A stretch of DNA of 64,000 nucleotides. It comes from an uncultured bacterium. GTDB lineage: Bacteria; Patescibacteriota; Minisyncoccia; Phycocordibacterales; GWA1-40-21. Under the pieces are notes generated by a model. That model worked only from the letters and a program-made list of their open reading frames with translations, was not told the origin of the DNA and ran no database searches. The position numbers were made by a program, and so were the translations under genes. Shown here in pieces: positions 1-64,000 of this stretch. The first letter of the stretch is position 1. The number at the start of each line of letters is the position of its first letter. The stretch covers positions 277,015 to 341,014 of the forward strand of contig CAWDSG010000002.1 in the NCBI GenBank assembly GCA_963804975.1. The letters run 5' to 3'.

Positions 1-195
1 TTAGGAGCTACATTTTCCTATATAATTTCAATGATACTGACATCCGCCTTATCGCTCAATTGGCAATTTATATTTCCTTGGAACGCGGCATTTTTAGGAA
101 TTATTGTCGCAAGTATGGTAGGCTTGGTATTCGGAATCTATCCTGCCCGCCAGGCTTCCAAGAAAAGTCCGATGGAAGCGCTCAGGTATGAGTAA
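1..195 (+). CDS. ABC transporter permease (FtsX/MacB family), C-terminal fragment; 5' end cut by window
   Basis: Frame 1 translates to ...[32 protein letters not shown], the conserved hydrophobic TM4 plus ...PARxAxxxxPxEALRYE tail of FtsX/MacB permeases. Stop TAA at 193-195. Confidence 0.6.
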
Positions 196-354
196 GGGCT
201 CGCTCGGCAATGCGATTTTGAGGTACGCATAATTTCTTGCTAGAAATTTGCTCGATACTCGCGCCGACGCGCTCCGTAGCCCTCAAAATCACCTGCCTCG
301 CTCGCTTATGAAATTATGTTATAATTAAACCGTTATAAATAATAATTAAAAAAT

Positions 355-588
355 ATGGCTGGGTTTATTAAAAAATTTATAATGAAGCAGGCAATGAAGT
401 CGCAGACAAAAAACTTGCCCAAAGACCAGCGGGACAGGGTACTCTCGGCCGTTGACAAGGATCCCGAATTTTTTGAAAACATAGCCAAGCAAATCAAGCA
501 GAAAGAAAAAGAAGGAAAAGGCAAGATGGAGGCGTCAATGCTCGTGATGAGGGAAAATCAGGATAAGCTGAGAAAATTGATGCAATAA
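355..588 (+). CDS. hypothetical small Lys/Glu-rich protein (77 aa)
   Basis: ORF in the track; followed at once by a rho-independent terminator hairpin. No recognisable family. Confidence 0.4.
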   Translation: MAGFIKKFIMKQAMKSQTKNLPKDQRDRVLSAVDKDPEFFENIAKQIKQKEKEGKGKMEASMLVMRENQDKLRKLMQ

Positions 589-591
589 TTA

Positions 592-621
592 AAACCCCGA
601 GGTTTAACCTCGAGGTTTTTG
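592..621 (+). terminator. rho-independent terminator; variant of the recurring CCCCGAGG...CCTCG(G/A)GG hairpin family
   Basis: aaaCCCCGAGGtttaaCCTCGAGGttttt directly after the stop of 355..588. Confidence 0.6.
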
Positions 622-629
622 TAAAAGAA

Positions 630-660
630 AAAGGCCGTTCTCAACGAGAGCGGCCTTTGA
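630..660 (-). terminator. rho-independent terminator for the minus-strand gene 676..1443
   Basis: GGCCGttctcaacgagagCGGCC hairpin with a T-run on the minus strand, 15 nt downstream of the minus-strand stop. Confidence 0.55.
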
Positions 661-675
661 TGCGTAATACAAATG

Positions 676-1443
676 TCAGAAATTAATACTTGTTCCAAAA
701 ACCCAGTTGCCATTTTGCTGGAACTCCAATGTGCCGACTCCCGGCAACACAGTATCGAGATTAACCATTCTGACCTCGTAGTACAGGAAACCTCGAAGTG
801 TTTTTCCAAATTCAATCCCGATAGGGATTGCCGGAGTAAAATTATCACCCCCGGAGGTATCGAACTTAAAACCTCCCATGCTGAAACTTCCCTTAACTTT
901 CGTATACTCAGCACGGATACCAAAAAATGGATAAATCGACCAGCTATCGCTGATGCCATCAAGCGGATAGCATTTCAGGGCCAATGCGACCGGAGTGTAC
1001 ACATGAATCGTATCTAAACTCGATCCATATACATCCATTGTGATATCCTGTCCACCCAAGTTCAACAAAGTTTCCAAAGCGATATATTTGTATTTAACAT
1101 GAAGAAAAAATTCAGGTTCAGCCGATTTGGTATTCAGAAATTGAAACCCCATCGGCAAAGTGCCGGCACCGACGGAAGGGAATGATTTCAGATCAAAACC
1201 AAATTGACCTGACCAATCATTTTTCCGCGCAACTTTGGTGGCTGTCGGCGTAACCGTTTTGCTTGGCGTTGGTGTTACCACCTTCGCTGCCGGTTTAATG
1301 ATTTTCTTCTTTTTTGTCGGAGTCGTATGATTCCTTGATACACTTATGGAAGCTTTTGCGGTCAATCCTTGCGCTTCAACTGAAGAAAAAGAAACAGCAA
1401 AAGCAAAAAGTACCAACACGAATAACATCATTAATTTCTTCAT
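676..1443 (-). CDS. secreted beta-rich protein with OMP-like C-terminal signature
   Basis: N-terminal signal peptide MKKLMMLFVLVLFAFAVSFSSVEA|QG, then a Pro/Thr/Lys-rich linker and a beta-strand-like alternating-hydrophobic body. It ends ...NWVFGTSINF with a terminal Phe and hydrophobics at -1, -3, -7 and -9, as in beta-barrel outer-membrane proteins. Confidence 0.45.
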   Translation of the reverse strand: MKKLMMLFVLVLFAFAVSFSSVEAQGLTAKASISVSRNHTTPTKKKKIIKPAAKVVTPTPSKTVTPTATKVARKNDWSGQFGFDLKSFPSVGAGTLPMGFQFLNTKSAEPEFFLHVKYKYIALETLLNLGGQDITMDVYGSSLDTIHVYTPVALALKCYPLDGISDSWSIYPFFGIRAEYTKVKGSFSMGGFKFDTSGGDNFTPAIPIGIEFGKTLRGFLYYEVRMVNLDTVLPGVGTLEFQQNGNWVFGTSINF

Positions 1444-1610
1444 TTTTTCCTCCCAGAAAAAATTTTGTTTTGTAAAACAACAACTAAAAAATCCTTCAAT
1501 AAAGAAGATCTTTAAAGAGGATTAAAAACTACTGGCAGTAGTCTATACCATAATAAAGAAAATGTCAAGTAATTTTATTGATTTTGATGATTGATATAAA
1601 AACTATTTTT

Positions 1611-1670
1611 ATAAAGGACATTGGCTAAATTATAAAGGACATTAGCATAATAAGATAAAATGTCCTTTAG
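1611..1670. promoter_or_regulatory. candidate operator: two direct copies and one inverted copy of TATAAAGGACATT upstream of the giant surface-protein gene
   Basis: ataaaggacatt at 1611-1622 and 1631-1642; reverse complement aaatgtccttta at 1659-1670; then TTGACA at 1679-1684. Confidence 0.3.
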
Positions 1671-1930
1671 AATAAGAACTTGACATTTTTTGAGATAAAT
1701 TTTTCCAATTTGAAAGAAAATTGAATTTTCACTTGACAATAAAATTGTTTATGATACGATGTTGTCATATTAAGCTCTTTCAAAGATTTTTTACAGGAAT
1801 TATGTAAAAAAGTTCTTTATTTTCTACATGTTTTAAGGTTTTTGTTTGAAACTCACGTATTAGTTTTTTTGATATTTTTCAGTATAAGCAACTCATTTAA
1901 AATTAAATTTAGCAAATTAAAAGCACTTTA

Positions 1931-4900
1931 ATGTGCATTCGTTTTTTAGCCAGTAAAATTATTATGTTTAGCCATTATCAAAAAATAAGCAGATTCTTAG
2001 GCAATATCACAACTATTGTCCTTTTGACCATTGTTGTGTCATTTGGCTTTGTTTCTTTTGCGCATGCTGCTACCACAACACTTTCATATACAGGAGATCC
2101 TATAGATTCTTGGACAGTACCTCAGGGTGTTACTAGTTTGACAGTTAGTTTAACAGCTGGCGGAGGGGGTGGCGCTGGCGGTGCATTCACATTTGGCGGT
2201 GGTGGCGGTGGTGGTGCAGGAGCATCATTTTCTCAAACTATTTCAGTATATCCAGGACAAATAATTGCTTATGTCGTTGGTGCCGGAGGCGTTGGCGGAA
2301 CAAGCGGTTTTATAAATTTTGCTGGCGGCAGCGGTAATGACGGAGGATATACTACATTTGGTACCACAACAGCTTTTGGTGGCAAAGGTGGACAAGGAGC
2401 TACATACGGTCATCCAAATGGAGGACAGGGCGGACTTGCTGGTGGAATTGGAGGAAATGCTGGTACAAAAGGTGATGATTACATTGGACAAAGAAGTTGT
2501 GGCGGAAACGGCGGATCATCTCTTATTGGAAATGCTGGACTTGGCGGTTGTGGTGCTAGCGGTTGGTCTACTCTTCCTACAGCTGGAACAAATGGTGCTG
2601 GTGGTGGAGCAGGAAGTGGATGGGCATATTATGAACATCCTGATATTAAAGATGCAGGAGCAAATGGCGGAAATGGCCTTATTGTTCTTTCATATACTCA
2701 AGATCTTGTAGCTCCAATTATTACAATTCTCGGCTCAAATCCTCTTACTTTGGAAGCAAGCTCAACTGAAATATATATTGATGCCGGTGCAACTGCATTT
2801 GATGATGTAGATGGAACAACCACAGCTACCACAACTTTTAATAACGTAAATCTTGCCGCAACAGGAACATATTCTGTTGTTTATTCCGCTACAGATAAAG
2901 CGGGAAATACAGCGACATCCACAAGGATTGTGAATGTTGTAGATGATATTGCGCCGGTTATTACAGCTCCAGATACTCAAGTGTTTGAAGCTACCGGTGC
3001 AACAACAACTCCAATATTAATACAAGCCGTAGCTACTGACGGTTTCGATCCAAACCCAGTTATTACTTATAATCCTCACGATTTTACCTTGGGAACAACC
3101 ACGGTTGTTTGGACTGCCACCGATTCTTCGGGGAATTCAGCCACAACCTCATCTTTAGTGGTTATAAAGGACACAACTGCTCCTGCAATTGTCCTTAATG
3201 GTTCATCAACAATGTCCTTAATGATAGGCGACACCTATACAGAACTTGGAGCAACAGCTTATGATTTGGTAGACGGAACGACAATAGTAAATACTATAGG
3301 AACTGTTGATACAAATGCTACCGGAACATACCAAATTCTCTATACTTCTAGCGACAATTCTGGAAATACAGCTATAACTTCAAGAACAGTAATTGTAACT
3401 GCAACACCAGATACTACAGCTCCGGTTATAACAATTCTTGGAAATAATCCAGAAACTATAACTCTCGGTTCAATTTATACAGACGCCGGTGCAACTGCAC
3501 TTGATAATATTGACGGCGATATCACTTCAAGAATCGCAAGTTCAAGTGATGTAAATACTTCTGCAACAGGAACATATTCTGTGATTTACACAGTTTCTGA
3601 CAATGCAGGGAATGGTGCAACCTCTACAAGAATTGTAGATGTTGTTGCAACAGCACCAATACTTTCATCAATTAGTATTTCACCTTTGAACCCAACACTT
3701 GCGGTAAGCGCAACAACAACGTTTGTCGCAACAACTTTGGATCAGTATGGAAATCCTTTTGCAACGACAACTGCTTGGAATAGCTCAAATACTTCAGTTG
3801 GAACAATAGATGCAAGCGGAATCTTTACCGCGCTTTCAGAAGGAACAACAACAGTTACAGGAACAACCGGAACACTTTCAACATCAACAATGGTAACTGT
3901 AACCCCAGTTTCTGTCCTTGATACAACTGCGCCAACAACCCCTGTGATAACTGGAGTTAGCGCAACAAGCACGATTGTAAATCCAGCGATTATCTCATGG
4001 ACCGATTCAACAGATTCTCAATCAGGACTTGCGGGCTATTTATATGAAATAACTATTGTTCATCCAAGTATGATAGCAACAACAACAGGCGGCTTGACCT
4101 TCATTACTGCAACAACAACGAGTTTTGATCTTGCTTCCATAACTTCTGGAAAACCAAACCCATATTGGTTTAATGTTGCTGCTATTGATAATGCTGGAAA
4201 TATCTCAACAACGACAAGTTACGGTCCGCTTCTTGTGTCTGATTCTCAGGTATTGATTGAAAATTCAAATCTTGGAGGTACATTCTATACAATATATTCA
4301 CCAACACTTGTAAATTCTCTTCTTGCACCAGTTGCAACAACAACAGGTACAACAACAATAACAAATTCCACACTTTCAACATTCTGGGATGTAAATAATT
4401 CAAGCATTACAAACACAACGATCAACGATGTAAATTTGGATGCAGTTACAGTAACGAATTCAACATTAATAAATTCTGATATAGCGAGATGCATCGTCAT
4501 AAATTCTCTTGTAAAAAATTATTATGCTAGAGATTGTCATATTGCATACTCAGTACTTGACCCGTCAACTTTGTACGATTTCATAAATTCAACAAGTACA
4601 AATTCACAAATTTATGCTTCAGATATTTATGATTCTGTAATATCAAATCATTCTTATATTGCTACATCAACAATTACAGGTTCAACAATAGATTCTTCAA
4701 CAATAACTTTGAGTACTATCGCAACCTCAACAATTACAGGTTCGGTTATTGCAAATAGCGACATAACACTTTCAACAATTACTGATTCTACAGTTTCATC
4801 ATCAACACTCACAAACGTTGTTTCCGCAAGCTCAACCATTACAAATACTGTATTGTCAGATGCAACAACCACGAATGCAGTAATACATGATGGTATTATT

Positions 4901-7900
4901 GACAGTGGAACAATAATAATAGGTGGAAACACTTATGTTATTACAACACCAACACTGATAAGTTCACTTGTTCCAACAGTTGTGGTTACTCTTGCATCAA
5001 CCACACCTGTTTCAGGAAATATTACCGTAGGACAATCATCTGTTGATCTTGCAGAATTCACATTTACAAATAATTCTGCGACTTCCGGCGAGATAAACCA
5101 AATTACATTAACGAGAACGGGATCATCAACAGATACGACTTTATCGAATGTATATTTGTATCAAGGGTCAAATCAAATAGCGTCAGGAATATTATCATCG
5201 GGTCAAATTGTTTTCCTTAACAATTCAGGTTTATTTACGATTGCATCAAATACTTCGGTCACGGTGGCGATAAAAGCCGATGTTTCTCCATCTGCTAATG
5301 TTGGTAACACAATCGGATTTTCTCTCACTCAAATTACAGCGCATTCATTAGCGGTATCAGCAGTATTTCCATTAACAGGTTCTTTGATGACTGTTGTAGG
5401 AACAACTTCTGTTCCAGTAACATCTATCTTAGTTAATTGGACAAGTGAAGTAACAACAGTTGATGTTGGTTCAACTTTGCAAATGACCGCAACGGTAAAT
5501 CCATCAAACGCAACAAATAAAAATGTTATATGGTCTGTTGCAAACGGAACCGGATCAGCAACTATCGATTCGACAGGAGTTTTGACTGGCGTCGCAACCG
5601 GAACCGTTATGATTGCAGCTTCATCAACAGATGGCTCTGGTGTTTTTGGAACGACAACAATCACAGTTATCCCAAGCGGAAGTTTGGTACCTGTTATTAC
5701 AGTTATCGCGCCAAACCCATCACCAAACGATAATTCAGTATTATGGATTCACGGAGCTCATTTGGGATTTGCTACTTCTAGCTATACCGCTATCTTTTCT
5801 CAAAACAGCAGTGTTGTAGCAACGACATCTATATCATCTACAAATCCAAGCGGTTCAGATCTTGAAGCTAATTTTCCAATAGGTATTTCAGCCGGAGTTT
5901 ATCAGGTTTCTATTTCTGACCAATATGGTACAAGCAACTCTTTTGATCTTACTGTTACATCATCCGGAACAGTAATTCCAACATTATCAAGCATTACAAT
6001 CACCACTCCGGCAGACAAACTTATCTACACATTAGGCGATTCGCTTGATATCACAGGATTGGTAGTCACAGGAACATATTCGGACGGCTCCACTTCAACC
6101 GAGCCGCTCACTCTTGCCGACGTTTCCGGTTTCGATTCATCTGCCGCATCCTCAAGCGAAACATTAACGGTCACGTATCAAACACAGACAACTTCATACA
6201 ATGTTGCGATTAATCCAACTTTAATGCTCGATTCAATCGCCATCACGCATCCGGCAGACAAACTTATTTATACTGTCGGTGATTCACTTGATATCACAGG
6301 ACTAGTAGTTACAGGAACTTATTCAGACGGTTCAACATCGACTTTGCCGGTCTCAGTTTCAAATATTTTTGGATTTGATTCGTCAATACCAAATCCGAGT
6401 GAAACTTTGACAATTGCTTATGAAGGAAAATATGTAAGCTTGTTTGCTACAGCGACTTATACAATTACAATTAATGCCGGTCCAAGCGGTCCAATTGCGG
6501 TCACAGGAGTTACGGTTAGTCCGACGTCGCTTAATCTTACAGCAGGCGGAGCAACCGGAAATCTGACAGCAAGTGTTATTCCATCAAACGCAACCAATCA
6601 GAATATTTTCTGGAACACTGACAATGCGGAAGTTGCCACAGTTTCAAGCGGAGTAGTCACGCCGATTGCCGCGGGTATAGCAAATATTACAGTCACAACC
6701 GAAGACGGAAGTTTTGTTGCCACAAGCACAGTTACAGTTACAGCAACATCAACACCGCCTCCAACGTTACAAAGCATTGCTATCACTTCGCCTGCAACTA
6801 AACTTTCCTACAACATCGGAGACACTCTTGATATCACAGGACTTGCCGTCACCGGAACTTATTCCGACGGTTCAACTTCAATTGAACCGATCAGCGTTTC
6901 AAACATTTCGGGATTTGATTCTTCAGCTGCAAATCCAAATGAAGTTTTGACCGTTACAGTTAGTGGACTTACAACAAATTATACAGTCGTTATAAATGCA
7001 GGAAGTGTTTCAACTCCGGTCTTATCATCAATTTCCATTTCAGCTTCACCTCTCACTTTGGCAGTCGGTTCAACCACACAATTTACAGCAACAACACTGG
7101 ATCAGTTCGGTGATTCAATACAAGCGACGGTAAATTGGTCAAGCTCAGATACCTTAGTCGGTGATATAGATGCAAGCGGATTATTCACAGCTTCTGCAAC
7201 AGGAACAACTGTTGTTACAGGAACAGCTGGAACATATAGTGCAACTATTACAGTTACAGTATCTGATTTTTCAGACCAAACTCCGGTCCTTTCATCAATA
7301 AGTATTTCGGCTCCATCTTTAACATTAGCTGTCGGTTCAACCACACAATTTACAGCAACAACACTGGATCAGTTCGGTGATTCAATACAAGCGACGGTAA
7401 ATTGGTCAAGCTCAGATACCTTAGTCGGTGATATAGATGCAAGCGGATTATTCACAGCTTCTGCAACAGGAACAACTGTTGTCACAGGAACAGCTGGAGC
7501 AACAACAATATCAGCTACTGTAACAGTATCAGTAATTTCAACAGGAGGAGGTTCAACACCAGTTCCAACATTATCAAGTATTGCAATTACATCACCAGCA
7601 AACAAATTGTCATACAATATTAATGATAGTCTTGATATCACAGACCTTGTTGTCACCGGAACTTATTCCGACGGTTCAACTTCAATTGAACCGATCAGCG
7701 TTTCAAACATTTCGGGATTTGATTCTTCAACAACAACTCCAAGCGAAGTTTTGACAATTAATGTCAGCGGATTGACTACAACTTATACGATTACGGTAAA
7801 TGCCGGTCCAAGCGGTCCAATTGCGGTCACAGGAGTTACGGTTAGTCCGACGTCGCTTAATCTTACAGCAGGCGGAGCAACCGGAAATCTGACAGCAAGT

Positions 7901-8995
7901 GTTATTCCATCAAACGCAACCAATCAGAATATTTTCTGGAACACTGACAATGCGGAAGTTGCCACAGTTTCAAGCGGAGTAGTCACGCCGATTGCCGCAG
8001 GTACAGCGAATATCACAGTCACCACAGTTGATGGAGGATTTGTCGCCACAAGCACAGTCACGGTTTCCGGCGGCAGTTCAACAACCACACCGGTACTCAC
8101 TTCAATAACCATTTCACCTTTGAAGCCAACAATCGTTGCCGGAAATAAAAAAACCTTTACGGGAACTACGCTTGATCAGGACGGCAATCCGTTTGCAACA
8201 GCAATCGCATGGCAAAGTTCCAACACTTCAATCGGCACCATTAATTCAAGCGGAATATTTACAGCGGTTTCAGCGGGAACGACAACAATCACTGCGACTG
8301 CCGGGACACTCTCAGCATCAACAGTTGCAACAGTCACTTCAGCAAGAAATACAAACGGAGGTGGCGGCGCAACAAACAATACTCCTCCTACGATCGTGAT
8401 CATTGGCGATAATCCTGCCACAATCACAGTCGGTGGAACTTACATTGACGCAGGAGCAAATGCATTCGACAGCACAGACAACACAATCACTTCAAGAATA
8501 ATAACTTCAAATAATGTAAACACGGCGATGGCCGGAACATACACGGTGTATTATTCAGTGACCGATAGTTATGGAAATACAACAACAGCAACCCGTATGG
8601 TAAATGTCATTGGTTCAAATAATAACGGAACAAATACAAACAACACTGTAACTTCGGAGACGTCGCAAACTAATGGTGGCGAATCATCAAATTCTTCAGC
8701 AACATTACAAAATAATGGCGGAGGAACAGAAGTCACTTCAGGAACCGGAAACGGAACAATTCCATTCATTGATTTGGGAAATATACTTCCGTCAAAAGTT
8801 TCCACAACGACTTATGTTGCAACAAGCACTGCTTCATCGGGAGTCGCTCAGGTTTCAACCTCAACAAAAGCAGGTTTGCTTGCGGCAGTCGGCCTTGCGC
8901 TCTCAAGCATTCCTAAGAATCTGATTGCGATTATTCTCTCAATTCTTGTGCTGTTGATTGCAGGATATATAATCTACAAGATACAGGAAGATTAA
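1931..8995 (+). CDS. giant membrane-anchored surface protein (2354 aa): Gly-rich N-terminal region, multiple DUF5011-like Ig domains, Big_2 and Big_3-like Ig domains, FN3-like segment, beta-helix-like NST repeat region, C-terminal TM anchor
   Basis: N-terminal TM/signal (ITTIVLLTIVVSFGFVSFAHA). Repeated ILGxNPxTIxxGxxYxDAGATAxDxxDG...ATGTYxVxYxxxDxxGN units (DUF5011-like). Repeated ...LSSISISPL...TTLDQxGNPF...WxSSNTSVGTIDASGxFTA units (Big_2-like). Four Y..GDSLDITGL.VTGTYSDGSTS units. C-terminal hydrophobic anchor LIAIILSILVLLIAGYIIYKIQED. Start uncertain (alternative ATG at 1963). Confidence 0.8.
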   Translation: MCIRFLASKIIMFSHYQKISRFLGNITTIVLLTIVVSFGFVSFAHAATTTLSYTGDPIDSWTVPQGVTSLTVSLTAGGGGGAGGAFTFGGGGGGGAGASFSQTISVYPGQIIAYVVGAGGVGGTSGFINFAGGSGNDGGYTTFGTTTAFGGKGGQGATYGHPNGGQGGLAGGIGGNAGTKGDDYIGQRSCGGNGGSSLIGNAGLGGCGASGWSTLPTAGTNGAGGGAGSGWAYYEHPDIKDAGANGGNGLIVLSYTQDLVAPIITILGSNPLTLEASSTEIYIDAGATAFDDVDGTTTATTTFNNVNLAATGTYSVVYSATDKAGNTATSTRIVNVVDDIAPVITAPDTQVFEATGATTTPILIQAVATDGFDPNPVITYNPHDFTLGTTTVVWTATDSSGNSATTSSLVVIKDTTAPAIVLNGSSTMSLMIGDTYTELGATAYDLVDGTTIVNTIGTVDTNATGTYQILYTSSDNSGNTAITSRTVIVTATPDTTAPVITILGNNPETITLGSIYTDAGATALDNIDGDITSRIASSSDVNTSATGTYSVIYTVSDNAGNGATSTRIVDVVATAPILSSISISPLNPTLAVSATTTFVATTLDQYGNPFATTTAWNSSNTSVGTIDASGIFTALSEGTTTVTGTTGTLSTSTMVTVTPVSVLDTTAPTTPVITGVSATSTIVNPAIISWTDSTDSQSGLAGYLYEITIVHPSMIATTTGGLTFITATTTSFDLASITSGKPNPYWFNVAAIDNAGNISTTTSYGPLLVSDSQVLIENSNLGGTFYTIYSPTLVNSLLAPVATTTGTTTITNSTLSTFWDVNNSSITNTTINDVNLDAVTVTNSTLINSDIARCIVINSLVKNYYARDCHIAYSVLDPSTLYDFINSTSTNSQIYASDIYDSVISNHSYIATSTITGSTIDSSTITLSTIATSTITGSVIANSDITLSTITDSTVSSSTLTNVVSASSTITNTVLSDATTTNAVIHDGIIDSGTIIIGGNTYVITTPTLISSLVPTVVVTLASTTPVSGNITVGQSSVDLAEFTFTNNSATSGEINQITLTRTGSSTDTTLSNVYLYQGSNQIASGILSSGQIVFLNNSGLFTIASNTSVTVAIKADVSPSANVGNTIGFSLTQITAHSLAVSAVFPLTGSLMTVVGTTSVPVTSILVNWTSEVTTVDVGSTLQMTATVNPSNATNKNVIWSVANGTGSATIDSTGVLTGVATGTVMIAASSTDGSGVFGTTTITVIPSGSLVPVITVIAPNPSPNDNSVLWIHGAHLGFATSSYTAIFSQNSSVVATTSISSTNPSGSDLEANFPIGISAGVYQVSISDQYGTSNSFDLTVTSSGTVIPTLSSITITTPADKLIYTLGDSLDITGLVVTGTYSDGSTSTEPLTLADVSGFDSSAASSSETLTVTYQTQTTSYNVAINPTLMLDSIAITHPADKLIYTVGDSLDITGLVVTGTYSDGSTSTLPVSVSNIFGFDSSIPNPSETLTIAYEGKYVSLFATATYTITINAGPSGPIAVTGVTVSPTSLNLTAGGATGNLTASVIPSNATNQNIFWNTDNAEVATVSSGVVTPIAAGIANITVTTEDGSFVATSTVTVTATSTPPPTLQSIAITSPATKLSYNIGDTLDITGLAVTGTYSDGSTSIEPISVSNISGFDSSAANPNEVLTVTVSGLTTNYTVVINAGSVSTPVLSSISISASPLTLAVGSTTQFTATTLDQFGDSIQATVNWSSSDTLVGDIDASGLFTASATGTTVVTGTAGTYSATITVTVSDFSDQTPVLSSISISAPSLTLAVGSTTQFTATTLDQFGDSIQATVNWSSSDTLVGDIDASGLFTASATGTTVVTGTAGATTISATVTVSVISTGGGSTPVPTLSSIAITSPANKLSYNINDSLDITDLVVTGTYSDGSTSIEPISVSNISGFDSSTTTPSEVLTINVSGLTTTYTITVNAGPSGPIAVTGVTVSPTSLNLTAGGATGNLTASVIPSNATNQNIFWNTDNAEVATVSSGVVTPIAAGTANITVTTVDGGFVATSTVTVSGGSSTTTPVLTSITISPLKPTIVAGNKKTFTGTTLDQDGNPFATAIAWQSSNTSIGTINSSGIFTAVSAGTTTITATAGTLSASTVATVTSARNTNGGGGATNNTPPTIVIIGDNPATITVGGTYIDAGANAFDSTDNTITSRIITSNNVNTAMAGTYTVYYSVTDSYGNTTTATRMVNVIGSNNNGTNTNNTVTSETSQTNGGESSNSSATLQNNGGGTEVTSGTGNGTIPFIDLGNILPSKVSTTTYVATSTASSGVAQVSTSTKAGLLAAVGLALSSIPKNLIAIILSILVLLIAGYIIYKIQED
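6481..6672 (+). repeat. about 190-nt intragenic repeat, first copy (near-identical to 7807..7998)
   Basis: tccaagcggtccaattgcggtcacaggagttacggttagtccgacgtcgcttaatcttacagcaggcggagcaaccgg... repeated 1326 nt downstream. The two shadow ORFs 6598..6786(-) and 7924..8112(-) share an identical C-terminal stretch (...VVTVIFA.PAAIGVTTPLETVATSALSVFQKIF). Confidence 0.8.
7064..7507 (+). repeat. tandem duplication (2 x 267 nt) inside the giant gene
   Basis: gtcggttcaaccacacaatttacagcaacaacactggatcagttcggtgattcaatacaagcgacggtaaattggtcaagctcagatacc... occurs at 7064 and again at 7331. About 170 nt are near-identical with single-nucleotide differences. Shadow ORFs 7102..7344(-) and 7369..7656(-) translate identically. 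Confidence 0.8.
7807..7998 (+). repeat. second copy of the 6481..6672 intragenic repeat
   Basis: Near-identical nucleotide sequence; encodes AGPSGPIAVTGVTVSPTSLNLTAGGATGNLTASVIPSNATNQNIFWNTDNAEVATVSSGVVTPIAAG in both copies. Confidence 0.8.
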
Positions 8996-9004
8996 ATTTA
9001 AAAA

Positions 9005-9040
9005 CAAAAAACTGCCCGCCTCACGGCGGGCAGTTTTTTT
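9005..9040 (+). terminator. rho-independent terminator after the giant gene
   Basis: aaaaaaCTGCCCGCCtcacGGCGGGCAGttttttttatttg, followed by a second GC hairpin gcgggcttgcttcgcgcccgc. Confidence 0.7.
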
Positions 9041-9099
9041 TATTTGTGCGGGCTTGCTTCGCGCCCGCCCGCCCAATTTCTTTATTAAATCAATAAAAT

Positions 9100-9981
9100 T
9101 TGCTATCATTCTTCTTTATGGAAATCATTCCTCAACTCATCATGAACAGCATTATCGCCGGAGCGATCTATTCCATAATCGCTCTTGGTTTTAATCTTAT
9201 TTTCAGCACGGTTAAATTTTTTGATCTGGGATACGGGGCGCTTACAGCTGTCGGCGGCTATTCCGTTTTTTTTATTTTTGACAAACTTGGCCTCAATCTT
9301 TGGTTTGCAATAATTGTCGGCATCATAGTCGCTGGACTCATCGGATATCTCATCGACAAGCTCGTTTATAAAAAATTAAGGAAAAGGAAAGCATCGCCGA
9401 TGGTTTTTCTTGTCGCATCACTTGGAGTTTTCACTGTCATTCAAGCGCTTATAGCAATTCTTTTTTCTAGCCAGTTCCAGACATTAAGTCAAGGCAGCGG
9501 AAAAGTTTTCCAGATATTCGGAGCTACTATCACGGAAGTCCAGCTTATTATTTTTATCTGCGGACTTTTGATCATGGGAATTCTCGCAATTGTTTTAAAA
9601 ACCACGAGATTTGGAAAAGCCATAAGGGCGGTGAGCGATGATGAAGAAGTTTCAAAAATCGTCGGCATAAGCACGGACAAAATTATTGGAAAAGTTTTTT
9701 TCATCGGTTCTGCTATCGCTGGACTCTCGGGAATACTCATCGGCTTTGACACCGGAATTGAGCCCACAATGGGCTTTTCACTTCTTTTAAAGGGCGTTAT
9801 CGCTTCCATAATCGGCGGAATAGGGAATATCTACGGCGGAGTTCTGGGAGCTTTTCTTTTGGGTTTTGTGGAAAATTTCGGCATCTGGCAAATCTCCGGC
9901 GAGTGGAAAGATGCCATTGCTTTCGCGCTTCTGATTATCTTTTTACTGTTCAGGCCGAAGGGGATTTTTCCAAAGAAGTGA
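9100..9981 (+). CDS. livH: branched-chain amino acid ABC transporter permease (LivH family)
   Basis: Multi-TM protein; IIPQLIMNSIIAGAIYSIIALGFNLIFSTVKFFDLGYGALTAVGGY matches the LivH/BPD_transp_2 N-terminus. Alternative start ATG at 9118. Confidence 0.75.
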   Translation: MLSFFFMEIIPQLIMNSIIAGAIYSIIALGFNLIFSTVKFFDLGYGALTAVGGYSVFFIFDKLGLNLWFAIIVGIIVAGLIGYLIDKLVYKKLRKRKASPMVFLVASLGVFTVIQALIAILFSSQFQTLSQGSGKVFQIFGATITEVQLIIFICGLLIMGILAIVLKTTRFGKAIRAVSDDEEVSKIVGISTDKIIGKVFFIGSAIAGLSGILIGFDTGIEPTMGFSLLLKGVIASIIGGIGNIYGGVLGAFLLGFVENFGIWQISGEWKDAIAFALLIIFLLFRPKGIFPKK

Positions 9982-10082
9982 TTCAGAATATATCAACAAT
10001 ATAAGTTTGCGTTTGCTATAAAAAATGGTAGATTTTCAATATAAGTTTTAAGTTAAATATTATTAGTTCTAAATTAATTATT

Positions 10083-11216
10083 ATGGAACCAACAAAGAAA
10101 TCTATGAAATGGCTGTGGGGAATAGTTGTGATTATTGCCATTATTATTCTTGCGCTTGCTTCAAGCAAGCCAAAAGAAACAGGACCGATTAAAATTGGGT
10201 TTATTGCTCCTCTTACCGGAGATGCTGCTAGTTTAGGACAAAACTCTCGTGCTGCTGTTGAAATATCAGTAAAAGAAATAAATGATGCAGGAGGTATTAA
10301 TGGCCGTCCGCTTGAAATTATTTATGAAGATGGACAATGTTCAGGCAAGCCAGCATCTGATGCTGCCAACAAACTTATAAATATAGACAAAGTTCCCGTA
10401 ATTATTGGAGGTCTTTGTTCCGGAGAAACCTCTTCTTTCACTGATGCAGCAGAAAAATCAAAAACAGTAGTTCTTTCTTATTGTTCTTCAGCTCCAGCTT
10501 TAACTTTTGCAGGAGATTATATATTCAGAAATTATCCGTCAGATTCTTATCAAGGATCTTTTGCGGCTGATTATATTTATAATAAACTGGGCAAAAGAAA
10601 TGTTGCTGTTCTTTATGTAAATACTGACTACGGAGTTGGTATTAAAGATGTATTTGATAAAAAATTCAAGGAACTTGGTGGGAACCTTCTTGATGAGGAA
10701 AGTTTTAAACAAAACAGTTCGGATTTAAGAACAGAATTAACAAAAATTAAATCTGTCAAACCGGAACTAGTTTATTTTATTGGTTATACTGAAGAAACCA
10801 TACCTGGAATAAAACAAGCAAAAGATTTGGGAATTAATGTGCCGTATTTTGGAGCTGATGCATGGGGTGATTCAAAAATATGGAGTACTCTTGGCTCTTT
10901 GGCTGAAGGAGATATGTATACGATGGTTTATACTCCTTTAAACGATGCTTTCAAATCAAACATGCTGGCAAAAATTGGGAACAATGAAATCACGGTTTGT
11001 ACTCCGCAAGCATATGATGCTGTAAAAATTATAGCTCAAATTATTACAAAAGTAGGTACAAATTCGGAAGCAATAAAAAACGAGCTTTATAAAACAGAAT
11101 ACAAAGGTGGTGTGTCTGCTCCTGACATAAAATTTGATTCAAATGGAGATGTAAATATTCCTTATGTTCTTAAAACTGTTAAAGATGGAAAATTTGTTTT
11201 ACTTCAAAATATTTAA
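10083..11216 (+). CDS. Liv-type (Peripla_BP_6) ABC substrate-binding protein, paralog 1, N-terminally anchored
   Basis: N-terminal anchor/signal MEPTKKSMKWLWGIVVIIAIIILALASS, then IKIGFIAPLTGDAASLGQ...GGINGRPLEIIYEDGQC, typical of LivJ/LivK-family SBPs. Confidence 0.8.
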   Translation: MEPTKKSMKWLWGIVVIIAIIILALASSKPKETGPIKIGFIAPLTGDAASLGQNSRAAVEISVKEINDAGGINGRPLEIIYEDGQCSGKPASDAANKLINIDKVPVIIGGLCSGETSSFTDAAEKSKTVVLSYCSSAPALTFAGDYIFRNYPSDSYQGSFAADYIYNKLGKRNVAVLYVNTDYGVGIKDVFDKKFKELGGNLLDEESFKQNSSDLRTELTKIKSVKPELVYFIGYTEETIPGIKQAKDLGINVPYFGADAWGDSKIWSTLGSLAEGDMYTMVYTPLNDAFKSNMLAKIGNNEITVCTPQAYDAVKIIAQIITKVGTNSEAIKNELYKTEYKGGVSAPDIKFDSNGDVNIPYVLKTVKDGKFVLLQNI

Positions 11217-11245
11217 AATTTATTTATTAATTATTAATTAAAAAC

Positions 11246-12394
11246 ATGGAGCCAAATAAAAATTCAATGAAGTGGGTATGGACAGCGATTGTCATAGTAA
11301 TTGTCGTAATCATTATCGGTGTTTTTACATCCCAAAGTTCGGCAAAGACGGTAAAAATCGGCTTTATCAGTCCGATGAGCGGCCAATCTGCGGCATATGG
11401 AGAATATGCAAGAAGAGCTTTTGAAATCGGCTTGGACGATTGGAATTCAACACATACCTATAAAATGGAAGCGGTTTATGAGGATGGAAAATGCGCTCCG
11501 GCAGATGCCGCCACAGCTGCCAATAAATTGATAAATATAGATAAGGTAAATTTCATAATGACGTTTTGCACGGGGGAAACGAATGCTGTCGTGCCTATAA
11601 CCGAAAGTCATAAGGTTATTCTTTTGACTGCCGGAACCACTGCTCCGAATATCACAAAAGGCAAATATGTTTTCAGGAATATCGGTTCTGTGGGAAGCGG
11701 TCTGCCTAAACTGACGCAGATGGCCTATGACTTCAATAAAAAAATCGCTTTGATATCCGAGAATACCAACTACGCGATTTCATCGAAAGACGCGTTCAAA
11801 CAGCAATTTACTGCTCTTGGCGGAACGGTTGTATTTGATGAATCATTTGACTCAAAAAGTATGGATTTCAGGACAATCATTTCTAAATTAAAGAGTGCCG
11901 GTATTTCCTCTGTTTTTGTCGTTGTTCAAGCACTTGATAATTCTGGATTATTATTCAAGCAGATGAAAGAGCTAAATTATCATCCTCAAATTTTTTCTAC
12001 GGAAGCTGCAATTAGCGACAAATCTCTAGAAAAGTACATAACGGAAGGATATGAGAATATTATTGAAGGAGCAATTCTCATCACTCCTTACTTCGACAGG
12101 ACAAATTCAATAGCGGCTCACTTGTTAGGTGTGTATCAAGACAAATATCAATCAACAAAAGGCCCTATTCCTGAAGAATACCTAGCGACGCATTATGATG
12201 CTGTTTTTTTGCTCGGAGACGCTTCAATGAGTGTCGGGACAAATTCGGATTCAGTCAGGCAATATTTCCTGACAAAAATTAAAAATTGGCAGGGGGCAAT
12301 CGGCAGTTTCAGCTTTGATGCAACCGGCGATGCCGTAACAAGCGTAGTCGCCGAAACCGTTAAAGGCGGAAAAATTGTTCCCCTCACAAAATAA
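11246..12394 (+). CDS. Liv-type ABC substrate-binding protein, paralog 2
   Basis: Same architecture: TM anchor, KIGFISPMSGQSAAYGE...YEDGKCAPADAATAANKLINIDKV. Confidence 0.75.
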   Translation: MEPNKNSMKWVWTAIVIVIVVIIIGVFTSQSSAKTVKIGFISPMSGQSAAYGEYARRAFEIGLDDWNSTHTYKMEAVYEDGKCAPADAATAANKLINIDKVNFIMTFCTGETNAVVPITESHKVILLTAGTTAPNITKGKYVFRNIGSVGSGLPKLTQMAYDFNKKIALISENTNYAISSKDAFKQQFTALGGTVVFDESFDSKSMDFRTIISKLKSAGISSVFVVVQALDNSGLLFKQMKELNYHPQIFSTEAAISDKSLEKYITEGYENIIEGAILITPYFDRTNSIAAHLLGVYQDKYQSTKGPIPEEYLATHYDAVFLLGDASMSVGTNSDSVRQYFLTKIKNWQGAIGSFSFDATGDAVTSVVAETVKGGKIVPLTK

Positions 12395-12419
12395 TTATTA
12401 ATTATTAGTTTAAAATATT

Positions 12420-13550
12420 ATGGACCAAACAAAAAGCAATGCAGGGAAGTGGGTGTGGGGGATTATCATAATAATTATTTTGATTGTAATTTTTTCTCTA
12501 TCCGGTGGGAAAAAAGAAACCGGCCCGATAAAAATTGGGGTTATTACGCCTCTTTCTGGGGACACTGCTTTATATGGGGAGGTGGTAAGAAATAGCATTG
12601 AATTGGCAGTAAAAGACATAAATCTATCTGGCGGAATAAACGGCCGACAAATACAAACGATATACGAAGATAGCAAATGTTCGGGCAAGGAAGCTGCTAC
12701 CGCTGCACAAAAATTAGTTAATATAGATAAGGTTAAATATATCATTGGCGACTTTTGCAGTGGAGGAGTTCTTAGCGAAATTCCAATAACAGATCCGGCA
12801 AAAGTTTTTGTTATATCTCCTTCAGCATCAGCGCCTAAATTGTCAGGAATAAGCAAATATTTTGTCAGAAATTCTCCTAGCGATTCTATCACAGGAATTA
12901 TTCTTGCTGATTATCTTTTAAAAATGAAATATAAATCAGTAGCGATTATATCCGAGCAAACCGATTATGCTCAGGGTATAAGAGATGTATTTATAGCACA
13001 AGCTCAGAAAGATAATCTAACTGTCACAGCTAATGAAAATTTCGTCTCGGGAGTAACCGATTTTCGTTCTCAGCTTTCAAAGATAAAAATTCAAAATCCT
13101 GATGTATTATTTATTAATCCTCAGAGTCCGGTTAGCTTAGTGCAAATTGCCGAGCAAGCAAGGGTACTTGGCATTAAATCTCAATTTGTCGGGTCATTGG
13201 GCGGAACTGATCCAAATCTATATACAAAATACACTCAAGGTATGATTTTTGCCGATTTGACCGGTTTAACAGGTGATAAAGGCAAAGAATATATGAATAA
13301 GTATATTGCAGCGTATAATGTTGCTCCTAATATTCCGTTATATGATGGGGCAGCGTATGATGATGTTTACTTGATTACGCAAGCCATATCTTCTGTTGGA
13401 GATGATTCCACTAAAGTTGCGGAATATTTGCGAGCAATGCCTAGCTACACTGGCGTCCTTGGTACATATCACTTTGATAAAAATGGGGATCTCGTCGGAG
13501 CCGGTATAGTAATGCAAAAAGTATCTGGTAACAAGGTAATTGAATTATAA
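12420..13550 (+). CDS. Liv-type ABC substrate-binding protein, paralog 3 (closest to paralog 1)
   Basis: KETGPIKIGVITPLSGDTALYGE...GGINGRQIQTIYEDSKCSGK. Confidence 0.8.
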   Translation: MDQTKSNAGKWVWGIIIIIILIVIFSLSGGKKETGPIKIGVITPLSGDTALYGEVVRNSIELAVKDINLSGGINGRQIQTIYEDSKCSGKEAATAAQKLVNIDKVKYIIGDFCSGGVLSEIPITDPAKVFVISPSASAPKLSGISKYFVRNSPSDSITGIILADYLLKMKYKSVAIISEQTDYAQGIRDVFIAQAQKDNLTVTANENFVSGVTDFRSQLSKIKIQNPDVLFINPQSPVSLVQIAEQARVLGIKSQFVGSLGGTDPNLYTKYTQGMIFADLTGLTGDKGKEYMNKYIAAYNVAPNIPLYDGAAYDDVYLITQAISSVGDDSTKVAEYLRAMPSYTGVLGTYHFDKNGDLVGAGIVMQKVSGNKVIEL

Positions 13551-13636
13551 AAAATCAAAAACCTCTCAAAAAGAGGTTTTTGATTTGGTAATTTTATGAT
13601 AAAATATGAATTCAATATAAAATTTACACTGTAAAT

Positions 13637-14503
13637 ATGGATTATTTAATTCACCTTGCGATTCTGATAGGAATTTATGTAATACTCGGTATTTCGCTCA
13701 ACCTTGTCGTGGGTTATACCGGCCTGCTTTCTGTTACCCAAGCCGCTTTTTACGGAATCGGCGCTTACACCACGGCGATACTTCTGACGACTACAGGAAT
13801 GAATTTTTTCCTGTCGGTCATTGTCGGAATAATAATCACGGCGATTGCCAGCTTGCTTATCGGCTATGTCTTGTCCAAATTCAAAGACGATTATTATGCA
13901 CTCGGTTCCTTCGGTTTCAATATCATCGTTTACAGCATATTCTTAAATTGGCAAAGTTTTACCAGAGGTCCTCTCGGCATTCCGGGAATAAAAAGGCCGG
14001 AAATTTTCGGTTTCAGTTTCAATGAAAATATTTATTTTCTGATTCTCGTCGTTGTCATTGCGGTGATAATTTATTACATCGCAAAATTCCTAGTGAACTC
14101 GTCTTTCGGCAGAGTTTTGAAAACAATAAGGGAAGACGAAGAAGCGATTCAGGTTTTTGGATACAATACTTTGTTTTTCAAGCTGACTATCTTTGTCATC
14201 GGCGCCTGTATGGCAGCGGTTGCCGGTTCGCTTTTTGCCACATACATCACTTACATTGACCCGTCATCTTTTGCTTTAGCCGAATCAATCTTCATTCTTT
14301 CAATAATTATTTTGGGCGGACTTTCAAATAATAAAGGCGCTGTCATCGGGGCTGTTTTTCTGGTCCTATTGCCCGAAATCCTTCGATTTGTGGGCTTTTC
14401 TTCGGACATTGCAGCCCAAATGCGCCAGGTGACTTATGGCCTGATTTTGATATTATTAATGCTGTACAGGCCGCAAGGTTTGATAGGCGAGTATAAGATT
14501 TAG
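13637..14503 (+). CDS. livM: branched-chain amino acid ABC transporter permease (LivM family)
   Basis: Multi-TM protein; GYTGLLSVTQAAFYGIGAYTTAIL is characteristic of the LivM N-terminus. Confidence 0.75.
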   Translation: MDYLIHLAILIGIYVILGISLNLVVGYTGLLSVTQAAFYGIGAYTTAILLTTTGMNFFLSVIVGIIITAIASLLIGYVLSKFKDDYYALGSFGFNIIVYSIFLNWQSFTRGPLGIPGIKRPEIFGFSFNENIYFLILVVVIAVIIYYIAKFLVNSSFGRVLKTIREDEEAIQVFGYNTLFFKLTIFVIGACMAAVAGSLFATYITYIDPSSFALAESIFILSIIILGGLSNNKGAVIGAVFLVLLPEILRFVGFSSDIAAQMRQVTYGLILILLMLYRPQGLIGEYKI

Positions 14504-14540
14504 TTTAGTAAATTTATTAATTATTAATTTAAACTTTGAT

Positions 14541-15680
14541 ATGAAAAGCGTAAAAATTTGGTTCGGTGTAGTAATTGTAATCTTACTGGTTTTGTTAATT
14601 ATAACTCAAACAAAACAAAGCGCTTCGGACAAAACAATAAAAATCGGTTTCATAGGAGCTTTAAGCGGTAACGCATCGGCATTGGGTATTCCTCCCAAAC
14701 AAGCAATTGAAATTGCTGTTCAAGATATAAACGATAATGGCGGTATAGGCGGAAAAAAATTGGAAATTGTCTATGAAGATGGCAAATGCACCGCAAAAGA
14801 TGCTGTTTCCGCAATAAATAAACTAATTAATATAGATAATATAAATATAATTATCGGCGGACAATGCAGTTCTGAAACACTCGGAGCGGCACCTATTGCA
14901 GAATCAAACCATGTTCTTTTAATCTCTCCTATGGCAATGAGCCCGCAAATTACAGGGTCTGGAGATTTTATTTTTAGAACAGTTTATTCAGATCAATTAA
15001 CAGCAGAAAAGCTTGCGACATACGCAGTACAAAATCTTGGTGTTAAAAAAGTGGCTATGCTATTTGAAAAAACCGATTATTCACAGGACTATAAAAAGGC
15101 ATTCCTGAATAAATTCATTGCTCTTGGCGGAGAAGTCGTTTCAGAAGAAGATTATTCGTCAGATGTAACCGATTTAAAAACCGAAGTATCAAAAATAAAG
15201 GCGTCAAATCCGGACGCTGTTGTATTTGTGCCGCAAACCGAGGCCAAGGAAATACTAGGTTTGAATGTGCTAAACGAATTCACTCCAAAAATGAAAGTTT
15301 TATCAAGTATTGTTTTGGAGAAACAGTCGGTATTGGATTTGTCAAAAAATCTTAACCTTAATCTATATTATTCAATACCGGTTTATGACACAGGATCTGA
15401 TGCCGCCAAAAAACTTTTTAACGAATATACCGCAAAATACGGGAAGGTGGATGGAGTTCCGTTTCAAATGTTAAATTCTTATGACACCGTATATCTCTTG
15501 AAATATTTGGTTGAGAATAACGGAACTGATCCAATTAAACTTAAAAATTCTCTGTACAAAGTTAATGGATGGCAGGGAGCGTCAGGAGTATTTAGATTCG
15601 ATAAGAATGGAGACAGGATTTCAGACAACATCGTAATTAATGGCGTTAAAGACGGTAAAATTGTTAGTATAACGAAATAA
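14541..15680 (+). CDS. Liv-type ABC substrate-binding protein, paralog 4
   Basis: TM anchor plus IKIGFIGALSGNASALGIPPKQAIEIAVQDINDNGGIGGKKLEIVYEDGKC. Confidence 0.75.
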   Translation: MKSVKIWFGVVIVILLVLLIITQTKQSASDKTIKIGFIGALSGNASALGIPPKQAIEIAVQDINDNGGIGGKKLEIVYEDGKCTAKDAVSAINKLINIDNINIIIGGQCSSETLGAAPIAESNHVLLISPMAMSPQITGSGDFIFRTVYSDQLTAEKLATYAVQNLGVKKVAMLFEKTDYSQDYKKAFLNKFIALGGEVVSEEDYSSDVTDLKTEVSKIKASNPDAVVFVPQTEAKEILGLNVLNEFTPKMKVLSSIVLEKQSVLDLSKNLNLNLYYSIPVYDTGSDAAKKLFNEYTAKYGKVDGVPFQMLNSYDTVYLLKYLVENNGTDPIKLKNSLYKVNGWQGASGVFRFDKNGDRISDNIVINGVKDGKIVSITK

Positions 15681-15707
15681 ATCTGGCTTGCCAGTTGAAA
15701 TTAAATA

Positions 15708-16460
15708 ATGCAAGTCCTAAAAACCAAATCAATTACAAAACATTTTAGCGGGGTGCATGCCGTGGATAATCTTTCTATTTCTTTTGAAAGCGGGAAAATC
15801 ACCGGCATCATCGGGCCGAACGGCTCGGGCAAATCCACCTTGGTGAATTTATTTTCCGGAATCGTGCCTATCGATAGCGGAACGGTTGTTTTTGACAATG
15901 CAGAGGAATTAAAAAGCATAAAAACTTATGAAATAGCGGATTATGGAATCGTCAGGACTTTTCAGGAAGTCAGATTGTTTGAGCAGATTCCGGTTTTGGA
16001 TAATATTTTGGCGGTCATCACAAAAAGAAATGTCATCGGTTCTATTTTTGAAAAGCACAAGAAATTCCACTTGGACAGAGCGGAAAATGTGCTGAAAAGA
16101 GTCGGACTTTGGGAAAAAAGGCACGAACTGGCAAAAAATCTTTCTTACGGACAGAGAAAACTTTTGGAAATTGCCAGAGTTCTCGCAATGCTGAGCGGGG
16201 AAGGTGTGGAAGGGGAAATATTTTTGTTTGACGAGCCGTTTGCCGGACTATTCCAAGAAATGAAAGATGTCGTCCTCCAAATCATAAAAGAACTGAAAGA
16301 AAAAGGAAAAACCGTCGTTCTTATAGAACATAATATGGAAATCATCAGAAATATCTGCGACCATGTTTTTGTGCTGGATAGCGGTAAGCTATTGGCGCAA
16401 GGATCGCCCGATGAAGTCCTCTCAAAAAAAGAAGTTATTGAGGCGTATTTGGGGAAGTAA
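15708..16460 (+). CDS. livG: ABC transporter ATP-binding protein (LivG-like)
   Basis: Walker A GPNGSGKST, signature LSYGQRKLLEIARVL, Walker B IFLFDEPFAGL. Confidence 0.8.
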   Translation: MQVLKTKSITKHFSGVHAVDNLSISFESGKITGIIGPNGSGKSTLVNLFSGIVPIDSGTVVFDNAEELKSIKTYEIADYGIVRTFQEVRLFEQIPVLDNILAVITKRNVIGSIFEKHKKFHLDRAENVLKRVGLWEKRHELAKNLSYGQRKLLEIARVLAMLSGEGVEGEIFLFDEPFAGLFQEMKDVVLQIIKELKEKGKTVVLIEHNMEIIRNICDHVFVLDSGKLLAQGSPDEVLSKKEVIEAYLGK

Positions 16461-16495
16461 TTGACAAATAATTTAATAAACCATAATATAAAAAT

Positions 16496-17611
16496 ATGGA
16501 ACAAAATAATTTTTCGTTAAAAAATATCTGGGTCTGGATAGTTATTATATTGGTAATCGTTTTGATTCTGGTTTTCGGCAATAATGCAAATAAAAACGAA
16601 ATAAAAATCGGAATGATTTTACCGTTAACCGGGACAGCAGCTCAATATGGGGAACAGCTGAAAGATGGAGCACAGATTGCAGAAAGTGAATTAAAAAATA
16701 CCGGAGCTAATGTAAAAATTTTCTATGAAGATAGCGCAGCAGATCCGACAACAGGTCTTTCCGCTTACAGAAGATTGGTTGATGTAGATAAAGTTGATTA
16801 CATCGTTTCTGCCATGACTCGATCTACACTGCCTTTGCTTGATTCATTAAATAAGGACAAAATTCCCATGATAATGACTCTTGTCGCCGGAGATTGGGAT
16901 AAAACAAAAACTAAATATGCCTTGCGATTCTATCCTACAGCAAGACAATATGTCAGAGGAGATAATTCCGATAAAATTTTGAACGGACTGAAATCAGTCG
17001 GTGTTATAAATGTTAATGATGCGTACGGTCAATCTGTCGTAAAAGAAGTTCAGACTTTTGCAAAAGAAAAAGGCTTTACAGTCGGAATGGTAGAAAGCTA
17101 TTCGGCAAATAATACCGACTACCGTTCAAGTTTATTGAAATTAAAAAATAGCGGTGTGGATTCGATCTTGATGATATCTTCAAGCCCGGTTGAGCTATCC
17201 GGCATAGCAAAACAATATAAGGAATTGAATATCAAACAAAAGCTTTTTGATGCTTCAGTCGGCTTGTCCAATCCAATAATAAGAGAGCAAAATAAAGATA
17301 TTCTTGAGGGCGTAGTCACTAAAGCGACAAAAGCTGAATTAACCAATAAAGATAAATCAGCCCAAGATTTCTTTGATAAATATGAGAAACTATACAATAG
17401 CGAACCGTATTTTCCCGGAATATTTGGCTATGAATCCATAAGATTGATAAATGACTTTAATTCTCAAAATGGCTCTGATTTTGTTGAAAAAGCTTCCAAT
17501 TTGAAATCTATCTCAACAATAATGGGCGATATAAAGATCGACAATTACCAAGAAATAAATCCACCGATATATAATACTGTCATAAGAAATGGAGAGTTGG
17601 TGGAGTTCTAA
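16496..17611 (+). CDS. Liv-type ABC substrate-binding protein, paralog 5 (divergent)
   Basis: TM anchor plus IKIGMILPLTGTAAQYGEQLKDGAQIAESEL...KIFYEDSAADPTTG. Confidence 0.7.
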   Translation: MEQNNFSLKNIWVWIVIILVIVLILVFGNNANKNEIKIGMILPLTGTAAQYGEQLKDGAQIAESELKNTGANVKIFYEDSAADPTTGLSAYRRLVDVDKVDYIVSAMTRSTLPLLDSLNKDKIPMIMTLVAGDWDKTKTKYALRFYPTARQYVRGDNSDKILNGLKSVGVINVNDAYGQSVVKEVQTFAKEKGFTVGMVESYSANNTDYRSSLLKLKNSGVDSILMISSSPVELSGIAKQYKELNIKQKLFDASVGLSNPIIREQNKDILEGVVTKATKAELTNKDKSAQDFFDKYEKLYNSEPYFPGIFGYESIRLINDFNSQNGSDFVEKASNLKSISTIMGDIKIDNYQEINPPIYNTVIRNGELVEF

Positions 17612-17638
17612 AAGGATATAAAATTAATAATTTAAAAT

Positions 17639-18733
17639 ATGAAAAAAATTTTTACTTGGTTAGTTGGTATTATAGCTGTGATTATTATAATTTTGATTTT
17701 TCAGAATAATACGACAAATCAGTCGGAGATAAAGGTTGGTGTCATCGGTCATTTCAGCGGCAATTACGCAGATTATGGAGTACCGATGAAAAATTCTATA
17801 GAGCTAGCAGCAGACGCGATTAATAAAAGCGGAGGCATAAATAACAGAAAAGTCCAATTGTATATTGAAGATGATGCCAGCAGTGCGTCTACAGCCGCAA
17901 CGGCAATGAACAAATTGATTTCTGTTGACAAGGTAAATTATATTTTATCTGCACAAGCGAGTGCAATAACTGCTGCGATTACTCCCATTGCACAAAGCAA
18001 CAAACGAATCTTGATGATTACATTAGGTTCTGCTCCTGACCTGACGAAAGTCGGCAATTATATTTTCCGTTCTGTTCCGTCCGATAGCTATCAAGGAATA
18101 AAAATGGTTGATTTGATAAATAATGATTTGAAATCCAAAAAAGTTGCCGGTTTGTATATAAATGACACTTATGGCGCGGGAATCAGGGATATCATAAATG
18201 AAAATCAAAAAGTTGCTAATGCAGATACCGAGATGTTTGAATCGCAAGCTACTGACGTAAGAACTCAATTATTGAAAATCAAACAAAGCGGTGCCGATAC
18301 ATTGGTAATCGTCGCTCATACTGAATATCCTGCGATTTTTAAACAGATAAAAGAATTGAGTTTGAATGTAAAAATTATCGCTTCGGAAACATTCAAAGAC
18401 AAAAATATTTTAAAGCAATGCGGTTCTAATACAGAAGGAGCAATGGTTACATTTATGGCGGATCAGAAAGATTATGTTGACTTCAATGATAATTACCAAA
18501 AAATGTTTAATACGGCTCCGTCGGCGTATAGCATGTATGGTTATGACGGGTTTATTGCTTTGGCTAAGGCAATTGAAAATAGCGGAGATAATGTTGAGAA
18601 AGTTAAAAACAATTTATCCAAAGTGCAATTCAACGGAGCTAGCGGTAATGTCGGCTTTGACGAAAATAGGAATAGAACAGGAATCACATATTCTGTTTTT
18701 AAAGTTGTTAATGGAGAATTTGTAAGATTATAA
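17639..18733 (+). CDS. Liv-type ABC substrate-binding protein, paralog 6
   Basis: TM anchor plus IKVGVIGHFSGNYADYGVPMKNSIELAADAINKSGGINNRKVQLYIEDDASSAST. Confidence 0.7.
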   Translation: MKKIFTWLVGIIAVIIIILIFQNNTTNQSEIKVGVIGHFSGNYADYGVPMKNSIELAADAINKSGGINNRKVQLYIEDDASSASTAATAMNKLISVDKVNYILSAQASAITAAITPIAQSNKRILMITLGSAPDLTKVGNYIFRSVPSDSYQGIKMVDLINNDLKSKKVAGLYINDTYGAGIRDIINENQKVANADTEMFESQATDVRTQLLKIKQSGADTLVIVAHTEYPAIFKQIKELSLNVKIIASETFKDKNILKQCGSNTEGAMVTFMADQKDYVDFNDNYQKMFNTAPSAYSMYGYDGFIALAKAIENSGDNVEKVKNNLSKVQFNGASGNVGFDENRNRTGITYSVFKVVNGEFVRL

Positions 18734-18754
18734 TTTTGTGCAATAATAGCAAGA

Positions 18755-19480
18755 ATGAAACAGGAATTTTTGCTAGAAATAAAAGATATCCACGTTCACT
18801 ACGGCGGAGTCAAAGCTTTAGACGGAGTGGGGATTATGCTTGATGAAGGCGAGATCGTTGCGCTTATGGGTCCGAACGGCGCGGGAAAATCCACCATACT
18901 CAAGACAATTTTCGGCCTTGCTCCTATTTATAGCGGAAAAGTTCTCTGGCACGAGAAAGAAATAAATCCCATACCGTATGAAATGGTTGATCGAAGCGTT
19001 TCTTTTGTGCCTCAAGGAAGAAGAGTGTTCAAAAGTCTTACTGTTAAAGAAAATCTGGAAATCGGAGCATATTCCGTGCGCAAGGATGAAGTAAAAGAGA
19101 AATTGGAAGATGTTTTGGATATATTTCCTATGCTGAAAGAAAAGATAAACGAAAAATCAGGGCATTTATCGGGCGGTCAGCAGCAGATGCTTGCAATCGC
19201 AAGGGGACTGATGATAGACCCGAAAGTTTTGCTTTTGGACGAGCCGACCTTGGGGCTTTCGCCAAAAATCGTGAAAGAAGTTTTTGAAAAAATAAAAGAA
19301 ATAAACCAAAGGCACAAAACAGCGATACTTATCGTAGAGCACAATATAAAATCAGTTCTTGATATTGTTGATCGGGCTTATATTTTGGATAAAGGAAAAA
19401 TCGTGGCGGCCGATATTTCAAAAAATATTATCCATAGTGACATTTTAGAAAAGATTTTTACTGGCAAACCAATCAATTAA
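18755..19480 (+). CDS. livF: ABC transporter ATP-binding protein (LivF-like)
   Basis: Walker [10 protein letters not shown], signature [15 protein letters not shown], Walker [13 protein letters not shown]. Confidence 0.85.
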
Positions 19481-19523
19481 GAAAACTGTATTAAATTTTA
19501 AAATCTGCTATTGTATCGATATT

Positions 19524-20622
19524 ATGTCATTATCAATTGGAATTGTCGGGCTTCCGAATGTTGGCAAGAGCACGCTGTTTAACGCTCTTACGAAAAAAGC
19601 GGTGGCTTGCGAGAATTATCCTTTTTGCACCATAGATCCGTCCGTGGGCGTTGTTGCCGTACCTGATGAAAGAATTTGGAAGCTTTCAAAATTTTCAAAA
19701 TCTGCGAAAACGATTCCGGCTGCGGTTGAGTTTGTTGATATCGCCGGACTTGTAAAAGGCGCGTCGGCAGGCGAGGGGCTTGGCAATCAATTTCTCACAA
19801 ATATCAGAGAGACCGATGCTATTGCCGAAGTCGTGAGAATTTTTGAGGATGAAAATATTATTCATGTTGCAAACAAAATAGATCCGCTCTCGGATATTGA
19901 AACCATAAATCTCGAGCTCGTTCTTGCCGACCTGCAGACGGTTTCAAAAAGAATTTCAAATTTAGGAAGCGAAATAAAAAGAGGAAATAAAAATGCTGTT
20001 ATAGAAAATAGCGGGCTTACAAAAATCAAGAACTGCCCTTGAGGCAGGGAAACTTGCGAGCACAGTTGTTTTGGAAGAAAAAGAATTGGTGGAAGTAAAA
20101 AAGCTTTGCCTTCTAACAATGAAGCCGATTCTTTATGTTCTAAACAAAAAAGCCGGAGGAAAAAATCTGGACGAAACAAAGGACGAAAAATTTCAAAAGC
20201 TTTTGAAATTTTTCGCCGACACACATTCTAAATATGTGATCGTAGATGCTGGAATTGAGCAGGAACTCAAAGATCTGGAAGGAACCGACAAAAAGGAAAT
20301 GCGGGAAGGGCTTGGTGTGAAGGACGACGGTATTGATAGTTTGATTAAAGCCGGGTACGATCTGCTCGGACTCATTACATTTCTTACGACAGGAGAAGAC
20401 GAAACTCGCGCCTGGACGATTAAAAAGGGTTGGACCGCACCAGAAGCCGGCACAGCTATTCACGGAGATTTCAAGGAGAAATTTGTCCGTGCAGAAGTAA
20501 TAGAATGGAATAAACTTTTAGAAGCTGGCTCATATGCAAACGCCCGTGAAAAAGGCCTGATACGGACGGAAGGAAAGGAATATATTGTAAAAGACGGCGA
20601 CGTGATTGAATTCAAGATATGA
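19524..20622 (+). pseudogene. ychF: ribosome-binding ATPase YchF (Obg-family GTPase), interrupted by a +1 frameshift near 20030-20042
   Basis: N-terminal [23 protein letters not shown]... in frame 0 ends at TGA 20040-20042. The C-terminal part ...[37 protein letters not shown]...TGEDETRAWTIKKGWTAPEAGTAIHGDF...EFKI continues in frame +1. The two pieces together give a full-length YchF. Confidence 0.7.
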
Positions 20623-21224
20623 TGAATAAAAAAGATATTAAAGATATTCAAGAAAAATATTTGAAAGAAATTAAAATTCCTGATAAAAAACCAGCACAGC
20701 AGATTTTCTTTTGTCCGGTGGGACTTGTCGGCGCCGGCAAAACCACAGTGACAAAACCGATATCGGAGACGCTCGGGCTTGTGCGCATATCAAGTGATGA
20801 ATTGAGAAAAATCTTGAAAGAAAACGGATACGATTATAGTTTTGTCAAGAAAATAGGTTTCAAAATAGCCAGTGAATTCGCAAAAAATGGTTTCAGTGTA
20901 TCTTTTGACATGGACTGTGGCAATCTAATAACGAAAAATTTTGTGGAAAACTTAGCAAAAAAATTGCACGCAAAAATATTTTTTGTCCATATTGATACTC
21001 CGGAAGATTATATTATTGAGAGATTGAAAAGACCTGAACCGTTAGGGCTCGTCAACGATCCTCAAATTATGATAGCCAATTATTACAATCAAAAAGAAAT
21101 ACGGTTGAAACAAAACACGAAATTTGGCTTCTTTTTCACTTTTGATCATTCGCGTCCAGACATAAATAAACAAATTTCCGATTGTATAAAGAAAATAGAA
21201 AAAGTGATCAGTTCAAAAAAATGA
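20619..21224 (+). CDS. P-loop NTPase / small-molecule kinase family protein
   Basis: Walker A FFCPVGLVGAGKTTV; size and layout resemble AAA_33/zeta-like kinases. ATGA overlap with the ychF stop. Confidence 0.5.
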   Translation: MMNKKDIKDIQEKYLKEIKIPDKKPAQQIFFCPVGLVGAGKTTVTKPISETLGLVRISSDELRKILKENGYDYSFVKKIGFKIASEFAKNGFSVSFDMDCGNLITKNFVENLAKKLHAKIFFVHIDTPEDYIIERLKRPEPLGLVNDPQIMIANYYNQKEIRLKQNTKFGFFFTFDHSRPDINKQISDCIKKIEKVISSKK

Positions 21225-22396
21225 AGATGTTCCTTATCGAAAATCTTAAAAAGCGGTATCCAAATAAAAATAAAAAAGTATTTGTTGGGCTTTCGGGCGG
21301 AGTGGATAGCTCTGTTTCTGCCGCATTGCTTAAAAAACAAGGATACAATATAACGGGAGTTTTTATAAAGGTTTGGCAACCGGAATTCCTGCCTACCGGC
21401 CAGGCAGGTTTTAATTGTACTTGGCGGCAAGACAGATTGGACGCAATGCGAGTTTGCGCAAAATTAAATATTCCATTCATCACTTTGAATCTTGAAAAAG
21501 AATATAAAAAAGAAGTGGTGGATTATATGATAAATGAATATAAAGCCGGCAGAACTCCGAATCCTGATGTTATGTGCAATAAATATATAAAATTTGGCCT
21601 GCCCGGCCAGGGCGGTTTTTTTGACTGGGCAATGAAACGCGGAGCGGATTATGTTGCTACCGGTCATTATGCGCGGGTGGAAAAAATTAGCAATAAATAT
21701 CAATTGCTAGCCGGAGAAGACAAAAATAAAGACCAGTCATACTTTCTCTGGACGCTTACACAAAAGCAATTGAGTAAAACTCTTTTTCCAGTGGGCGATT
21801 TGGATAAGCCGGAAGTGCGGAAGCTTGCAAAAAAATATGGCCTAAGCACTGCAGTTAAAAAAGACAGCCAAGGACTTTGTTTTATTGGAAAAGTGGATAT
21901 GAAAGATTTTCTAAAGAATTATATAAAAGAGAAAAAAGGGAAAGTACTTGACGAAAAAGGCAAAGTGATAGGTGGGCATAACGGCGCGTTTTATCTGACA
22001 ATCGGCCAGCGCCACGGCTTTAAAATCTTGGAAAAAAACCCGAATGATTCGCCGTATTACATAATTGATAAAGACATCAAAAACAATACTATTATCGTAT
22101 CGCATAATTCTTTTAAAAAGTTAGAAAACGAATCAAAAATAGTTAAATTAAAAGATTTGAATTGGATTTTGGGAGATGAGCCGGATTTGAAGAAAAAATA
22201 TTCCGCCAGAATACGATATAGAGCTCCGCTTGAAGAATGCGAAGTTCACCATGGCGAACTTGGGAAATACGAGCTTCATTTCACAAATCCGCAAAAAGCC
22301 ATAACAGAAGGCCAATCAGCGGTTATTTATGACGCCCGTCCGAACGGTTCATCCGGGCGGGGAGAAATATGTTTGGGAGGAGGAATAATTGTGTGA
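21221..22396 (+). CDS. mnmA: tRNA-specific 2-thiouridylase MnmA
   Basis: PP-loop VFVGLSGGVDSSVSAALL, then ...EYKAGRTPNPDVMCNKYIKF...DYVATGHYAR...NKDQSYFLW...GQSAVIYD...CLGGGII. The ORF-track start at 21182 overlaps the upstream gene; ATG 21221 gives a 4-nt ATGA overlap. Confidence 0.85.
   Translation: MKMFLIENLKKRYPNKNKKVFVGLSGGVDSSVSAALLKKQGYNITGVFIKVWQPEFLPTGQAGFNCTWRQDRLDAMRVCAKLNIPFITLNLEKEYKKEVVDYMINEYKAGRTPNPDVMCNKYIKFGLPGQGGFFDWAMKRGADYVATGHYARVEKISNKYQLLAGEDKNKDQSYFLWTLTQKQLSKTLFPVGDLDKPEVRKLAKKYGLSTAVKKDSQGLCFIGKVDMKDFLKNYIKEKKGKVLDEKGKVIGGHNGAFYLTIGQRHGFKILEKNPNDSPYYIIDKDIKNNTIIVSHNSFKKLENESKIVKLKDLNWILGDEPDLKKKYSARIRYRAPLEECEVHHGELGKYELHFTNPQKAITEGQSAVIYDARPNGSSGRGEICLGGGIIV
21388..21408 (+). 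repeat. 21-nt GC-rich hairpin element CCTGCCTACCGGCCAGGCAGG, in frame within mnmA (encodes LPTGQAG)
   Basis: Exact 21-mer shared with 50527..50547 and 59063..59083; 19/21 identity with 25892..25912. 7-bp stem CCTGCCT/AGGCAGG with loop ACCGGCC. Confidence 0.85.
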
Positions 22397-22408
22397 TATT
22401 ATTATAAT

Positions 22409-23266
22409 ATGAAATCTTTTTATGTCATAAAAGAGAATGGCGAAAGAGAGCTTTTTGATTACAAAAAGCTCGAAAACTCCCTGCGAAGAATAGGCACCGA
22501 GGAAGAAGTTATAAAAACGGTTGTTTCGGATGTGGAGAAAAATGCGTTTGATGGGATTACCACCTCGGAAATATACAGGAGAGCTTATTCCATACTCCGC
22601 AAAAAACACAGGCCGGCAGCCATAAGATATTCTTTGAAAAAAGCCGTGGCAATGCTCGGACCGACCGGTTTCCCTTTTGAAAAATTCGTCGCCGAGATAT
22701 TCAAAGCGCAAGGGTACGAAACTCTCACGGACCAAGTTGTGAAAGGCAAATGCGTGGATCATGAAATAGATATTGTTGCATGGAAAAAGGACGAACTTAT
22801 TATGGTGGAAGCGAAATTCCATACCGATTTCAATCTGAAATCTGATCTGAAAATCGTGCTTTATGTAAAGGCAAGATACGACGATATTTTCGGCAACAAA
22901 TATGTTTTTGGAGGAACGGAAAGAAAACTTATGGAGGGCTGGGTGATTACAAATACAAAATTCAGCGCTACTGCCATTCAATACGGTTCATGCCAGCCGG
23001 CACTCAGGTTTGTCGGATGGAATTATCCGTACAATAACAATCTGCATCATCTGATAGAACGATACGAGCTGATACCGGTTACAGCGCTTACGACAATCAA
23101 CACTATGGAAAAAGGATTGTTTCTCTCAAGAGGAATCGTACTTTCCAAAACCCTTTTGGATATAAATCTTTTGAAAGAATTCAATTTTGACGACAAAAAA
23201 ATCAAGTCAATACAAGACGAAGTGAATGCTCTTTGCCTGCATTGCAGAAGACAATTTAAAAATTAA
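22409..23266 (+). CDS. ATP-cone domain fused to PD-(D/E)xK (Mrr-like) restriction-endonuclease-fold domain
   Basis: N-terminal YVIKENGERELFDYKKLENSLRRIG resembles the ATP-cone of NrdR/NrdD. The C-terminal FEKFVAEIFKAQGYETLT...DHEIDIVAWKKDELIMVEAKFH matches the Mrr_cat-type D...E.K core. Confidence 0.55.
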   Translation: MKSFYVIKENGERELFDYKKLENSLRRIGTEEEVIKTVVSDVEKNAFDGITTSEIYRRAYSILRKKHRPAAIRYSLKKAVAMLGPTGFPFEKFVAEIFKAQGYETLTDQVVKGKCVDHEIDIVAWKKDELIMVEAKFHTDFNLKSDLKIVLYVKARYDDIFGNKYVFGGTERKLMEGWVITNTKFSATAIQYGSCQPALRFVGWNYPYNNNLHHLIERYELIPVTALTTINTMEKGLFLSRGIVLSKTLLDINLLKEFNFDDKKIKSIQDEVNALCLHCRRQFKN

Positions 23267-23272
23267 AATTTT

Positions 23273-23863
23273 ATGTCAAAAACCGAAGAAATGCGGAAAA
23301 TAAAGGACGAGGTTTTAAATCTAAAGGATTCGCCGCTTTATAAATACAGGACAGAAAACAAATATTTTCCGGTAATAGGCGAGGGAAGCCATGATGCACA
23401 GATTATGTTCATCGGCGAAGCTCCGGGAAGAAACGAGGCGCAGACAGGCAGGCCTTTTTGCGGAGCGGCTGGAAAAATTTTAGACGAACTTTTGGCCCAC
23501 GCCGGCATTGAAAGGAAAAACGTTTATATCACGAATATTGTCAAAGACAGGCCTCAGCAAAACCGCGACCCATTGCCGGACGAAATAAAAATCTATGGGC
23601 CATTTTTAGACAGGCAGATAGAAATCATAAAACCGAAAATCATCGCTACGCTTGGCAGATATTCAATGGATTATATTATGAAGAAATTCGGGCTTAATTC
23701 CGAGCTTCAGCCGATTAGCAGAGCGCACGGCAAAATGTTTGAGGCAGAGGCAAGCTACGGGCCTATAAAAATAGCTGTCTTGTATCATCCGGCAGTCGTG
23801 GTCTATGACCGCTCAAAGATGGGCGAACTGAAAAAAGATTTTGAGATTTTAAAGAAAAAATAA
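23273..23863 (+). CDS. uracil-DNA glycosylase, family 4
   Basis: GEGSHDAQIMFIGEAPGRNEAQTGRPFCGAAGKILDELL and ...VYITNIVKDRP are family-4 UDG motifs. Confidence 0.8.
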   Translation: MSKTEEMRKIKDEVLNLKDSPLYKYRTENKYFPVIGEGSHDAQIMFIGEAPGRNEAQTGRPFCGAAGKILDELLAHAGIERKNVYITNIVKDRPQQNRDPLPDEIKIYGPFLDRQIEIIKPKIIATLGRYSMDYIMKKFGLNSELQPISRAHGKMFEAEASYGPIKIAVLYHPAVVVYDRSKMGELKKDFEILKKK

Positions 23864-23876
23864 TATAATCAGATAA

Positions 23877-24335
23877 ATGAATCAAGAAATCACATTACAG
23901 AAAATTACCGTTAATGATAATAATGTTGACACATATATTGCTTTAGAAGAAGGTGTTGTTGACAAAAAAACGTATTCGGTTATAACTGAACCCAAAAAAG
24001 TTATTGAAGAAATAGAAAATAACGAATGTTTCTTTATCAAAAAAGATGATGAAATAATCGGAAGTATTGAATATCAAATAAAAGGACCGAATCATGCTTA
24101 TATCAGTGGCATAGTAGTGAAGCCCGATTTTCAAGGCCAAGGTATTGCGCGAAAAGCACTGAATATCGTTCTCAATAATTTAAAAGATATGAAAAGGATA
24201 GATCTGGTAGCTCACCCGGATAATATAAAATCACTTAACCTATATCAATCTCTCGGCTTTGTCATTGAATCTCGCAAAGAAAACTACTACGGGGATGGGG
24301 AACCGAGGTTGATGCTGGCTAAAACGATAAAATAA
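23877..24335 (+). CDS. GNAT family N-acetyltransferase
   Basis: Acetyl-CoA binding motif VVKPDFQGQGIARKALN; 152 aa. Confidence 0.7.
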   Translation: MNQEITLQKITVNDNNVDTYIALEEGVVDKKTYSVITEPKKVIEEIENNECFFIKKDDEIIGSIEYQIKGPNHAYISGIVVKPDFQGQGIARKALNIVLNNLKDMKRIDLVAHPDNIKSLNLYQSLGFVIESRKENYYGDGEPRLMLAKTIK

Positions 24336-24365
24336 ACTTTTTTAATTTCAATTTTGTGATATATT

Positions 24366-26279
24366 TTGGTTATGTTATCAAACGAAATTCGCCAAAGATA
24401 CCTGAAATTCTTCGAAAAAAGGGGACATAAAATAATCCCTTCGGCTTCGCTTGTGCCTGAAAATGATCCTTCTTCGCTTTTTATAAGCGCCGGAATGCAG
24501 CCGCTTGTACCTTACCTTTTAGGCGCAAAACATCCTGCCGGCAAAAGGATTGTGGATGTCCAGAAATGCGTCCGTACGATAGATATAGACGAAGTTGGAA
24601 ATAATCGCCATCTGACTTTTTTTGAAATGCTTGGAAACTGGTCTCTTGGAGATTATTTCAAAAAAGAAGCGATTGAATGGAGTATGGAATTTCTGACAAG
24701 CAAGAAAGAGGGGCTCGGCCTTGATCCAAAACGCCTTTATGTAAGTGTATTCAAGGGAGAGGGCGAAATTCCGCGCGATGAAGATTCTATAAAATATTGG
24801 AAGGAAAATTTTGAAAAACATAAGATTACTGCAGATGTTGCTGGAACGGACGAAACGATAAAAAATAATGTGAGAATTATTCCTCTCGGTAAAGATGATA
24901 ATTTTTGGATTGCTGGGAATACCGGTCCGTGCGGCGGAGATACCGAAATGTTTTATGATGTCGTCGGAAAGGGAAAAGTGGAAGGAAAATTCCAAAACCT
25001 GGTAAAATCCGGCCGGATTATTGAAATTTGGAATGATGTTTTTATGGAATTCAATAAAACAGCCAACGGAAAATATGAAAAACTTGCAAAACCGAATGTA
25101 GACACCGGAATGGGACTTGAAAGAACTTCTGTGGTGATGCAAGTAAAAAATAATGTTTATGAAACGGATATTTTTGCGCCGATAATCGCCGAGATAAAAA
25201 AACTTGCGAAAAATTACAACGAAAGATATGCGAGAATAATTGCAGACCATGTCCGCGCCGCGACTTTTATGATTGCCGATGGCGTTACTCCGTCAAATAT
25301 TGAGCAGGGATATGTTCTTCGGAGATTATTGAGAAGAGCAGTCAGATGCGCGGACCAGATAAGTTTAGTTCAAGAAAATAAAACCGAGCGCAGCAATCTT
25401 TCTTATATAGCCCAACTATTTGTAGAACAGAATATGTCTGCATATCCTAATCTTGCAACCGAATCGGAAAGGATTTTCAAGGAAATCGAGGTGGAAGAGC
25501 AAAAGTTCAGAAAAACATTAAAAGATGGATTAAATGCTCTTAAAAAAATATTTAATTTGGCTATAGGAGGAGTGGATCCTGAAAATCTTCCCGCTGGAAT
25601 GAAACTTGAGGGTAATACTATTAGAGTTGATGGTAAAATGATTTTTAATATTTATCAAACTTATGGATTTCCACCAGAACTTTCGCAAGAAATAATGACT
25701 AATTGGGGATTAAAATTTGATGATGAAACTATGAGAGAATGTCAAGAATCTTTTAAAAAACACCAAGAAATTTCAAAAGCTGGTTCGGAACAAAAATTCA
25801 AAGGCGGATTGGCAAGTACCGGTGAAATGGAGACGAAATATCACACAGCTACGCATTTATTGCTCGCATCATTACGAAAAGTTCTTGGTGGCCTGCCTGC
25901 CGGTCAGGCAGGGGAAATTGTGCAGAAGGGAAGCAATATCACGGCGGAAAGGATGCGTTTTGATTTCAATTGGCCGGAAAAATTGACCGCCGAACAACTA
26001 AAAGCTGTAGAAAAACTCGTGAACGAAAAAATTACCGAGAAAATTCCCGTTCAAATGCTTGAATTGCCGAAGGAAGAAGCGAAGAAAATCGTTTCAACCC
26101 TTTCTTTTGACTTGTCCAAATACGGCGATGTTGTGAAAGTTTACAAGATAGGGGATTTCAGCGCAGAATTCTGCGGCGGCCCTCACGTCAAAAATACCGG
26201 CGAATTGGGGCATTTCAAAATCATTAAAGAAGAAGCTTCAAGTGCGGGAGTGAGAAGAATCAAAGCGGTTTTGGAATAG
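24366..26279 (+). CDS. alaS: alanine--tRNA ligase, short form lacking the C-Ala domain
   Basis: N-terminus SNEIRQRYLKFFEKRGHKIIPSASLVPENDPSSLFISAGMQP, editing-domain HxxxH/...CGGPHV motifs, end ...GVRRIKAVLE. 637 aa against about 870 aa for canonical AlaS. Confidence 0.85.
   Translation: MVMLSNEIRQRYLKFFEKRGHKIIPSASLVPENDPSSLFISAGMQPLVPYLLGAKHPAGKRIVDVQKCVRTIDIDEVGNNRHLTFFEMLGNWSLGDYFKKEAIEWSMEFLTSKKEGLGLDPKRLYVSVFKGEGEIPRDEDSIKYWKENFEKHKITADVAGTDETIKNNVRIIPLGKDDNFWIAGNTGPCGGDTEMFYDVVGKGKVEGKFQNLVKSGRIIEIWNDVFMEFNKTANGKYEKLAKPNVDTGMGLERTSVVMQVKNNVYETDIFAPIIAEIKKLAKNYNERYARIIADHVRAATFMIADGVTPSNIEQGYVLRRLLRRAVRCADQISLVQENKTERSNLSYIAQLFVEQNMSAYPNLATESERIFKEIEVEEQKFRKTLKDGLNALKKIFNLAIGGVDPENLPAGMKLEGNTIRVDGKMIFNIYQTYGFPPELSQEIMTNWGLKFDDETMRECQESFKKHQEISKAGSEQKFKGGLASTGEMETKYHTATHLLLASLRKVLGGLPAGQAGEIVQKGSNITAERMRFDFNWPEKLTAEQLKAVEKLVNEKITEKIPVQMLELPKEEAKKIVSTLSFDLSKYGDVVKVYKIGDFSAEFCGGPHVKNTGELGHFKIIKEEASSAGVRRIKAVLE
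25892..25912 (+). repeat. variant copy of the 21-nt hairpin element (CCTGCCTGCCGGTCAGGCAGG), in frame in alaS (LPAGQAG)
   Basis: Two substitutions relative to the other copies; they extend the stem to 8 bp (CCTGCCTG/CAGGCAGG) with loop CCGGT. Confidence 0.8.
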
Positions 26280-26304
26280 TAAGACAGATTGAAGATTTAT
26301 AAAC

Positions 26305-26342
26305 TAAAAAGCGTTTTGTCTTTACAGACAAAACGCTTTTAA
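26305..26342. terminator. bidirectional rho-independent terminator between alaS(+) and 26343..26711(-)
   Basis: aaaaAGCGTTTTGTCtttacaGACAAAACGCTtttaa, with an A-run upstream and a T-run downstream. Confidence 0.65.
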
Positions 26343-26711
26343 TTATTTTTCTACAATCGAAGCCCAAACAAAGCATTTTTCCTGATCGTAATAAAAATTG
26401 AAAAATCCTTTTTTTCCCAATAATTCGTAAAGAGGCTTGGATTTATTATTATTTTCCATTTCGTAAATAATCATATTGCCGCCATAGTTGTCGCAAATAA
26501 AAACAAGAAAAGATATTCCGGTTTCCGATATATTTACAACTTTATGGATTCCTCTTAGATCAGAAAGGTTTTTTGGTTTGCCTGTGCCGTTTTTCTGACC
26601 TATTTTATAAGCTATAACGAAAAGAATAAGAGCTATTAGAAGAACAAAAACGAACATGTTATTCCTCCTTTCTAAAAATTTTTGTAATTGAACCTGTTTA
26701 ATTTTTAACAA
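26343..26711 (-). CDS. small membrane-anchored hypothetical protein
   Basis: N-terminal TM MFVFVLLIALILFVIAYKI; 122 aa. Confidence 0.45.
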   Translation of the reverse strand: MLKIKQVQLQKFLERRNNMFVFVLLIALILFVIAYKIGQKNGTGKPKNLSDLRGIHKVVNISETGISFLVFICDNYGGNMIIYEMENNNKSKPLYELLGKKGFFNFYYDQEKCFVWASIVEK

Positions 26712-26809
26712 ATAATTTAAAATTTGTCAATACAAATAGAAAAAATGATCAAATAAAACATTTTAATTTTATGGACTTTCAACTTTATATTGGTATAATA
26801 TAGCTATAT

Positions 26810-27970
26810 ATGAGTTTTTTTTCTTTCAAAAAGAAACCTGCTTTATCTTTTGTTTTTGATATTCGCGATTCTTCTATTGCCCTTGCTGTCGCCAGAATAG
26901 AAGCATGCGAGAAACCGGAGCTTGTTTTTTGCCATAATTTCCAGATTAAAATCCAAGATACAAGCGACCATCAAAAATATCTCTCTTCTATGCTTGCTAC
27001 ATTTGACCATGCGGTTCTTTCTGCCAGAAAAACACTGATAAAGACCGGCAATGCGGAAAAAATAGAAAAGCATTTCTTTTTTGTCGGTTCCCCATGGAGT
27101 GTTTCTCAAAGCAAGATGATAAAAGTGGCAAAAGACAGGCCGTTTGAGGTCAATAATAGTTTTTTGAAAAAAATAATTACAGATGAAGAAACAAGGGATG
27201 AAAATGAGATGGCGCAAATTTCAGGCGAGGGCGATTGGCGGGTGCTTGAAGAAAAAGTGATCCGGACAAAGCTCAATGGCTACGCGATCGAAAAAATATT
27301 CGGCAAGAAAACAGCCGATTTTGAAGCGGAATTATTCGTTTCCTTCATTCCGCATGAAGTGCAGAATAAAATAAATTCTTTTGCGGACATAAAACTCAAA
27401 AATGGCACGTTCAGACACGCGGGTTCGCCCATACTTTCCTCATATTCATATTTACGGGATGCGTATCCGGAGAAAAGCGATTTTATTTATCTGGATATGG
27501 GAAATTATTTAACGGATGTTTATATCGTCAAAGACAATATTATTTTCGCGATTGCATCGTTTCCTTCCGGCGAGAAAGAAATCCTGAAATCTGCCGCAAA
27601 AAGCGCAAAAACATCTGAGCATCTCGTATCTTCGGCTGCCAATATTTTACGCGATAATAATTATGATGCCGCTGAAAAAAAGAAATTCAAAGACAGCATA
27701 AATCCTGGGATAGAGGCATGGTCAGCCAAACTGAGCGATTTATTATCGAAAATCTGCAAAAATTCCAATATTCCGAGAGATTTATTCATTGTTCCAAAAA
27801 GCGAATTTTCAGAATTCATAATCGGCAATCTAAGCAAAAAAGAGAACGGATTGAAAATACGGATTGTGGAGGAGCAGTCAATGAGTGATCAGATTACGAA
27901 CGGCAAGATGTTTTTAAATGAACAATATGTTAAAATGGATATGATATTCTTAGCTAAAAATATGAGATAG
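26810..27970 (+). CDS. hypothetical protein; possible actin-like ATPase fold (PilM/FtsA-like)
   Basis: SFVFDIRDSSIALAVARIE and FIYLDMGNYLTDVYIVKDNIIFAIASFPSGEKEI resemble the phosphate-1 and phosphate-2 regions of PilM/FtsA-like proteins. Weak, not verified. Confidence 0.3.
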   Translation: MSFFSFKKKPALSFVFDIRDSSIALAVARIEACEKPELVFCHNFQIKIQDTSDHQKYLSSMLATFDHAVLSARKTLIKTGNAEKIEKHFFFVGSPWSVSQSKMIKVAKDRPFEVNNSFLKKIITDEETRDENEMAQISGEGDWRVLEEKVIRTKLNGYAIEKIFGKKTADFEAELFVSFIPHEVQNKINSFADIKLKNGTFRHAGSPILSSYSYLRDAYPEKSDFIYLDMGNYLTDVYIVKDNIIFAIASFPSGEKEILKSAAKSAKTSEHLVSSAANILRDNNYDAAEKKKFKDSINPGIEAWSAKLSDLLSKICKNSNIPRDLFIVPKSEFSEFIIGNLSKKENGLKIRIVEEQSMSDQITNGKMFLNEQYVKMDMIFLAKNMR

Positions 27971-28000
27971 GAATTTATTTATTTTTTAAATTTAATTATT

Positions 28001-36178: not shown

Positions 36179-39100
36179 ATGAAATTTAAGAAATTTCATT
36201 TATTAATATTTTGCCTGATATTTTTTGGATTTTTATTTCAATTCCGTTATTCTTTTGCTGAAGTTATTTTTCAAATTTCTCCATTAGATTATTCTTCATT
36301 TGTAGGTCAAGAAGCAATTGCCTCTAATTATTACAGAGGTTTTTATTCTTGGATTTGCACCGCTACAAACGGTTGTCCCATTGGCAGCACTATCTACAAT
36401 GTCGGGGTGTGGCTGACAAAGGTCGGGAATCCGGACGGATTAGCGATGCAGGAAAATCAAAACTTTATGAGCACAAATTTTAATTCAGTATCAAATATTG
36501 TTGATGCCTCCGATATTCCCAGCGATAATTCAAAGTTAATTTATTTTTATTTTCCACAAGGCGTTACGTTAACTGAAACGACTGCCTTTAACCTTTTTAT
36601 CTCAACAAATTCAAACATTATATATCCGAACGATTTTTATTATATAAAAGTATGGAATGGTCTGTACGGGGAGGATGATTATACTTATCCGCAAAGCTGG
36701 TGTTTTTCCAACTGGGGATGCGCAAGCTCTCGGCCATTCATTTCTCTGGAATCAACTTCTACCGATCTTTTCGCTAAACCGAAAATTACTCTTCTCGGTG
36801 ATAATCCATTAAAAATTTCAGCAAGCACCGCTATGGCTTATACAGATCCCGGCGCAACGGCCCTAGATAATCTCGGTAACGACATTACCGCAAACATATC
36901 GGTATCAAATAATGTCGATATCACTGCGACCGGAACTTACACTGTCGTTTATACCGTATCGGATAAAACCGGTAATATTGCTTCATCAACTAGAGTTGTG
37001 GATGTTGTTGCGCCTGATGCGCCGGAAGCCAAACCAACTTGCTGTTCAAATGTTTTGTTTATTCCGGGGCTTGAAGCGAGCAGATTGTACGATGAAGATG
37101 GAAATCAAATCTGGGAGCCGGGAATTCTTGAAGATAATTCACAACTTGATTTGGATGAAAGCGGTACGCCGATTCGCGATGATATTTATACCAAAGATGT
37201 TATTGATAACGCGTACGTGCCCGTGCTTGGTAATATTTATAAATCTTTCATCGCCAAAATGAATGAGATGAAATCTGCCGGGACGATCAATGACTGGTCT
37301 GCGGCGCCGTATGATTGGCGATTGTCGCTTGACGAGATTTTGAATAACGGAAACGAGGATTCCGCCGGAGATATTTATTATTCCGGAGACAATGGCTCAA
37401 CTTCAAGCCCGTATATCATCACAGAGCTTCGCCGTCTTGCTGAGAGTTCTCAGACGGGCAAAGTGGCGATTATCGCGCATTCAAACGGCGGGCTTGTGGC
37501 AAAAGCTCTGACGGACGCGCTCGGTTCCGATGCATCAAAACTTATTGACAAGATTATTTTTGTCGCCGTGCCGCAAGTCGGAACGCCGAAAGCGATTGGC
37601 GCGATTCTCCACGGTTTTGATTCCGGTTTGCCGATTTCGTGGTTTGGATTTTATTTCTCACCTGAAGACGCAAGAAATCTTGGAGAAAATATGCCGTCAG
37701 TTTACAACTTGCTTCCGTCAGCCGATTATTTTTCAAATGTGAGCGACCCTGCAGTGACTTTTGATAATTCGGATTTTCTTGCGCCATGGCGGAAAAAATA
37801 TGGCAATAAGATTTCATCAGAAAATAAGCTGGAAAATTTTCTGGACGATCAATCGCGGCCGGCCTTGCTGGCATTAGATTCGCTTGCTTTTCCAATTTCT
37901 GCGAATAAAAATCTCTTGAATGATGCGCAAAATCTTCACGACAGCGAGCTTGATGATTGGACTTTGCCTTCGGGAGTCGCGCTCACCGAGATTGCCGGAT
38001 GGGGAGAGGATACGGTCAAATCAATAAATTATTACGAAGGATACGAACTTGATTGTCCTATTTTAAGTATTTTTTCTCTCTTCTGCGCTACTATAAAACC
38101 GACGCTTGAATATGATCCCATTATGACTTCAGACGGCGATGGCACAGTTGTCACGCCAAGCGCGCTTTGGATGGCGACTTCAACTGAAGTAGGAAGGTAT
38201 TGGGTGAACTTAAATCAATATAATGCAGATAATCTTAATATACAAAATGGTTTAGGATTACTTCCTTTTAAACATGCCGATATTCTTGAAGTGCCAAATC
38301 TTACTGATTTCATTAAAAATATAATTATGCAAAATTCGGATTCATTGCCACAATATATTTCCACTTCATCGCCTCTGGATACCGACATTAAAAAACAGCT
38401 TCACTTCATTCTTCATTCGGGCGGATCTTCCGGCGCATCTCTCGCCGTCTATGACAACCTTGGCAATCTCACGGGCTTTTCCACAACAAGCAATCTCGTG
38501 ATGGAAGAAATTCCTGATAGCGATTATCAGACACTCGGATACGTCACATATATCAGTGTTCCGGCAAATATCGCGGCGCATGCAGTGGTGCATAGAGGCG
38601 GAAAAAGCGGAAGCAGTGGAAATAACGGAAGCGAATCATTCACTCTCAATATTCAAGAAACTGAAAGTGAAACAATAATCGCTTCCACCACTTTTGCGGC
38701 GGTGCCTTCAGGCGTAAGTACGACTGCAACGATTGATATTCCCGCGGATGCAAACGGCGGCATTGCAAGCAGTTCGCCTTTGGTCGTGGATGAGAACGGC
38801 AATGGAGAAGCAGAAATCACAATACAGCCGATTCTCAATAGCACAGTATTGCCGGATTTTGCCACGACGACTCTTGCCACAACAACAGATGAATCAAATG
38901 ATAATCAAAGCAATAATCAAAATAATCAAACTAATGGCAATCAAAATGAAACAAACCAAATTAGCGCTGGTATTGGCGCCGGTTCTTCATATTTTGCTCC
39001 TTTGCCGCTTGCTAACAATGAAACATTTTCTGCAATCATAATTCCTGATGTTGTGAATGCGCTGAATAAAATTCAGCCGGTAAAACAAATCGCTAATTCT

Positions 39101-39343
39101 GGAACTATTTTGCCGAATCCAGTTTCAGTCGGCGCAAATAATACAAATCCATATTCCGTTATAAAAACCGTTTCAAATACAAATTCAAGCGCTAGAAATG
39201 CTATTGCCGCAGCCATAAGCGCAAATCCAATCGCTTCAAGCATAAGCGAAGCAGCGGTTGGCAATTTTCCCATCAGTGTTAAGATACTTATTGTGATCGG
39301 CGTGTTGCTTATCGCGCTGATTATCTGGATTAAATTTATTTAA
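36179..39343 (+). CDS. surface-anchored secreted protein: signal peptide, DUF5011-like Ig domain, alpha/beta-hydrolase (lipase/esterase-like) domain, Asn/Gln-rich linker, C-terminal TM anchor
   Basis: Signal MKFKKFHLLIFCLIFFGFLFQFRYSFA. DUF5011-like ITLLGDNPLKISASTAMAYTDPGATALDNLGNDIT...TGTYTVVYTVSDKTGN. Nucleophile elbow VAIIAHSNGGLVA (GxSxG-type AHSxGG, as in lipase/PGAP1-like hydrolases). NDNQSNNQNNQTNGNQNETNQ linker. C-terminal ILIVIGVLLIALIIWIKFI. Confidence 0.7.
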   Translation: MKFKKFHLLIFCLIFFGFLFQFRYSFAEVIFQISPLDYSSFVGQEAIASNYYRGFYSWICTATNGCPIGSTIYNVGVWLTKVGNPDGLAMQENQNFMSTNFNSVSNIVDASDIPSDNSKLIYFYFPQGVTLTETTAFNLFISTNSNIIYPNDFYYIKVWNGLYGEDDYTYPQSWCFSNWGCASSRPFISLESTSTDLFAKPKITLLGDNPLKISASTAMAYTDPGATALDNLGNDITANISVSNNVDITATGTYTVVYTVSDKTGNIASSTRVVDVVAPDAPEAKPTCCSNVLFIPGLEASRLYDEDGNQIWEPGILEDNSQLDLDESGTPIRDDIYTKDVIDNAYVPVLGNIYKSFIAKMNEMKSAGTINDWSAAPYDWRLSLDEILNNGNEDSAGDIYYSGDNGSTSSPYIITELRRLAESSQTGKVAIIAHSNGGLVAKALTDALGSDASKLIDKIIFVAVPQVGTPKAIGAILHGFDSGLPISWFGFYFSPEDARNLGENMPSVYNLLPSADYFSNVSDPAVTFDNSDFLAPWRKKYGNKISSENKLENFLDDQSRPALLALDSLAFPISANKNLLNDAQNLHDSELDDWTLPSGVALTEIAGWGEDTVKSINYYEGYELDCPILSIFSLFCATIKPTLEYDPIMTSDGDGTVVTPSALWMATSTEVGRYWVNLNQYNADNLNIQNGLGLLPFKHADILEVPNLTDFIKNIIMQNSDSLPQYISTSSPLDTDIKKQLHFILHSGGSSGASLAVYDNLGNLTGFSTTSNLVMEEIPDSDYQTLGYVTYISVPANIAAHAVVHRGGKSGSSGNNGSESFTLNIQETESETIIASTTFAAVPSGVSTTATIDIPADANGGIASSSPLVVDENGNGEAEITIQPILNSTVLPDFATTTLATTTDESNDNQSNNQNNQTNGNQNETNQISAGIGAGSSYFAPLPLANNETFSAIIIPDVVNALNKIQPVKQIANSGTILPNPVSVGANNTNPYSVIKTVSNTNSSARNAIAAAISANPIASSISEAAVGNFPISVKILIVIGVLLIALIIWIKFI

Positions 39344-39775
39344 ATGAATAAAACAAAAAATATAGTTTTATTGATTTCTGTGATTATAGGTGGAGGATTG
39401 ATTTTATTGAGTTTTATTACAATATCTGGTTTTTGTGATTTTTTAGACAATATTCATAATCCAAATGTTTTTGATACAACTTGCATAAATTATATTTATA
39501 ACACCAGAATGATATTTTTTATTTTTCCTTTTGTTTTCCTTTTCTCTCTCATTACTTATTTTATGAAAGATGAAATTTTCTCTGCATGGTGGAAATTTAC
39601 CTATAAATGGGCGCTTTTAACTATGATTCTTGTCCTTATAACTCCAGGCGGAAGCGGTTCTTTTTTCCCAAGTTTAATCAGTCCAGGCGTGGTCGCATTC
39701 CTTATGTCCTGCCTTTTCGCCATAATTTCTATTGTTATTATAATTGTTAAACTCATTCAAACCCATAAGAAATAA
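39344..39775 (+). CDS. small polytopic membrane protein (about 4 TM), hypothetical
   Basis: Start overlaps the upstream stop (TAAATG); hydrophobic segments throughout. Confidence 0.45.
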   Translation: MNKTKNIVLLISVIIGGGLILLSFITISGFCDFLDNIHNPNVFDTTCINYIYNTRMIFFIFPFVFLFSLITYFMKDEIFSAWWKFTYKWALLTMILVLITPGGSGSFFPSLISPGVVAFLMSCLFAIISIVIIIVKLIQTHKK

Positions 39776-39887
39776 AAAGTTTAATTAATCTCTTAGGATT
39801 AAAATTATTTCGGTGGAATGAATGTTGATGAAAATATCCATAGGCAAAAGCTCGGGGAATTTGCATATTATGTGTTAAGATAGCAGT

Positions 39888-40361
39888 GTGAATATAGATA
39901 TCAGCAACTTCGAAGAAATTAAAATAAAGGGAGAAGAAATGTACAAAAATATTTCTGATACTTTTTGTCCATATTTAGGAAAAACAGTATCTTTTAATGC
40001 CCAGGGAATAGAACATTTAAAATTCAAAAATAGAGAGCGGGCAAGACCACCGAAAGATCAGTATATGAGATTGAAACTCATTCACCTTGCTCCAGAAGTT
40101 TTAAAAAATTCAAAAACAGTTCAGGGTATATTGGAGACCAAAAAATTTGAAACAATAAAAGTTAATAGCAGAAAAGATACTATTTTAAAACCAGTAAATT
40201 ATTTTGAGTTTATTGCAGTTATAAAAAGAAACAGAGTTAAAGTTATTGTCAAACAAATTGATGGTGGAAATCTTTTCTTTTGGAGTCTGATTCCTTTTTG
40301 GAGAATGAATGATGATACAATGACCAGAATATTACATGATGGAAGTCCAGAAGAAGATTAA
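39888..40361 (+). CDS. hypothetical protein (157 aa)
   Basis: ORF with no recognisable motif; followed by a terminator hairpin. Confidence 0.4.
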   Translation: MNIDISNFEEIKIKGEEMYKNISDTFCPYLGKTVSFNAQGIEHLKFKNRERARPPKDQYMRLKLIHLAPEVLKNSKTVQGILETKKFETIKVNSRKDTILKPVNYFEFIAVIKRNRVKVIVKQIDGGNLFFWSLIPFWRMNDDTMTRILHDGSPEED

Positions 40362-40370
40362 TATAACAAA

Positions 40371-40397
40371 AAACGCCACAGCTGGTGGCGTTCTTTG
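40371..40397 (+). terminator. rho-independent terminator
   Basis: aaaAACGCCACagctGGTGGCGTTctttg. Confidence 0.55.
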
Positions 40398-40455
40398 TTA
40401 GCGTTTGGCTACAGCTTTTAAGCCGTGAGAGGGCGAACCCTCCAAACGCTATTAG
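40398..40455. ncRNA. candidate small structured RNA / tRNA-like three-way junction (not a canonical tRNA)
   Basis: 7-9 bp closing stem AGCGTTT(GG)/(CC)AAACGCT enclosing two hairpins: GGCT-acagctttta-AGCC and GAGGG-cgaa-CCCTC. On the minus strand the second hairpin has a UUCG loop. No anticodon arm. Confidence 0.25.
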
Positions 40456-40518
40456 AAATATAGCAAAATTATTATAAAAAGTCAAAGTTATCAACAGGTA
40501 ATATGATATAATAATCTT

Positions 40519-41286
40519 ATGTCCGAATACTACAAAGCCAATAGAACACGCAATCTTTATGACCCGAAAGCGAAGGAGCCGTTCAAATTGTCGCGGTCAA
40601 AAATAGAGCTTTTTATGAATTGCCCGAAATGCTTTTACTTGGACCGCCGACTTGGCATAGGCAGGCCGCCGGGATTCCCGTTTGCGCTCAATTCGGCGGT
40701 GGATCATTTGCTGAAACTTGAATTTGATATTCACCGGACAAAAGGGGAACAGCATCCTCTGCAAAAAGAATATAAAATAGACGCAATACCGGCAAAACAC
40801 GAAGAGCTTAATGTTTGGCGGGAGAATTTCAAGGGTATGCAGTTTTATCATAAAAAAACAAATTTCATGCTTACCGGCGCCATAGATGATTTATGGATAA
40901 ACAGCAAAGGCGAATATATCGTCGTGGATTACAAATCAACAGCAAAAGAAGAAGCGGTTTCTGTGCTTGATAAGGATTGGCAGGACGGCTATAAAAGGCA
41001 GATGGAAATTTATCAGTGGCTTCTGCGGAATATGGGGTACAAGGTTTCGGATGTCGGATATTTTGTTTATTGCACGGGCAAGTTGGACAGAAAAGCTTTT
41101 GACAAGAAGCTTGAATTTGACGTGAACCTGATAGAATATAAGGGAAGCGATAAATGGATTGAAAAAACAGTGCAGGATATGAAAAAATGCCTGGACGGGA
41201 AAATGCCGAAAGCGGACCCGAAATGCGATTATTGCAATTATCGCGACGCGGCAGGGGAAGTGGAACCTGTCCGGTCAGGAAAATAA
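40519..41286 (+). CDS. PD-(D/E)xK nuclease, Cas4/RecB-like with 4-Cys cluster (stand-alone)
   Basis: N-terminal Cys pair FMNCPKCFY; core IDDLWINSKGEYIVVDYKST (D...DYK); motif QMEIYQWLL...Y (QxxxY); C-terminal KCDYCNY. This is the Cas4/AddB-type Fe-S nuclease layout. Confidence 0.6.
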   Translation: MSEYYKANRTRNLYDPKAKEPFKLSRSKIELFMNCPKCFYLDRRLGIGRPPGFPFALNSAVDHLLKLEFDIHRTKGEQHPLQKEYKIDAIPAKHEELNVWRENFKGMQFYHKKTNFMLTGAIDDLWINSKGEYIVVDYKSTAKEEAVSVLDKDWQDGYKRQMEIYQWLLRNMGYKVSDVGYFVYCTGKLDRKAFDKKLEFDVNLIEYKGSDKWIEKTVQDMKKCLDGKMPKADPKCDYCNYRDAAGEVEPVRSGK

Positions 41287-41290
41287 ATTT

Positions 41291-41692
41291 ATGAAAAATT
41301 ACGAATGGTATCAACAATTGAAAAAGCCGAAGTTTGCTCCGCCAGCGGGGATTTTCGGGCCGGTGTGGACAATTCTCTACATAATCATTCTCATTTCATT
41401 CGGATATGTGGCATATCTGTCTTTCATCAATAAAATTCCCTTTCTTATTTTTCTGCCGTTCATTCTCAATCTGATTTTCAACGTCATTTATACGCCGATA
41501 CAGTTCGGCTTGAAAAATAATTGGCTTGCCGCAGTTGATATACTTTTCGTCCTCGCAACTCTGATATGGTTTATCGTCGCAATCTTTCCATTTGTTTCTT
41601 GGGTCTCCTATGCAAATACCCCATATCTTTTATGGGTTTCTTTTGCCACAATATTGCAACTCACTATCACTTGGATGAATAGAAAGAATTAA
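41291..41692 (+). CDS. TspO/MBR family (tryptophan-rich sensory protein-like) membrane protein
   Basis: WYQQLKKPKFAPPAGIFGPVWTILYIII matches the TspO N-terminal signature; multi-TM; 133 aa, short for the family. Confidence 0.55.
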   Translation: MKNYEWYQQLKKPKFAPPAGIFGPVWTILYIIILISFGYVAYLSFINKIPFLIFLPFILNLIFNVIYTPIQFGLKNNWLAAVDILFVLATLIWFIVAIFPFVSWVSYANTPYLLWVSFATILQLTITWMNRKN

Positions 41693-41907
41693 TGATAATC
41701 TTGTTTATTATCAATAATGACTTGAGCTCGCTTTTTAGCTTCTTCCGGAGTAATTTCGTTGTTATCTAAACTTTCAGTTAAATTAAATAATGCTGGAATT
41801 TCAGAGTCGTTACCTCCCATCTGTACGCAGCGATCAGCTATTTCCAGTATATATTCCTTTGCTTCATTCTTATCTTTTTCTATTTTACCTATATTTTTTT
41901 CATACAT
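41689..41907 (-). CDS. small acidic hypothetical protein (72 aa)
   Basis: ORF only. Confidence 0.3.
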   Translation of the reverse strand: MYEKNIGKIEKDKNEAKEYILEIADRCVQMGGNDSEIPALFNLTESLDNNEITPEEAKKRAQVIIDNKQDYH

Positions 41908-41939
41908 ATCTGTATTATATCATTAAAATTATTAATTAA

Positions 41940-41985
41940 AAACAAAAACCCCAATCTTTCGCATTTCGCTACTTGATTGGGGTCG
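41940..41985 (-). terminator. rho-independent terminator for the minus-strand DnaJ-like gene
   Basis: CCCCAATC...GATTGGGG hairpin with a T-run on the minus strand, immediately after the stop at 41993. Confidence 0.5.
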
Positions 41986-41992
41986 AGGATTT

Positions 41993-42697
41993 TTATTCCT
42001 CCTCTGGATTATTTAAAACCAGCAAACGTCCTTTGGGAAGAACCGGATTATAAATTTTTACCCAGCCCCTTCCTTCGCATTTATGGCATTTTACGGCGTA
42101 GGTCTCGGCAACGATTTTTTCGGTGCCAATGCCGTTTCCCCAGCAGAAAGTACATAATGTTTTAAAGACCGGATGTTTGAATTTCCCGGTTCCTTTGCAA
42201 ACTCTGCAATCAACGATCCTGCCGTTTAACTGCCGAAACTTTCCCGTTCCTTTGCACGGGGGGCAGGGAAATTCTTTTGCTTTTACTCCGGAACCTCCGC
42301 ACTCTTTGCATTCGCATCTTTTAAACCCATAAAATTTTTCAATGCGATAACCACGGTGTTCGCAAACTTCACATTCATAACCGTTCTCGGTTGATTTAAG
42401 TCCGCGGCCAAGCTCCGATAAAGGAGTTCCGTCGGCGGTCTTAACGATATTCGCCAATTTATGATCATTCGGATTGAAAATCACCGAACCTGCTTCGCAA
42501 AACTCTTTCAAAGACGTGAAGTCGCTGAGAAGATCTTTAAAAGCTTCTTCCGAGCCGCCGGCGATATCCGGATGCAATTCTTTGCTCATTTTTCGGTAAA
42601 GATCTTTCAAAACATTGAAATCTACCGGAGGAACAAGGTTAAAGCGGTCTTTCAGAATTTTAATTGCCTGAGCTTCAGTTATAATATTGGTATGCAT
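41993..42697 (-). CDS. DnaJ-like protein: J-domain-like N-terminus plus six CxxCxGxG zinc-finger repeats
   Basis: HPD motif in KELHPDIAGGSEEAFKDL; repeats CEVCEHRG, CKECGGSG, CPPCKGTG, CRVCKGTG, CTFCWGNG, CHKCEGRG. Confidence 0.6.
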   Translation of the reverse strand: MHTNIITEAQAIKILKDRFNLVPPVDFNVLKDLYRKMSKELHPDIAGGSEEAFKDLLSDFTSLKEFCEAGSVIFNPNDHKLANIVKTADGTPLSELGRGLKSTENGYECEVCEHRGYRIEKFYGFKRCECKECGGSGVKAKEFPCPPCKGTGKFRQLNGRIVDCRVCKGTGKFKHPVFKTLCTFCWGNGIGTEKIVAETYAVKCHKCEGRGWVKIYNPVLPKGRLLVLNNPEEE

Positions 42698-42826
42698 TTG
42701 GGCATACCTCCTTTTAATTTAATGAACGACTAATGCTGTTGCTATGGTATCATATAATTTATTTTTTGTCAAATTTAAAAATACAGGCCAATTTTTGGCT
42801 TGTTGGTTATCCACAGCAGATGTGAT

Positions 42827-42854
42827 TTGACATTTTTATATCTTTAGCTATACT
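42827..42854 (+). promoter_or_regulatory. near-consensus sigma-70 promoter, + strand, upstream of rpoB element copy C
   Basis: TTGACA, 16 nt, TATACT. Confidence 0.45.
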
Positions 42855-43057
42855 TTCCATAGCTTTAAACGGAATGAGTTGCGGGCGTAAAGCGCCAAAA
42901 TAGTAAGCTGGATTAATTCGCAAAGGTCTTGCTTAAAAAAATAAGATAAATTTAAAGAGGAATATAGATGCCTTGAAGGGAGAGGTGTCTATTTTGCTTT
43001 GTAAAATTTAACAAACAATCCTTTTTGTACAATCGTTCTTATTTTTTTGTGCGAGAC

Positions 43058-43204
43058 CGGCATATTTTTATAAAATTAATGAACATCGCGAGTGTAATTT
43101 ATAACCCCGTGAAATAGAAAATTTTTAAATTTTCATTTTGCTAAGGCAAAATATTTCACAGGGTGATAATTTTAAAATTCACTTCGCTCATAATAAAATC
43201 AATC
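43058..43204 (+). repeat. long imperfect-palindrome intergenic element, copy C (upstream of rpoB)
   Basis: AAATTAATGAACATCGCGAGTGTAAT...CCCCGTGAAATA(35-nt loop)TATTTCACAGGGTGATAATTTTAAAATTCACTTCGCTCATAATAAAATCAATC|ATG. Confidence 0.7.
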
Positions 43205-46200
43205 ATGACAAAAAAAACAGCTGATATTTTGGCTGACGGAATCACAGGGGGAAAACTTCCGAAAAAATATTTCTCCAGATTCAAGAAGCCGCTTATTGAT
43301 ATTCCTAATCTGGTTGACCATCAGGTGCGCTCATACGATTGGCTTCTTAAAGAAGGCATCAGGGAAGTGCTCAAGGAATTTTCTCCGATCAAGGATTATG
43401 CCGAGAAAAAATTCGAACTTTCTTTCACCAGTTTTGAAATTGGCGCTCCGTCGTACGACGAATTCCAGGCAAAAGAAAAAAAGATTTCATATGAAGGCCA
43501 GCTGAAAGCTAAAATCAAGCTGAAAAACAGGACGCTTAATTCTGAAATAGAGCAGGAAATTTTTCTTTCAGATATTCCGATAATGACAAATCACGGCACC
43601 TTTATCATAAACGGCATTGAAAGAGTCATTGTGCCGCAGCTTGCGCGTTCCTACGGAATATTCTTTACCCTGAATGATTCAAAAGGGAAAAATTATTTTG
43701 GCGCAAAAGTCATTCCGGCGCGAGGCGCTTGGCTTGAAATAGAATCTGATTCCGACGGCGCGATATATGTCAAAATAGACAAGAAAAGAAAATTCGCAAT
43801 TTCTTCATTACTCAGGATTTTCGGCATGAAAACGGAAAAAGAAATCCTTGGCTTATTCAAAGGCGAGGAAGCGGCGCTAAAAGTAATGGAAACGACGATT
43901 CTCAAGGATCATGCGAAGACGCAGGACGATTCGTATGTCGAAATATACAAAAGATTGAGGGACGGCGACCTTGCGGCGGTTGAGAATGCGCGGGAATACA
44001 TAAATTCCATTTTTAATGCGGAAAGGTATGATATTTCCAGAGTCGGAAGATTCAAGTTCAACAAAAGATTCGGAAAGCCGATGGATGAAAAATCGCTTGA
44101 GAACAAGGCGATAATGCTTGACGACCTTGCGCTTATCATCAAAAAAATCGTGGCGCTCAATAACGATCCGGAAGCGGTGGAAGACGATATTGACCATCTT
44201 GGTTCGCGAAGAGTCCGTTTTGTCGGCGAGCTTATGGCCGCAAAAATCAGAGTCGGAATGGCTCAGATGAAAAGGAATATTCAGGACAGAATGTCCACGA
44301 TCGATCCTGACATCAAAATGCCCGTGCAATTTATTTCCGCTCGGCCGCTTCAGGCGAGGATAAAAGAATTTTTCACTACAAACCCGCTCTCACAATTTAT
44401 GGGGCAGGTTAATTTACTTGAGGAAATAGAGCATTTGAGAAGATTGTCGGCTCTTGGTCCAGGCGGCCTTACAAAAGAAAGAGCCGGCTTTGAAGTGCGC
44501 GATGTCCATCCGTCGCATTACGGCAGAGTTTGCCCAATCCATACGCCTGAAGGACAGAACATCGGCCTTATCTTGAACTTGGCCACTTACGCAAAAGTGA
44601 ACGATTTTGGAATGATAGAGACCCCTTATGCAAAAGTGAAAAACGGCGTGATTACCAAGGAAGTAAAATATTTCAATGCAATTGAGGAAGAAAATTTCAG
44701 GATTGCGCATGGAGCGACACCGTATGATGAAAATGGAAAAATAACGGAAAAAGAAGTGGAGGTCCGTGTGAATGGCGCTCCGGCAATCGTAAAGCGGGAA
44801 GATGTTGATCTGATGGATGTTTCGGCAAACCAGGCGTTTTCCGTTGCCACATCCATGATGCCATTTTTGAATCATGACGACGCAAACCGCGCTCTTATGG
44901 GAACAAATATGCAGAAGCAGGCGGTGCCTTGTGTTATTCCTGAAGCTCCCCTTGTTGCCACAGGAATCGAAACCGAAGCGGCCAGATACACCGGAAGAAT
45001 CATTTATGCGGAAGAAGAGGGAACCGTCAGCGCCGTGGACGCAAGAAAAATCTCCGTTAAGAGCGCAAAGTCCGGAAAAGAAAAAGAATACAATCTTGTC
45101 AATTTTTCAAGGACGAACGGCTTCACTCCGTTCCATCAGAGGCCGTCGGTATCGCTCGGACAGAAAATAAAAAAAGGCGATTTGCTTGCGGATACTTCTT
45201 CTTCGGTCAATGGGCAGATGGCAATAGGCCAGAATGCGCTTGTCGCATTCATGACATGGAGAGGCGCGAATTTTGAGGACGCAATTATTCTTTCCGAAAG
45301 GTTGGTAAAAGACAGCAAATTTTCGTCCGTGCATATCGAGGAATTTGTGGTAAACGTCCGCGATACGAAGCTCGGTCCGGAAGTGACGACCCACGATATT
45401 CCGAATGTCGGGGAAGCGAAGCTGAAAGATTTGGATGAAGACGGCATTGTCAGAATCGGCGCGGAAGTGATGACAGGAGATATTCTTGTCGGAAAAATCA
45501 CTCCAAAAGGCGAGACTCAGCTAACTCCGGAAGAAAGATTGTTAAGAAGTATTTTCGGCGAAAAAGCTCGCGATGTAAAAGATACTTCAAAAAGATTGGA
45601 AAGCGGAAAGCGGGGGAGGGTGATTTCCGTAAAAATCCGATCCCGTGAAAATGGAGACAAGCTTGAATCAGGAATCATAAAAACTATTTATATTGAAGTT
45701 GCGCAGCTCCGAAATATTTCAGTCGGAGACAAGCTTGCGGGGAGGCACGGGAACAAAGGCGTTATTTCAAGAATATTGCCGGTTGAAGACATGCCATATA
45801 TGGAGGACGGCACGCCAGTCGATGTTATTTTGACGCCGCTTGGAATCCCAAGCCGTATGAATCTCGGACAGATCCTTGAGCTTCATCTGGGGCTTGCCGC
45901 AAATACGCTTGGCTATCAGGCAATTATCCCGGCATTTATGGGAGCGACGGAAGAAGAAATAAAAGGCGAGCTTGTGAAAGCAGGTTATAAAGAAAGCGGA
46001 AAAATGAAGCTTTATGACGGCAGAGACGGACAGGCATACGACCAGGAAATTTCGGTTGGCTATATGTATATTTTGAAATTGCATCATGAAGTCGAGGATA
46101 AAATCCACATGAGATCGATCGGACCTTACTCAATGATTACCCAGCAGCCGCTCGGAGGCCGGGCGCAGGGAGGTGGACAGAGATTCGGAGAAATGGAGGT

Positions 46201-46426
46201 CTGGGCCCTTCTCGGATACGGCGCCGCATACACGCTTCGCGAAATGCTTACGATAAAATCCGACGATATCGTCGGGAGATCAGCCGCTTTTGATTCGATT
46301 GTCAAAGGAGAAAGAATCAAACAGCCGAATCTGCCGGCTTCGTTTAATGTGCTTTTAAACAGCTTGAGAGGTCTTGGACTTGATGTCGAACTCAAGAATG
46401 AAAAATTGGATGAAAACGAGAAATAA
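43205..46426 (+). CDS. rpoB: DNA-directed RNA polymerase beta subunit
   Basis: Conserved RpoB blocks including [38 protein letters not shown]. Start taken as ATG 43205, placed as in the rpmJ and rpsD element copies; the ORF track extends to 43163. Confidence 0.9.
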   Translation: [1073 protein letters not shown]

Positions 46427-46441
46427 ACAATAAAAAACACC

Positions 46442-49400
46442 ATGAGAACAAAAGAATCCAAAGAACCGTTTAATGTAGTGTCTCTCGGCCTTGCTTCTCC
46501 GGAAGTGATCGCAAAATGGTCATTCGGCGAAGTTACGAAACCGGAGACCATCAATTACCGGACTCAGCGCAGCGAACGCGGAGGGCTTTTTGACGAAAAA
46601 ATATTCGGTCCGGACAAGGATTACGAATGCTATTGCGGAAAATATCGCGGAATAAGGTACAAAGGAATCATCTGCGAGAAATGCGGAGTGGAAATTACCC
46701 GATCAATCGTAAGACGTGAAAGAATGGGGCACATAGAACTCTCAAGTCCGGTTTCCCATATCTGGTTTTTAAGAGGCATGCCTTCGCGGCTCGGACTCAT
46801 TATGGGAATGTCGGTTGCCGATTTGGAAAAAGTCATCTATTTTGCTGGATATATCATAATAAAGGTCTACCAGACGGAAAAAGACAGAATATTGAAAGAA
46901 ATAGAAAATGAATTCAAAAATAAAGTGAAGGCGGTTACCGACGACAAGACCAAGGAAGCTCTCAAAGAAATGGCGACGAACGCCAAAAAAGAAGTGGAAA
47001 GCATTGCCGAGGGGAAAGTGCTCGACGAAGTGATGTTCCATAAATTTTCCATAAAATACGGCGCAGCTTTTGAAGCGGGGATCGGCGGAGAAGTCATTTA
47101 CGAGATTTTGAAAAAAATAAATCTTCACGATCTGGAGAAAAAAATTCTCGCGGGCCTTGAAAAAGCGAATGCAATTGACAGCGAAAAACTGAACAAAAGA
47201 TTATCCCTTGTCAGATCGCTCATTACATCGGGCGCAAGGCCTGAATGGATGTTCTTGACGAAGATTCCGGTAATACCTCCCGCGCTCCGCCCGATGGTTC
47301 CGCTTGATGGAGGAAGATTCGCAACAAGCGACGTGAACGATTTGTACAGAAGAGTCATCAACAGGAATAACCGCCTTTTAAAACTGAAAGAAATAAACGC
47401 TCCGGATGTCATTTTGAGGAACGAAAAAAGAATTCTGCAGGAAGCGGTTGACGCACTCATTGACAATTCCATCAGGCACGGCAATTCGCTTTTTTCCGCT
47501 CTCGGCAACACTTCGCAAAAAAGGCCGCTCAAATCCCTGGCGGACAATCTGCAGGGAAAACGGGGGCTTTTCAGATCCAATCTTTTGGGAAAGCGCGTGG
47601 ATTATTCAGGGCGTTCCGTCATAGTCGTCGGTCCGGAACTTCATCTAGACCAATGCGGTTTGCCGAAGCACATGGCGCTGGAACTTTTCAGGCCATTCGT
47701 CATTTCGGAACTTTTGAAAAAAGAATTTGCATACAATATCCGCGGTGCTGGCCGGCTGATTGACGACGGAGTGCCGGAGGTCTGGGCGATTCTCGAAGAA
47801 ATAATCAAAGACAAATATGTGCTTTTGAACCGCGCTCCTACGCTCCACCGCCTCGGCATTCAGGCATTCAGGCCGATTCTCATTGAAGGCAACGCTATTC
47901 AGGTTCATCCTCTCGTCTGCACCGCTTTCAACGCGGATTTTGACGGAGACCAAATGGCCGTGCATGTTCCGCTCGGCGCCGATGCCCAGCTTGAAGCAAA
48001 AGAAATAATGGCTTCGGATAAAAATATTCTCAAGCCTGGGGACGGCGAACCGATTTCCGTTCCGTCAAAACTTGACGTGCTTCTCGGGTGCTATTGGATG
48101 ACAAAAATAATGGAAGGAGAAATGGGCGAGGGAAAATATTTTTCATCGACCAATGCCGCCATTACGGCCCATGATTTTGGATTCGTCGGATATAGGGCAA
48201 AGATAAAAGTATTGCCTTCGGATAAGCGCAAATACGCTCAATTTAAAGGAGAACTTTTTGAAACAACAGTCGGAAGATTGCTGTTCAACAGCATATTGCC
48301 GGATAATTACCCATACGTAAACAAGGAAATAGTCCAAAAAGAAATGAAAAAAATTATTGACGATCTTATCCTTGAACACGGCCCTGATAAAATAGGTCCG
48401 ATAATGGATAAAATCAAAAATTTCGGCTTTAAATACGCCACTTACTCGGGAATTACCTGGGGAATAGACGATATAAAAGTTCCGGCTGAAAAGGAACTGA
48501 TCGTAAAAAATTCAAAAGAAAAATCGGCAAAAATTACGGCGGAATACAACGAAGGTCTGATTTCCGAGGAGGAAAAATTGAGATTGAATATTGAAATCTG
48601 GCAGAATGCGAAAGCGGAGCTTGAAAAAATCATACCAAAAACTTTTGATCAGAAAGGCTCCGTATACGATATGTGGAAATCCGGCGCAAGAGGGTCTCTC
48701 GGTTCTATCGTTCAGATGGCCGGCATGAAAGGCCTCATCCAAAACGTTTTGGGCGAAACGATAGAATTTCCGGTCATTAATTCCATGAAAGAAGGTTTGA
48801 CGCCCATTGAATATTTCATCACTACGAACGGTTCAAGAAAAGGCCTGACGGATACCGCGCTCAACACCGCAAAAGCCGGATATCTCACAAGAAGATTGTT
48901 TGATGTCGCTCAGGATATCGTTATTACCGAAACCGATTGCGGCACAAAAGACAGCATAGTTATCAGCAGAGCTTCAAGCATGGAAACCGGTTCTCCGATA
49001 GCCAAAAAAATCAGAGGAAGAATTTTGGCGGAAGATATTGCGGGCAAAGACGGAAAAATTATGTTCAAGAAAGGCCAGCTTCTTACCAAAGAAGATGCCC
49101 AGAAAATCGACGAGGCGGAAATCGGGAGCATCATTGTCCGTTCTCCTCTTTCCTGCAAAACTCTTCATGGCATCTGTTCGAAATGTTACGGCATGGATCT
49201 CGGGAAAGGAACACCGATTGATCTCGGAGAAGCTGTCGGCACTATTGCCGCGCAAGCCATTGGCGAGCCGGGAACGCAGCTTACCATGAGAACGATTCAC
49301 GCCGGAGGAACTGCATCGGTTGGCGGAGATATTACCCAAGGTCTGCCGAGAGTTGATGAAATTTTTGAAAAAAGAAGGCCAAAAAACCCGGCTGTGGTTT

Positions 49401-50125
49401 CAACCGTAAACGGCGTTGTCGCTTCCGTCAAAGATTTTGGAAAAGAAAAAATCATCGCGGTCATTCCGGAAATAGAAGACAAAGGCAAATCGAAAAAATC
49501 GGGCGAAATTGAATACATATTCAATCCAAAAAGAGTTTCTTTCGTAAAATCAGGAGACAAGATTGTAAAAGGGCAGACATTGACGGACGGCTCCGCGGAT
49601 ATTGACGAAATATTCAAATATGCCGGAAAAGACAGGGCGATGGAATATATCATCAGCGAGGTCAGCAAGCCCTATGAGCTCCAAGGAGCGGCAGTGGATA
49701 GAAAGCATATAGAAATAATCGTCAAACAGATGTTCTCGAAAAAAATCGTGGTTGAACCGGGCAATTCTAATTATTGCGAAGGGGACATTATCGACGAGCT
49801 TGATCTTGTCGTTGAAAATAAGAAATTGAAAGAAAACAAAAAAGAGCCGCTTATCGGTGAACCTATGGTTATGGGAATCACCGAATCATCGCTATCGCGA
49901 AGAAGTTTCCTTTCTGCCGCATCGTTCCAGCATACGAAAAGAATTCTCATCAATGCCGCCGTCAGAGGCACAAAAGACACACTTGCCGGCCTCAAGGAAA
50001 ATGTCATTATCGGCAGGATCATACCTGCAGGCACTGGTTTCGCCGGAAGCAAAAAATACGAAATGATCCAGGAACTTCACAAAAACGAAGAAGAAACTTA
50101 CGGCTCCAAAGAGTGGAGAGATTAA
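46442..50125 (+). CDS. rpoC: DNA-directed RNA polymerase beta' subunit
   Basis: Zinc finger CYCGKYRGIRYKGIICEKCGVEI; NADFDGDQMAVHVPL catalytic motif; 1227 aa. Confidence 0.9.
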   Translation: MRTKESKEPFNVVSLGLASPEVIAKWSFGEVTKPETINYRTQRSERGGLFDEKIFGPDKDYECYCGKYRGIRYKGIICEKCGVEITRSIVRRERMGHIELSSPVSHIWFLRGMPSRLGLIMGMSVADLEKVIYFAGYIIIKVYQTEKDRILKEIENEFKNKVKAVTDDKTKEALKEMATNAKKEVESIAEGKVLDEVMFHKFSIKYGAAFEAGIGGEVIYEILKKINLHDLEKKILAGLEKANAIDSEKLNKRLSLVRSLITSGARPEWMFLTKIPVIPPALRPMVPLDGGRFATSDVNDLYRRVINRNNRLLKLKEINAPDVILRNEKRILQEAVDALIDNSIRHGNSLFSALGNTSQKRPLKSLADNLQGKRGLFRSNLLGKRVDYSGRSVIVVGPELHLDQCGLPKHMALELFRPFVISELLKKEFAYNIRGAGRLIDDGVPEVWAILEEIIKDKYVLLNRAPTLHRLGIQAFRPILIEGNAIQVHPLVCTAFNADFDGDQMAVHVPLGADAQLEAKEIMASDKNILKPGDGEPISVPSKLDVLLGCYWMTKIMEGEMGEGKYFSSTNAAITAHDFGFVGYRAKIKVLPSDKRKYAQFKGELFETTVGRLLFNSILPDNYPYVNKEIVQKEMKKIIDDLILEHGPDKIGPIMDKIKNFGFKYATYSGITWGIDDIKVPAEKELIVKNSKEKSAKITAEYNEGLISEEEKLRLNIEIWQNAKAELEKIIPKTFDQKGSVYDMWKSGARGSLGSIVQMAGMKGLIQNVLGETIEFPVINSMKEGLTPIEYFITTNGSRKGLTDTALNTAKAGYLTRRLFDVAQDIVITETDCGTKDSIVISRASSMETGSPIAKKIRGRILAEDIAGKDGKIMFKKGQLLTKEDAQKIDEAEIGSIIVRSPLSCKTLHGICSKCYGMDLGKGTPIDLGEAVGTIAAQAIGEPGTQLTMRTIHAGGTASVGGDITQGLPRVDEIFEKRRPKNPAVVSTVNGVVASVKDFGKEKIIAVIPEIEDKGKSKKSGEIEYIFNPKRVSFVKSGDKIVKGQTLTDGSADIDEIFKYAGKDRAMEYIISEVSKPYELQGAAVDRKHIEIIVKQMFSKKIVVEPGNSNYCEGDIIDELDLVVENKKLKENKKEPLIGEPMVMGITESSLSRRSFLSAASFQHTKRILINAAVRGTKDTLAGLKENVIIGRIIPAGTGFAGSKKYEMIQELHKNEEETYGSKEWRD

Positions 50126-50149
50126 AAAAGTAAAAAAGAAAAAGTAAAA

Positions 50150-51907
50150 ATGCCATCCTCATCCGTAGAACAAATAAAAGAAAGATTAAGCATTGAGGAA
50201 GTTGTCGGCTCATACATCAAGCTTGAACGGGCGGGCAACAGTCTCAAAGCAAAATGTCCTTTTCATAATGAAAAAACGCCGTCTTTTTTTGTATCGCCGG
50301 AGAGAGGAAGCTATTATTGTTTCGGCTGCGGAGCCAAAGGCGATATATTCACTTTCGTTGAAAATTTTGAAGGAATCGATTTTGTCGGCGCTCTCAAAAT
50401 GCTTGCGGAAAGAGCCGGCGTAAAGCTTGAGCGTTTCAGCGAAAAAAATACTGACAAAAAGCAAAGATTATACGCTCTGCTTGAAGCCGCAACATTTTTT
50501 TTGGAAAGGAATCTGACAGGCGAAGACCTGCCTACCGGCCAGGCAGGGATCCCGCTTCAATATCTGAAAAAAAGGGGGCTTTCCGATAAGATCATCAAAG
50601 AATGGAGGATAGGGTACGTTCGGGACGAATGGCGTTCAATTTCCGATTATTTGAGCAAGAAAGGATTTACCGAAAGTGAAATGGAGCGCGCCGGCATCAC
50701 CAAAACCGAAGGGAAAAATACCTATGACAGATTCCGCGGCAGGATTATGTTTCCGATTTTTGACGCCGCCGGAAGGGTTATCGCATTTTCGGGAAGAATT
50801 TTAAATGACGACGGAAAGTCCGCGAAATATTTAAACAGCCCGCAGACGGAAATCTTTGATAAATCAAAAGTTCTCTACGGCTATCATGCGGCAAAGCAGG
50901 CCATAAGAAAATTTGATTTTTCCATTCTTGTGGAGGGGCAGATGGATCTGCTCTTGGCCCATCAGGCGGGATTTGAAAATACCGTCGCTTGCTCAGGCAC
51001 TGCGCTTACGGCGGAACATCTGCATCTGCTCAAAAGGATATCAAATAAAATTATCATGACTTTTGACGGTGATGAAGCCGGGGCAAAAGCAGCCGAGCGG
51101 GGATGGGCCCTTGCGCTATCTCTCGGAATGGATGTAAAAATTGCCGAATTGGAGAAAGGAATCGATCCGGCAGACCTGATACTGAAAAACAAAGAGGAAT
51201 TCAAAAATGTCTTAAAAAATTCGGTGCATTTGGTGGATTTTCTGTTGAACAGAATTATGGCAAAGCATGCGGATCAAAGGAAACTTGGTTTGGAATTGAA
51301 AAACAAGGTTCTGCCGTATGTTAAATTGCTTGAAAGCAATATCGAAAGATCTTTTTACGTCTCAAAAATCAGCGAAAAAACGGGAATAAAAGAAGAGGCA
51401 ATATGGGAGGATTTAAAAAATATAAAACTGGACGAGGAATTCCAGCCGAAAGAAAGCGGGGAAAATAAAGCGATAGAAAGGCAGATCGATTCGGAAATTC
51501 TCAAAAAAGGTTCTGTTGAAAGGAGTTTGGCGTCGATCCTGTCAAAGGAAGAAGGGCGGAAAAATGCGAATGCGGATATTTTGAAAAAAGAAATAGAAAA
51601 TATAATCGGCGAGGAAAGATACGGAAAATTTGAAAAGGAAAGGAAGTCCATATCGGGCGAACTGGCGTTTGAAGCGGAAGGATATTACGGCAATTTCCCG
51701 GAATTAAAAATGGGGAAAGAAATTGATTATCTGATATTGAATCTGCGGGAGGAAAATTATAAGAGGGAACTGAATGGCTTGCTGACGGATTTGAAAAAAT
51801 CCGAAAAAAACAGGGAGATCGAAAAAATAAAGGCAATATCAGTGAGATTGAAGGAAATAATGGAAAAATTGAGCAAAATCAAACAGGATAAGAACAAAAT
51901 TTTATAA
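50150..51907 (+). CDS. dnaG: DNA primase
   Basis: Zinc ribbon CPFHNEKTPSFFVSPERGSYYCFGCGAKGDIFTF; Toprim region EGQMDLLLAHQAGFENTVACSGTALT...MTFDGDEAG. Confidence 0.85.
   Translation: MPSSSVEQIKERLSIEEVVGSYIKLERAGNSLKAKCPFHNEKTPSFFVSPERGSYYCFGCGAKGDIFTFVENFEGIDFVGALKMLAERAGVKLERFSEKNTDKKQRLYALLEAATFFLERNLTGEDLPTGQAGIPLQYLKKRGLSDKIIKEWRIGYVRDEWRSISDYLSKKGFTESEMERAGITKTEGKNTYDRFRGRIMFPIFDAAGRVIAFSGRILNDDGKSAKYLNSPQTEIFDKSKVLYGYHAAKQAIRKFDFSILVEGQMDLLLAHQAGFENTVACSGTALTAEHLHLLKRISNKIIMTFDGDEAGAKAAERGWALALSLGMDVKIAELEKGIDPADLILKNKEEFKNVLKNSVHLVDFLLNRIMAKHADQRKLGLELKNKVLPYVKLLESNIERSFYVSKISEKTGIKEEAIWEDLKNIKLDEEFQPKESGENKAIERQIDSEILKKGSVERSLASILSKEEGRKNANADILKKEIENIIGEERYGKFEKERKSISGELAFEAEGYYGNFPELKMGKEIDYLILNLREENYKRELNGLLTDLKKSEKNREIEKIKAISVRLKEIMEKLSKIKQDKNKIL
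50527..50547 (+). repeat. 21-nt hairpin element CCTGCCTACCGGCCAGGCAGG, in frame in dnaG (LPTGQAG)
   Basis: Exact match to the mnmA and pyrG copies; same codon phase (CTG CCT ACC GGC CAG GCA GG). Confidence 0.85.
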
Positions 51908-51925
51908 ATTTTAATAAAATCAATT

Positions 51926-53074
51926 ATGCCCAAGAAAAACAAAACAAAAAAATTTTCCAAAGCAGCTGCAAAAAAACCAAAAGTTGAAAAAATTTCAGCA
52001 AAAAGGAAGGAATGGGAATTGAAGGCCGAAAAGATAATCGCCAAAGGAAGAGAGAGGGGTTTTGTGACATACGACGAAATCCTGAAAGAATTCCCCAGAA
52101 TTGAAGAGGATGTCATTTTTCTTGACGAACTTTACAACAAATTCATATCCGCGGGGCTTGATGTTTTGGAAGGAGGAGGATTGCTTGAAGTTAATGACGA
52201 ACAGGTAAAAAAATACACATATGGCTCACGTTCACCGGATGCAAGCTATGATTCAATCCAGATATATCTGAAGGAAATCGGCCAATATCCTCTGATCAGC
52301 GCCTCAATGGAAAAAGATCTGGCAAGAAAAATATTGGCCGGAGACACGGAAGCGAAAAATCTTTTGGCAAAAGCGAATTTGCGCCTTGTCGTTTCCATCG
52401 CCAAAAAATATGTGGGAAGGAGCGCCGACCTTACGCTTTTGGATCTTATACAGGAAGGAAACCTCGGACTTTTCAAAGCAGTGGACAAGTTTGACTGGAC
52501 AAAGGGCTTCAAGTTTTCCACTTATGCGACATGGTGGATCAGGCAGGCCATCACAAGAGCTTTGGCGGACCAATCAAGGACAATCCGAGTGCCGGTCCAT
52601 ATGGTTGAGACGATTGCGAAATACAAGCAGGTTTACAGGAGATTATCGCAGGATCTGGGCAGGGAACCGCTGCCCGATGAAATCGCAACCGAGATGGGTC
52701 TTGATGTGGAAAAAGTTTTTATGATTGAAAAAATAGACCAGGATACGCTTTCTCTTGAAAACCCCGTCGGCGATGACGATGAAGGCAAGTCCACGCTTGG
52801 CGATTTTGTGGCTGACGACAAAATACTTTCTCCGGACCAGGAGTCATCAAGAAGGATTCTTTCAGACCAAGTGAAGGAAATTTTGAATGATTTGTCTCTG
52901 AAGGAAAGGAAAATTTTGGAAATGAGGCACGGCCTTACGGACGGCATAACCCACACTCTTGAGGAGGTCGGCCTGGAATTCGGCGTTACCCGCGAAAGAA
53001 TCAGGCAAATTGAGGCAAAAGCCCACGAAAAAATCCGCCAGCACGAGAAGATAAACAAGCTTCAAAGCTATTAA
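51926..53074 (+). CDS. rpoD: RNA polymerase sigma factor, sigma-70 family (primary-type)
   Basis: Region 2 ...[40 protein letters not shown]; region 4 [23 protein letters not shown]. Confidence 0.9.
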
Positions 53075-53098
53075 ATTTGCTTGCTATTTTATCCACTA

Positions 53099-53137
53099 TT
53101 GACTTATTGTAGGGGCAGGAAGCATATTGTATAATTA
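53099..53137 (+). promoter_or_regulatory. candidate promoter with consensus -10 upstream of the TIG/Big_2 surface-protein gene
   Basis: TTGACT ... tTGTATAAT (perfect TATAAT preceded by TG at 53131-53136). Spacing to TTGACT is too long, so probably an extended -10-type promoter. Confidence 0.35.
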
Positions 53138-53172
53138 CGGTTGATATTTATAGTCATCTATAAATTTATTAA

Positions 53173-55845
53173 TTGTTAATTTTTAATAAAAAAATGAAAC
53201 ACTCTTTATTTGGAATACGAACCCTCGCGATTGCCGCAGTAGCTTTTGTGAGCGGTCTTTTAATGTTCGCCGGAACCGCATCGGCCGCTTTTCTTGCGCA
53301 TACGGATAGCACTACAGCAAATAGCACTTCTACTTTAGGTTTGATAGGAACGTCAGCCACCTCTTCCGATGCAACAATTGCAACAACTTCAATCACCGGC
53401 GGCGGTACTACCATATCAATTACCTCCGTAGCTTCAGGAACAGCCACAATCATAGTTACGGATGATAGTGACTATACAGCAACTATAGGTGTAGCAGTAG
53501 CTTCCTCCGGAGCAATCACAATCGGAACTATTGCACCAAACGCAGTAACAATTAACGTAACGGGAATTTCTTTGGATAAAATAAGCCAAGCTCTTGCGGT
53601 CGGTAACGGGTATCAGCTTACAGCCACCGTTACCCCTGAAGATGCTTGGGACCCAACTGTAAATTGGTCTTCAAGCGATGAAGATGTTGCAACAGTTGAT
53701 TCCGATGGTCTTATAGATGCAATTGACGTCGGAAACGCAACAATCACAGCGGAAACAGTGGATGGCAGTTTTACCGCTACCGATTATTTAACAATAGATC
53801 CTGAACCGACAATTTCTTCCATTTCTCCGTCTTCTGGCCCTACCGCCGGCGGCACAGAAATAACTATTACAGGAACTGGATTTGAAAATGATGCAGAGGT
53901 ATCGACTTTATATGGTTTGCTGGAGATTATCGCTTCAAGCAGTACAGAAATTATTACAACGACTCCTGCAACAAGTTCGGAAAATATAATGCCTATTTTC
54001 GTTATCAATCCCTATGATGGCGGCATTGCATTTAACTTATTCACTTACGATGACACGAATCCTTCCTTTGGCGCTCACATAGGAACTTCAACAATAATAA
54101 CAGGAGCCACAACAACAATCGGTGTTACTGTAAATGATAATGTATCCGTAGCTTCCGCAGAAATCAGTTTTGATGATGGCGATACATGGCTTCCTATGAC
54201 TGAAACTGCAGCCAGCGCTTTAAGAAATTTAGCTATTCAAAGACGATACACTTATAACGAATATGTTCCGGAAGGATCGCCGGATATTGATTATGAAGTT
54301 CAAGCATTTGATACGGCGGGCAATTCCGCGACATTGAATGATACGCTGATAATATTACCGTCAATTAGCGATATTTCTCCACCTTCCGGCGCAACCATAG
54401 GCGGAACTTCCATAACCATTACAGGAACTGGATTTGTAGACGGTGCGGATGTAACCATCGGCGGCGTCGAAGCAACCGATATCGTGGTGGCTAGCAGCAC
54501 TGAAATTACAGCAACAACTCCTGTGGGCACAGTCGGTCCGGCAGATGTTATCATTACCAATTCTGATGACGGATCAGTTGATGCTTTATCTGCATTCACC
54601 TATACCGATTCGGAAGTGGAAGCAGCTAAAATTACAGCGGAGACCCTCGGGACGATTCACATCGGAGATTCGGTATTGGACAAAGCTCAGGTATTGGTGG
54701 ACGATGAATACGCCGTTTCTATAACCGGTGGTACAGCCGATGACACATATATTGATGATTCAGGCACGGCAATAGCGGCGTCCGGTGGAGAAACAGGGAC
54801 AATCGGTTTTACCGTCACTACTATTACGCCATCAGAGGATACGGCTGATACTGGAGTATTGGATATTTCGGTAATATCCACACCGGTGATTGATACTATT
54901 TCGCCATCTTTTGGCCCAGCTTCAGGAGGAACAGCCATAACTATCATAGGAACTGGCTTTTTGGGCGGTGAAGGCGACGATGTAACTATCGGCGGCACAG
55001 AAGCAACAAATATTGATTTTGTAAGCGATACTGAAATTACAGCCACAACTCCTGCAGGTGCAGGCGGTCCAGCAAATGTTGTTGTTGCTAATTATGATGG
55101 TGGCCGAACTACTTCAGTCGGAGGATTTTCTTATCTTTCCGGTGGGCACCATGCTGCTGTTACAAGTGTTTCTCTCAATGAAACCAGCCGAACTCTTACT
55201 GTCGGCAATACGGATCAGCTTACAGCAACTGTTGTTCCGTCCAATGCTACCAATCAAACTGTAAATTGGTCATCAAGTAATTCCAGCGTTGCAACCGTTT
55301 CTGCTACTGGTTTAATAACTGTCGTTGGAGCCGGTTCGGCGACAATTACTGCAACTACTGCGGATGGCGGTTATACAGCAACCGATGTTTTGACGGTTAA
55401 CTCGGCATCGACAGTTGTGTCGGGCGGCGGAGGAGGCGGAGGAGGATCACCTGTTGTTACAACAACCCCAACGAATACTTCGGCGCTTACGCAAGCGCAG
55501 ATAAGCGCGATTGTCGCATTACTTCAGTCGTTCGGAGCCGATGCGGAAACAGTTGCCAACATCCAGGCGATTCTTTCCGGACAAGCAACACCTGTTTCTT
55601 CGGCAACAGTATCGGCATACATTTTTACCTCGGATCTGACTATAGGAAGCAAAGGCACGGCTGTTGTCGCATTGCAGCAGATTCTTGTTAAGGAAGGATA
55701 TCTTGTAATGCCGGCAGGCGTAGCGGAAGGTTACTTCGGAACGCTTACGCAAGCGGCTCTCGCCAAATTCCAAGTTGCAAACGGTATTTCACCGGCAGCG
55801 GGATATTTCGGCCCTAAGACAAGGGCATTTCTGAACGGCAAATAA
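53173..55845 (+). CDS. secreted surface protein with Big_2 and IPT/TIG Ig-like domains and a C-terminal peptidoglycan-binding (PG_binding_1-like) domain
   Basis: Signal peptide (alternative start 53194, MKHSLFGIRTLAIAAVAFVSGLLMFAGTASA). Big_2-like LAVGNGYQLTATVTPEDAWDPTVNWSSSDEDVATVDSDGLIDAIDVGNATITA. Repeated TIG-like SPSxGPxxGGTxITIxGTGF units. C-terminal TIGSKGTAVVALQQILVKEGYL...EGYFGTLTQAALAKFQVANGISPAAGYFGPKTRAFL. Confidence 0.7.
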   Translation: MLIFNKKMKHSLFGIRTLAIAAVAFVSGLLMFAGTASAAFLAHTDSTTANSTSTLGLIGTSATSSDATIATTSITGGGTTISITSVASGTATIIVTDDSDYTATIGVAVASSGAITIGTIAPNAVTINVTGISLDKISQALAVGNGYQLTATVTPEDAWDPTVNWSSSDEDVATVDSDGLIDAIDVGNATITAETVDGSFTATDYLTIDPEPTISSISPSSGPTAGGTEITITGTGFENDAEVSTLYGLLEIIASSSTEIITTTPATSSENIMPIFVINPYDGGIAFNLFTYDDTNPSFGAHIGTSTIITGATTTIGVTVNDNVSVASAEISFDDGDTWLPMTETAASALRNLAIQRRYTYNEYVPEGSPDIDYEVQAFDTAGNSATLNDTLIILPSISDISPPSGATIGGTSITITGTGFVDGADVTIGGVEATDIVVASSTEITATTPVGTVGPADVIITNSDDGSVDALSAFTYTDSEVEAAKITAETLGTIHIGDSVLDKAQVLVDDEYAVSITGGTADDTYIDDSGTAIAASGGETGTIGFTVTTITPSEDTADTGVLDISVISTPVIDTISPSFGPASGGTAITIIGTGFLGGEGDDVTIGGTEATNIDFVSDTEITATTPAGAGGPANVVVANYDGGRTTSVGGFSYLSGGHHAAVTSVSLNETSRTLTVGNTDQLTATVVPSNATNQTVNWSSSNSSVATVSATGLITVVGAGSATITATTADGGYTATDVLTVNSASTVVSGGGGGGGGSPVVTTTPTNTSALTQAQISAIVALLQSFGADAETVANIQAILSGQATPVSSATVSAYIFTSDLTIGSKGTAVVALQQILVKEGYLVMPAGVAEGYFGTLTQAALAKFQVANGISPAAGYFGPKTRAFLNGK

Positions 55846-55859
55846 AACAGAACAAAACA

Positions 55860-55892
55860 AAACCCCGAGGTTCCACCTCGGGGTTTTTGTCA
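55860..55892 (+). terminator. rho-independent terminator (CCCCGAGG hairpin family)
   Basis: aaAACCCCGAGGttccaCCTCGGGGTTTTTGTCAACA. Confidence 0.7.
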
Positions 55893-55933
55893 ACATTTGC
55901 GTTTGAATTTTTACCCTGTACAATGAATCGCGG

Positions 55934-57043
55934 ATGAAAAAATTTTATATCGCCTTATCATTTATAATTTGCTTTTTGCTATTGTCGCAAAAAGCGCAAG
56001 CCAGTTATCATTTCGCAAATTTCAAGGGCAAGCCGCCGATTCATATCTCGGCAAATTCTTCCAAAACTCCTCAAGGCCTTGCTCCTGACGAAATTAAATC
56101 CGTTTATAATCTGCCCAAAACCGGCGGAAAAGGCACAGTTGCTGTTATTGACGCATATAACGATCAATATGCAGAACACGATCTCAGTGTATTTTCCACA
56201 ACATTCAATCTGCCGGCCTGCACGGTGAAAAACGGCTGTCTGGAAATCCATAAAATGTCCTCATCAATAAAAACGAATTCCGGCTGGCGCGGAGAAACAT
56301 CACTTGATATTGAATGGATCCATGCAATCGCGCCAGACGCAAAAATTCTTCTTGTTGAGGCAACAACCCCGAGCGGGACAAACCTAATCAATGCGGTTGA
56401 TTATGCCGCATCGCGGAAAGATGTAGTTTCCATATCAATGAGCTGGGGCGGAGCGGAATTTCCGGAGGAAGTTTCCATGGACAGCCATTTTATAAGCAAA
56501 TCAGGCGCGGTATTTTTCGCTTCTTCCGGAGATGACGGCGCGGGCGCATCGTGGCCTGCATCATCTCCGAATGTAATCGGTGTCGGCGGCACAACAGTGA
56601 ATTTCACATCGGGCGGAAATTTTCAAAAAGAAACCGCATGGAGCGGAAGCGGCGGAGGAGTCAGCGAATACGAAAAATCTCCGCTGTACCAGAGCAATTA
56701 CAGCATACCGAAATCAAAAAATATGAGGGCGATTCCCGATGTTTCCTACGATGCCGATCCTGTCTCAGGATTTTCAGTGTATTGGTCAAGCTCGGCTAAA
56801 GGCGGCGCATGGCATATCGTTGGCGGAACTTCAGCCGGAGCGCCGCAATGGGCGGCGATTGAATCTCTCGGCCATACCGTGACAAATCAAAAATTATATT
56901 CGGATAAAGCGCAGGAGAATTATTCCGATTATTTCCGCGATATTACTTCCGGCACGAACGGTTCATGCACATATTATTGCACCGCCAGGAAGCATTACGA
57001 CTATGTTACCGGTCTCGGAAGTCCGCTGACGGTTAAATTTTAA
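55934..57043 (+). CDS. secreted serine peptidase, S53 (sedolisin)-like / S8 superfamily
   Basis: Signal peptide. LAPDEIKSVYNLP...GKGTVAVIDAYND...DLSVFSTTFNLP is a sedolisin-type N-terminal block. Catalytic Ser motif GGTSAGAPQWAAI. Confidence 0.65.
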   Translation: MKKFYIALSFIICFLLLSQKAQASYHFANFKGKPPIHISANSSKTPQGLAPDEIKSVYNLPKTGGKGTVAVIDAYNDQYAEHDLSVFSTTFNLPACTVKNGCLEIHKMSSSIKTNSGWRGETSLDIEWIHAIAPDAKILLVEATTPSGTNLINAVDYAASRKDVVSISMSWGGAEFPEEVSMDSHFISKSGAVFFASSGDDGAGASWPASSPNVIGVGGTTVNFTSGGNFQKETAWSGSGGGVSEYEKSPLYQSNYSIPKSKNMRAIPDVSYDADPVSGFSVYWSSSAKGGAWHIVGGTSAGAPQWAAIESLGHTVTNQKLYSDKAQENYSDYFRDITSGTNGSCTYYCTARKHYDYVTGLGSPLTVKF

Positions 57044-57046
57044 TAC

Positions 57047-57817
57047 TTATTTCAATATCGTATCGATTATATTTTTTACATTCGCAAGCGGTATCGCGCC
57101 GTTAAGCGTTATTTCTTTGTTATCCGAAGAAATTAAAATGTTCTGCGCCAAATTCTGATTTGCGGTGTACATATTTATCGTATTTTCCTTGTCACTTGTG
57201 AGAGAAGTTTTCAAAATCATCACGGAGAAAGGAGTACCCTGCGCTCCGGCGGCAACCGCATCGTTTCCTTCCTGCCGTATAAGGCCGGCATAAGTGCTGC
57301 CCGCAAGGCATGCATTGAATTTTGTTACATTAAGTCCGAGTTCGCCGGCAATCATAGGCAATATAGCGGGATTCAAACTGTCGGTTGATGTTGTCGTAGA
57401 GAATATATTATCAATATAGTTCCAGAAAACCGCATTTCCGCCTTGTGCATTTGCGCATTCAATCGCGTCTGCTTCGTTCGGTGAAAGAGAATGGACGGTG
57501 AAATGGCGGTATACCCATGCCACCTGGCCGTCTTTGCCGTAAGTATTCACAACTGTTTGCATTGAATTTTGAAATACTTTGCAATACGGGCATTCGGTGT
57601 CGGAATATTCAACGATGACGATCGGAGCGTTCGGATTCCCAAGAATGTGATCATCTGTATTTATCGGCTTGATTGAAATGCTTGATGCCTGCGCTTGCGC
57701 ATTATTATTTGCCGGTGCGGGAGTATTGCTTTTGTTTGACAGAAGTATCGCGCCGGCTATCAATATGCCAACTACGATAATTGCTCCAGGTATAGATAAA
57801 TTATTTTTTTCTTCCAT
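57047..57817 (-). CDS. DsbA-family thiol:disulfide oxidoreductase, membrane-anchored
   Basis: N-terminal TM; CPYC active site in IVEYSDTECPYCKVF. Confidence 0.7.
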   Translation of the reverse strand: MEEKNNLSIPGAIIVVGILIAGAILLSNKSNTPAPANNNAQAQASSISIKPINTDDHILGNPNAPIVIVEYSDTECPYCKVFQNSMQTVVNTYGKDGQVAWVYRHFTVHSLSPNEADAIECANAQGGNAVFWNYIDNIFSTTTSTDSLNPAILPMIAGELGLNVTKFNACLAGSTYAGLIRQEGNDAVAAGAQGTPFSVMILKTSLTSDKENTINMYTANQNLAQNILISSDNKEITLNGAIPLANVKNIIDTILK

Positions 57818-57848
57818 AAAAGATTATTTTAACATATTATGAAATAGT

Positions 57849-57877
57849 TGCAAAAAATCATATTTTCGTGTAATATA
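57849..57877 (+). promoter_or_regulatory. sigma-70 promoter for rplU, probably giving a leaderless or very short-leader transcript
   Basis: TTGCAA, 17 nt, TAATAT, ending 6 nt before the rplU ATG (57884); no SD. Confidence 0.45.
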
Positions 57878-57883
57878 TCACGC

Positions 57884-58201
57884 ATGGAATTTGCAGTAAT
57901 CAAAACAGGAGGCAAGCAATATAAGGTTAAAAAAGGAGATTCTATAAAGATAGAAAAACTTTCCGATACTGCCAAAATCGGCGATAAAGTCGTTTTTGAA
58001 CAGGTTTTACTCGTAGATAACGGCAAAGACACAAGTATCGGTATGCCATATATAGCTGGCGCAAAAGTAGAGGCAAAAATAGAAAAAATAGGCAAGCTTC
58101 CGACTGTAACAGTCATTCATTACAAACAGAAGAGCAGATATTTCAAGAAAAACGGTCATAGACAGCCATATTTTCAAGTAAAAATTGATGCGATCAAATA
58201 A
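57884..58201 (+). CDS. rplU: 50S ribosomal protein L21
   Basis: MEFAVIKTGGKQYKVKKGDSIKIEKL...VLLVDNGKDTSIGMPYIAGAKVEAKI...VIHYKQKSRYFKKNGHRQPYFQVKI. Confidence 0.85.
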   Translation: MEFAVIKTGGKQYKVKKGDSIKIEKLSDTAKIGDKVVFEQVLLVDNGKDTSIGMPYIAGAKVEAKIEKIGKLPTVTVIHYKQKSRYFKKNGHRQPYFQVKIDAIK

Positions 58202-59849
58202 AACTCACAAATATATTTTCGTCGTTGGAGGCGTCATGTCGGGCGTAGGCAAAGGCATCGCTGTCTCATCTATCGGAACCCTTCTTCAAGCGAAGGGTTT
58301 TTCTGTAAACCTTCTGAAAGTTGATCCATATCTCAATGTTGACGCAGGAACGATGAATCCAGTGGAACACGGCGAAGTATTTGTTTTGAATTCAGGCCTT
58401 GAGACGGACCAGGATATGGGAAACTACGAAAGATTCCTGAACATAGATCTGACAAACGATGATTACATCACTTCCGGCATGGTTTACAAGCATGTCATTG
58501 AAGCGGAAAGGGCGCTTAAATACGGCGGAAAATGCGTGGAAGCCATTCCGCAAATCCGCGATGAAATAATCCACCGCTATGAAAAATCGGCGAGAGTGAG
58601 CAAATCGGATATCACTGTTGTGGAAATCGGCGGCACCATAGGCGACTATCAGAACATTATGTTCATAGAAGCGGCAAGGACGATAAAAGTAAGGCATCCG
58701 AATGACGTGGCTTTTATCATTGTCAGCTATATGCCGGTGCCAACAAAACTCGGCGAGATGAAATCCAAGCCGACTCAAAATGCTCTACGCCAACTCAATT
58801 CTTACGGAGTTAACGCAGATATAATCATTGCGCGCTCGGAGGTGAAAATGGACCAGAAAAGAAAAGAAAAAATAGCTATTTCCTGCAGTGTGCACACGGA
58901 CCATGTCATTTCCGCTCCGGATATAGAAAGTGTTTTTGATGTTCCGCTGAATTTTGAAAAAGATAACTTGAGCAAAATTTTAATAAAACTTTTATATTTG
59001 AAAAAAAAGAAAAATGGAACGGGAATGGGCAAGTGGAAGAGTTTTGCAAATAGCGTGAGAAACCTGCCTACCGGCCAGGCAGGTACCATAAATATCGCAA
59101 TTGTCGGCAAATACTTCAATACGGGCGATTTTGTGCTTACGGACGCTTATGTTTCGGTGCTTGAGGCCATCAAATACTCGGCATATAAGCTCAAGAAAAA
59201 AGCTGTGATCCACAGCGTAAATGCCCGTGATTACGAGAATAGAAAAGCCGATTTCAAAGCACTGGAAAAATTTGACGGGATAATCGTGCCCGGCGGATTC
59301 GGCGAATCAGGAATAGAAGGAAAGCTTGCCGTCATAAAATACGCTCGAGAAAAAAAGATTCCGTATTTCGGACTTTGCTACGGAATGCAGCTTATGGTCA
59401 TAGAATATGCCAGAAATGTTCTGAAGCTCAAAGACGCAAATACGGCTGAAATAAATCCTAAATCAAAAAATCTTGTCATAGATATAATGCCGGATCAGAA
59501 AAAGAAAATTGCGGAAGGTAATTATGGCGGGAGCATGCGGCTCGGCGCTTATCCTGCATTTTTGGAAAACGATACGATAGCCAGCGAGGCCTACGGAAAA
59601 AATAAAATTGAAGAAAGGCACAGGCATAGGTATGAAGTAAATCCTGAATATGCAAAAAAACTGACTAATGCCGGCCTGGTATTTTCCGGAAAATCACCGG
59701 ACGGAATCCTTATGGAAATCGCTGAGCTTCCGAAAAAAGTCCATCCGTTTTTCCTCGGTACCCAATTCCACCCGGAATTCTTAGCGCGACCTTTGAGCCC
59801 GCACCCTCTTTTTACGGAGTTCATAAAAGCAGCAATAAAGAAAAAATGA
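58185..59849 (+). CDS. pyrG: CTP synthase
   Basis: N-terminal KYIFVVGGVMSGVGKGI; GATase domain GLCYGMQLMVIEYARNV...GTQFHPEF. Overlaps the rplU 3' end. Confidence 0.9.
   Translation: MMRSNKTHKYIFVVGGVMSGVGKGIAVSSIGTLLQAKGFSVNLLKVDPYLNVDAGTMNPVEHGEVFVLNSGLETDQDMGNYERFLNIDLTNDDYITSGMVYKHVIEAERALKYGGKCVEAIPQIRDEIIHRYEKSARVSKSDITVVEIGGTIGDYQNIMFIEAARTIKVRHPNDVAFIIVSYMPVPTKLGEMKSKPTQNALRQLNSYGVNADIIIARSEVKMDQKRKEKIAISCSVHTDHVISAPDIESVFDVPLNFEKDNLSKILIKLLYLKKKKNGTGMGKWKSFANSVRNLPTGQAGTINIAIVGKYFNTGDFVLTDAYVSVLEAIKYSAYKLKKKAVIHSVNARDYENRKADFKALEKFDGIIVPGGFGESGIEGKLAVIKYAREKKIPYFGLCYGMQLMVIEYARNVLKLKDANTAEINPKSKNLVIDIMPDQKKKIAEGNYGGSMRLGAYPAFLENDTIASEAYGKNKIEERHRHRYEVNPEYAKKLTNAGLVFSGKSPDGILMEIAELPKKVHPFFLGTQFHPEFLARPLSPHPLFTEFIKAAIKKK
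59063..59083 (+). repeat. 21-nt hairpin element CCTGCCTACCGGCCAGGCAGG, in frame in pyrG (LPTGQAG)
   Basis: Exact match to the mnmA and dnaG copies. Confidence 0.85.
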
Positions 59850-60445
59850 TCAATTCAATAATTGAAGCTTTTTTGTTGGGTTTGGTTGGAGGAGCGACTC
59901 CCGGACCGATTTTAACTGGAACTTTCGCCGAAGTATTAAGATCAAATTTTGTTAGAAGTCTTAAAATAATATTTCAAGCTCTGGTAGCAGAAACTGTAGG
60001 AGCTTTATTGGTGTTATATGTTTTTTATACGGCTGGATTTTCACATACAGCTATACAGATAATATCAGTGTGCGGAGCCATAGTTTTATTTTGGATTGCT
60101 TCAAATATCTGGAAAATAAGAGAAATAAATGCAGAAACAAAGGAAATTTTATCTTTTTCAAAAATAATATTACTGACCGCTTTTAACAGCGGTTATTGGA
60201 TTTTTTGGGTAGCTGTTGGTATTCCTCAGGCATTGGCTTTTGACAAACAGATTGTCGGTGGAAAATTTTTATACTTAATTATTTTTGAAATCGGCTGGCT
60301 TATAGCAACAATGCTTTTGGCTTTTATTTTTTATAAATTCCGTCCGATTTTACAAAGAAAAAATCTTGTCGGTGCCACTTTCAAAATTCTTGCGATTGTT
60401 CTTGTATTTATTGGTATAAAAACATTACTGGGAGTGTTTTTTTAA
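59846..60445 (+). CDS. LysE/RhtB-family amino-acid exporter
   Basis: N-terminal AFLLGLVGGATPGPILTGTFAEVL is the LysE-type motif; about 6 TM. ATGA overlap with the pyrG stop. Confidence 0.6.
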   Translation: MINSIIEAFLLGLVGGATPGPILTGTFAEVLRSNFVRSLKIIFQALVAETVGALLVLYVFYTAGFSHTAIQIISVCGAIVLFWIASNIWKIREINAETKEILSFSKIILLTAFNSGYWIFWVAVGIPQALAFDKQIVGGKFLYLIIFEIGWLIATMLLAFIFYKFRPILQRKNLVGATFKILAIVLVFIGIKTLLGVFF

Positions 60446-60476
60446 ATCTATTTTGAGTAGTAATATTCAACGCCAC

Positions 60477-61430
60477 TTAATCAATAATATTAATTTTAAA
60501 TTTAATAGTTTTATTTTTTAAATTTTCACCTTTTACAAAAGTATCAACATCAAATATTCCTTTATTCAAAAATGTTATATTCATATTACCTTCCATCATT
60601 TTTGTATTTGATTGTATATATTCATGTTTAAATCTAATTATTTTTTCTTTTGTGGTTGTAGAAATTAAAAATTGTTCCTCTTTTTCAAGGATAAATTCTT
60701 TAGGAAATGTAAATCCAAGTTCTGCTGTTTTAAAAATATAAGAACTCAAATTTTCAAGTGAAATTTCTATTTTATGTGATCTATTTACCGAGTAAGAATA
60801 TACTTTGTTTTCTACAATTTTTTGTTCATCAAAAGTAATTTGTATTTGTTCTTGTTTGATAAACAATGATTCGCTGTCCTTTTTGCCATTATCAGCAATT
60901 GTATTTAAAAGTTGAAGTGTTTTTTCCTCAATTGAATTTCTCATATCATGAACGGCATATGAAGCATCTGTAATGGTTTTAATCGAGTTCGAAAAAATTA
61001 TTAGCGAAGAGATAAGAAATATGATACTCAATATCATAAATATATACGATACTATAAGTAAATTTGTATAAAAAAACAGGCTGCTCAAGAAAAATATTAA
61101 CGAAAAACCTAGGGCAAAAAGACTTCTAGACAAAATATTATTAGTGCTTAGATAAAATAACTTTCTTTCAACTCTTTTTTTTGTTAATTTAAGCAATTTG
61201 AGATTTTTATCTAAAAAAGCCACATCCATAGATTTATCGTTGCCTTGTTTCTTTTTTAACATCTCGTTTTCTATGTTTTCTTCTACTTGTTTTTGCTCAT
61301 TTTTATAATTTTGACTTAATATTTTTATTCCATCAGGAAATGAAGAAAGAGCTATTGTTAAAATAGGCAAAACAAAACTAATCAATGTTAAAATAAGTGT
61401 GCCGTAAATTTGAAAAATAATCTGTTCCAT
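60477..61430 (-). CDS. hypothetical membrane protein (several TM, C-terminal soluble domain)
   Basis: ORF with hydrophobic N-terminal half; no recognisable motif. Confidence 0.4.
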   Translation of the reverse strand: MEQIIFQIYGTLILTLISFVLPILTIALSSFPDGIKILSQNYKNEQKQVEENIENEMLKKKQGNDKSMDVAFLDKNLKLLKLTKKRVERKLFYLSTNNILSRSLFALGFSLIFFLSSLFFYTNLLIVSYIFMILSIIFLISSLIIFSNSIKTITDASYAVHDMRNSIEEKTLQLLNTIADNGKKDSESLFIKQEQIQITFDEQKIVENKVYSYSVNRSHKIEISLENLSSYIFKTAELGFTFPKEFILEKEEQFLISTTTKEKIIRFKHEYIQSNTKMMEGNMNITFLNKGIFDVDTFVKGENLKNKTIKFKINIID

Positions 61431-61472
61431 TGTTTAATTATATATTAAGCTTACTAAGTATATTTGTAAAGT

Positions 61473-62090
61473 TTACCTCCTATTTTTCAACGCATTCTTA
61501 ATTGTTTCTGGATCAGAATATTCCAATTCGGTGCCGGTGGAAAGTCCGCGGCCAAGCTCGCTTATTTTTATTCCATATTTTTTGACAAGAGGGGAAAGGG
61601 CTTTTTTGACCAAATCCGCCGTATATTCTCCCTCGGCATTTGCATCAAGCCCGAGGATTATTTCTTTAAGTCCCTTTTCAGCCATTTTGTTTACAAGAGC
61701 AAGCAATTCATTCAAACGGATTCTTTGCTCTGGATTTTTATCAAGCACAGGCACAAGCCCGCCAAGCACGAAATATTTTCCACCGAATAAATTGCTCTTT
61801 TCAATATTGTTCAAATCAACATCCAACCCGACAATCATAAGAGATTTATTATCGCGTGCATCGTCGGCGCAGATATCGCAGACTTTTTTATTGTCTTTAT
61901 TCTTCAAAAAATATCTCCTGCATTCGGCGCAAGATGCAATTTCCGATTTAAGCTCGGTTATTTCTTTTTTAAAATCTTCAATAAAATAGTCGTTTTTTGC
62001 CATCAAAAAGTAAACAAACCTTCTGGCTTGTTTCGGTCCGATTCCCGGAAACTCTGAAAATATTTTTATAAGTTTATCTATGCTGTTCAT
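61473..62090 (-). CDS. recR: recombination protein RecR
   Basis: HhH GIGPKQARRFVYFLM; C4 zinc finger CAECRRY...CDICADDARD; Toprim region LMIVGLDVD...EGEYTA. Confidence 0.85.
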   Translation of the reverse strand: MNSIDKLIKIFSEFPGIGPKQARRFVYFLMAKNDYFIEDFKKEITELKSEIASCAECRRYFLKNKDNKKVCDICADDARDNKSLMIVGLDVDLNNIEKSNLFGGKYFVLGGLVPVLDKNPEQRIRLNELLALVNKMAEKGLKEIILGLDANAEGEYTADLVKKALSPLVKKYGIKISELGRGLSTGTELEYSDPETIKNALKNRR

Positions 62091-63472
62091 TAAAATTTCT
62101 CTTCAGAACTTTTGTTAAAATCCCCATAATCCGACTTATCCATTGAAAGAAAAGACGATTTATCCTGGTCAAAGTAAAGCTCCACTCTTCCGGTTGGGCC
62201 ATTTCTGTGCTTTTCAATGAGTATTTCGGCTATTTGTTTCTTGCCGCCGCCTTCCTCATTTTGCTCGCGATGGATAAACATAACCACATCGGCGTCTTGC
62301 TCAATAGAGCCCGAATCTCTCAAATCAGAAAGGCGCGGCTTGCCTCCGCGTGATTCCACGGCACGGGATAGCTGTGAGAGCGCAAGGACAGGGATATCAA
62401 ATTCTTTGGCGAGCTGTTTCAGTGAATGGGAAATTTCCGTTATCTGCTGAACCATATTTTCATTTCCTTTGGCGTGTATCGGGGTCATAAGCTGCAAGTA
62501 ATCCACGATGACAAGTCCGAGATTTTTTTCGTGCTTCAATCGCCTTACCACGGCGCGCATTTTCAAGATATTATTTGCTGCCTGGTCATCTATGAAAAGG
62601 GGAGCTTTTGAAAGCGGATCAAGCGATGCGCGGATCTTGTCAAACTCGCTGTCTAAAGAAAGTTTCCCTGTGCGAAGCTTCCAGGCATCCACTCTTGATT
62701 CTGCTGCAAGCATTCTGTCCACCAATTGCTGCGTCGCCATTTCAAGAGAAAAAATTGCGGTAGGAATATTGTGCCTGATTGCGGCGTTTCTTGCGATATC
62801 CAAAGCAAGAGAAGTTTTTCCCATAGAAGGACGGGAGGCGAGAATCACCAGATCGGAATTCTGAAATCCGGAAAGCTTGAAATCCAAATCTTTGAATCCT
62901 GTCGGCACGCCCCTTATCTCTCCCTTGCTGTTGTGAAGCCGGTCAAGCCGGTCCATTGCCGTACCAAGCACGTCTTTCAGTTCTATGTATTTTCCGGAAA
63001 GATTTTTGCTTGTAACTTCATAAATTTTATTTTCTGCTTTATCCAAAAGTTCTTCCAGTTCATTTGTTTCATCATAGCCGAGATTGCTGATATGCTCTGA
63101 AGCTTCTATAAGCCGGCGCATTATATATTTTTTCTGGATTATTTCCGCATAGTGTTCGGCGTTTGATGAAGAGGGGACTGTGTTCACGATTTCGGTCAGA
63201 TAGCTCATTCCGCCGATCCTGTCCAAATCGCCGTTTTCTTTCAGTTTTGACGAGAGAGTGAGAATGTCTATCGGTTCCCGTTTTTCGTAAAGCTTCATCA
63301 TCGCGACAAAAATTGTCTTGTGCTTGTCTGAATAAAATGCCTCCGGGGAAAGTACGTCCATAATTTCCGGCAGTGCCTCAGGACGGAGCATAATAGAGCC
63401 GAGAAGCGCCTGCTCCGATTCAATATTTTGCGGAGGAATCCTGATATTTATTTTTCTTGTTTCGATTGGCAT
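62090..63472 (-). CDS. dnaB: replicative DNA helicase DnaB
   Basis: N-terminal PPQNIESEQALLGSIML; Walker A LASRPSMGKTSLALDIA; motifs VIVDYLQLM and SRGGKPRLSDLRDSGSIEQDADVVMFIHRE. Confidence 0.85.
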   Translation of the reverse strand: MPIETRKINIRIPPQNIESEQALLGSIMLRPEALPEIMDVLSPEAFYSDKHKTIFVAMMKLYEKREPIDILTLSSKLKENGDLDRIGGMSYLTEIVNTVPSSSNAEHYAEIIQKKYIMRRLIEASEHISNLGYDETNELEELLDKAENKIYEVTSKNLSGKYIELKDVLGTAMDRLDRLHNSKGEIRGVPTGFKDLDFKLSGFQNSDLVILASRPSMGKTSLALDIARNAAIRHNIPTAIFSLEMATQQLVDRMLAAESRVDAWKLRTGKLSLDSEFDKIRASLDPLSKAPLFIDDQAANNILKMRAVVRRLKHEKNLGLVIVDYLQLMTPIHAKGNENMVQQITEISHSLKQLAKEFDIPVLALSQLSRAVESRGGKPRLSDLRDSGSIEQDADVVMFIHREQNEEGGGKKQIAEILIEKHRNGPTGRVELYFDQDKSSFLSMDKSDYGDFNKSSEEKF

Positions 63473-63620
63473 GTTTTCGTTGATTCAATTCTAGCACAGC
63501 GCAAAAACCCATCGCAATATCAAATATTGGAACAATATGTGGTTAAATTGTGGAGAAAAAATTGACAGGTTATTTAAAATAATATACTATTAAAATAGAT
63601 TTAAAAACAAAGGAGGGTTT

Positions 63621-63869
63621 ATGTTTAAATGCAATGTTCTTTTAATTTTTGGTTTCATTTCTTACATATTATTTGGTCTTTTCTTGGCTTTTGTCGGAAT
63701 TGGTGGAGTTAATATGATTTTTAACTGGCTTCATCCAAAAATCGGACCATTAGCTTTTGTTCCTGTATTATGCTTTGCAGTAATGTTTATTATTTTTGCG
63801 TCCTTTGTTGTTGAACAAACATTTTCGTGGTTTAAGAAAAAAGTTCCAGAAAAATTACTGAGAAATTAG
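63621..63869 (+). CDS. small membrane protein (2 TM), hypothetical
   Basis: Strong SD AAAGGAGGG 5 nt upstream; two hydrophobic helices. Confidence 0.4.
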   Translation: MFKCNVLLIFGFISYILFGLFLAFVGIGGVNMIFNWLHPKIGPLAFVPVLCFAVMFIIFASFVVEQTFSWFKKKVPEKLLRN

Positions 63870-63879
63870 CTTCCTCAAA

Positions 63880-63925
63880 ACCAAAACCTCAACTATATTT
63901 ATTTAAAATAAGTTGGGGTTTTTTA
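63880..63925. terminator. bidirectional terminator between 63621..63869(+) and the minus-strand gene ending at 63923
   Basis: AAAACCTCAACT...AGTTGGGGTTTTTT hairpin; A-run and T-run on opposite sides. Confidence 0.45.
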
Positions 63926-64000
63926 TATTTTCTTTATTTCTTGTCCTTTGTCAGTGTCTTTAACTTCATACCCAAGTTTTGCAATTTCATCTCTCAATTC
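63923..64000 (-). CDS. C-terminal fragment of a minus-strand gene (5' part beyond the window); possibly a class-I aminoacyl-tRNA synthetase C-terminus
   Basis: Reverse-strand translation ...ELRDEIAKLGYEVKDTDKGQEIKKI* ends at TAA (63923-63925). Weak resemblance to CysRS-type C-termini only. Confidence 0.25.
   Translation of the reverse strand, partial: ELRDEIAKLGYEVKDTDKGQEIKKI

Follow-up and report, generated by a model that had tools for sequence, protein, structure and literature searches.

Introduction

Change of adhesin length by recombination between the stalk domains of a single gene is already established, and the repeats that we describe here add an example of it, not a new principle. 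The closest described systems are the Periscope Proteins, including SasG, Rib, Sgo_0707 and CdrA, whose defining repeats exceed 50 residues and share at least 80% identity (Whelan et al., 2021, PMC8201768). A second point of comparison is provided by fibrillar adhesin-like proteins; Big_2 and Big_3 are among the stalk families named in the sections of Monzon, Lafita & Bateman (2021, PMC8286594) drawn on here. A third comes from phage tail fibres: in gp24 of the cyanophage Pam3 (7ypx/7yfw), TNF-like plus glycine-rich domains form the distal, host-recognizing part of the fibre (PMC9608196).

We analyzed a 64-kb stretch of DNA (hereafter the window) that contains a gene for a giant protein of 2354 amino acids. 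The protein belongs with the known fibrillar, periscope-like adhesins. Taking the parts jointly, we consider it probable that it is a fibre-like protein on the surface of a bacterium of the Paceibacteria (Patescibacteria/CPR), that its gene has recently undergone conversion between stalk domains, and that the converted tracts could support unequal recombination.

Like Periscope Proteins, the giant protein has a stalk of Ig-like domains, with a predicted head at the N terminus and a putative anchor at the C terminus, and in both the high DNA identity of adjacent stalk units is a substrate for intragenic recombination (PMC8201768). Its tandem Big_2 domains B1 and B2 are long and similar enough to count as Periscope repeats (PMC8201768), as a minimal case with two copies. 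The identity of these two tandem copies is patchy, with a 152-nt core, whereas Periscope repeats are uniform across many units, and most of the stalk here consists of heterogeneous, diverged domains. The putative anchor also differs, being a predicted transmembrane helix in place of LPXTG; a search of the giant protein for a C-terminal LPXTG motif found none. Periscope Proteins come from pathogens and vary in repeat number among strains, while the giant protein comes from an uncultured Paceibacteria bacterium and is known here from one sequence. That sequence is identical to P0001, from a 606,401-bp contig, and forms a singleton cluster at 90% identity. No relatives of the protein were found in GTDB species genomes or JGI metagenome contigs.

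Gene neighborhood

The giant gene and its immediate surroundings comprise the following features.

676-1443, minus strand: 255-aa secreted protein, transcribed divergently from the giant gene; a conserved neighbor with a signal-peptide-like N terminus
1733-1760, plus strand: putative promoter-like site, TTGACA-16-TACGAT with TG ahead of the -10 (consensus scan, 10/12 matches)
1931-8995, plus strand: giant surface protein gene, 2354 aa (ORF list); an ATG at 1964 may be an alternative start
9006-9039, plus strand: intrinsic-terminator-like hairpin with a 15-bp stem, 8 GC pairs and a T run, 11 nt past the giant-gene stop

The giant gene is apparently a single-gene unit. Its divergent neighbor returned no matches in a Pfam search, and homologous ORFs lie beside the orthologous giant genes in three other loci (L085, L086 and L001, at 40%, 60% and 28% identity, respectively). 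Gene order is kept across the orthologous loci: the divergent secreted ORF, the giant gene and ychF, and further along mnmA, ATP-cone/Mrr, UDG and alaS. Within the window, ychF has a frameshift close to an A5 run, which suggests that indel errors are possible in the assembly.

Domain architecture

From N to C terminus, the protein consists of a predicted signal peptide, a glycine-rich head, an array of DUF5011 and HYR units, a predicted beta-solenoid, Big_2 and Big_3 domains, and a predicted membrane helix. All of the segments below are on the plus strand.

1931-2068, plus strand: signal/hydrophobic segment, aa 1-46, with cleavage predicted from the sequence between VSFAHA and ATTT (Kyte-Doolittle maximum 2.32 at aa 22-48)
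2069-2698, plus strand: glycine-rich head, aa 47-256, with a predicted TNF-like plus glycine-rich fold (Pfam Gly_rich_2, AlphaFold2, Foldseek)
2699-3646, plus strand: DUF5011 (PF16403) #1, HYR-like unit, DUF5011 #2 and #3, aa 257-572 (Pfam)
3647-3910, plus strand: Big_2 domain B0, aa 573-660 (Pfam)
3911-4240, plus strand: domain of about 110 aa, aa 661-770, FN3-like by eye only and 45-57% conserved in family members
4241-4960, plus strand: N/S/T-rich beta-solenoid, aa 771-1010, with 5-residue strand periodicity (AlphaFold2, Foldseek)
4961-5401, plus strand: beta-rich segment, aa 1011-1157, with a sub-threshold DUF7354 match only (Pfam, E<=1)
5402-5671, plus strand: Big_2 domain C, aa 1158-1247 (Pfam)
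5672-5965, plus strand: weakly TIG-like domain, aa 1248-1345 (TIG E 0.036, below cut-off)
5966-6481, plus strand: Big_3 units 1 and 2, aa 1346-1517 (Pfam)
6482-6748, plus strand: Big_2 domain A, aa 1518-1606 (Pfam)
6749-7009, plus strand: Big_3 unit 3, aa 1607-1693 (Pfam)
7010-7561, plus strand: tandem Big_2 domains B1 and B2, aa 1694-1877, 267-nt period (TRF, Pfam)
7562-7804, plus strand: Big_3 unit 4, aa 1878-1958 (Pfam)
7805-8347, plus strand: Big_2 domains A' and B3, aa 1959-2139 (Pfam)
8378-8611, plus strand: DUF5011 #4, aa 2150-2227 (Pfam)
8612-8992, plus strand: N/G/S/T-rich linker (aa 2228-2310) and C-terminal transmembrane helix with KIQED tail (aa 2311-2354; Kyte-Doolittle maximum 2.87 at aa 2322-2352)

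Pfam searches of the whole protein returned Gly_rich_2, four significant stretches of Bact_surface_Ig-like (PF16403, that is, DUF5011), one HYR-like unit at aa 338-413, seven Big_2 and four Big_3 domains. These Big_2 and Big_3 matches exceed the Pfam cut-offs, placing the stalk in catalogued stalk families. NCBIfam gave sub-threshold matches only. The segment at aa 661-770 had no Pfam match at E<=1, and the AlphaFold2 model of aa 1011-1160 is of low confidence (pLDDT <50). Hydropathy identifies just two hydrophobic segments in the whole protein, aa 22-48 and aa 2322-2352. The ORF, Pfam and hydropathy results thus agree with the initial annotation, which had described a 2354-aa protein with a signal, a Gly-rich region, DUF5011-like, Big_2 and Big_3 units, an NST-rich region and a C-terminal anchor. 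Each of its four Y..GDSLDITGL.VTGTYSDGSTS units corresponds to one of the Big_3 domains found by Pfam, and the NST-rich region that it called beta-helix-like (aa ~805-1005) is modeled by AlphaFold2 as a beta-solenoid.

This architecture suggests a topology in which the N-terminal signal peptide would direct export and the single C-terminal helix would keep the protein in the membrane. The projecting stalk would then comprise about 20 beta-sandwich domains and one beta-solenoid, with the head at the far N-terminal end. Judged by the number of domains, such a fibre would measure very roughly 80-100 nm. In being extracellular (as predicted here), in its long stalk of catalogued families and in its non-stalk terminal domain distal to a putative surface anchor, the protein resembles the fibrillar adhesin-like proteins of PMC8286594. 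It differs in that its terminal domain, Gly_rich_2, is not among the adhesive families named in the sections of that paper drawn on here.

Exact repeat tracts and their origin

Three pairs of exact direct repeats lie in the membrane-proximal half of the stalk.

6473-6672, plus strand: tract 1, copy a, 200 nt, from the Big_3#2/Big_2 A junction into Big_2 A; identical to 7799-7998
7799-7998, plus strand: tract 1, copy b, 200 nt, from the Big_3#4/Big_2 A' junction into Big_2 A'; offset 1326 nt, or 442 codons
7064-7215, plus strand: tract 2, copy a, 152 nt, core of Big_2 B1; identical to 7331-7482
7331-7482, plus strand: tract 2, copy b, 152 nt, core of Big_2 B2; offset 267 nt, or 89 codons
6848-6925, plus strand: tract 3, copy a, 78 nt, core of Big_3 unit 3; identical to 7652-7729
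7652-7729, plus strand: tract 3, copy b, 78 nt, core of Big_3 unit 4; offset 804 nt, or 268 codons

Together with one 27-mer, these are the only exact direct repeats of at least 25 nt in the window. Two had been noticed before, and both are real: the tandem 267-nt duplication, placed at 7064-7240, is exact over 7064-7215 and 7331-7482, and the dispersed repeat, placed at 6481-6672, is exact over 6473-6672 and 7799-7998. The third tract, in Big_3 units 3 and 4, was absent from the initial annotation. Its description of the repeats as near-identical is right as to high identity; uniform identity is not what we observe. The pairs are mosaics in which perfect cores sit within diverged copies. B1 and B2, for example, are 89-aa units with 87% amino acid and 86% nucleotide identity overall. 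Identity profiles drop abruptly within one domain, from 100% in the cores to 67-83%, and none of 20,000 random placements of the observed mismatches matched the observed run lengths.

Synonymous differences, counted over codons with an identical residue in both copies, follow the same boundaries. Tract 1 has 0/65 in the core versus 11/25 in the flanks (Fisher p 1.1e-7), tract 2 has 0/49 versus 11/25 (p 1.1e-6), and tract 3 has 0/26 versus 20/41 (p 5.2e-6). The 44-49% of identical-residue codons changed synonymously in the flanks equals the divergence of other, clearly old paralogue pairs (0.42-0.81). The domain copies are thus old, with flanks near saturation at synonymous sites. Big_3 units 1 and 2, adjacent to one another, share 64% nucleotide identity and no exact run longer than 18 nt. 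Big_3 is present in four copies here versus a single copy or none detected in the other family members compared, and the half of the stalk nearest the membrane results from lineage-specific expansion of Big_3 and Big_2 domains.

Our data favor recent gene conversion within the gene, between old paralogous domains, as the source of the identical tracts. Because perfect cores lie within flanks that have diverged like old paralogues, conversion accounts for the pattern and fresh duplication of whole units does not. Segments of 78, 152 and 200 nt have probably been copied recently from one paralogous domain unit to another by non-reciprocal homologous recombination. A search for another paralogue as possible donor of the diverged flanks found none closer than 60-78% (repeat family D11). 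A literature search for concerted evolution among the surface-protein repeats of bacteria found no directly relevant paper. The sharp mosaic is a clean trace of gene conversion that took place very recently in the genome of a CPR bacterium.

The earlier suggestion of "recent duplication or gene conversion" therefore holds in its second part, with zero synonymous differences in the cores versus 44-49% in the flanks. Under its first part, the segments would be remnants of domains duplicated only recently, like the units of a classical periscope array. TRF does report a 267-nt period at 7012-7498 (1.8 copies, 93% matches), and the Big_3-to-Big_2A junction (NAGPSGPIAVTG) is common to both A-type units. 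Yet fresh duplication predicts uniformly low divergence, not a fall from perfect identity to 67-83% inside one domain, nor flanks as changed at synonymous sites as those of old paralogues. We consider whole-unit duplication without conversion very unlikely.

Selection on the nucleotides themselves, through an embedded RNA element, an internal promoter or an antisense gene, could also keep the cores identical. Two antisense ORFs, of 80 and 95 aa, do overlap B1 and B2 (7102-7344 and 7369-7656, minus strand), but these are an expected by-product of repeated A/T-rich coding sequence. Such selection would have to act on three unrelated sequences (the Big_2 A, Big_2 B and Big_3 cores), each present in exactly two perfect copies, and it would permit some change between copies. 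Orthologues do not keep these nucleotides, their domains being 50-70% identical at the protein level. This explanation seems to us highly improbable.

Diversity-generating retroelements (DGRs) are frequent in CPR genomes, and surface proteins are among their targets. A CPR surface protein with repeat pairs of about 100-200 nt, the length of a template and variable repeat (TR/VR) pair, resembles such a target, and programmed diversification could in principle also proceed through a cassette or invertase system of antigenic variation. The cores, however, are identical and lack adenine mutation, and flank mismatches are of all types, confined to A in neither copy and found mostly at third codon positions. 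Unlike a DGR pair, both copies are coding and in frame within one ORF. The gene contains no inverted repeats, and the scanned ORFs of the window include no reverse transcriptase, invertase or integrase. With neither an adenine-differing TR/VR pair nor a nearby reverse transcriptase in evidence, we regard programmed diversification as the least credible of these origins, with a negligible chance of being correct. The antigenic-variation role proposed in the initial annotation is without support.

Assembly and length variation

Another possibility is that assembly or polishing created the pattern. The copies would then be merely similar, with their cores made perfect by a collapsed repeat unitig threaded twice or by polishing with reads mapped to the wrong place, and the number of copies in the real genome might differ as well. 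Four assemblies of essentially one strain give orthologues of 1917, 2084, 2174 and 2177 aa, the shortest from a k141-named contig, and the ychF frameshift suggests an imperfect consensus. Graph collapse, however, requires copies that are already near-identical and cannot erase divergence like that of the flanks (about 45% of synonymous codons), so a sharp step in similarity would persist, with gene conversion still required to explain it. Tract lengths of 78, 152 and 200 nt share no k-mer-like size, the 7-kb ORF is intact, with every junction in frame and domain boundaries preserved, and independently assembled orthologues contain similar but shorter exact patches within the gene. We judge an artefact unlikely, although less so than the other alternatives to gene conversion.

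The repeats are direct and all three offsets are multiples of 3, so unequal recombination would remove 89, 268 or 442 aa in frame and leave proteins of 2265, 2086 or 1912 aa. The in-frame identical tracts may thus offer natural sites for crossover by unequal recombination, or for replication slippage, by which one, three or five whole domains would be deleted or re-duplicated; such gain or loss would alter the reach of the head from the cell. The earlier proposal that recombination between the repeats could drive changes in length is sound as a mechanism, given direct repeats with in-frame offsets of 267, 804 and 1326 nt. Recombination between the tracts may be rare, given that the identical stretches have little length and that only one domain pair stands in true tandem.

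Orthologues range in length (1875, 1923, 2177 and 2354 aa), and in three orthologous loci (21-23 kb) every exact repeat of at least 30 nt lies inside the giant gene and has an in-frame offset. In one positional orthologue, in-frame indels of 780 and 279 nt separate four assemblies that otherwise differ by at most one SNP in about 10 kb; at the protein level, this cluster (P0019/P0121/P0122/P0018) shows in-frame indels of 260 and 93 aa among proteins at least 99.9% identical. The 780-nt indel is bounded by 756 nt of perfect repeat, and the 279-nt indel is flanked by direct repeats that are short, exact over 8 nt and matching at about 17 of 18 positions by eye. These indels represent either real heterogeneity or assembly collapse. 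The initial annotation's warning about collapse is apt here, as the one-copy version of the orthologue comes from the k141-named contig and its repeat consists of 756 nt of perfect identity. Because the orthologue assemblies disagree, repeat copy number in this gene family is not trustworthy without spanning reads.

Head and solenoid

The head and the chromosomal position of the gene, a side result of this analysis, are of greater biological interest than the repeats. Gly_rich_2 (PF21722) matches aa 60-255 (E 4e-13) above the Pfam gathering score, with 42.4 bits when the whole protein is searched and 50.3 bits when the domain is searched alone, against a cut-off of 24.3. A literature search on PF21722/Gly_rich_2 found nothing specific. 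In an AlphaFold2 model of the head (pLDDT 88.3), aa 47-262 take a fold resembling the tips by which phage tail fibres bind receptors: Foldseek matched the Pam3 fibre protein gp24 (7ypx, E 1.2e-5, TMq 0.61), the Bxb1 tail tip (9d93) and the glycine-rich domains of ALK/LTK. The predicted fold is thus shared with phage tips and with the ligand-binding glycine-rich domain of ALK/LTK, and a weak profile match covers the whole head domain (E 0.15). Phage tips stand at the C terminus of a trimeric fibre, whereas this head is at the N terminus of a cellular, membrane-anchored protein; a fibre chaperone is not evident here, and sequence identity is only 22-25%.

Pfam and NCBIfam searches of the giant protein detected no catalogued adhesive family. 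A role in host attachment, as the initial annotation had proposed, is plausible from the architecture and the modeled head fold. A family with a phage-fibre-like glycine-rich head, a conserved position in Paceibacteria chromosomes and a fast-evolving stalk is a candidate for the host-attachment apparatus of these episymbionts. One can envision, tentatively, that the giant protein is a conserved, core-genome host-attachment fibre of Paceibacteria, with a phage-type TNF-like/polyglycine receptor-binding head whose reach is tuned in natural populations by recombination between converted tracts. If this were true, the host range of uncultured episymbionts could be read from two markers, the sequence of the head and the length of the stalk.

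In the predicted solenoid, strands recur every 5 residues, with pLDDT 80-94 in the first half (AlphaFold2). Its Foldseek matches are pentapeptide-repeat proteins and tailspike beta-helices, and Pfam gives a weak Pentapeptide_4 match (E 0.0027).

Architecture of the giant protein

The giant gene, 1931..8995 (+), encodes a putative surface fibre protein of 2354 aa. Its Pfam domains, two hydrophobic ends and modelled solenoid agree in all essentials with the architecture proposed in the initial annotation.

Domains of the giant protein
aa 60-255: Gly_rich_2 (Pfam)
aa 338-413: HYR-like unit, a fifth beside the four PF16403 stretches
four stretches: Bact_surface_Ig-like (PF16403, DUF5011 family; Pfam)
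seven domains: Big_2 (Pfam)
four domains: Big_3 (Pfam)

There are only two hydrophobic segments. One (aa 22-48) is signal-peptide-like and terminates in AHA|A; the other (aa 2322-2352) is followed by KIQED, and the protein has no C-terminal LPXTG motif. The N/S/T-rich region at aa ~805-1005 is a beta-solenoid in the structure model, with one strand per five residues and a pLDDT of 80-94 in its first half, and the model matches pentapeptide-repeat proteins and phage tailspike beta-helices. We infer the function, export, anchoring and oligomeric state of the protein. Two more large surface proteins are encoded at 36179-39343 and 53173-55845; in one, an LCAT-type lipase domain accompanies a DUF5011 Ig-like domain; the other has a peptidoglycan-binding domain at its C terminus, besides three TIG and two Big_2 domains.

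The glycine-rich head was modelled with AlphaFold2 (aa 47-262, 15-sequence alignment; mean pLDDT 88.3). Foldseek matched it in the PDB to the cyanophage Pam3 fibre (7ypx, E 1.2e-5, TMq 0.61), mycobacteriophage Bxb1 tail-tip proteins (9d93) and the ALK/LTK glycine-rich ligand-binding domains (E about 2e-3). The sequence profile of the head matches the Pam3 fibre weakly over the whole domain (E 0.15). Against 1.84 billion representative proteins, a profile search yields only 14 matches at E<=1e-30, rising to 331 at E<=1e-10 and 7123 at E<=1e-3. Among those listed, many of the weaker matches are proteins of 200-350 aa with the domain at the C-terminal end, a layout that would suit phage fibres. 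Because the modelled head lies at the end away from the membrane helix, a binding role would be the natural reading.

Probable gene conversion in the stalk

The repeats noted in the initial annotation are real: a tandem repeat at 7012-7498 (TRF: period 267, 1.8 copies, 93% matches) and a dispersed pair at 6455-6739 and 7781-8065 (94% in the repeat search). Their description as near-identical, however, does not hold along their whole length. In a sliding identity profile, each pair is a core of 100% identity whose edges fall sharply to 67-83%. A third tract was missing from the original list.

Exact tracts, with the domain copies that share them
Tract 1: 6473-6672 = 7799-7998, 200 nt, Big_2 A and A'
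Tract 2: 7064-7215 = 7331-7482, 152 nt, Big_2 B1 and B2
Tract 3: 6848-6925 = 7652-7729, 78 nt, Big_3 units 3 and 4

The 64-kb window has no other exact direct repeats of at least 25 nt, bar one 27-mer elsewhere (35104-35130 and 36074-36100), which brackets an OMP-decarboxylase-like gene at 35233-36003.

At codons with the same residue in both copies, we compared the fraction that differ synonymously between cores and flanks.

Synonymously different codons (Fisher test)
Big_2 A/A': core 0/65, flanks 11/25, p 1.1e-7
Big_2 B1/B2: core 0/49, flanks 11/25, p 1.1e-6
Big_3 3/4: core 0/26, flanks 20/41, p 5.2e-6

When the mismatches seen were placed at random, 0 of 20000 trials gave runs as long as the real ones. 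Flank synonymous divergence (0.44-0.49) is that of clearly old paralogous domains within the protein (0.42-0.81). We read this mosaic as short, recent gene-conversion tracts on top of old duplicates, because synonymous differences are out of reach of purifying selection on the protein and because a fresh duplication predicts uniformly low divergence over the whole unit. Of the two origins first offered, recent duplication or gene conversion, identical cores within old-paralogue-like flanks favour the second and speak against fresh whole-unit duplication.

A diversity-generating retroelement was also considered and rejected. The cores are identical instead of adenine-mutated, and flank mismatches, which fall mostly at third codon positions, include every type. 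The repeat search found no inverted repeats in the giant gene, and no reverse transcriptase or invertase is among the window's ORFs that were scanned.

Alternatively, assembly or polishing could have inflated the perfect identity of the cores. The gene ychF, otherwise well conserved (82% identical to its orthologue), has a frameshift near an A5 run, which suggests that the consensus is imperfect. However, the step between flank-like divergence and near-identity is beyond what such artefacts can produce, and gene conversion still explains the pattern best, though it may be less recent than it looks. The ychF split bears on trust in the assembly: the gene (19524-20622) is broken into two ORFs, 19524-20042 and 20071-20622, with the frame change placed at ~20011-20030 by tblastn with the orthologue, next to the A5 run; the cause is either an indel introduced by sequencing or assembly or very recent pseudogene formation. 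Its C-terminal coding part holds a palindromic stretch, gaaaaatttcaaaagcttttgaaatttttc (20184-20215), picked up as shared inverted 25-mers.

Gene conversion between repeated domains of surface proteins is well known. What is specific to the giant gene is a clean three-tract mosaic in a CPR host, together with a phage-fibre-like head. Antigenic variation, raised as a possible role, is unsupported.

Length variation

Offsets between tract copies are 267, 804 and 1326 nt, all multiples of three, so unequal crossover or slippage at the identical tracts would add or subtract exactly 89, 268 or 442 residues, and the chimeric domain formed at each junction would be intact. Recombination-driven length variation of the giant gene is thus plausible. 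Clustering at 90% identity leaves the protein, whose contig is 606,401 bp long, on its own, and no close relative was found in species-representative genomes or JGI metagenome contigs.

One orthologue differs in length among assemblies. Its proteins P0019/P0121 (2174/2177 aa), P0018 (2084 aa) and P0020/P0021/P0122 (1914/1917 aa) share at least 99.9% identity, apart from in-frame gaps that span 260 and 93 residues. DNA was compared for P0121, P0122, P0018 and P0019, whose assemblies are at most 1 SNP apart in about 10 kb. Where the short form, on a contig named k141, has one copy, the long form has two in perfect tandem, identical over 756 nt. In locus L001 (10999-12534; gene 6979-13512), the perfect 780-nt tandem duplication is of a three-domain unit: a 'TYTTDGNGYITG'-type domain, a cadherin-like beta-sandwich (a resemblance by eye) and a Big_2. 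In the comparison with L002, L003 and L004, near-identical assemblies have one copy of this unit or one domain fewer. For the 780-nt difference, genuine heterogeneity and collapse by a short-k-mer assembler are both possible. The 279-nt deletion, which loses one domain, is flanked by short direct repeats (8 nt exact, about 17/18 by eye) coding for GTGTST linkers, and k-mer collapse is a harder explanation here. Whichever holds, these 780-nt and 279-nt in-frame indels support the proposal that the gene family offers substrates for recombination, and they equally justify the caution that its assembled copy number is unreliable.

A conserved family of putative fibres

The window's RpoC places it in Patescibacteria/Paceibacteria (best matches 86-87% identical). 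Positional orthologues of the giant protein measure 1875 (P0007), 1923 (P0009) and 2177 aa (P0121). Most share the Gly-rich head (50-70% identity), DUF5011 array, B-type Big_2, solenoid and C-terminal helix, and they diverge in the membrane-proximal stalk; Big_3 has four copies in the window protein and is single-copy or undetected in the other members compared. In three orthologous loci (21-23 kb), all exact repeats of at least 30 nt lie within the giant gene at in-frame offsets, which makes patchy intragenic identity a family trait.

The nearest known concepts are fibrillar adhesins (PMC8286594) and Periscope Proteins (PMC8201768). Both have a distal head, Ig-like stalk and proximal anchor, a layout predicted for the giant protein too, and in both, high DNA identity of stalk units permits repeat-number change. 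Strain-to-strain variation defines the periscopes, and by its repeats the giant protein is a minimal case, with a single tandem pair whose 89-aa units are 87% identical. By analogy, it may work like a periscope or fibrillar adhesin, and we do not assert membership. A more interesting lead than the repeat mosaic is the family itself, read as an attachment fibre that is conserved in Paceibacteria and tipped by a phage-like head.

Gene position is conserved, with a secreted divergent ORF (250-296 aa) upstream and ychF, mnmA, an ATP-cone/Mrr gene, UDG and alaS downstream in conserved order. The divergent ORF is directly upstream in 4/4 species.

Divergent secreted protein gene
676-1443 (-), window
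6758-7510, L085 locus
6702-7583, L086 locus
5380-6270, L001 locus

Its product has a signal peptide, a K/P/T-rich linker and a ~190-aa beta-rich C-terminal domain with an aromatic final residue in 3/4; it has no Pfam match, and identity across the four species is 28-60% overall and reaches 75% in the C-terminal domain. The product could act as a partner to the fibre.

In the window, a liv-type ABC uptake cluster (9100-19480) is interposed between the giant gene and ychF. The three orthologous loci examined lack it at the corresponding position, which suggests that it was inserted or expanded here. It holds two permeases, two ATPases and six paralogous Peripla_BP_6 binding-protein genes, unusually many for a small genome. 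Alanyl-tRNA synthetase (24366-26279; tRNA-synt_2c and tRNA_SAD) is short at 637 aa, as it is in the orthologous loci (596-613 aa).

Follow-up and report, generated by a model that had tools for sequence, protein, structure and literature searches.

CPR bacteria are thought to be auxotrophic and to have very few transporters, so the range of solutes that they can import largely sets their dependence on a host or community. The liv locus analyzed here devotes ~10.4 kb of a ~606-kb contig to one importer, the greater part of it to receptor genes. The 64-kb stretch of DNA that was analyzed (the window) comes from a tiny Patescibacteria/Parcubacteria (CPR) genome which lies near MAGs labelled Taylorbacteria. 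The analysis indicates that the locus probably encodes one HAAT-type translocator (Liv/Bra-type, TC 3.A.1.4) that is served by six solute-binding proteins (SBPs) of differing specificity.

The ten genes of the locus occupy window positions 9100-19480 on the + strand, in the order livH, SBP1, SBP2, SBP3, livM, SBP4, livG, SBP5, SBP6 and livF (Table 1). This order and the coordinates are those given in an earlier note on this DNA, and all ten ORFs are free of internal stops. The exception is the start of livH, which had been placed at 9100 and is probably the ATG at 9118 (MEIIPQL...), because LivH in relatives begins with MDIIPQL. No further liv-type gene was found in the 64-kb window, which thus holds a single H/M/G/F set.

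Table 1. Genes and non-coding features of the liv locus, in window coordinates.
Feature	Position	Strand	Match or property
GC-rich hairpin + T-run	9006..9039	+	15-bp stem, 8 GC pairs
livH-type permease	9118..9981 (ORF opens TTG 9100)	+	BPD_transp_2, E 1.8e-44
SBP1	10083..11216	+	Peripla_BP_6, E 1.4e-57
SBP2	11246..12394	+	Peripla_BP_6, E 1.1e-38
SBP3	12420..13550	+	Peripla_BP_6, E 8.6e-54
Perfect 15-bp hairpin	13552..13586	+	between SBP3 stop codon (immediately 3') and livM
livM-type permease	13637..14503	+	BPD_transp_2, E 5.6e-45
SBP4	14541..15680	+	Peripla_BP_6, E 1.9e-53
livG-type ATPase	15708..16460	+	ABC_tran + BCA_ABC_TP_C
SBP5	16496..17611	+	Peripla_BP_6, E 2.2e-43
SBP6	17639..18733	+	Peripla_BP_6, E 4.8e-52
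livF-type ATPase	18755..19480	+	ABC_tran, E 6.4e-35
27-nt AT-rich spacer element (repeat D9), 3 copies	11221..11247, 12392-12418, 14511-14537	+	81-85% identity

The four core genes have the composition of a HAAT importer. Both permeases belong to the Pfam family BPD_transp_2 (PF02653), one being LivH-like and the other LivM-like, and the two ATPases are separate proteins with intact motifs, namely Walker A (GPNGSGKST), signature (LSYGQ) and Walker B (LFDEP) in the translation of livG, and Walker A, signature (LSGGQ) and Walker B (LLDEP) in that of livF; livG also carries a PF12399 (BCA_ABC_TP_C) tail. The closest NCBIfam models were LivH and UrtB for livH, UrtD and LivG for livG, and UrtE and LivF for livF, each match being under its curated cut-off, while LivM was the top model for livM, with LivM/UrtC as the best pair. 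All scores against the Liv equivalog models fell below the cut-offs (LivH, 134 vs 379; LivM, 185 vs 366; LivG, 180 vs 362; LivF, 203 vs 441; the SBPs against LivJ/LivK, 86-156 vs 477). A urea transporter of the UrtABCDE type was considered and rejected, with scores of 135 for UrtB (cut-off 250), 199 for UrtD (cut-off 304) and 230 for UrtE (cut-off 286). The same holds for UrtA-type binding, for which the six SBPs score 23-79 against a cut-off of 493 and none has a urea binder as its nearest PDB entry. Identity to orthologues in related loci has a median of 70% for livH, and livM is 67-80% identical to its counterparts in 80 related loci.

The six SBPs, which the earlier note had described as of Peripla_BP_6 type with an N-terminal hydrophobic anchor or signal, are full-length Peripla_BP_6 proteins (PF13458; near-full model coverage, E 1e-38 to 1e-57), each with an N-terminal hydrophobic helix. 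They have a single domain, a length of about 365-380 amino acids and no added signalling domain by Pfam, and in each a short charged N-terminus leads into a hydrophobic segment of about 17-20 residues, which is predicted to be helical in AlphaFold models of SBP4 and SBP5. Neither a lipobox ([LVI][ASTG][GAS]C) nor any cysteine is found in the first 80 residues of any of the six. Among the 295 SBPs of 81 loci (the window plus 80 related loci), an N-terminal hydrophobic stretch is present in 282 and a lipobox-like motif in only one. The window also contains a gene for a DsbA-like protein, which fits extracytoplasmic folding.

Identity among the six SBPs is only 22-38%. SBP1 and SBP3, which had been called close paralogs, are the most similar pair, but 'close' overstates an identity of 37-38%; SBP5 is the most divergent, at 22-27% identity to the other five and lacking the LCS motif. 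The nearest solved sequence is an amino-acid binder for five of the six and a urea or amide binder for none. The top PDB matches are 4n0q (an L-Leu complex), 4gnr, 3td9 and LivJ for SBP1, 3td9 for SBP2, 4gnr, 4n0q and Atu2422 for SBP6, and the Rhodopseudomonas palustris binder 3sg0 for SBP5, while SBP3 gives the best overall match to Escherichia coli LivJ (1z15, E 4.6e-35, with a residue-level alignment). Structures were modelled for SBP4 and SBP5, the two least LivJ-like of the set, and both AF2 models are two-lobe type I periplasmic binding proteins (PBPs; pLDDT 95.5 and 92.3, respectively). The closest structures to SBP4 are TM1135 LivK, a Brucella Leu-binder and Streptococcus pneumoniae LivJ (TM about 0.8), and the neighbours of SBP5 are a mixture of amino-acid and aromatic-acid binders, with LivJ/LivK-type proteins at TM about 0.8.

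These properties bear on the idea that the SBP genes include several decaying pseudogenes or assembly artefacts. The ychF gene next to the cluster is frameshifted, which shows that this contig is not free of sequence errors or gene decay. However, the full-length ORFs, near end-to-end Pfam coverage and confident fold models of SBP4 and SBP5 effectively refute pseudogenization, and an identical copy of the livM-SBP4 segment exists in an independent Logan assembly, which leaves decay or artefact with almost no likelihood.

A comparison of ligand pockets, which the earlier note had proposed as a check, gave six distinct signatures. Residues were read from alignments to LivJ at 20-30% identity and are numbered as in LivJ, whose alpha-amino-acid recognition residues we take from the LivJ/LivK structure papers to be S79, T102, Y150, Y202 and E226. 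Across positions 18/77/79/100-102/202/226 the six alignments show six different combinations, with Y150 invariant. The full recognition set is kept only by SBP1 (S79, S102, Y150, Y202, D226), which looks from its pocket like a true amino-acid binder. The Y202 equivalent is missing in SBP2 (Y18, F77, T79, T102, Y150, Q202, E226) and SBP6 (Y18, Q77, S79, S102, Y150, H202, E226), so these two appear to keep the set in part. Both Y202 and E226 are missing in SBP3 (Q and L, respectively), SBP4 (L18, Q77, S79, M102, Y150, Q202, I226) and SBP5. In LivJ the alpha-ammonium group is presumably paired with the acidic residue at 226; because that residue is missing, SBP3, SBP4 and SBP5 may bind other small acids, or amino acids in a different mode. 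The LivJ Cys53/Cys78 pair is kept in SBP1-4, and both cysteines are gone in SBP5 and SBP6.

The loss of the E226 equivalent from SBP3, SBP4 and SBP5 could also be read as a sign that some SBPs are surface sensors, partners of regulators, LppC/LpoA-type PBP-activator-like proteins or host-attachment proteins. Sensors and LpoA also make use of type I PBP folds, and SBP5 has a weak LppC match (25.9 bits, below the 28.8-bit cut-off). Related loci contain 105 divergent TrmB-like wHTH genes, found in 44 of the 81 loci, and 89 of these are paired with a single SBP gene; the 64-kb window contains none. Such pairing, however, is at least as well explained if receptors are induced by their specific substrates. 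A non-transport role is unlikely, given that all six are single-domain proteins of a size typical of ABC receptors without signalling domains, and that their genes are embedded among those of the translocator, in slots that orthologues hold as well.

The layout of the locus is characteristic of its lineage. All four core genes are present in 43 of the 81 loci (42 relatives and the window), always in the order H<M<G<F; the interval from H to F contains 0-7 SBP genes in these loci, and at least one in 33 of them. The total number of SBPs reaches 11-12 in relatives, with 12 in one of them, so the six-SBP array, presented at first as a departure, is unusual beside E. coli but ordinary within the lineage. 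Arrays reach at least 12 SBPs, and many SBPs of the lineage have their own divergent TrmB-like regulator. Compared with their counterparts in related loci, the window's core proteins have median identities of 62-75% and its SBPs of 26-33%, and no other locus matches more than one of the six SBPs at 50% identity or above. The slot is kept in 88% of SBP orthologue pairs (at least 60% identity) vs 33% of non-orthologous pairs.

The earlier note had ascribed the interleaved genes to serial duplication in place, which in a recent form would leave SBPs that are largely redundant or newly diverging. All six do come from one family, with common motifs and the same orientation; close to where the mature domain begins, SBP1 and SBP3 are 81% identical over 58 nt, and the spacers 5' of SBP2, SBP3 and SBP4 have a 27-nt element in common. 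Yet the proteins are too dissimilar and their pockets too distinct for recent copies, and closer relatives are found in other genomes. Orthologues of SBP1 (64% identity; upstream of livH in L012) and SBP3 (58%; L009) exceed the 37% that these two have in common, and the 64% orthologue of SBP5 occupies the equivalent G-F slot in another genome (L082). SBP4 has one relative at 61% and others at 43% or less among 5.8 billion proteins, and SBP2 has no counterpart above 37% among the 80 loci. For 294 of the 295 SBPs the best match lies in another genome, and co-resident SBPs have a median identity of 26% and a maximum of 53%. Recent duplication is thus refuted in the main and quite improbable as an explanation of this array; an ancient burst in a Parcubacteria ancestor is compatible with the data. 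Because best matches lie in other genomes and identity within a locus is low, the arrays are sets of old paralogues whose members have been differentially retained, lost or exchanged.

Whether all six receptors serve the translocator encoded beside them is a separate question. We infer that they do because the SBP genes are embedded in the lone H/M/G/F set of the window, with 21-37 nt between genes, and because BraC3, described below, offers a precedent. The position of the genes could instead be incidental, with the SBPs serving two or more translocators encoded elsewhere: the window covers about 10% of the contig (64 kb of ~606 kb), orphan SBPs with distant translocators are known (e.g. BraC3), and no permease is recognizable in the 10 kb that flank one related SBP array (L086) on each side. 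This arrangement is very unlikely, since CPR genomes are very small with few transporters, the window has one core set, and SBPs are embedded among H, M, G and F in 33 of 43 complete loci.

Features between the genes suggest how the cluster may be expressed. The spacers are short and AT-rich, as had been noted (21-101 nt, GC 3-33%), and an SD-like motif precedes only 5 of 40 genes, AT-rich leaders without one being the norm in this genome. The hairpin upstream of livH resembles an intrinsic terminator of the preceding gene, which encodes a 2354-aa surface protein, so the liv cluster would open a new transcription unit. Co-transcription of the cluster is likewise inferred. The hairpin after SBP3 (RNA fold -18.2 kcal/mol, z = -5.8, equalled by none of 200 shuffles) could be an intra-cluster attenuator or mRNA-stabilizing element, and may divide the cluster into two transcription units. 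The 27-nt element lies 22-27 nt 5' of the start codons of SBP2, SBP3 and SBP4 and has as its core the exact 13-mer TTATTAATTATTA, whose three exact occurrences are confined to these sites (0.56 expected at one mismatch or fewer). This element was not found in related loci.

We propose that the LivH/LivM and LivG/LivF pairs would act with the six intact type I SBPs encoded among them. The N-terminal hydrophobic segment would export each SBP, which could then be tethered by it as a signal anchor or freed by signal peptidase I, none being a predicted lipoprotein. Each SBP would catch its own ligand and hand it over to the common translocator, so that one motor could import several solute classes. 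Across the lineage, a slowly evolving H-M-G-F scaffold would offer slots before H and between H-M, M-G and G-F, filled by anciently diverged SBP paralogues in a set that varies by genome. Scavenging by an auxotroph, as suggested earlier, is a sensible reading for this Patescibacteria host because the group is auxotrophic, and the SBP array seems to be a means of widening nutrient uptake, not a new mechanism.

A broader, tentative proposal is that the liv locus of Parcubacteria/Paceibacteria is a docking platform with cassette-like, genome-specific receptors, a general importer in which turnover of SBPs (plus regulators) drives adaptation. If so, one translocator would import chemically diverse metabolites beyond amino acids, and the gain, loss or exchange of SBP modules would be a main route of host or niche adaptation in minimal-genome symbionts. 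The motor is conserved across relatives and the receptor set is almost wholly genome-specific, so the SBP array is a candidate marker from which niche and substrate range might be read. For organisms beyond the reach of culture, the six SBPs are also tractable, soluble targets for ligand screens. Receptor sharing, if it occurs here, would extend HAAT systems from two SBPs to 6-12, and would call for an account of how a single permease pair keeps an interface at which receptors of only 22-38% identity can all dock.

Known systems provide parallels for parts of this arrangement. In the E. coli LIV system (LivJ/LivK-LivHMGF; LIV-I/LS), solutes from more than one SBP reach a single translocator, and the system likewise has two BPD_transp_2 permeases, two ATPases and type I Peripla_BP_6 receptors; SBP1 keeps the recognition residues of LivJ, and LivJ is the top PDB match of SBP3. 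The two E. coli SBPs are close paralogues, periplasmic and encoded upstream of the permease genes, whereas the window has six, at 22-38% identity, interleaved among permease and ATPase genes, in a host for which no outer membrane is known, and its proteins score far under the NCBIfam cut-offs for Liv equivalogs. S. pneumoniae LivJHMGF (4gnr) is a monoderm HAAT system, and 4gnr is among the top sequence or structure matches of SBP1, 2, 4, 5 and 6; its one SBP is lipid-anchored via a lipobox, which the window SBPs lack. The aromatic-acid binders of R. palustris (3sg0, 4dqd, 4evs, 4ey3), with the same fold and family and typically one SBP per transporter cluster, illustrate that HAAT SBPs can bind carboxylates other than amino acids; SBP5 is only ~20% identical to them, so no specific ligand is proposed for it. 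In Borrelia burgdorferi, a small-genome auxotroph, multiplied receptors (OppA1-5) with a single OppBCDF widen uptake. This system differs in belonging to the peptide/Opp ABC family, in having cluster C SBPs that are lipoproteins, and in that the oppA genes lie in tandem upstream or on plasmids, not among the core genes. The direct precedent for receptor sharing by a HAAT system is Rhizobium leguminosarum BraDEFGC, in which BraDEFG was found by experiment to accept a second, orphan SBP of different specificity, BraC3 (PMC2978685), although there are two SBPs, one of them unlinked, with no interleaving, in a free-living or symbiotic proteobacterium with a large genome.

The ten genes of the liv cluster are successive + strand ORFs whose order and coordinates match exactly those of an earlier note made from the sequence, and its descriptions of short AT-rich spacers (21-101 nt, 3-33% GC) and of six solute-binding proteins (SBPs) of the Peripla_BP_6 type also held. 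In Pfam, SBP1-6 match Peripla_BP_6 over nearly the whole model (E 1e-38 to 1e-57), the livH and livM permeases match BPD_transp_2, and the livG and livF ATPases match ABC_tran, with an additional BCA_ABC_TP_C tail in livG. The top NCBIfam models for each subunit are Liv and Urt, but because all scores are far under the curated equivalog cut-offs, the proteins are HAAT-family members and neither E. coli Liv equivalogs nor Urt equivalogs. LivH of relatives opens MDIIPQL, which makes the ATG at 9118 the probable true start of livH.

Coordinates of features in the window and in fetched related loci (L-numbers); the ten cluster genes are from the ORF listing of window 7000-22000
Feature	Coordinates	Strand
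livH	9100-9981	+
SBP1	10083-11216	+
SBP2	11246-12394	+
SBP3	12420-13550	+
livM	13637-14503	+
SBP4	14541-15680	+
livG	15708-16460	+
SBP5	16496-17611	+
SBP6	17639-18733	+
livF	18755-19480	+
27-nt AT-rich element, three copies	11221-11247, 12392-12418, 14511-14537	
DsbA/Thioredoxin_4-type protein, 256 aa	57047-57817	-
TrmB-family examples	L003:13778-14554, L015:11583-12335, L082:665-1489 and 5917-6678	-

All six SBPs have a short charged start, ~17-20 hydrophobic residues, as expected from the N-terminal hydrophobic segment originally assigned to each, and then 7-12 linker residues leading into the first beta-strand (IKIG). This segment may be either retained as an anchor or cleaved, and no cysteine occurs in the N-terminal region of any of the six, so that none of them is a lipoprotein. 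Pairwise identity among SBP1-6 is 22-38%; SBP1 and SBP3, which had been called close paralogs, are the closest pair, yet no more than 37-38% identical, so this description was too strong. Despite this overall protein identity of ~37%, a 58-nt stretch encoding KETGPIKIG...PLTGD is 81% identical in nucleotides between the two genes (10172-10229 and 12512-12569), a likeness that could reflect either a small tract of gene conversion or strong constraint acting on the first beta-strand and its loop. SBP4 and SBP5, which resemble LivJ least, gave confident AlphaFold models (pLDDT 95.5 and 92.3) in which a helix at the N-terminus precedes a whole two-lobe type I binding-protein fold; the idea that the SBP genes are pseudogenes is excluded by this fold confidence together with the intactness of the ORFs.

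The closest solved proteins by sequence are amino-acid binders for SBP1, 2, 3, 4 and 6 and an R. palustris binder for SBP5, and for none of the six (0/6) is a urea or amide binder the nearest solved sequence. The Foldseek neighbours of SBP4 include Thermotoga LivK, a Brucella Leu-binder and S. pneumoniae LivJ (TM about 0.8), while for SBP5 amino-acid binders and R. palustris aromatic-acid binders score equally, a tie from which no ligand class was called. Pocket positions were compared with those of the E. coli branched-chain amino-acid binder LivJ, whose residue roles we take to be as in the LivJ/LivK structure papers, in a 122-sequence profile alignment at 20-30% identity, with an additional direct pairwise alignment of SBP3 to LivJ. 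A 296-sequence FFT alignment of the C-lobe misaligned positions 202 and 226 and was dropped in favor of the profile-anchored and pairwise alignments.

Residues of SBP1-6 aligned with pocket positions of E. coli LivJ
LivJ	SBP1	SBP2	SBP3	SBP4	SBP5	SBP6
Y18	L	Y	Y	L	Y	Y
L77	L	F	F	Q	M	Q
S79	S	T	S	S	R/S	S
T102	S	T	S	M	A	S
Y150	Y	Y	Y	Y	Y	Y
Y202	Y	Q	Q	Q	S	H
E226	D	E	L	I	S	E

In this alignment only SBP1, like S. pneumoniae LivJ, has the full alpha-amino-acid recognition set, and SBP1, at least, would be a bona fide amino-acid binder. The comparison yields six distinct pocket signatures, which argue for receptors that differ in specificity rather than being redundant. Both members of the LivJ Cys53/Cys78 pair are present in SBP1-4 and both are gone together in SBP5 and SBP6; the DsbA-like protein encoded in the window is consistent with extracytoplasmic disulfide formation and would suit the Cys pair of SBP1-4.

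A scan with LivM, covering one genome for each GTDB species, found 143 relatives, and the best 80 of these 143 loci, all from Patescibacteria/Parcubacteria MAGs with a LivM identity of 67-80%, were used for comparison. Their uneven labels include Taylorbacteria, Nomurabacteria, Kaiserbacteria, Wolfebacteria, Paceibacterota and several automatic 'Saccharibacteria', and ORFs on these MAG contigs were called mechanically and annotated by the window's ten proteins. Apparently long LivM matches (1234-1280 nt; L016, L070 and others), considered as insertions or inteins, proved to be tblastn alignments that run on into the C-terminus of LivH, a paralogue. All four core genes lie within 10 kb of livM in 43 loci, namely the window and 42 relatives, and their order is H<M<G<F in 43/43. 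SBP genes occur between livH and livF in 33 of these complete loci (median 2, range 0-7), and the total per locus is 0 to 11, a count limited to 10 kb either side of livM that therefore underestimates the largest arrays; when L023 and L082, which lie on one contig, are joined, they read s-H-s-M-s-(TrmB)-sss-G-(TrmB)-s-(HTH)-sssss-F (s, SBP gene), or 12 SBPs. Thus, a set of six interleaved SBPs ranks high within this range, yet is a trait of the lineage; peculiar to the window are the three SBPs in the H-M slot, which is rarely used (4/43 loci), and the lack of any SBP 5' of livH. In relatives from the Peregrinibacteria and Peribacteria, the clusters are ordinary, with one or two SBPs. A contig labelled Woesearchaeota archaeon (JAHWIP010000011.1, L086) carries an array of six Peripla_BP_6 genes (7017-17908), including a 717-aa tandem double-SBP fusion (15755-17908), with ORFs lacking any Pfam match scattered among them; no BPD_transp_2 permease is recognisable within 10 kb either side, and the array could represent a CPR-DPANN transfer or a binning error.

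The conserved core and the receptors differ in how far they are shared among these loci. Median identity between the window's core proteins and their counterparts is 70% for LivH, 75% for LivM, 62% for LivG and 64% for LivF, whereas per-locus best-match medians for its six SBPs are 26-33%, with maxima of 64% for SBP1, 58% for SBP3 and at most 38% for the other four. This low identity is not simply fast evolution, because in L012 the SBP1 orthologue diverges comparably with the core (64% versus 67-77%) and the other five are without a counterpart, none of the six L012 SBPs being more than 36% identical to the window's SBP2-6. A downstream ychF is common only to the window and L012 (63-77% identity) and was used as the divergence baseline after ClpB, considered for a comparison with L082, was set aside because window 53173-55845 is not ClpB. 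In the window, ychF is split into 19524-20042 (GTPase domain) and 20071-20622 (YchF C-terminal domain) by a +1 frameshift near 20040, not by an in-frame TGA that would indicate stop-codon recoding; the split gene represents an assembly error or a pseudogene.

Other comparisons show the same pattern. SBP5 is the only one of the six with an orthologue among the 12 SBPs of the L023/L082 genome (64% identity, also in the G-F slot), and a collection of 5.8 billion proteins contains ~8 SBP5 relatives at 47-64% identity and one SBP4 relative at 61%, with nothing else above 43%. By heuristic identity thresholds for orthologues, at most one of the window's six SBPs has a counterpart (at least 50%) in any one locus, and a mean of 5% of a locus's SBPs have such a counterpart in another complete locus. 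Single-linkage clustering at 40% identity divides the 295 SBPs into 73 groups.

The best match of 294 of the 295 SBPs is in a different genome, the sole exception being SBP6, whose 34% match to SBP1 is essentially tied with a foreign one, and SBP pairs within one locus have a median identity of 26% (90th percentile 32%, maximum 53%). These values do not support a recent origin by the serial duplication in place that was proposed earlier, and the best-match analysis excludes recent redundant duplication as the source of the array. Orthologous SBP pairs (at least 60% identity) share a slot in 88% of cases, versus 33% for unrelated pairs; orthologues of SBP1 and SBP3 lie upstream of livH elsewhere and downstream of it in the window. 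Given the foreign best matches, low within-locus identity and slot sharing, the arrays are old, inherited with their position and afterwards eroded or reshuffled, and the data fit an ancient duplication burst and subsequent differential loss, whether or not lateral exchange contributed.

As to regulation, TrmB-family winged-helix proteins (~259 aa) are encoded by 105 genes in 44 of 81 loci. The opposite strand carries 93 of these genes, and 89 form a divergent pair with one SBP gene that lies no more than 400 nt away. Only the N-terminal ~70 aa of these proteins match Pfam (PF01978), which leaves ~180 aa at the C-terminus without assignment. This divergent pairing suggests receptor-by-receptor induction in these genomes. 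The window has no regulator gene inside its liv cluster and no TrmB-family regulator within its 64 kb. Most of its cluster genes are 21-37 nt apart, a spacing compatible with co-transcription, and sigma-70-like sites, considered as internal promoters, are not enriched (38 versus 36 expected). A strong terminator-like hairpin (9006-9039) parts the cluster from the gene immediately upstream (1931-8995) for a putative giant surface protein of 2354 aa, which is Thr/Ser/Gly-rich, has many internal repeats, and bears a hydrophobic N-terminal and a transmembrane C-terminal segment. Inside the cluster, a perfect 15-bp hairpin (13552-13586; -18.2 kcal/mol, z = -5.8) directly 3' of SBP3 and 5' of livM, with no clear T-run downstream on the + strand, could be a transcription attenuator or a stabiliser of the upstream mRNA. 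The 101 nt between livH and SBP1 form no significant structure (z = +0.7), and Rfam gave nothing at gathering thresholds across the whole window.

Shine-Dalgarno-like motifs precede 5 of 40 window genes and AT-rich leaders without one are the norm, so translation initiation in this genome appears to be largely SD-independent. The 13-mer TTATTAATTATTA occurs in three exact copies and nowhere else in the window, 22-27 nt 5' of the SBP2, SBP3 and SBP4 starts, as the core of the 27-nt element (81-85% identity). Both are absent from the fetched related loci apart from L001, an independent assembly of the window's own region that carries the 13-mer, and a role as a clade-wide recombination site was rejected on this basis.

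Taken together, the cluster most likely encodes one HAAT-type translocator (LivH/LivM plus LivG/LivF) that would be served by six extracytoplasmic receptors of unlike specificity; less likely competing explanations are that some SBPs have non-transport roles or that translocators elsewhere in the genome serve them. The arrangement is informative for CPR physiology and for questions of receptor docking in ABC importers. Full-text literature of incomplete coverage yielded no account of CPR liv arrays with multiple SBPs, and an earlier one may exist; a paper on horizontal gene transfer in Patescibacteria treats another ABC gene, COG1131 (PMC12455944).

The components of the window's importer are ordinary family members and mechanistically conventional. 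Multi-receptor ABC importers are textbook knowledge, and E. coli LivJ/LivK and Borrelia OppA1-5 are analogous cases of receptor sharing. Within the HAAT family, the use of the BraDEFG core by BraC3 provides a precedent (PMC2978685). What distinguishes the CPR arrays is their scale of 6-12 receptors, a conserved scaffold whose permease and ATPase genes have the receptor genes set between them, receptor sets that are almost completely genome-specific across a whole CPR class, and the pairing of TrmB-like regulators with SBPs in relatives.

Follow-up and report, generated by a model that had tools for sequence, protein, structure and literature searches.

How does one and the same GC-rich palindrome come to lie, in frame, in unrelated essential genes of a single bacterial genome? 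The question is raised by a stretch of 64,000 nt (hereafter the window), in which an earlier note had pointed out a 21-nt hairpin in four genes. Three explanations had been offered: a proliferating mini-palindrome comparable to the RPEs of Rickettsia, an uptake-signal-like sequence, or a site for a DNA-binding or modifying system. The first fits our results best. We propose, with a probability of about 70%, that the six sites that we now count in the window belong to a family of tiny GC-rich palindromic repeats, selfish DNA that inserted there and spread horizontally. Our best reading is that of a selfish mini-palindrome similar to REPs and RPEs, without their GTAG/CGTC tag and without a mobilizing enzyme that we could find. 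The 21-nt unit looks like a previously undescribed, very small and widely traveling piece of selfish DNA. Literature searches with the DNA motif and the peptide motif found no paper on either, and the matches at the level of the concept were REP and RPE papers, none of them on a 21-nt unit.

The copies in the window

The 21-mer CCTGCCTACCGGCCAGGCAGG is present exactly at 21388..21408 in mnmA, 50527..50547 in dnaG, and 59063..59083 in pyrG, and a variant with two mismatches, CCTGCCTGCCGGTCAGGCAGG, lies at 25892..25912 in alaS. These are the four insertions of the earlier note and all are borne out, but its count is too low. A further variant with three mismatches, TCTGCCTGCCGGCAAGGCAGG, is found near the N terminus of ribosomal protein S11 (31679..31699), and a short relative, spotted as a GC-rich island, constitutes a net 15-nt insertion at a second place in MnmA (21598..21612, with the core CCTGCCCGGCCAGG at 21598-21611). 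The window total is five full copies and one short relative, a density of 6 per 64 kb. Five matches to the 21-mer were observed, whereas 100 shuffles that preserved the dinucleotides gave an expectation of 0.00, and we conclude that the copies are not there by chance. All six are intragenic singles on the + strand with an identical codon phase (C|CTG), which extends to the new sites what had been noted for the first four. The full copies are translated as LPTGQAG (e.g., MnmA residues 56-62 and DnaG), LPAGQAG (AlaS), or LPAGKAG (S11), and the short relative as GLPGQ. A sortase-like LPXTG signal was considered for these peptides and rejected, because they read LPTG, in which the X residue is missing, and because the host enzymes are cytosolic. 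The composition and fold given previously also stand: the element has 76% GC, compared with 39.9% for the window, and as DNA it folds into a stem of 7-8 bp with a loop of 5-7 nt (-6.1 to -8.6 kcal/mol). The short relative folds weakly (z -0.15). Scans of the window with Rfam and for tRNAs gave no match.

The host genes, all on the + strand, are mnmA, encoding the tRNA 2-thiouridylase (21224..22396; homologues named MnmA, and PDB entries 2hma and 2der at E = 1e-90), alaS, encoding a short CPR-type alanine-tRNA ligase (24372..26279; homologues with PF01411 and PF07973), rpsK, encoding ribosomal protein S11 (31650..32105; the syntenic genes of the relatives L151 and L153 match PF00411, Ribosomal_S11), dnaG, probably encoding primase (50150..51907; 17211 library proteins at E <= 1e-30, the best at 588.8 bits), and pyrG, encoding CTP synthase (58185..59849; homologues named CTP synthase, and matches in the PDB). 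The name DnaG is that of the earlier note, and we retain it on two features read by eye, a zinc-finger motif (CPFHNEKTPSF) at the N terminus and the position of the gene before one for a sigma-70 factor.

The inserts seem to fall where these proteins can tolerate them. The full insert of MnmA corresponds to a gap in the alignment with solved MnmA structures, and residues 50-66 of the AlphaFold model, which include it, are coil with low pLDDT. The model places the short relative in a coil segment that separates helix 114-123 from helix 132-138. The PyrG insert is part of the linker that joins the synthetase domain to the glutaminase domain, and the solved structure of a CTP synthase, 3nva, has a gap opposite it in the alignment. 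These models and alignments support permissive loops or an interdomain linker as the probable insert sites, in agreement with the variable loops that had been suggested by comparison with E. coli and B. subtilis orthologs.

Empty sites in related genes

For three of the genes, relatives have the empty site at the nucleotide level. In MnmA, L153 reads GAA TTT|TTT GAA, compared with GAATT[21 nt]TTTT in the window; in AlaS, the same relative has GGA GGA GAA and the window GGT GG[21 nt]G GAA; in S11, L151 has ACA GAC GAT and the window ACA GA[21 nt]A GAT. Once the 21 nt are subtracted, the two S11 genes have equal numbers of flanking codons. Each difference amounts to exactly +21 nt, without target duplication. 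The site of the short relative in MnmA is TTC GGC|GGA TTT in the DNA of L151 and L153 and KF-GGFF in 118/119 homologues.

The same picture emerges from the proteins. The full insert is absent from 118/119 homologues of MnmA, from 119/119 of AlaS, and from 119/119 of PyrG (73-84% identity), which have three residues there, e.g., TKG. Over these three host genes the motif is lacking in 357 of 360 homologues, the exceptions being the window genome's own proteins; P0137 has the 18-nt form only. Between conserved anchors of DnaG, the window has 15 residues, against 6 in 135/149 homologue representatives, and the motif occurs in 0/150 representatives. A net insertion of seven residues had been expected in each protein. 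Such a gain is found in MnmA, AlaS, and also S11, but in PyrG it is only +4 aa because seven residues replace three. In DnaG, the gain shows as the 15 versus 6 residues between the anchors. The empty nucleotide sites, the closest homologues without the heptapeptide, and the identical GC-rich codons across unrelated genes support a copied DNA element and not convergent protein evolution, as had been argued for the first four copies. Related genomes carry one copy in ~80 kb (0-1 in the syntenic relatives). Compared with this, three window copies identical at 21/21 bases indicate that the window genome probably experienced a recent lineage-specific burst.

One observation is not predicted by plain random insertion: non-sister MnmA lineages carry the insertion at the identical nucleotide. 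In the vicinity of MnmA site 2, the distant L155 shares ~93% identity with the window over ~110 nt (hand count on the codon alignment), with sliding windows of 0.84-0.96 near the site and a whole-gene identity of ~66-68%. This is suggestive of a recombination tract around the site, although not significantly so by four-taxon site patterns, which show no skew at the recurrent MnmA sites. Recurrence at one nucleotide and a possible tract are what one could expect from an uptake signal, i.e., from a molecular drive in which motif-bearing DNA is preferentially imported or recombined and replaces motif-free alleles. Patescibacteria rely on imported DNA and nucleotides, and the copies in phages (see below) would also fit. 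Still, we find this explanation unlikely. The USS/DUS motifs and the cyanobacterial HIP1 resemble the element in being short, frequent in genes, and in preferred frames, and inverted pairs of them can serve as terminators. They arise mainly by substitution and occur clade-wide at ~1 per kb, whereas the copies of the element are clean insertions and are nearly absent from close relatives (0-1 per ~80 kb). Furthermore, the identical motif is found in phyla whose envelopes and pili are unrelated, and the unskewed four-taxon patterns speak little for recombination.

Distribution and anatomy of the family

The element is not peculiar to the window genome: identical units are found in genomes labeled as many phyla and in contigs of tailed phages. 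A genome scan with a 19-nt pattern gave at least 119 loci with 122 matches. Judging by record titles, in which the taxa of MAGs are those of the submitters, these comprise at least ~55 loci of Bacteroidota (cultured isolates among them), at least 24 of Patescibacteria, at least 10 of Planctomycetota, at least 8 of Ignavibacteria type, at least 8 of uncultured Gammaproteobacteria, and at least 5 of Omnitrophota. The cultured carriers include Aequorivita vladivostokensis KMM 3516, Algoriphagus winogradskyi DSM 15360, Arenibacter spp., and Marinoscillum furvescens DSM 4134. A match was also found in 29 viral stretches, and the contig of one of them encodes terminase and capsid proteins. The collections of cultured phages and plasmids held no full copy, and the partial matches there were chance ones in GC-rich replicons only. 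The exact window variant alone had many metagenome matches, which is a lower bound. In-frame copies elsewhere lie in FtsW, MurB, TrmD, TsaD, ArgRS, FtsZ, SHMT, MetH, and others (names read off translations), and approximately half of the copies among the matches listed are noncoding, where coding status at foreign loci means ORF length and not the output of a gene caller. No longer context is conserved around the copies, which have only a few CGTC-like neighbors, and a search for larger elements bounded by half-sites returned only chance hits or homologous phage genes in GC-rich contigs.

All these copies share a simple anatomy. The arms, CCTGCCT(GC) and (GC)AGGCAGG, are fixed and identical across phyla, and the bases that flank the 19-nt pattern are C and G in ~115/122 matches (119 genome loci listed). 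The center has CCGG as its core and differs between units by small indels, giving units of 18, 19, 20, 21, or 22 nt. Among the non-ascertained copies, none of the 11 noncoding ones has a length divisible by three (ten 20-mers and one 19-mer), and 10/12 of those in long ORFs are 18 or 21 nt. The 21-nt unit is stop-free in 5/6 frames, and in 6/6 for the commonest variant. With a length of seven codons and a stop in at most one frame, it keeps the host gene open. The favored frame reads LP[T/A]G[Q/K]AG: LPxGxAG accounts for 31/56 and 22/45 of the long-ORF matches listed, against 1/6 expected, and other frames also occur. The predominance of this peptide together with the length classes suggests that selection filters the copies. 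Purifying selection would retain only units of 3n length inside genes, would favor sites in loops and linkers, and would favor a heptapeptide that is small, flexible, and devoid of Cys, Arg, Trp, and Tyr.

Could the peptide itself be what is selected? The predominance of one reading frame and a superficial likeness to sorting signals might suggest a functional LPxGxAG motif at the protein level. However, every copy uses the same GC-rich codons, here in a genome of 40% GC, and the noncoding copies and the other frames remain without explanation. An assembly or sequencing artefact fares no better, given that copies occur in cultured isolates, that variants keep the frame, and that the carriers, to judge from contig naming and megabase lengths, include products of different assemblers and long-read assemblies. 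Either of the two is very improbable in our view.

The invariant arms around a variable center, with their 7-N7-7 inverted-repeat and hairpin architecture, recall sites such as CIRCE and parS. On this view, the element would act in cis as the target of a conserved factor that binds DNA or RNA, and would be selected for a role in regulation, chromosome organization, or mRNA handling. A few phage-contig dimers, placed between genes and ahead of T-runs, would agree with this. Yet the downstream flanks of the copies show no general T-run, the copies are scattered over unrelated genes and random intergenic places without a conserved flank or position relative to genes, their orientation in noncoding DNA is random, and the orthologous genes of relatives lack them. 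We thus regard a binding site as improbable. Like the uptake signal, it had been proposed as a candidate on a par with the mini-palindrome, and both fit worse with copies that are insertions and number 0-1 in ~80 kb of syntenic relatives. It does count against the selfish-repeat reading that, in the absence of a conserved partner, of which we know none, an identical 21-mer in different phyla is difficult to account for.

Insertion, spread, and known repeats

As the empty sites show, copies in the window entered coding DNA through the precise insertion of 21 nt. In the wider sample, most insertions fall on a step from purine to pyrimidine. A purine is found at -1 in 67-88% of the sites and a pyrimidine at +1 in 75-83%, in coding and noncoding DNA alike. 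The rule is symmetric and its two sides are independent, the base at -1 being uncorrelated with that at +1. Beyond it, no flanking tetranucleotide is conserved over 122, 120, and 256 sites, and over 256 sites neither target duplication nor flank complementarity exceeds chance for 1-3 nt; 4-nt flank repeats occur at 6/256 sites, against ~1 expected. The orientation of 112 noncoding copies showed no bias with respect to either GC skew or the direction of genes, although the symmetric arms make the orientation of the element hard to define. This weakens a model of the IS608 type, based on single-stranded DNA of the lagging strand, whose bias is known for IS200/IS605.

Some of these features could also arise without an enzyme, if replication template switching or microhomology-mediated repair copied an existing hairpin elsewhere. 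The lack of target duplication is compatible with this, and so are tandem arrays and partial copies (3.4 units in the ArgRS gene of L045, L099, and an 11-unit array in L147). At L043 a copy lies immediately 5' of a native LPTG, whose coding sequence, CTGCCAACTGG, resembles the element. Moreover, the flank equals the terminal base of the element above expectation, with C at +1 in 52% of the sites. However, the microhomology does not exceed 1-2 nt, the symmetric and independent purine/pyrimidine rule looks more like site recognition, and such a process alone does not account for how an identical 21-mer first reached distant phyla. We consider it quite improbable.

Returning to selfish repeats, our best guess, by analogy with what is proposed for REPs and RAYTs, is that the copies are moved by a trans-acting enzyme that recognizes hairpins, and that phages and short tracts of homologous recombination between relatives may help their spread. 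Against this stands that no transposase, HUH, or Y1 gene was found among the ~40 window ORFs scanned, and no transposase-like gene between paired copies elsewhere. RAYT-like genes are present in L153 and L023, flanked by other hairpins, and a tblastn search with the L153 protein matched only L023. A bolder version of the reading, which we hold only tentatively and think rather doubtful, is that this is the smallest horizontally mobile element seen: a hairpin of 18-21 nt with its own sequence-specific insertion machinery or a hijacked host factor, which enters purine^pyrimidine steps without duplicating the target, hits the same nucleotide repeatedly and independently, crosses phyla, and routinely remodels the loops of essential proteins.

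If the main reading is true, a unit of 21 nt spreads within genomes, and apparently between phyla, as a harmless heptapeptide in essential genes, which would push down the lower size limit of mobile DNA. It would provide a natural experiment on the tolerance of protein loops to insertion and a source of indels in the compact genomes of Patescibacteria, where the 64-kb window is poor in classical transposons. It would also be a marker that can mislead phylogenies built on alignments, as well as the annotation of domains, in metagenome-assembled genomes. Since cultured isolates of Bacteroidota carry the unit, the mechanism would be open to experiment and might turn out to involve a new insertion activity specific for hairpins.

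How does the element compare with known repeats? MITEs and the IS200/IS605-derived PATEs are likewise nonautonomous and have inverted-repeat or hairpin ends, and elements of IS200/IS605 type insert without target duplication. MITEs measure 70-300 bp, with terminal inverted repeats of 15-30 bp and target duplication, whereas the element has 21 nt and no duplication at the three resolved sites; PATEs need a pair of distinct subterminal hairpins and insert 3' of a fixed target of 4-5 nt, neither of which is seen here, where the flanks follow a mere R^Y. RPE-1 is closer. Its copies reportedly have ~100-150 bp and add 30-50 aa, compared with 21 nt and 7 aa here. It is restricted to Rickettsia, whereas the element crosses phyla and its host here belongs to the Paceibacterota. 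RPE-1 (Ogata et al. 2000, cited in PMC3733652) is also a selfish palindrome inserted in frame at permissive sites of functional-looking genes in a small AT-rich genome. The GC clusters, double-hairpin elements, and repetitive hairpin-forming elements of mitochondria (e.g., PMC2800124) are GC-rich hairpins in compact AT-rich genomes, sometimes in coding sequence, with similar units in divergent hosts and a mobility enzyme that is not known; they differ in being organellar, usually 30-60 nt long or double hairpins, and unrelated in sequence.

The closest likeness is with the REPs, including Neisseria dRS3 and Rickettsia RPE-4 and RPE-6. The earlier note knew of no intragenic mini-element of this kind for such genomes, but intragenic REPs and RPE-4/-6 are published intragenic mini-palindromes (Di Nocera et al. 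2013, PMC3733652). REPs are short, interspersed GC-rich stem-loops of ~20-40 bp, at times in head-to-head or tandem dimers, with some intragenic copies that add few residues. The element, at 21 nt, is at the bottom of their size range, and its stem (7-8 bp) and loop (5-7 nt) lie within the 5-13 bp and 2-20 nt of the REP definition. Its stem does not begin with AT, as that of REPs does, and it has neither the unpaired GTAG/CGTC tag, which RPE-4/-6 carry as CGTC REPs, nor the CCA-like tail of some families, only the purine^pyrimidine flanks. REPs are mostly extragenic, downstream of genes, and often in head-to-head dimers, whereas the window copies are intragenic, about half of those elsewhere are noncoding, and head-to-head or tandem dimers occur in few loci only (L130, L146, and L045). 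REPs reach tens to thousands of copies per genome, compared with the 6 per 64 kb of the window. In a REPtron, the RAYT gene (Y1) is flanked by its own repeat, an arrangement with no counterpart in the ~40 window ORFs. Yet CGTC REPs, too, occur in several phyla without a dedicated transposase (PMC3733652). Patescibacteria, where the element is present, lie outside the groups of that REP survey. The two kinds of repeat can also meet: at L040, L049, and L082, the element is nested in the loop of 'gtcatt...aatc' repeats, which we take to be of CGTC type.

Unit copies, empty sites and the host proteins

With up to three mismatches allowed, the GC-rich 21-nt unit (arms CCTGCCT and AGGCAGG) occurs five times on the + strand of the window and never on the - strand. 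Three copies are exact matches to CCTGCCTACCGGCCAGGCAGG, starting at 21388 in MnmA, 50527 in DnaG and 59063 in PyrG, and encode LPTGQAG. The copy in AlaS (start 25892, two mismatches) encodes LPAGQAG and that in ribosomal protein S11 (start 31679, three mismatches) LPAGKAG. All five share the phase C|CTG CCT ... GCA GG, each within a long + strand ORF. This search recovers what an earlier note had read from the sequence, an identical 21-mer in mnmA, dnaG and pyrG and a variant in alaS in one phase; its total of four copies was too low, since the S11 copy was missed. A scan for GC-rich islands added CCTGCCCGGCCAGG at 21598-21611 in MnmA (site 2; the full unit at 21388-21408 is site 1). This encodes GLPGQ and turned out to be a shorter inserted relative of the unit. 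The unit is 76% GC, against 39.9% for the window, about 93% of which is coding, and CCTGCCTACCGGCCAGGCAGG had no match in 100 dinucleotide-preserving shuffles of the window. As single-stranded DNA, its hairpin has a 7-8 bp stem and a 5-7 nt loop (-6.1 to -8.6 kcal/mol). A 13-nt stretch at 142-154, CCTGCCCGCCAGG, resembles the MnmA site-2 unit, in an ORF that there reads YPARQAS; it may be a decayed relative or a chance match.

Two syntenic loci from other genomes, L151 and L153 (~70-77% nucleotide identity to the window in conserved genes), between them show the empty sites. At MnmA site 1, GAA TTT TTT GAA in L153 corresponds to GAA TT[21 nt]T TTT in the window; in AlaS, GGA GGA GAA in L153 corresponds to GGT GG[21 nt]G GAA; and in S11, ACA GAC GAT in L151 corresponds to ACA GA[21 nt]A GAT, the flanking codon counts matching once the 21 nt are removed. 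These are therefore precise 21-nt insertions, and the MnmA site-1 junction, with T on either side, cannot accommodate a target-site duplication. The heptapeptide is absent from 119 of 119 homologues of AlaS and from as many of PyrG (73-84% identity); in MnmA, each of the two inserts is missing from 118 of 119 homologues. In DnaG the motif was found in none of 150 homologue representatives, and the stretch between conserved anchors is 6 residues long in 135 of 149 representatives but 15 in the window. The PyrG homologues have three residues in place of the heptapeptide, so this case combines the gain of 21 nt with the loss of 9 nt (net +4 aa). The net insertion proposed earlier is thus upheld by the empty sites in MnmA, AlaS and S11; a gain of seven residues applies to these three, and not to PyrG. 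The related genomes (L120, L121, L151-L155) hold one member of the family in ~80 kb of DNA, against six in the 64 kb of the window, three of which agree with one another at every one of their 21 bases; for this reason we read the six copies as a recent burst in the lineage of the window.

The suggestion that the copies lie in loops was likewise supported. AlphaFold places site 1 of MnmA (residues 56-62) within a predicted coil (50-66), where pLDDT drops below 50 for residues 61-65, and site 2 (residues 125-129) in a predicted coil joining helices 114-123 and 132-138; the mean pLDDT of the model is 80.6. The alignment with the solved MnmA 2hma has gaps at both sites. The PyrG copy aligns opposite a gap in the linker of the solved CTP synthase 3nva, and the S11 copy lies within the N-terminal tail.

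Both MnmA sites are filled in more than one lineage. The homologue P0137 (L151) carries the 18-nt palindromic form of the unit exactly at the site-1 junction, GAATT^, and the inserts at this site are absent from the nearest relatives of P0137 (85-87% identity) and from those of the window. At site 2, the homologue P0239 (L155; ~70% identical, in well-aligned columns) has the same 15-nt insert as the window. Either insertion strongly favours these sites, or short recombination tracts carry filled alleles from one lineage to another. Over ~110 nt around site 2, identity between the window and L155 is ~93% (counted on the codon alignment), against ~66-68% for the whole gene; a site-pattern test for recombination was not significant. 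Five other MnmA homologues (P0143, P0159, P0146, P0192 and P0182) have unrelated inserts in the site-1 loop, e.g., YSAEAPKGR, PARMNKKEILNRSGG. This loop appears to be a general insertion hot spot and may hold other mini-elements.

Distribution of the family and filtering of its copies

When one genome of each species was scanned with the pattern CTGCCTRCCGGYMAGGCAG, at least 119 loci matched. The bases flanking the pattern are C and G in ~115 of the 122 matches listed, so the matches represent the full unit and not chance. Most carrier loci among the matches listed have 30-45% GC, the opposite of the chance expectation for a GC-rich motif. By record titles, in which MAG labels are the submitters' own, the matches listed comprise about 55 loci from Bacteroidota, 24 from Patescibacteria, 10 from Planctomycetota, 8 each from Ignavibacteria-type and uncultured Gammaproteobacteria, 5 from Omnitrophota, and singletons from other groups. 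Cultured carriers among Bacteroidota are two Arenibacter strains, Algoriphagus winogradskyi DSM 15360, Hyunsoonleella flava, Marinoscillum furvescens DSM 4134, Paucihalobacter ruber and Aequorivita vladivostokensis KMM 3516. In a metagenome scan, the variant exactly as in the window was by itself found at 120 or more loci. A viral collection contained 29 stretches with the unit, and no full copy was found among cultured phages (50,697 records) or plasmids (72,556 records). One tailed-phage contig (IMGVR_UViG_3300025106_000007, L147), with terminase, protease and capsid genes, has head-to-head and tandem dimers between genes and, at its end (3911-4142), a perfect 11-unit tandem array of 21-nt period (CCATGCCTACCGGCAGGCAGG). 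Possible explanations of this array are a terminal repeat, iteron-like sequence or a break in the assembly. Elsewhere, in-frame copies lie in housekeeping genes whose products we take, from their translations, to be FtsW, MurB, TrmD, TsaD (two copies at different sites), ArgRS, FtsZ, SHMT, MetH, DNA ligase and a sensor kinase. The ArgRS of a Chitinophagaceae MAG (L045, 1230-1307) has 3.4 tandem units in frame, QAG-LPTGKAG-LPTGKAG-LPAGEAG, which suggests that the unit number can grow by slippage inside an essential gene.

The arms are constant throughout the family and the centre varies: RCCGGYM in 21-mers, a perfect 20-mer CCTGCCTGCCGGCAGGCAGG, 19-mers, and an 18-nt perfect palindrome CCTGCCTGCGCAGGCAGG. 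Some contigs carry several members (7 in 14 kb in L202). The flanks are unrelated except that position -1 is a purine at 67-88% of sites and position +1 a pyrimidine at 75-83%. This preference is symmetric, the same in coding and non-coding copies, and uncorrelated between the two sides; comparison of the flanks revealed neither target duplication nor flank complementarity. Intergenic "gtcatt...aatc(tc)" repeats, which we take to be the published CGTC-tagged repetitive extragenic palindromes (REPs), occur in L040 (7290-7370 and 7860-7950), L049, L082 and L036. A few unit copies sit in the loops of such repeats, forming nested mini-palindromes.

The 21-mer is free of stops in five of six frames, and its commonest variant in all six; the other frames read PAYRPGR, CLPARQ, PAWPVGR, CLAGRQ or LPGR*. 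In foreign loci, where coding status was assigned by ORF length only, roughly one copy in two has a short-ORF (non-coding) context, and those in long ORFs use the LPxGxAG frame in 31 of 56 and 22 of 45 cases. Non-coding copies have no orientation bias relative to GC skew or neighbouring genes, and hence the frame bias is not built into insertion. Among family members not used to fetch the loci, none of 11 non-coding copies (ten 20-mers, one 19-mer) has a length divisible by three, and 10 of 12 copies in long ORFs are of 18 or 21 nt. Together with the lack of orientation bias, these length classes demonstrate filtering on length and frame: selection leaves the in-frame, benign copies of a length-variable, orientation-neutral repeat.

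Nature of the unit and its possible mobilisation

The data establish that 21-nt units were inserted precisely and without duplication, that a burst took place in the lineage of the window, that the distribution is wide and includes phage contigs, that insertion prefers purine^pyrimidine, and that copies lie in loops. The earlier view of a copied mini-palindrome stands, on the empty sites and the homologues without the heptapeptide. We infer that the unit is selfish DNA, which would pass between genomes via phages and recombination and whose insertion would require a hairpin- or sequence-recognising activity acting in trans. An enzyme-free origin of the copies by template switching is a live alternative: the tandem arrays, the homology of 1 nt at junctions and, in L043, a copy that immediately precedes a native LPTG all fit it, but by itself it does not account for identical units across phyla. 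As to a gene mobilising such selfish DNA, none of about 40 window ORFs that were scanned was found to encode a transposase, integrase or HUH protein, and no transposase was found between paired unit copies elsewhere. RAYT-like (REP-associated) Y1 transposase genes (PF01797; weak match to NF047646) are present in the Paceibacterota relative L153 and in L023, a locus labelled Saccharibacteria. They lie between inverted repeats (L153, 1202-1221/1894-1913, 20 nt, perfect; L023, 6767-6790/7511-7534, 24 nt, 88%) in a REPtron-like arrangement with GTAG within one arm, and these flanking hairpins are unrelated to the CCTGCC unit.

In kind, the nearest described relatives of the unit are REPs, 20-40 bp tagged palindromes known in eight phyla, of which the CGTC type is very similar across phyla and lacks a dedicated transposase (Di Nocera et al. 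2013, PMC3733652). The unit works alike but lacks the GTAG or CGTC tag that defines REPs, and thus belongs to no described family; it is also shorter, lies only inside genes in the window, and is present in Patescibacteria. Two other classes were rejected: a MITE, given the 21-nt length and the lack of target duplication, and an uptake signal, given that the copies are insertions which relatives lack. The mini-element of the earlier note is real but broader than one genome, and intragenic REPs, including Rickettsia RPE-4 and RPE-6 (PMC3733652), provide its published conceptual precedent. A literature search for its DNA and peptide strings found no paper containing them.

Genomic setting and other features of the window

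None of the best PyrG, MnmA and AlaS homologues exceeds 84% identity; they come from MAGs of Candidatus Paceibacterota, Taylorbacteria and other Patescibacteria. The window has the gene content of an ordinary housekeeping region; some of its gene names we assign presumptively, from synteny with relatives and ORF sizes. It comprises an ABC transporter of the branched-chain amino-acid type, which has six solute-binding paralogues, ychF, mnmA, alaS, the S13-S11-S4 ribosomal protein region followed by rpoB and rpoC, then dnaG, a sigma-70 gene, pyrG, recR and dnaB; a scan of the window for tRNAs and Rfam families found none. The six paralogous Peripla_BP_6 genes (10083-18733), interleaved with permease and ATPase genes, form a larger binding-protein array than is usual in a small genome. 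A frameshift near 20028-20045 breaks ychF (19524-20622) into ORFs of 172 and 183 aa, the reading passing from frame 0 (...GLTKIKNCP*) to frame +1; YchF is a single 365-aa protein in L151 and L153. The break may reflect an error in sequencing, a pseudogene or programmed frameshifting.

A second GC-rich hairpin, ACCCCGAGGTT(AA/CC)ACCTCGGGGT, occurs at 35106-35128, 36076-36098 and 55862-55884, each time 16-72 nt past a gene end and followed by TTTT (two copies) or TT (one). These hairpins look like terminators, and their repetition suggests a possible second small repeat family, of which no copy was found in the 275 fetched loci. Finally, a giant, internally repetitive ORF of 2354 aa (1931-8995) contains a 22-nt hairpin, CGGTTCAacttcaatTGAACCG, at both 6868 and 7672; the syntenic genes of relatives encode Gly_rich_2, Big_2 and Bact_surface_Ig-like domains.

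Follow-up and report, generated by a model that had tools for sequence, protein, structure and literature searches.

The alanyl-tRNA synthetase gene (alaS) of the 64-kb stretch of DNA analysed here (the window) carries a short in-frame palindrome, and the hairpin predicted for it has a longer stem than the commonest type of copy nearby. The question is whether this stem was lengthened by selection on nucleic-acid structure, as a first-pass annotation had proposed, or whether the palindrome belongs to a family of inserted elements in which such differences are ordinary. The alaS hairpin probably belongs to a family of palindromic insertion elements that are GC-rich and very short, as argued by the five copies in 64 kb (none in 100 shuffled sequences), their status as insertions relative to homologues, their GC contrast with the region, their frame bias, their distribution, the recurrence of the same subtypes, the related palindromes with shared arms, and further GC-rich hairpin inserts in the window.

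Sequence and fold of the alaS copy

The AlaRS of the window has a database entry with 100% identity, on a 606,401-bp contig. The insert encodes (G)LPAGQAG (Table 1) and falls within the AlaX-like editing domain, in the loop that follows the HxxxH helix. Compared with the three identical copies in mnmA, dnaG and pyrG, here called the local common type, it carries G for A at position 8 and T for C at position 13, as annotated. However, the copies that it was said to differ from are not uniform: the copy in rpsK (ribosomal protein S11) also has G8, but combined with A14, and therefore gains no eighth (8-14) pair.

Table 1. The alaS host gene and the palindromic inserts of the window.
Feature	Coordinates	Strand	Sequence	Peptide	Remarks
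alaS, host gene	24366..26279	+			alanyl-tRNA synthetase, short CPR-type form; Pfam tRNA-synt_2c, tRNA_SAD
alaS copy	25892..25912	+	CCTGCCTGCCGGTCAGGCAGG	LPAGQAG	21-nt palindromic insert, subtype G8/T13/C14
mnmA copy	21388..21408	+	CCTGCCTACCGGCCAGGCAGG	LPTGQAG	local common type, A8/C13/C14
rpsK (S11) copy	31679..31699	+	TCTGCCTGCCGGCAAGGCAGG	LPAGKAG	T1/G8/A14
dnaG copy	50527..50547	+	CCTGCCTACCGGCCAGGCAGG	LPTGQAG	local common type
pyrG copy	59063..59083	+	CCTGCCTACCGGCCAGGCAGG	LPTGQAG	local common type; interdomain linker
mnmA, 15-nt insert	21596..21610	+	GGCCTGCCCGGCCAG	GLPGQ	GC-rich, palindromic, in frame
mnmA, 27-nt insert	22334..22360	+	GCCCGTCCGAACGGTTCATCCGGGCGG	ARPNGSSGR	GC-rich hairpin, in frame, different sequence

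The local common type folds as a 7-bp stem with a 7-nt loop, and folding bears out the 8-bp stem and 5-nt loop (CCGGT) described for the alaS copy. Predicted folding energies are -6.1 (local common type) and -8.6 kcal/mol (alaS copy) for DNA, and -10.6 and -13.2 kcal/mol for RNA, a predicted gain of ~2.5 kcal/mol, so the alaS hairpin is indeed expected to be the more stable in both forms. Single-change controls (DNA folding) gave -8.5 kcal/mol for G8/C13 and -6.1 kcal/mol for A8/T13. The claim that two substitutions lengthen the stem thus holds for one of them: G8 pairs with C14, while T13 is a silent loop change (GGC to GGT) with no structural effect. The annotated threonine to alanine change agrees with the codons (ACC to GCC at position 8). 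Calling G8 and T13 substitutions presumes that A8/C13 was ancestral at this locus; G8 is the majority state of the family, and the insert is found in no close relative.

The gain in predicted stability favours a functional DNA cruciform or RNA hairpin, with the alaS mutations retained because they lengthen the stem. On balance this reading is unlikely. The structural neutrality of T13 speaks against it, as does the lack of Rfam matches (none at gathering score in the whole window, and none at E<=1 around the alaS site). A terminator or promoter role was also considered and rejected, as the scan found nothing there: the hairpin is followed by GGAAATTGTG, with no T-run or terminator-like tail, and no terminator-like site is reported. 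Further evidence on both sides comes from variation across the family, below.

Insertion status of the copies in the window

With up to three mismatches allowed, the 21-nt motif occurs five times in the window, always on the + strand, and 0 of 100 dinucleotide shuffles of the window matched it. The copies beginning at 21388, 50527 and 59063 are identical and sit in unrelated genes; that in dnaG falls between the Pfam Zn-ribbon (residues 3-94) and DNAG_N (residues 135-249). The GC content of the element is 71-76%, against ~38% in the region. Codon usage was tried as a sign of foreign origin, but the contrast was too weak to use.

Insertion was checked against orthologues at mnmA, alaS, S11 and pyrG. 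Against 39 aligned homologues, and against syntenic relatives as well, the alaS insert adds exactly 7 aa (21 nt); it is carried by one of the 120 AlaRS homologues in the best-match list and missing from the 119 others. The syntenic relatives have 75-77% AlaRS identity, and nothing in the AlaRS cluster exceeds 77%. Their MnmA, AlaRS and S11 are exactly without the insert, and no copy of the 21-nt element is found in their 21-kb syntenic regions. The mnmA orthologues read QPEF/FECTW (slash, insertion point), making the mnmA copy an exact +21 nt; S11 orthologues are 144 aa long, compared with 151 aa in the window. Among the 120 PyrG homologues listed, one carries the insert and 119 do not; here LPTGQA stands where the others have 'TK', a net gain of 4 aa. 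We infer activity of the element only from the identical copies and this comparison with orthologues.

Two further GC-rich inserts are found in mnmA. The 15-nt palindrome (GC 0.87, hairpin predicted) is missing from all three syntenic orthologues, and may be a shortened relative of the 21-mer. The 27-nt hairpin (GC 0.74, -15 kcal/mol with 3-nt flanks) is also missing from the syntenic orthologues.

The insertion points lie within short runs or repeats: TTT/TTT in mnmA, GG/GG in alaS, AGA/AGA in S11 and GA/GA in dnaG. Such runs, together with copies elsewhere that lie between tandem heptamers, would be expected if short repeats had given rise to each copy independently on the spot, through local slippage or snap-back synthesis and without a source copy. 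This is very improbable, as local processes cannot yield the same 21-mer in unrelated genes and phyla, and the flanking DNA of the orthologues holds no visible template for the inserted sequence. On the family interpretation, which is the more probable, the elements entered loops and linkers of housekeeping genes in a ~0.6-Mb Paceibacteria-like genome after its split from the nearest sequenced relatives.

Family variation and stem covariation

The family consensus is CCTGCCT-RCCGGNN-AGGCAGG, with hypervariable sites at loop positions 8, 13 and 14, and both alaS differences fall among these. Most of the 193 unique copies, 119 of them, have G8. Besides alaS, 14 unrelated loci carry exactly the alaS 21-mer (15 loci in all), and subtypes recur among unrelated genomes. 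Decayed copies also exist, as do related palindromes with the same arms and other centres, tandem or nested copies, and (CCTG)n runs. The major allele is at 41-64% at positions 8, 13 and 14, versus 86-100% at stem positions. In the less biased bystander sample this extends to codon positions where changes are silent: third-codon stem positions 4, 7, 16 and 19 are 86-100% conserved, while the major allele at silent loop position 13 reaches only 41%. Arms far less variable than loop positions 8, 13 and 14, even at silent sites, are as a functional hairpin would predict.

Covariation of the eighth pair does not follow that prediction. An 8-14 Watson-Crick pair is present in 69 of the 193 unique copies, and is thus not unusual; 76.7 would be expected. 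G8 occurs with C14 in 66 copies and with another base in 53, compared with 55 and 18 for A8. The association is significant in the opposite direction (Fisher p=0.006), G8 being paired with C14 less often than A8 stands with C14, and the alternative pair A8:T14 is seen in 2 of 73 copies. The S11 copy likewise has G8 without its partner. Of 58 copies sampled with less bias, 30 lack the eighth pair, and among altered core pairs 28 are wobble pairs, 22 are broken and none is compensated. Covariation does not exceed that of shuffles (scores of 0.115 and 0.119), although the power of this test is low due to the near-identity of the copies.

Among IMG/VR copies, pair 5-17 is CG in 61, TG in 10, CA in 2 and TA in 1, and pair 3-19 is TA in 61 and TG, CA and CG in 2 each. 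Compensated variants number 1 for pair 5-17 and 2 for pair 3-19, against 12 and 4 single-sided ones. One-sided stem changes lean to top-strand G.T/G.U wobble, with C5>T in 10 copies and the mirror change G17>A in 2. This lean, and the 28 wobble against 22 broken pairs, could be taken in favour of a functional hairpin; however, every C5>T copy has G8, so the wobble excess may represent a single propagated subfamily.

The covariation test suggested with the first-pass annotation is therefore negative, stem-disrupting copies lacking compensation are numerous, and retention of the alaS changes for extended pairing is not supported, given that they lie at hypervariable sites, make up a recurrent subtype and show no positive 8-14 covariation. 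The longer alaS stem is ordinary family variation and not evidence for selection of a longer stem. Of the proposal that selection acts on nucleic-acid structure, and not on the peptide alone, the broader part fits the data: what defines the element would be its nucleic acid and not only its peptide, given the copies in all six frames and outside long ORFs, the conserved silent stem positions and the arms shared around different centres. The pattern of stem conservation may reflect the needs of copy propagation, or simply the youth of the copies, and is no demonstration of selection at alaS. The alaS copy would then be another subtype (G8/T13/C14) that differs at freely varying sites, with the eighth pair incidental. 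The element itself would be selfish, non-autonomous mobile DNA whose palindromic arms and CCGG core are presumably needed for copying.

Reading frame and encoded peptide

All five window copies share the same strand and codon phase, and encode LP[T/A]G[Q/K]AG. Elsewhere, 65 of the 193 unique copies were assigned with confidence to a long ORF, and 39 of these 65 are in the LP[TA]G[QKE]AG frame. Copies are also found in all six frames and in stretches without a long ORF. As the element adds exactly 21 nt, the reading frame is kept, and ribosomes most likely read through the insert, adding a 7-residue loop, LP[T/A]G[Q/K/E]AG. The alternative frames are rich in Cys and Arg or contain stops. Intragenic survivors are mainly in the orientation and phase giving a small flexible peptide without Cys and Arg.

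The bias to one frame raises the alternative that the unit selected is the heptapeptide LPxGxAG, a functional module repeatedly recruited by proteins, with the DNA palindrome as a by-product. T14, which creates a TAG stop in this frame, is rare (5 of 193), and tandem heptad arrays are present in some ORFs (L172, L053), both in keeping with a selected peptide. This is nonetheless quite unlikely. The silent arm positions are conserved where silent position 13 is free, copies are found in the five other frames and outside long ORFs, and varied synonymous codons for the same peptide at orthologous sites have so far not been found. The hosts are unrelated housekeeping enzymes that carry the insert in loops or linkers, and the nearest orthologues work without it. 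Purifying selection against frames that are Cys/Arg-rich or contain stops is the simpler explanation of the frame bias.

Distribution

In IMG/VR, 56 stretches contain the 21-nt motif, and in genomes at least 119 do. Carriers belong to CPR, Bacteroidota, Omnitrophota, Planctomycetota, Nitrospirota, Chloroflexi and Gammaproteobacteria, and the Bacteroidota include cultured Arenibacter and Aquiflexum. Most carriers are MAGs or IMG/VR contigs. Records not labelled as MAGs include Arenibacter sp. P308M17 and Aquiflexum lacus (CUG 91378), and there is one chromosome-level MAG record. Against collections of cultured phages and plasmids, matches were partial, no better than chance and confined to GC-rich replicons. 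In the searchable literature, none of the sequence strings searched (element, variants and peptides) was found beyond unrelated primer or peptide coincidences, and keyword searches on the element returned analogues only.

The smallest k-mer in common use by metagenome assemblers is 21. The match to the element's length, the predominance of MAGs and IMG/VR contigs among carriers, and the failure to find the motif in cultured phage and plasmid collections would all be consistent with a sequencing or assembly artefact, such as an adaptor-like palindrome or a k=21 product. An artefact is hardly credible, however, since it could not heed reading frame and gene orientation, avoid a stop-creating allele, or place exactly 7 codons in surface loops. 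The assemblies moreover come from many projects, including the non-MAG-labelled and chromosome-level records, and the family has subtype structure and decayed copies.

Flanks and mode of insertion

The mnmA, alaS and S11 copies are exact 21-nt additions without target-site duplication relative to orthologues. Elsewhere, 11 of 191 copies have exact flanking direct repeats of 7 to 14 nt, and some lie between tandem heptamers. The 7- to 14-nt repeats point to a staggered-cut mechanism, at odds with the duplication-free sites of the window. In the flank profile the only preferences are G at -1 and C at +1, with no conserved target motif.

A search of 10 further window ORFs turned up housekeeping or unknown proteins and no mobilising enzyme. 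Likewise, 10 ORFs beside multi-copy loci encode TerL/TerS, Bro-N, SWIM, D5 primase and others, but no transposase; in phage contigs, ORFs with copies on either side encode TerL/TerS rather than a transposase. All that a half-site search returned was other short palindromes, with nothing longer that has the arms at its ends, so the 21-mer is unlike a collapsed pair of IS termini.

The absence of target-site duplication at the three window sites would fit single-strand, hairpin-dependent insertion (HUH/Y1-type), and templated insertion during replication or repair would likewise fit better than a classical DDE transposase. Hairpin-dependent HUH/Y1-type insertion is the mode of IS200/IS605 and REP/RAYT. 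The negative searches for an enzyme, the direct repeats at a subset of copies, and the near-identity of the 21-mer across phyla, which is hard to explain without shared machinery, weigh against the interpretation as insertion elements.

Comparison with known short palindromic elements

Bacterial MITEs are typically 50-500 bp long, with target-site duplications and a recognisable parent IS. The 21-nt element resembles them in being multi-copy and non-coding with terminal inverted repeats and in-frame insertion, which in MITEs is occasional. It differs in consisting of two 7-bp arms and a 7-nt centre, with no duplication at the checked window sites and no parent found.

REP/REPIN sequences mobilised by RAYT (TnpA-REP) transposases are GC-rich imperfect palindromes of 20-40 nt in many copies (PMC3733652). 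Their ssDNA hairpin is thought to be the substrate, and they are extragenic, with a GTAG/CGTC head, often in inverted pairs and accompanied by a RAYT gene (PMC3733652). The 21-mer is also a GC-rich imperfect palindrome with many copies and, as in REPs, no target-site duplication at the checked window sites. However, all five window copies are inside ORFs and the ends are CCTG...CAGG, with GTAG confined to the interior of A8 subtypes, on their reverse strand. No RAYT (Y1 transposase) gene was found among the ORFs scanned in the window, a 64-kb part of the ~606-kb genome.

Rickettsia palindromic elements (RPE) are ~100-150 bp long, restricted to Rickettsia, and encode a segment of 30-50 residues (PMC10969869). 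As with the 21-mer, they are palindromic repeats in frame in unrelated housekeeping genes, adding peptide at tolerated sites, and in both cases the intragenic DNA is interpreted as selfish. Their sequences are not similar, and the present element has 21 nt, many phyla and a Paceibacteria-like CPR host.

Yeast and fungal mitochondrial GC clusters and the related 'byp' insertions of Magnusiomyces are also short GC-rich palindromes scattered in an AT-rich genome. GC clusters share with the 21-mer conserved stems, variable loops, subtypes set by loop changes, units that are merged, nested or tandem, and occurrence within coding sequence; for yeast GC clusters (e.g. GC42 of Saccharomyces), merging and shuffling of units have been described (PMC4478555). 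They differ in being ~30-50 nt long and mitochondrial, where the 21-nt element is bacterial or phage-borne and found in many phyla, and in their AG target-site duplication, against none at the three checked window sites. A further difference is that the 21-nt element would apparently be translated in frame and not bypassed. The element is best read as a selfish palindromic micro-insertion, for which RPEs and the GC clusters of yeast mitochondria are analogues.

A possible mobile micro-element

A broader reading, which we hold tentatively and consider somewhat less probable than not, is that the 21-nt palindrome is active and spreads horizontally, which would make this micro-element the smallest unit of mobile DNA noted so far in bacteria. 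Such an element would be common to CPR bacteria, Bacteroidota, several other phyla and their phages, and its hairpin would be the substrate of a trans-acting enzyme or repair pathway. Its length of exactly seven codons and its single benign reading frame would be what lets it colonise essential genes. Positions 8, 13 and 14 would mark propagating lineages, and the alaS copy would represent an invasion separate from that of the three identical copies.

The alaS variant itself is of little weight. It carries a caution, however: a lone stem-extending difference at the free sites of a family should not be counted as compensatory evolution. More generally, reduced CPR genomes can gather selfish palindromic inserts in essential genes (alaS, mnmA, rpsK, dnaG and pyrG), and such inserts account for some lineage-specific 'loop insertions' in conserved proteins. 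In metagenome-assembled genomes they can also confound alignment, orthology, and repeat or CRISPR-like annotation. Distant phyla share the same circulating 21-mer with one another and with viral contigs. Were it mobile, it would put a lower bound on the size of mobile DNA and raise the question of the machinery that moves it.

Insertions in the window

Five copies of the 21-nt element were found in the window, all on the forward strand (search with up to three mismatches), and none of 100 dinucleotide-preserving shuffles of the window gave a match. The copies have a GC content of 71-76%, compared with ~38% in the surrounding region, and their hosts are MnmA, AlaRS, ribosomal protein S11, DnaG and CTP synthase. 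All five begin at codon position 3 and translate as LP[T/A]G[Q/K]AG; the chance of five out of five falling in one orientation-and-phase combination is ~8e-4, with the six combinations taken as equally likely.

The seven element residues of AlaRS are found only in the window's own protein among the 120 best homologues (its 100% identical entry comes from a contig of 606,401 bp; identity drops to 77% at the next best homologue). Thirty-nine aligned homologues read ...RKVLG-GEIVQKGS..., ungapped, and the alaS copy is an insertion. Its site is the loop following the HxxxH helix of the AlaX-like editing domain; when a solved AlaX chain is aligned, residues of that chain, and not a gap, stand opposite the seven-residue insert. 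Two relatives with conserved gene order have MnmA, AlaRS and S11 all exactly without the insert, and removing 21 nt from the window gives the relatives' reading in each of the three genes. No element copy is present in the 21-kb syntenic regions of these relatives. The copies in the three genes are recent, lineage-specific, exact 21-nt insertions. In pyrG, LPTGQA stands in place of the 'TK' of a variable linker, giving a net gain of four residues and not a pure insertion, and therefore a small deletion came with or before the element. The motif is in none of 119 other PyrG homologues listed.

Two additional GC-rich hairpin inserts are found in mnmA, and GC-rich palindromic inserts make up 5 of the 11 listed window-specific insertions of at least three residues in the syntenic comparison; most of the remainder fall at the ends of ORFs or in proteins of low conservation. 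AlaRS carries a second lineage-specific insertion, whose LPAG core (CTTCCCGCTGGA) bears a loose resemblance to the element; it may thus be an old decayed copy. Separately, a low-GC stretch (0.295 versus ~0.40) holds a 317-codon ORF that adjoins recR and dnaB and has no Pfam match.

Positions of element copies, related inserts and other features (L-numbers are outside loci fetched for carrying copies)
Locus	Feature	Position	Strand	Details
Window	mnmA copy	21388	+	
Window	mnmA GC-rich hairpin insert	21596-21610		15 nt (GLPGQ), in frame, without counterpart in syntenic relatives
Window	mnmA GC-rich hairpin insert	22334-22360		27 nt (ARPNGSSGR), in frame, without counterpart in syntenic relatives
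Window	second AlaRS insertion	25566-25610		15 residues, GGVDPENLPAGMKLE
Window	alaS copy	25892-25912	+	CCTGCCTGCCGGTCAGGCAGG
Window	S11-gene (rpsK) copy	31679	+	TCTGCCTGCCGGCAAGGCAGG
Window	dnaG copy	50527	+	
Window	pyrG copy	59063-59083	+	
Window	low-GC stretch	60000-62000		
Window	ORF in low-GC stretch	60477-61430	-	
L017	inverted pairs	632-673, 2655-2696		
L053	tandem array	~1-230		CCTGCCTGCCGGTAGGCATGG
L065	CCCGCCTGCCGGACGGGCAGG	235, 1597, 514(-)		
L117	17-residue insert	~5500-5560		reverse frame, heptamer-hairpin-heptamer
L119	CCCGCCTGCCGGACGGGCAGG	6644		
L129	CCCGCCTGCCGGACGGGCAGG	4486		
L133	17-residue insert	~4545-4610		reverse frame, heptamer-hairpin-heptamer
L157	17-residue insert	~1640-1700		reverse frame, heptamer-hairpin-heptamer
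L172	tandem copies	1245-1307		

The alaS variant and pairing of the stem

Three of the five window copies, in unrelated genes, are identical (CCTGCCTACCGGCCAGGCAGG). Relative to these, the alaS copy has G for A at position 8 and T for C at position 13, changing Thr to Ala and, silently, GGC to GGT. The common local type folds with a 7-bp stem and a 7-nt loop (-6.1 kcal/mol as DNA, -10.6 as RNA), whereas in the alaS copy G8 pairs with C14 to give an 8-bp stem with loop CCGGT (-8.6 kcal/mol as DNA, -13.2 as RNA). The first-pass annotation had described this sequence and fold correctly, and the energy comparison it proposed favours the alaS copy. It attributed the longer stem to both changes; however, single-change controls (G8 with C13, -8.5; A8 with T13, -6.1) assign the effect to G8 and leave T13 structurally neutral. 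The alaS copy was also set apart from all others, which holds for the three identical A8 copies but not for the S11 copy, where G8 is present without a pairing partner at position 14. The differences are real, although calling them substitutions presumes a polarity.

After flank-based removal of duplicates, 193 unique copies were retained, with G (119) or A (73) at position 8, A (87), C (82) or T (23) at position 13, and C (121), A (47), G (20) or T (5) at position 14. These three positions are the variable sites of the family. In frequency, the exact alaS 21-mer ranks joint fifth among the types, and 14 other unrelated loci carry it, including five in low-GC bacterial genomes; thus, the alaS copy may have arrived already as the G8/T13/C14 type. 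C14 accompanies G8 in 66/119 copies and A8 in 55/73 (Fisher p=0.006), an association away from pairing. A8:T14 is seen in two copies, and 69 copies have a Watson-Crick pair at 8-14, where independence predicts 76.7.

A less biased 'bystander' sample consists of further copies found in loci that had been retrieved because of a different copy, together with the five in the window (25 perfect, 34 variant and five window copies; 58 sequences aligned). With the 8-pair structure, the covariation score is 0.115 versus 0.119 in shuffles, and none of the seven core pairs has both sides changed in the 58 copies, the power of such tests being limited because the copies are near-identical. The core pairs include 28 G.U-type and 22 unpaired cells, and the eighth pair is unpaired in 30/58 copies. 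Across the whole IMG/VR collection, pair 5-17 is CG in 61, TG in 10, CA in 2 and TA in 1, and pair 3-19 is TA in 61, TG in 2, CA in 2 and CG in 2. Within that limited power, many disrupted stems without compensation, the pattern that the first-pass annotation had named as contrary to its view, are essentially what is observed. The proposal that the alaS changes were kept for extending pairing is opposed by the variability of these sites, the recurrence of the type and the lack of 8-14 covariation towards pairing. The alaS observation is real, yet ordinary within the family, and an adaptive interpretation of the variant is not supported.

Distribution and reading frame

Pattern CCTGCCTNCCGGNNAGGCAGG, scanned with the stem fixed, is found in 56 IMG/VR stretches and in at least 119 stretches of a species-representative genome collection. 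Carriers among the matches listed include CPR (Saccharibacteria, Paceibacterota and other groups), many Bacteroidota, among them Arenibacter and Aquiflexum records without a MAG label, and Omnitrophota, Planctomycetota, Nitrospirota, Chloroflexi, Elusimicrobia and Gammaproteobacteria. Carrier genomes are mostly 30-50% GC, where chance occurrence of the motif is very unlikely; some matches in phage contigs of 65-70% GC may be due to chance or to one homologous gene. Cultured phage and plasmid collections gave only chance-level partial matches.

The LP[TA]G[QKE]AG frame is used by 39 of the 65 copies within one clearly dominant long ORF, and the five other frames by 8, 7, 6, 4 and 1; this count leaves out 128 copies with no single dominant long ORF or with locus GC of at least 0.55. 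The frame filter is strong, and subtypes recur across genomes. Alternative frames encode Cys/Arg-rich peptides, or a stop codon on the reverse strand of A8 subtypes.

The arms are shared by a 20-nt perfect palindrome (CCTGCCTGCCGGCAGGCAGG) and by (CCTG)n runs, and they also flank larger nested centres; tandem 21-mers and nested partial copies are further related forms. Ten 21-mers lie head-to-tail in L053 (LPAGRHG repeats) and three tandem copies within a 620-codon ORF in L172, while in phage contigs the large terminase gene is bracketed by 42-nt perfect palindromes, each made of two inverted copies back to back (L017). A further relative, CCCGCCTGCCGGACGGGCAGG, recurs in four genomes; its best pairing is in a register displaced by four bases (CCTGCC/GGCAGG), an indication that the CCTG/CAGG periodicity permits alternative hairpins.

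Conservation at the nucleic acid level

The identity of the element lies in the nucleic acid. In the bystander sample, silent third-codon stem positions of the main frame (4, 7, 16 and 19) are 86-100% conserved, compared with a major allele of 41% at silent loop position 13, and some copies are in other frames or in stretches without a long ORF. To this extent the data fit the broader first-pass view that more than the peptide matters, but not a structure-driven change in alaS. The CCGG centre is conserved about as strongly as the stem, suggesting sequence recognition or common descent, beyond structure alone. One-sided stem changes tend towards top-strand wobble: in IMG/VR, the C5>T subtype (CCTGTCTG...; loci L008, L010, L181, L183-L186, L188 and L192), which creates T.G in the top-strand hairpin, outnumbers the mirror change G17>A fivefold (10 versus 2). 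This excess may reflect either strand asymmetry or, since all ten copies have G8, one propagated subfamily. The pattern of variation matches that reported for the yeast mitochondrial GC42 cluster, in which loops take most of the changes and are the only part where abundant subtypes differ (PMC4478555).

Proposed mechanism of spread and relation to known elements

The element would be a selfish, non-autonomous palindrome whose arms and centre are both needed for copying, with purifying selection within genes leaving chiefly the benign frame. Hairpin-dependent single-strand insertion, or templated insertion in replication or repair, would fit better than a DDE transposase, as no target duplication is seen at the mnmA, alaS and S11 sites compared with relatives and short runs (TTT|TTT, GG|GG, AGA|AGA, GA|GA) surround the insertion points. 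Elsewhere, 11 of 191 unique copies have exact 7-, 8- or 14-nt direct repeats on both sides, where ~0.3 are expected (L117, L133, L136, L137, L145, L157, L173, L073, L096, L122 and L056), often as two heptamers each side that differ between loci. The G8/C13/[A,G]14 subtype accounts for nearly all of these, a hint that the cut is staggered in this lineage. Among 10 further window ORFs and 10 ORFs beside multi-copy loci, none was a candidate mobilising enzyme. The mechanism is therefore a best guess.

A near-identical 17-residue insert (I-S-N-[FI]-P-A-[LS]-P-A-G-R-Q-[FY]-P-I-S-N) is present in three different CPR proteins. Judged from conserved motifs on either side of the insert, one resembles a glycosyltransferase and one a YebC-like protein, and the third is an unassigned ORF; thus, a longer composite version of the element circulates too. 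Across all 121 unique copies from loci below 50% GC, G is found at -1 in 63% of G8 subtypes and C at +1 in 70% of A8 subtypes, the two co-occurring no more than by chance. The unit may therefore be 22 nt, with an extra base differing by subtype.

By analogy, the element would work like yeast mitochondrial GC clusters and Rickettsia palindromic elements (RPEs), and partly like REP elements, but it is a member of none of these. It is 21 nt long, whereas RPEs are ~100-150 bp; unlike REPs it is intragenic, and it lacks their GTAG/CGTC head; and it has neither the duplications nor the parent IS of MITEs. No Rfam family matches it, and no relevant paper was found in the searchable literature for its sequence or peptide strings. 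It seems to represent an undescribed variant of palindromic selfish DNA with a wide distribution, and merits study in its own right.
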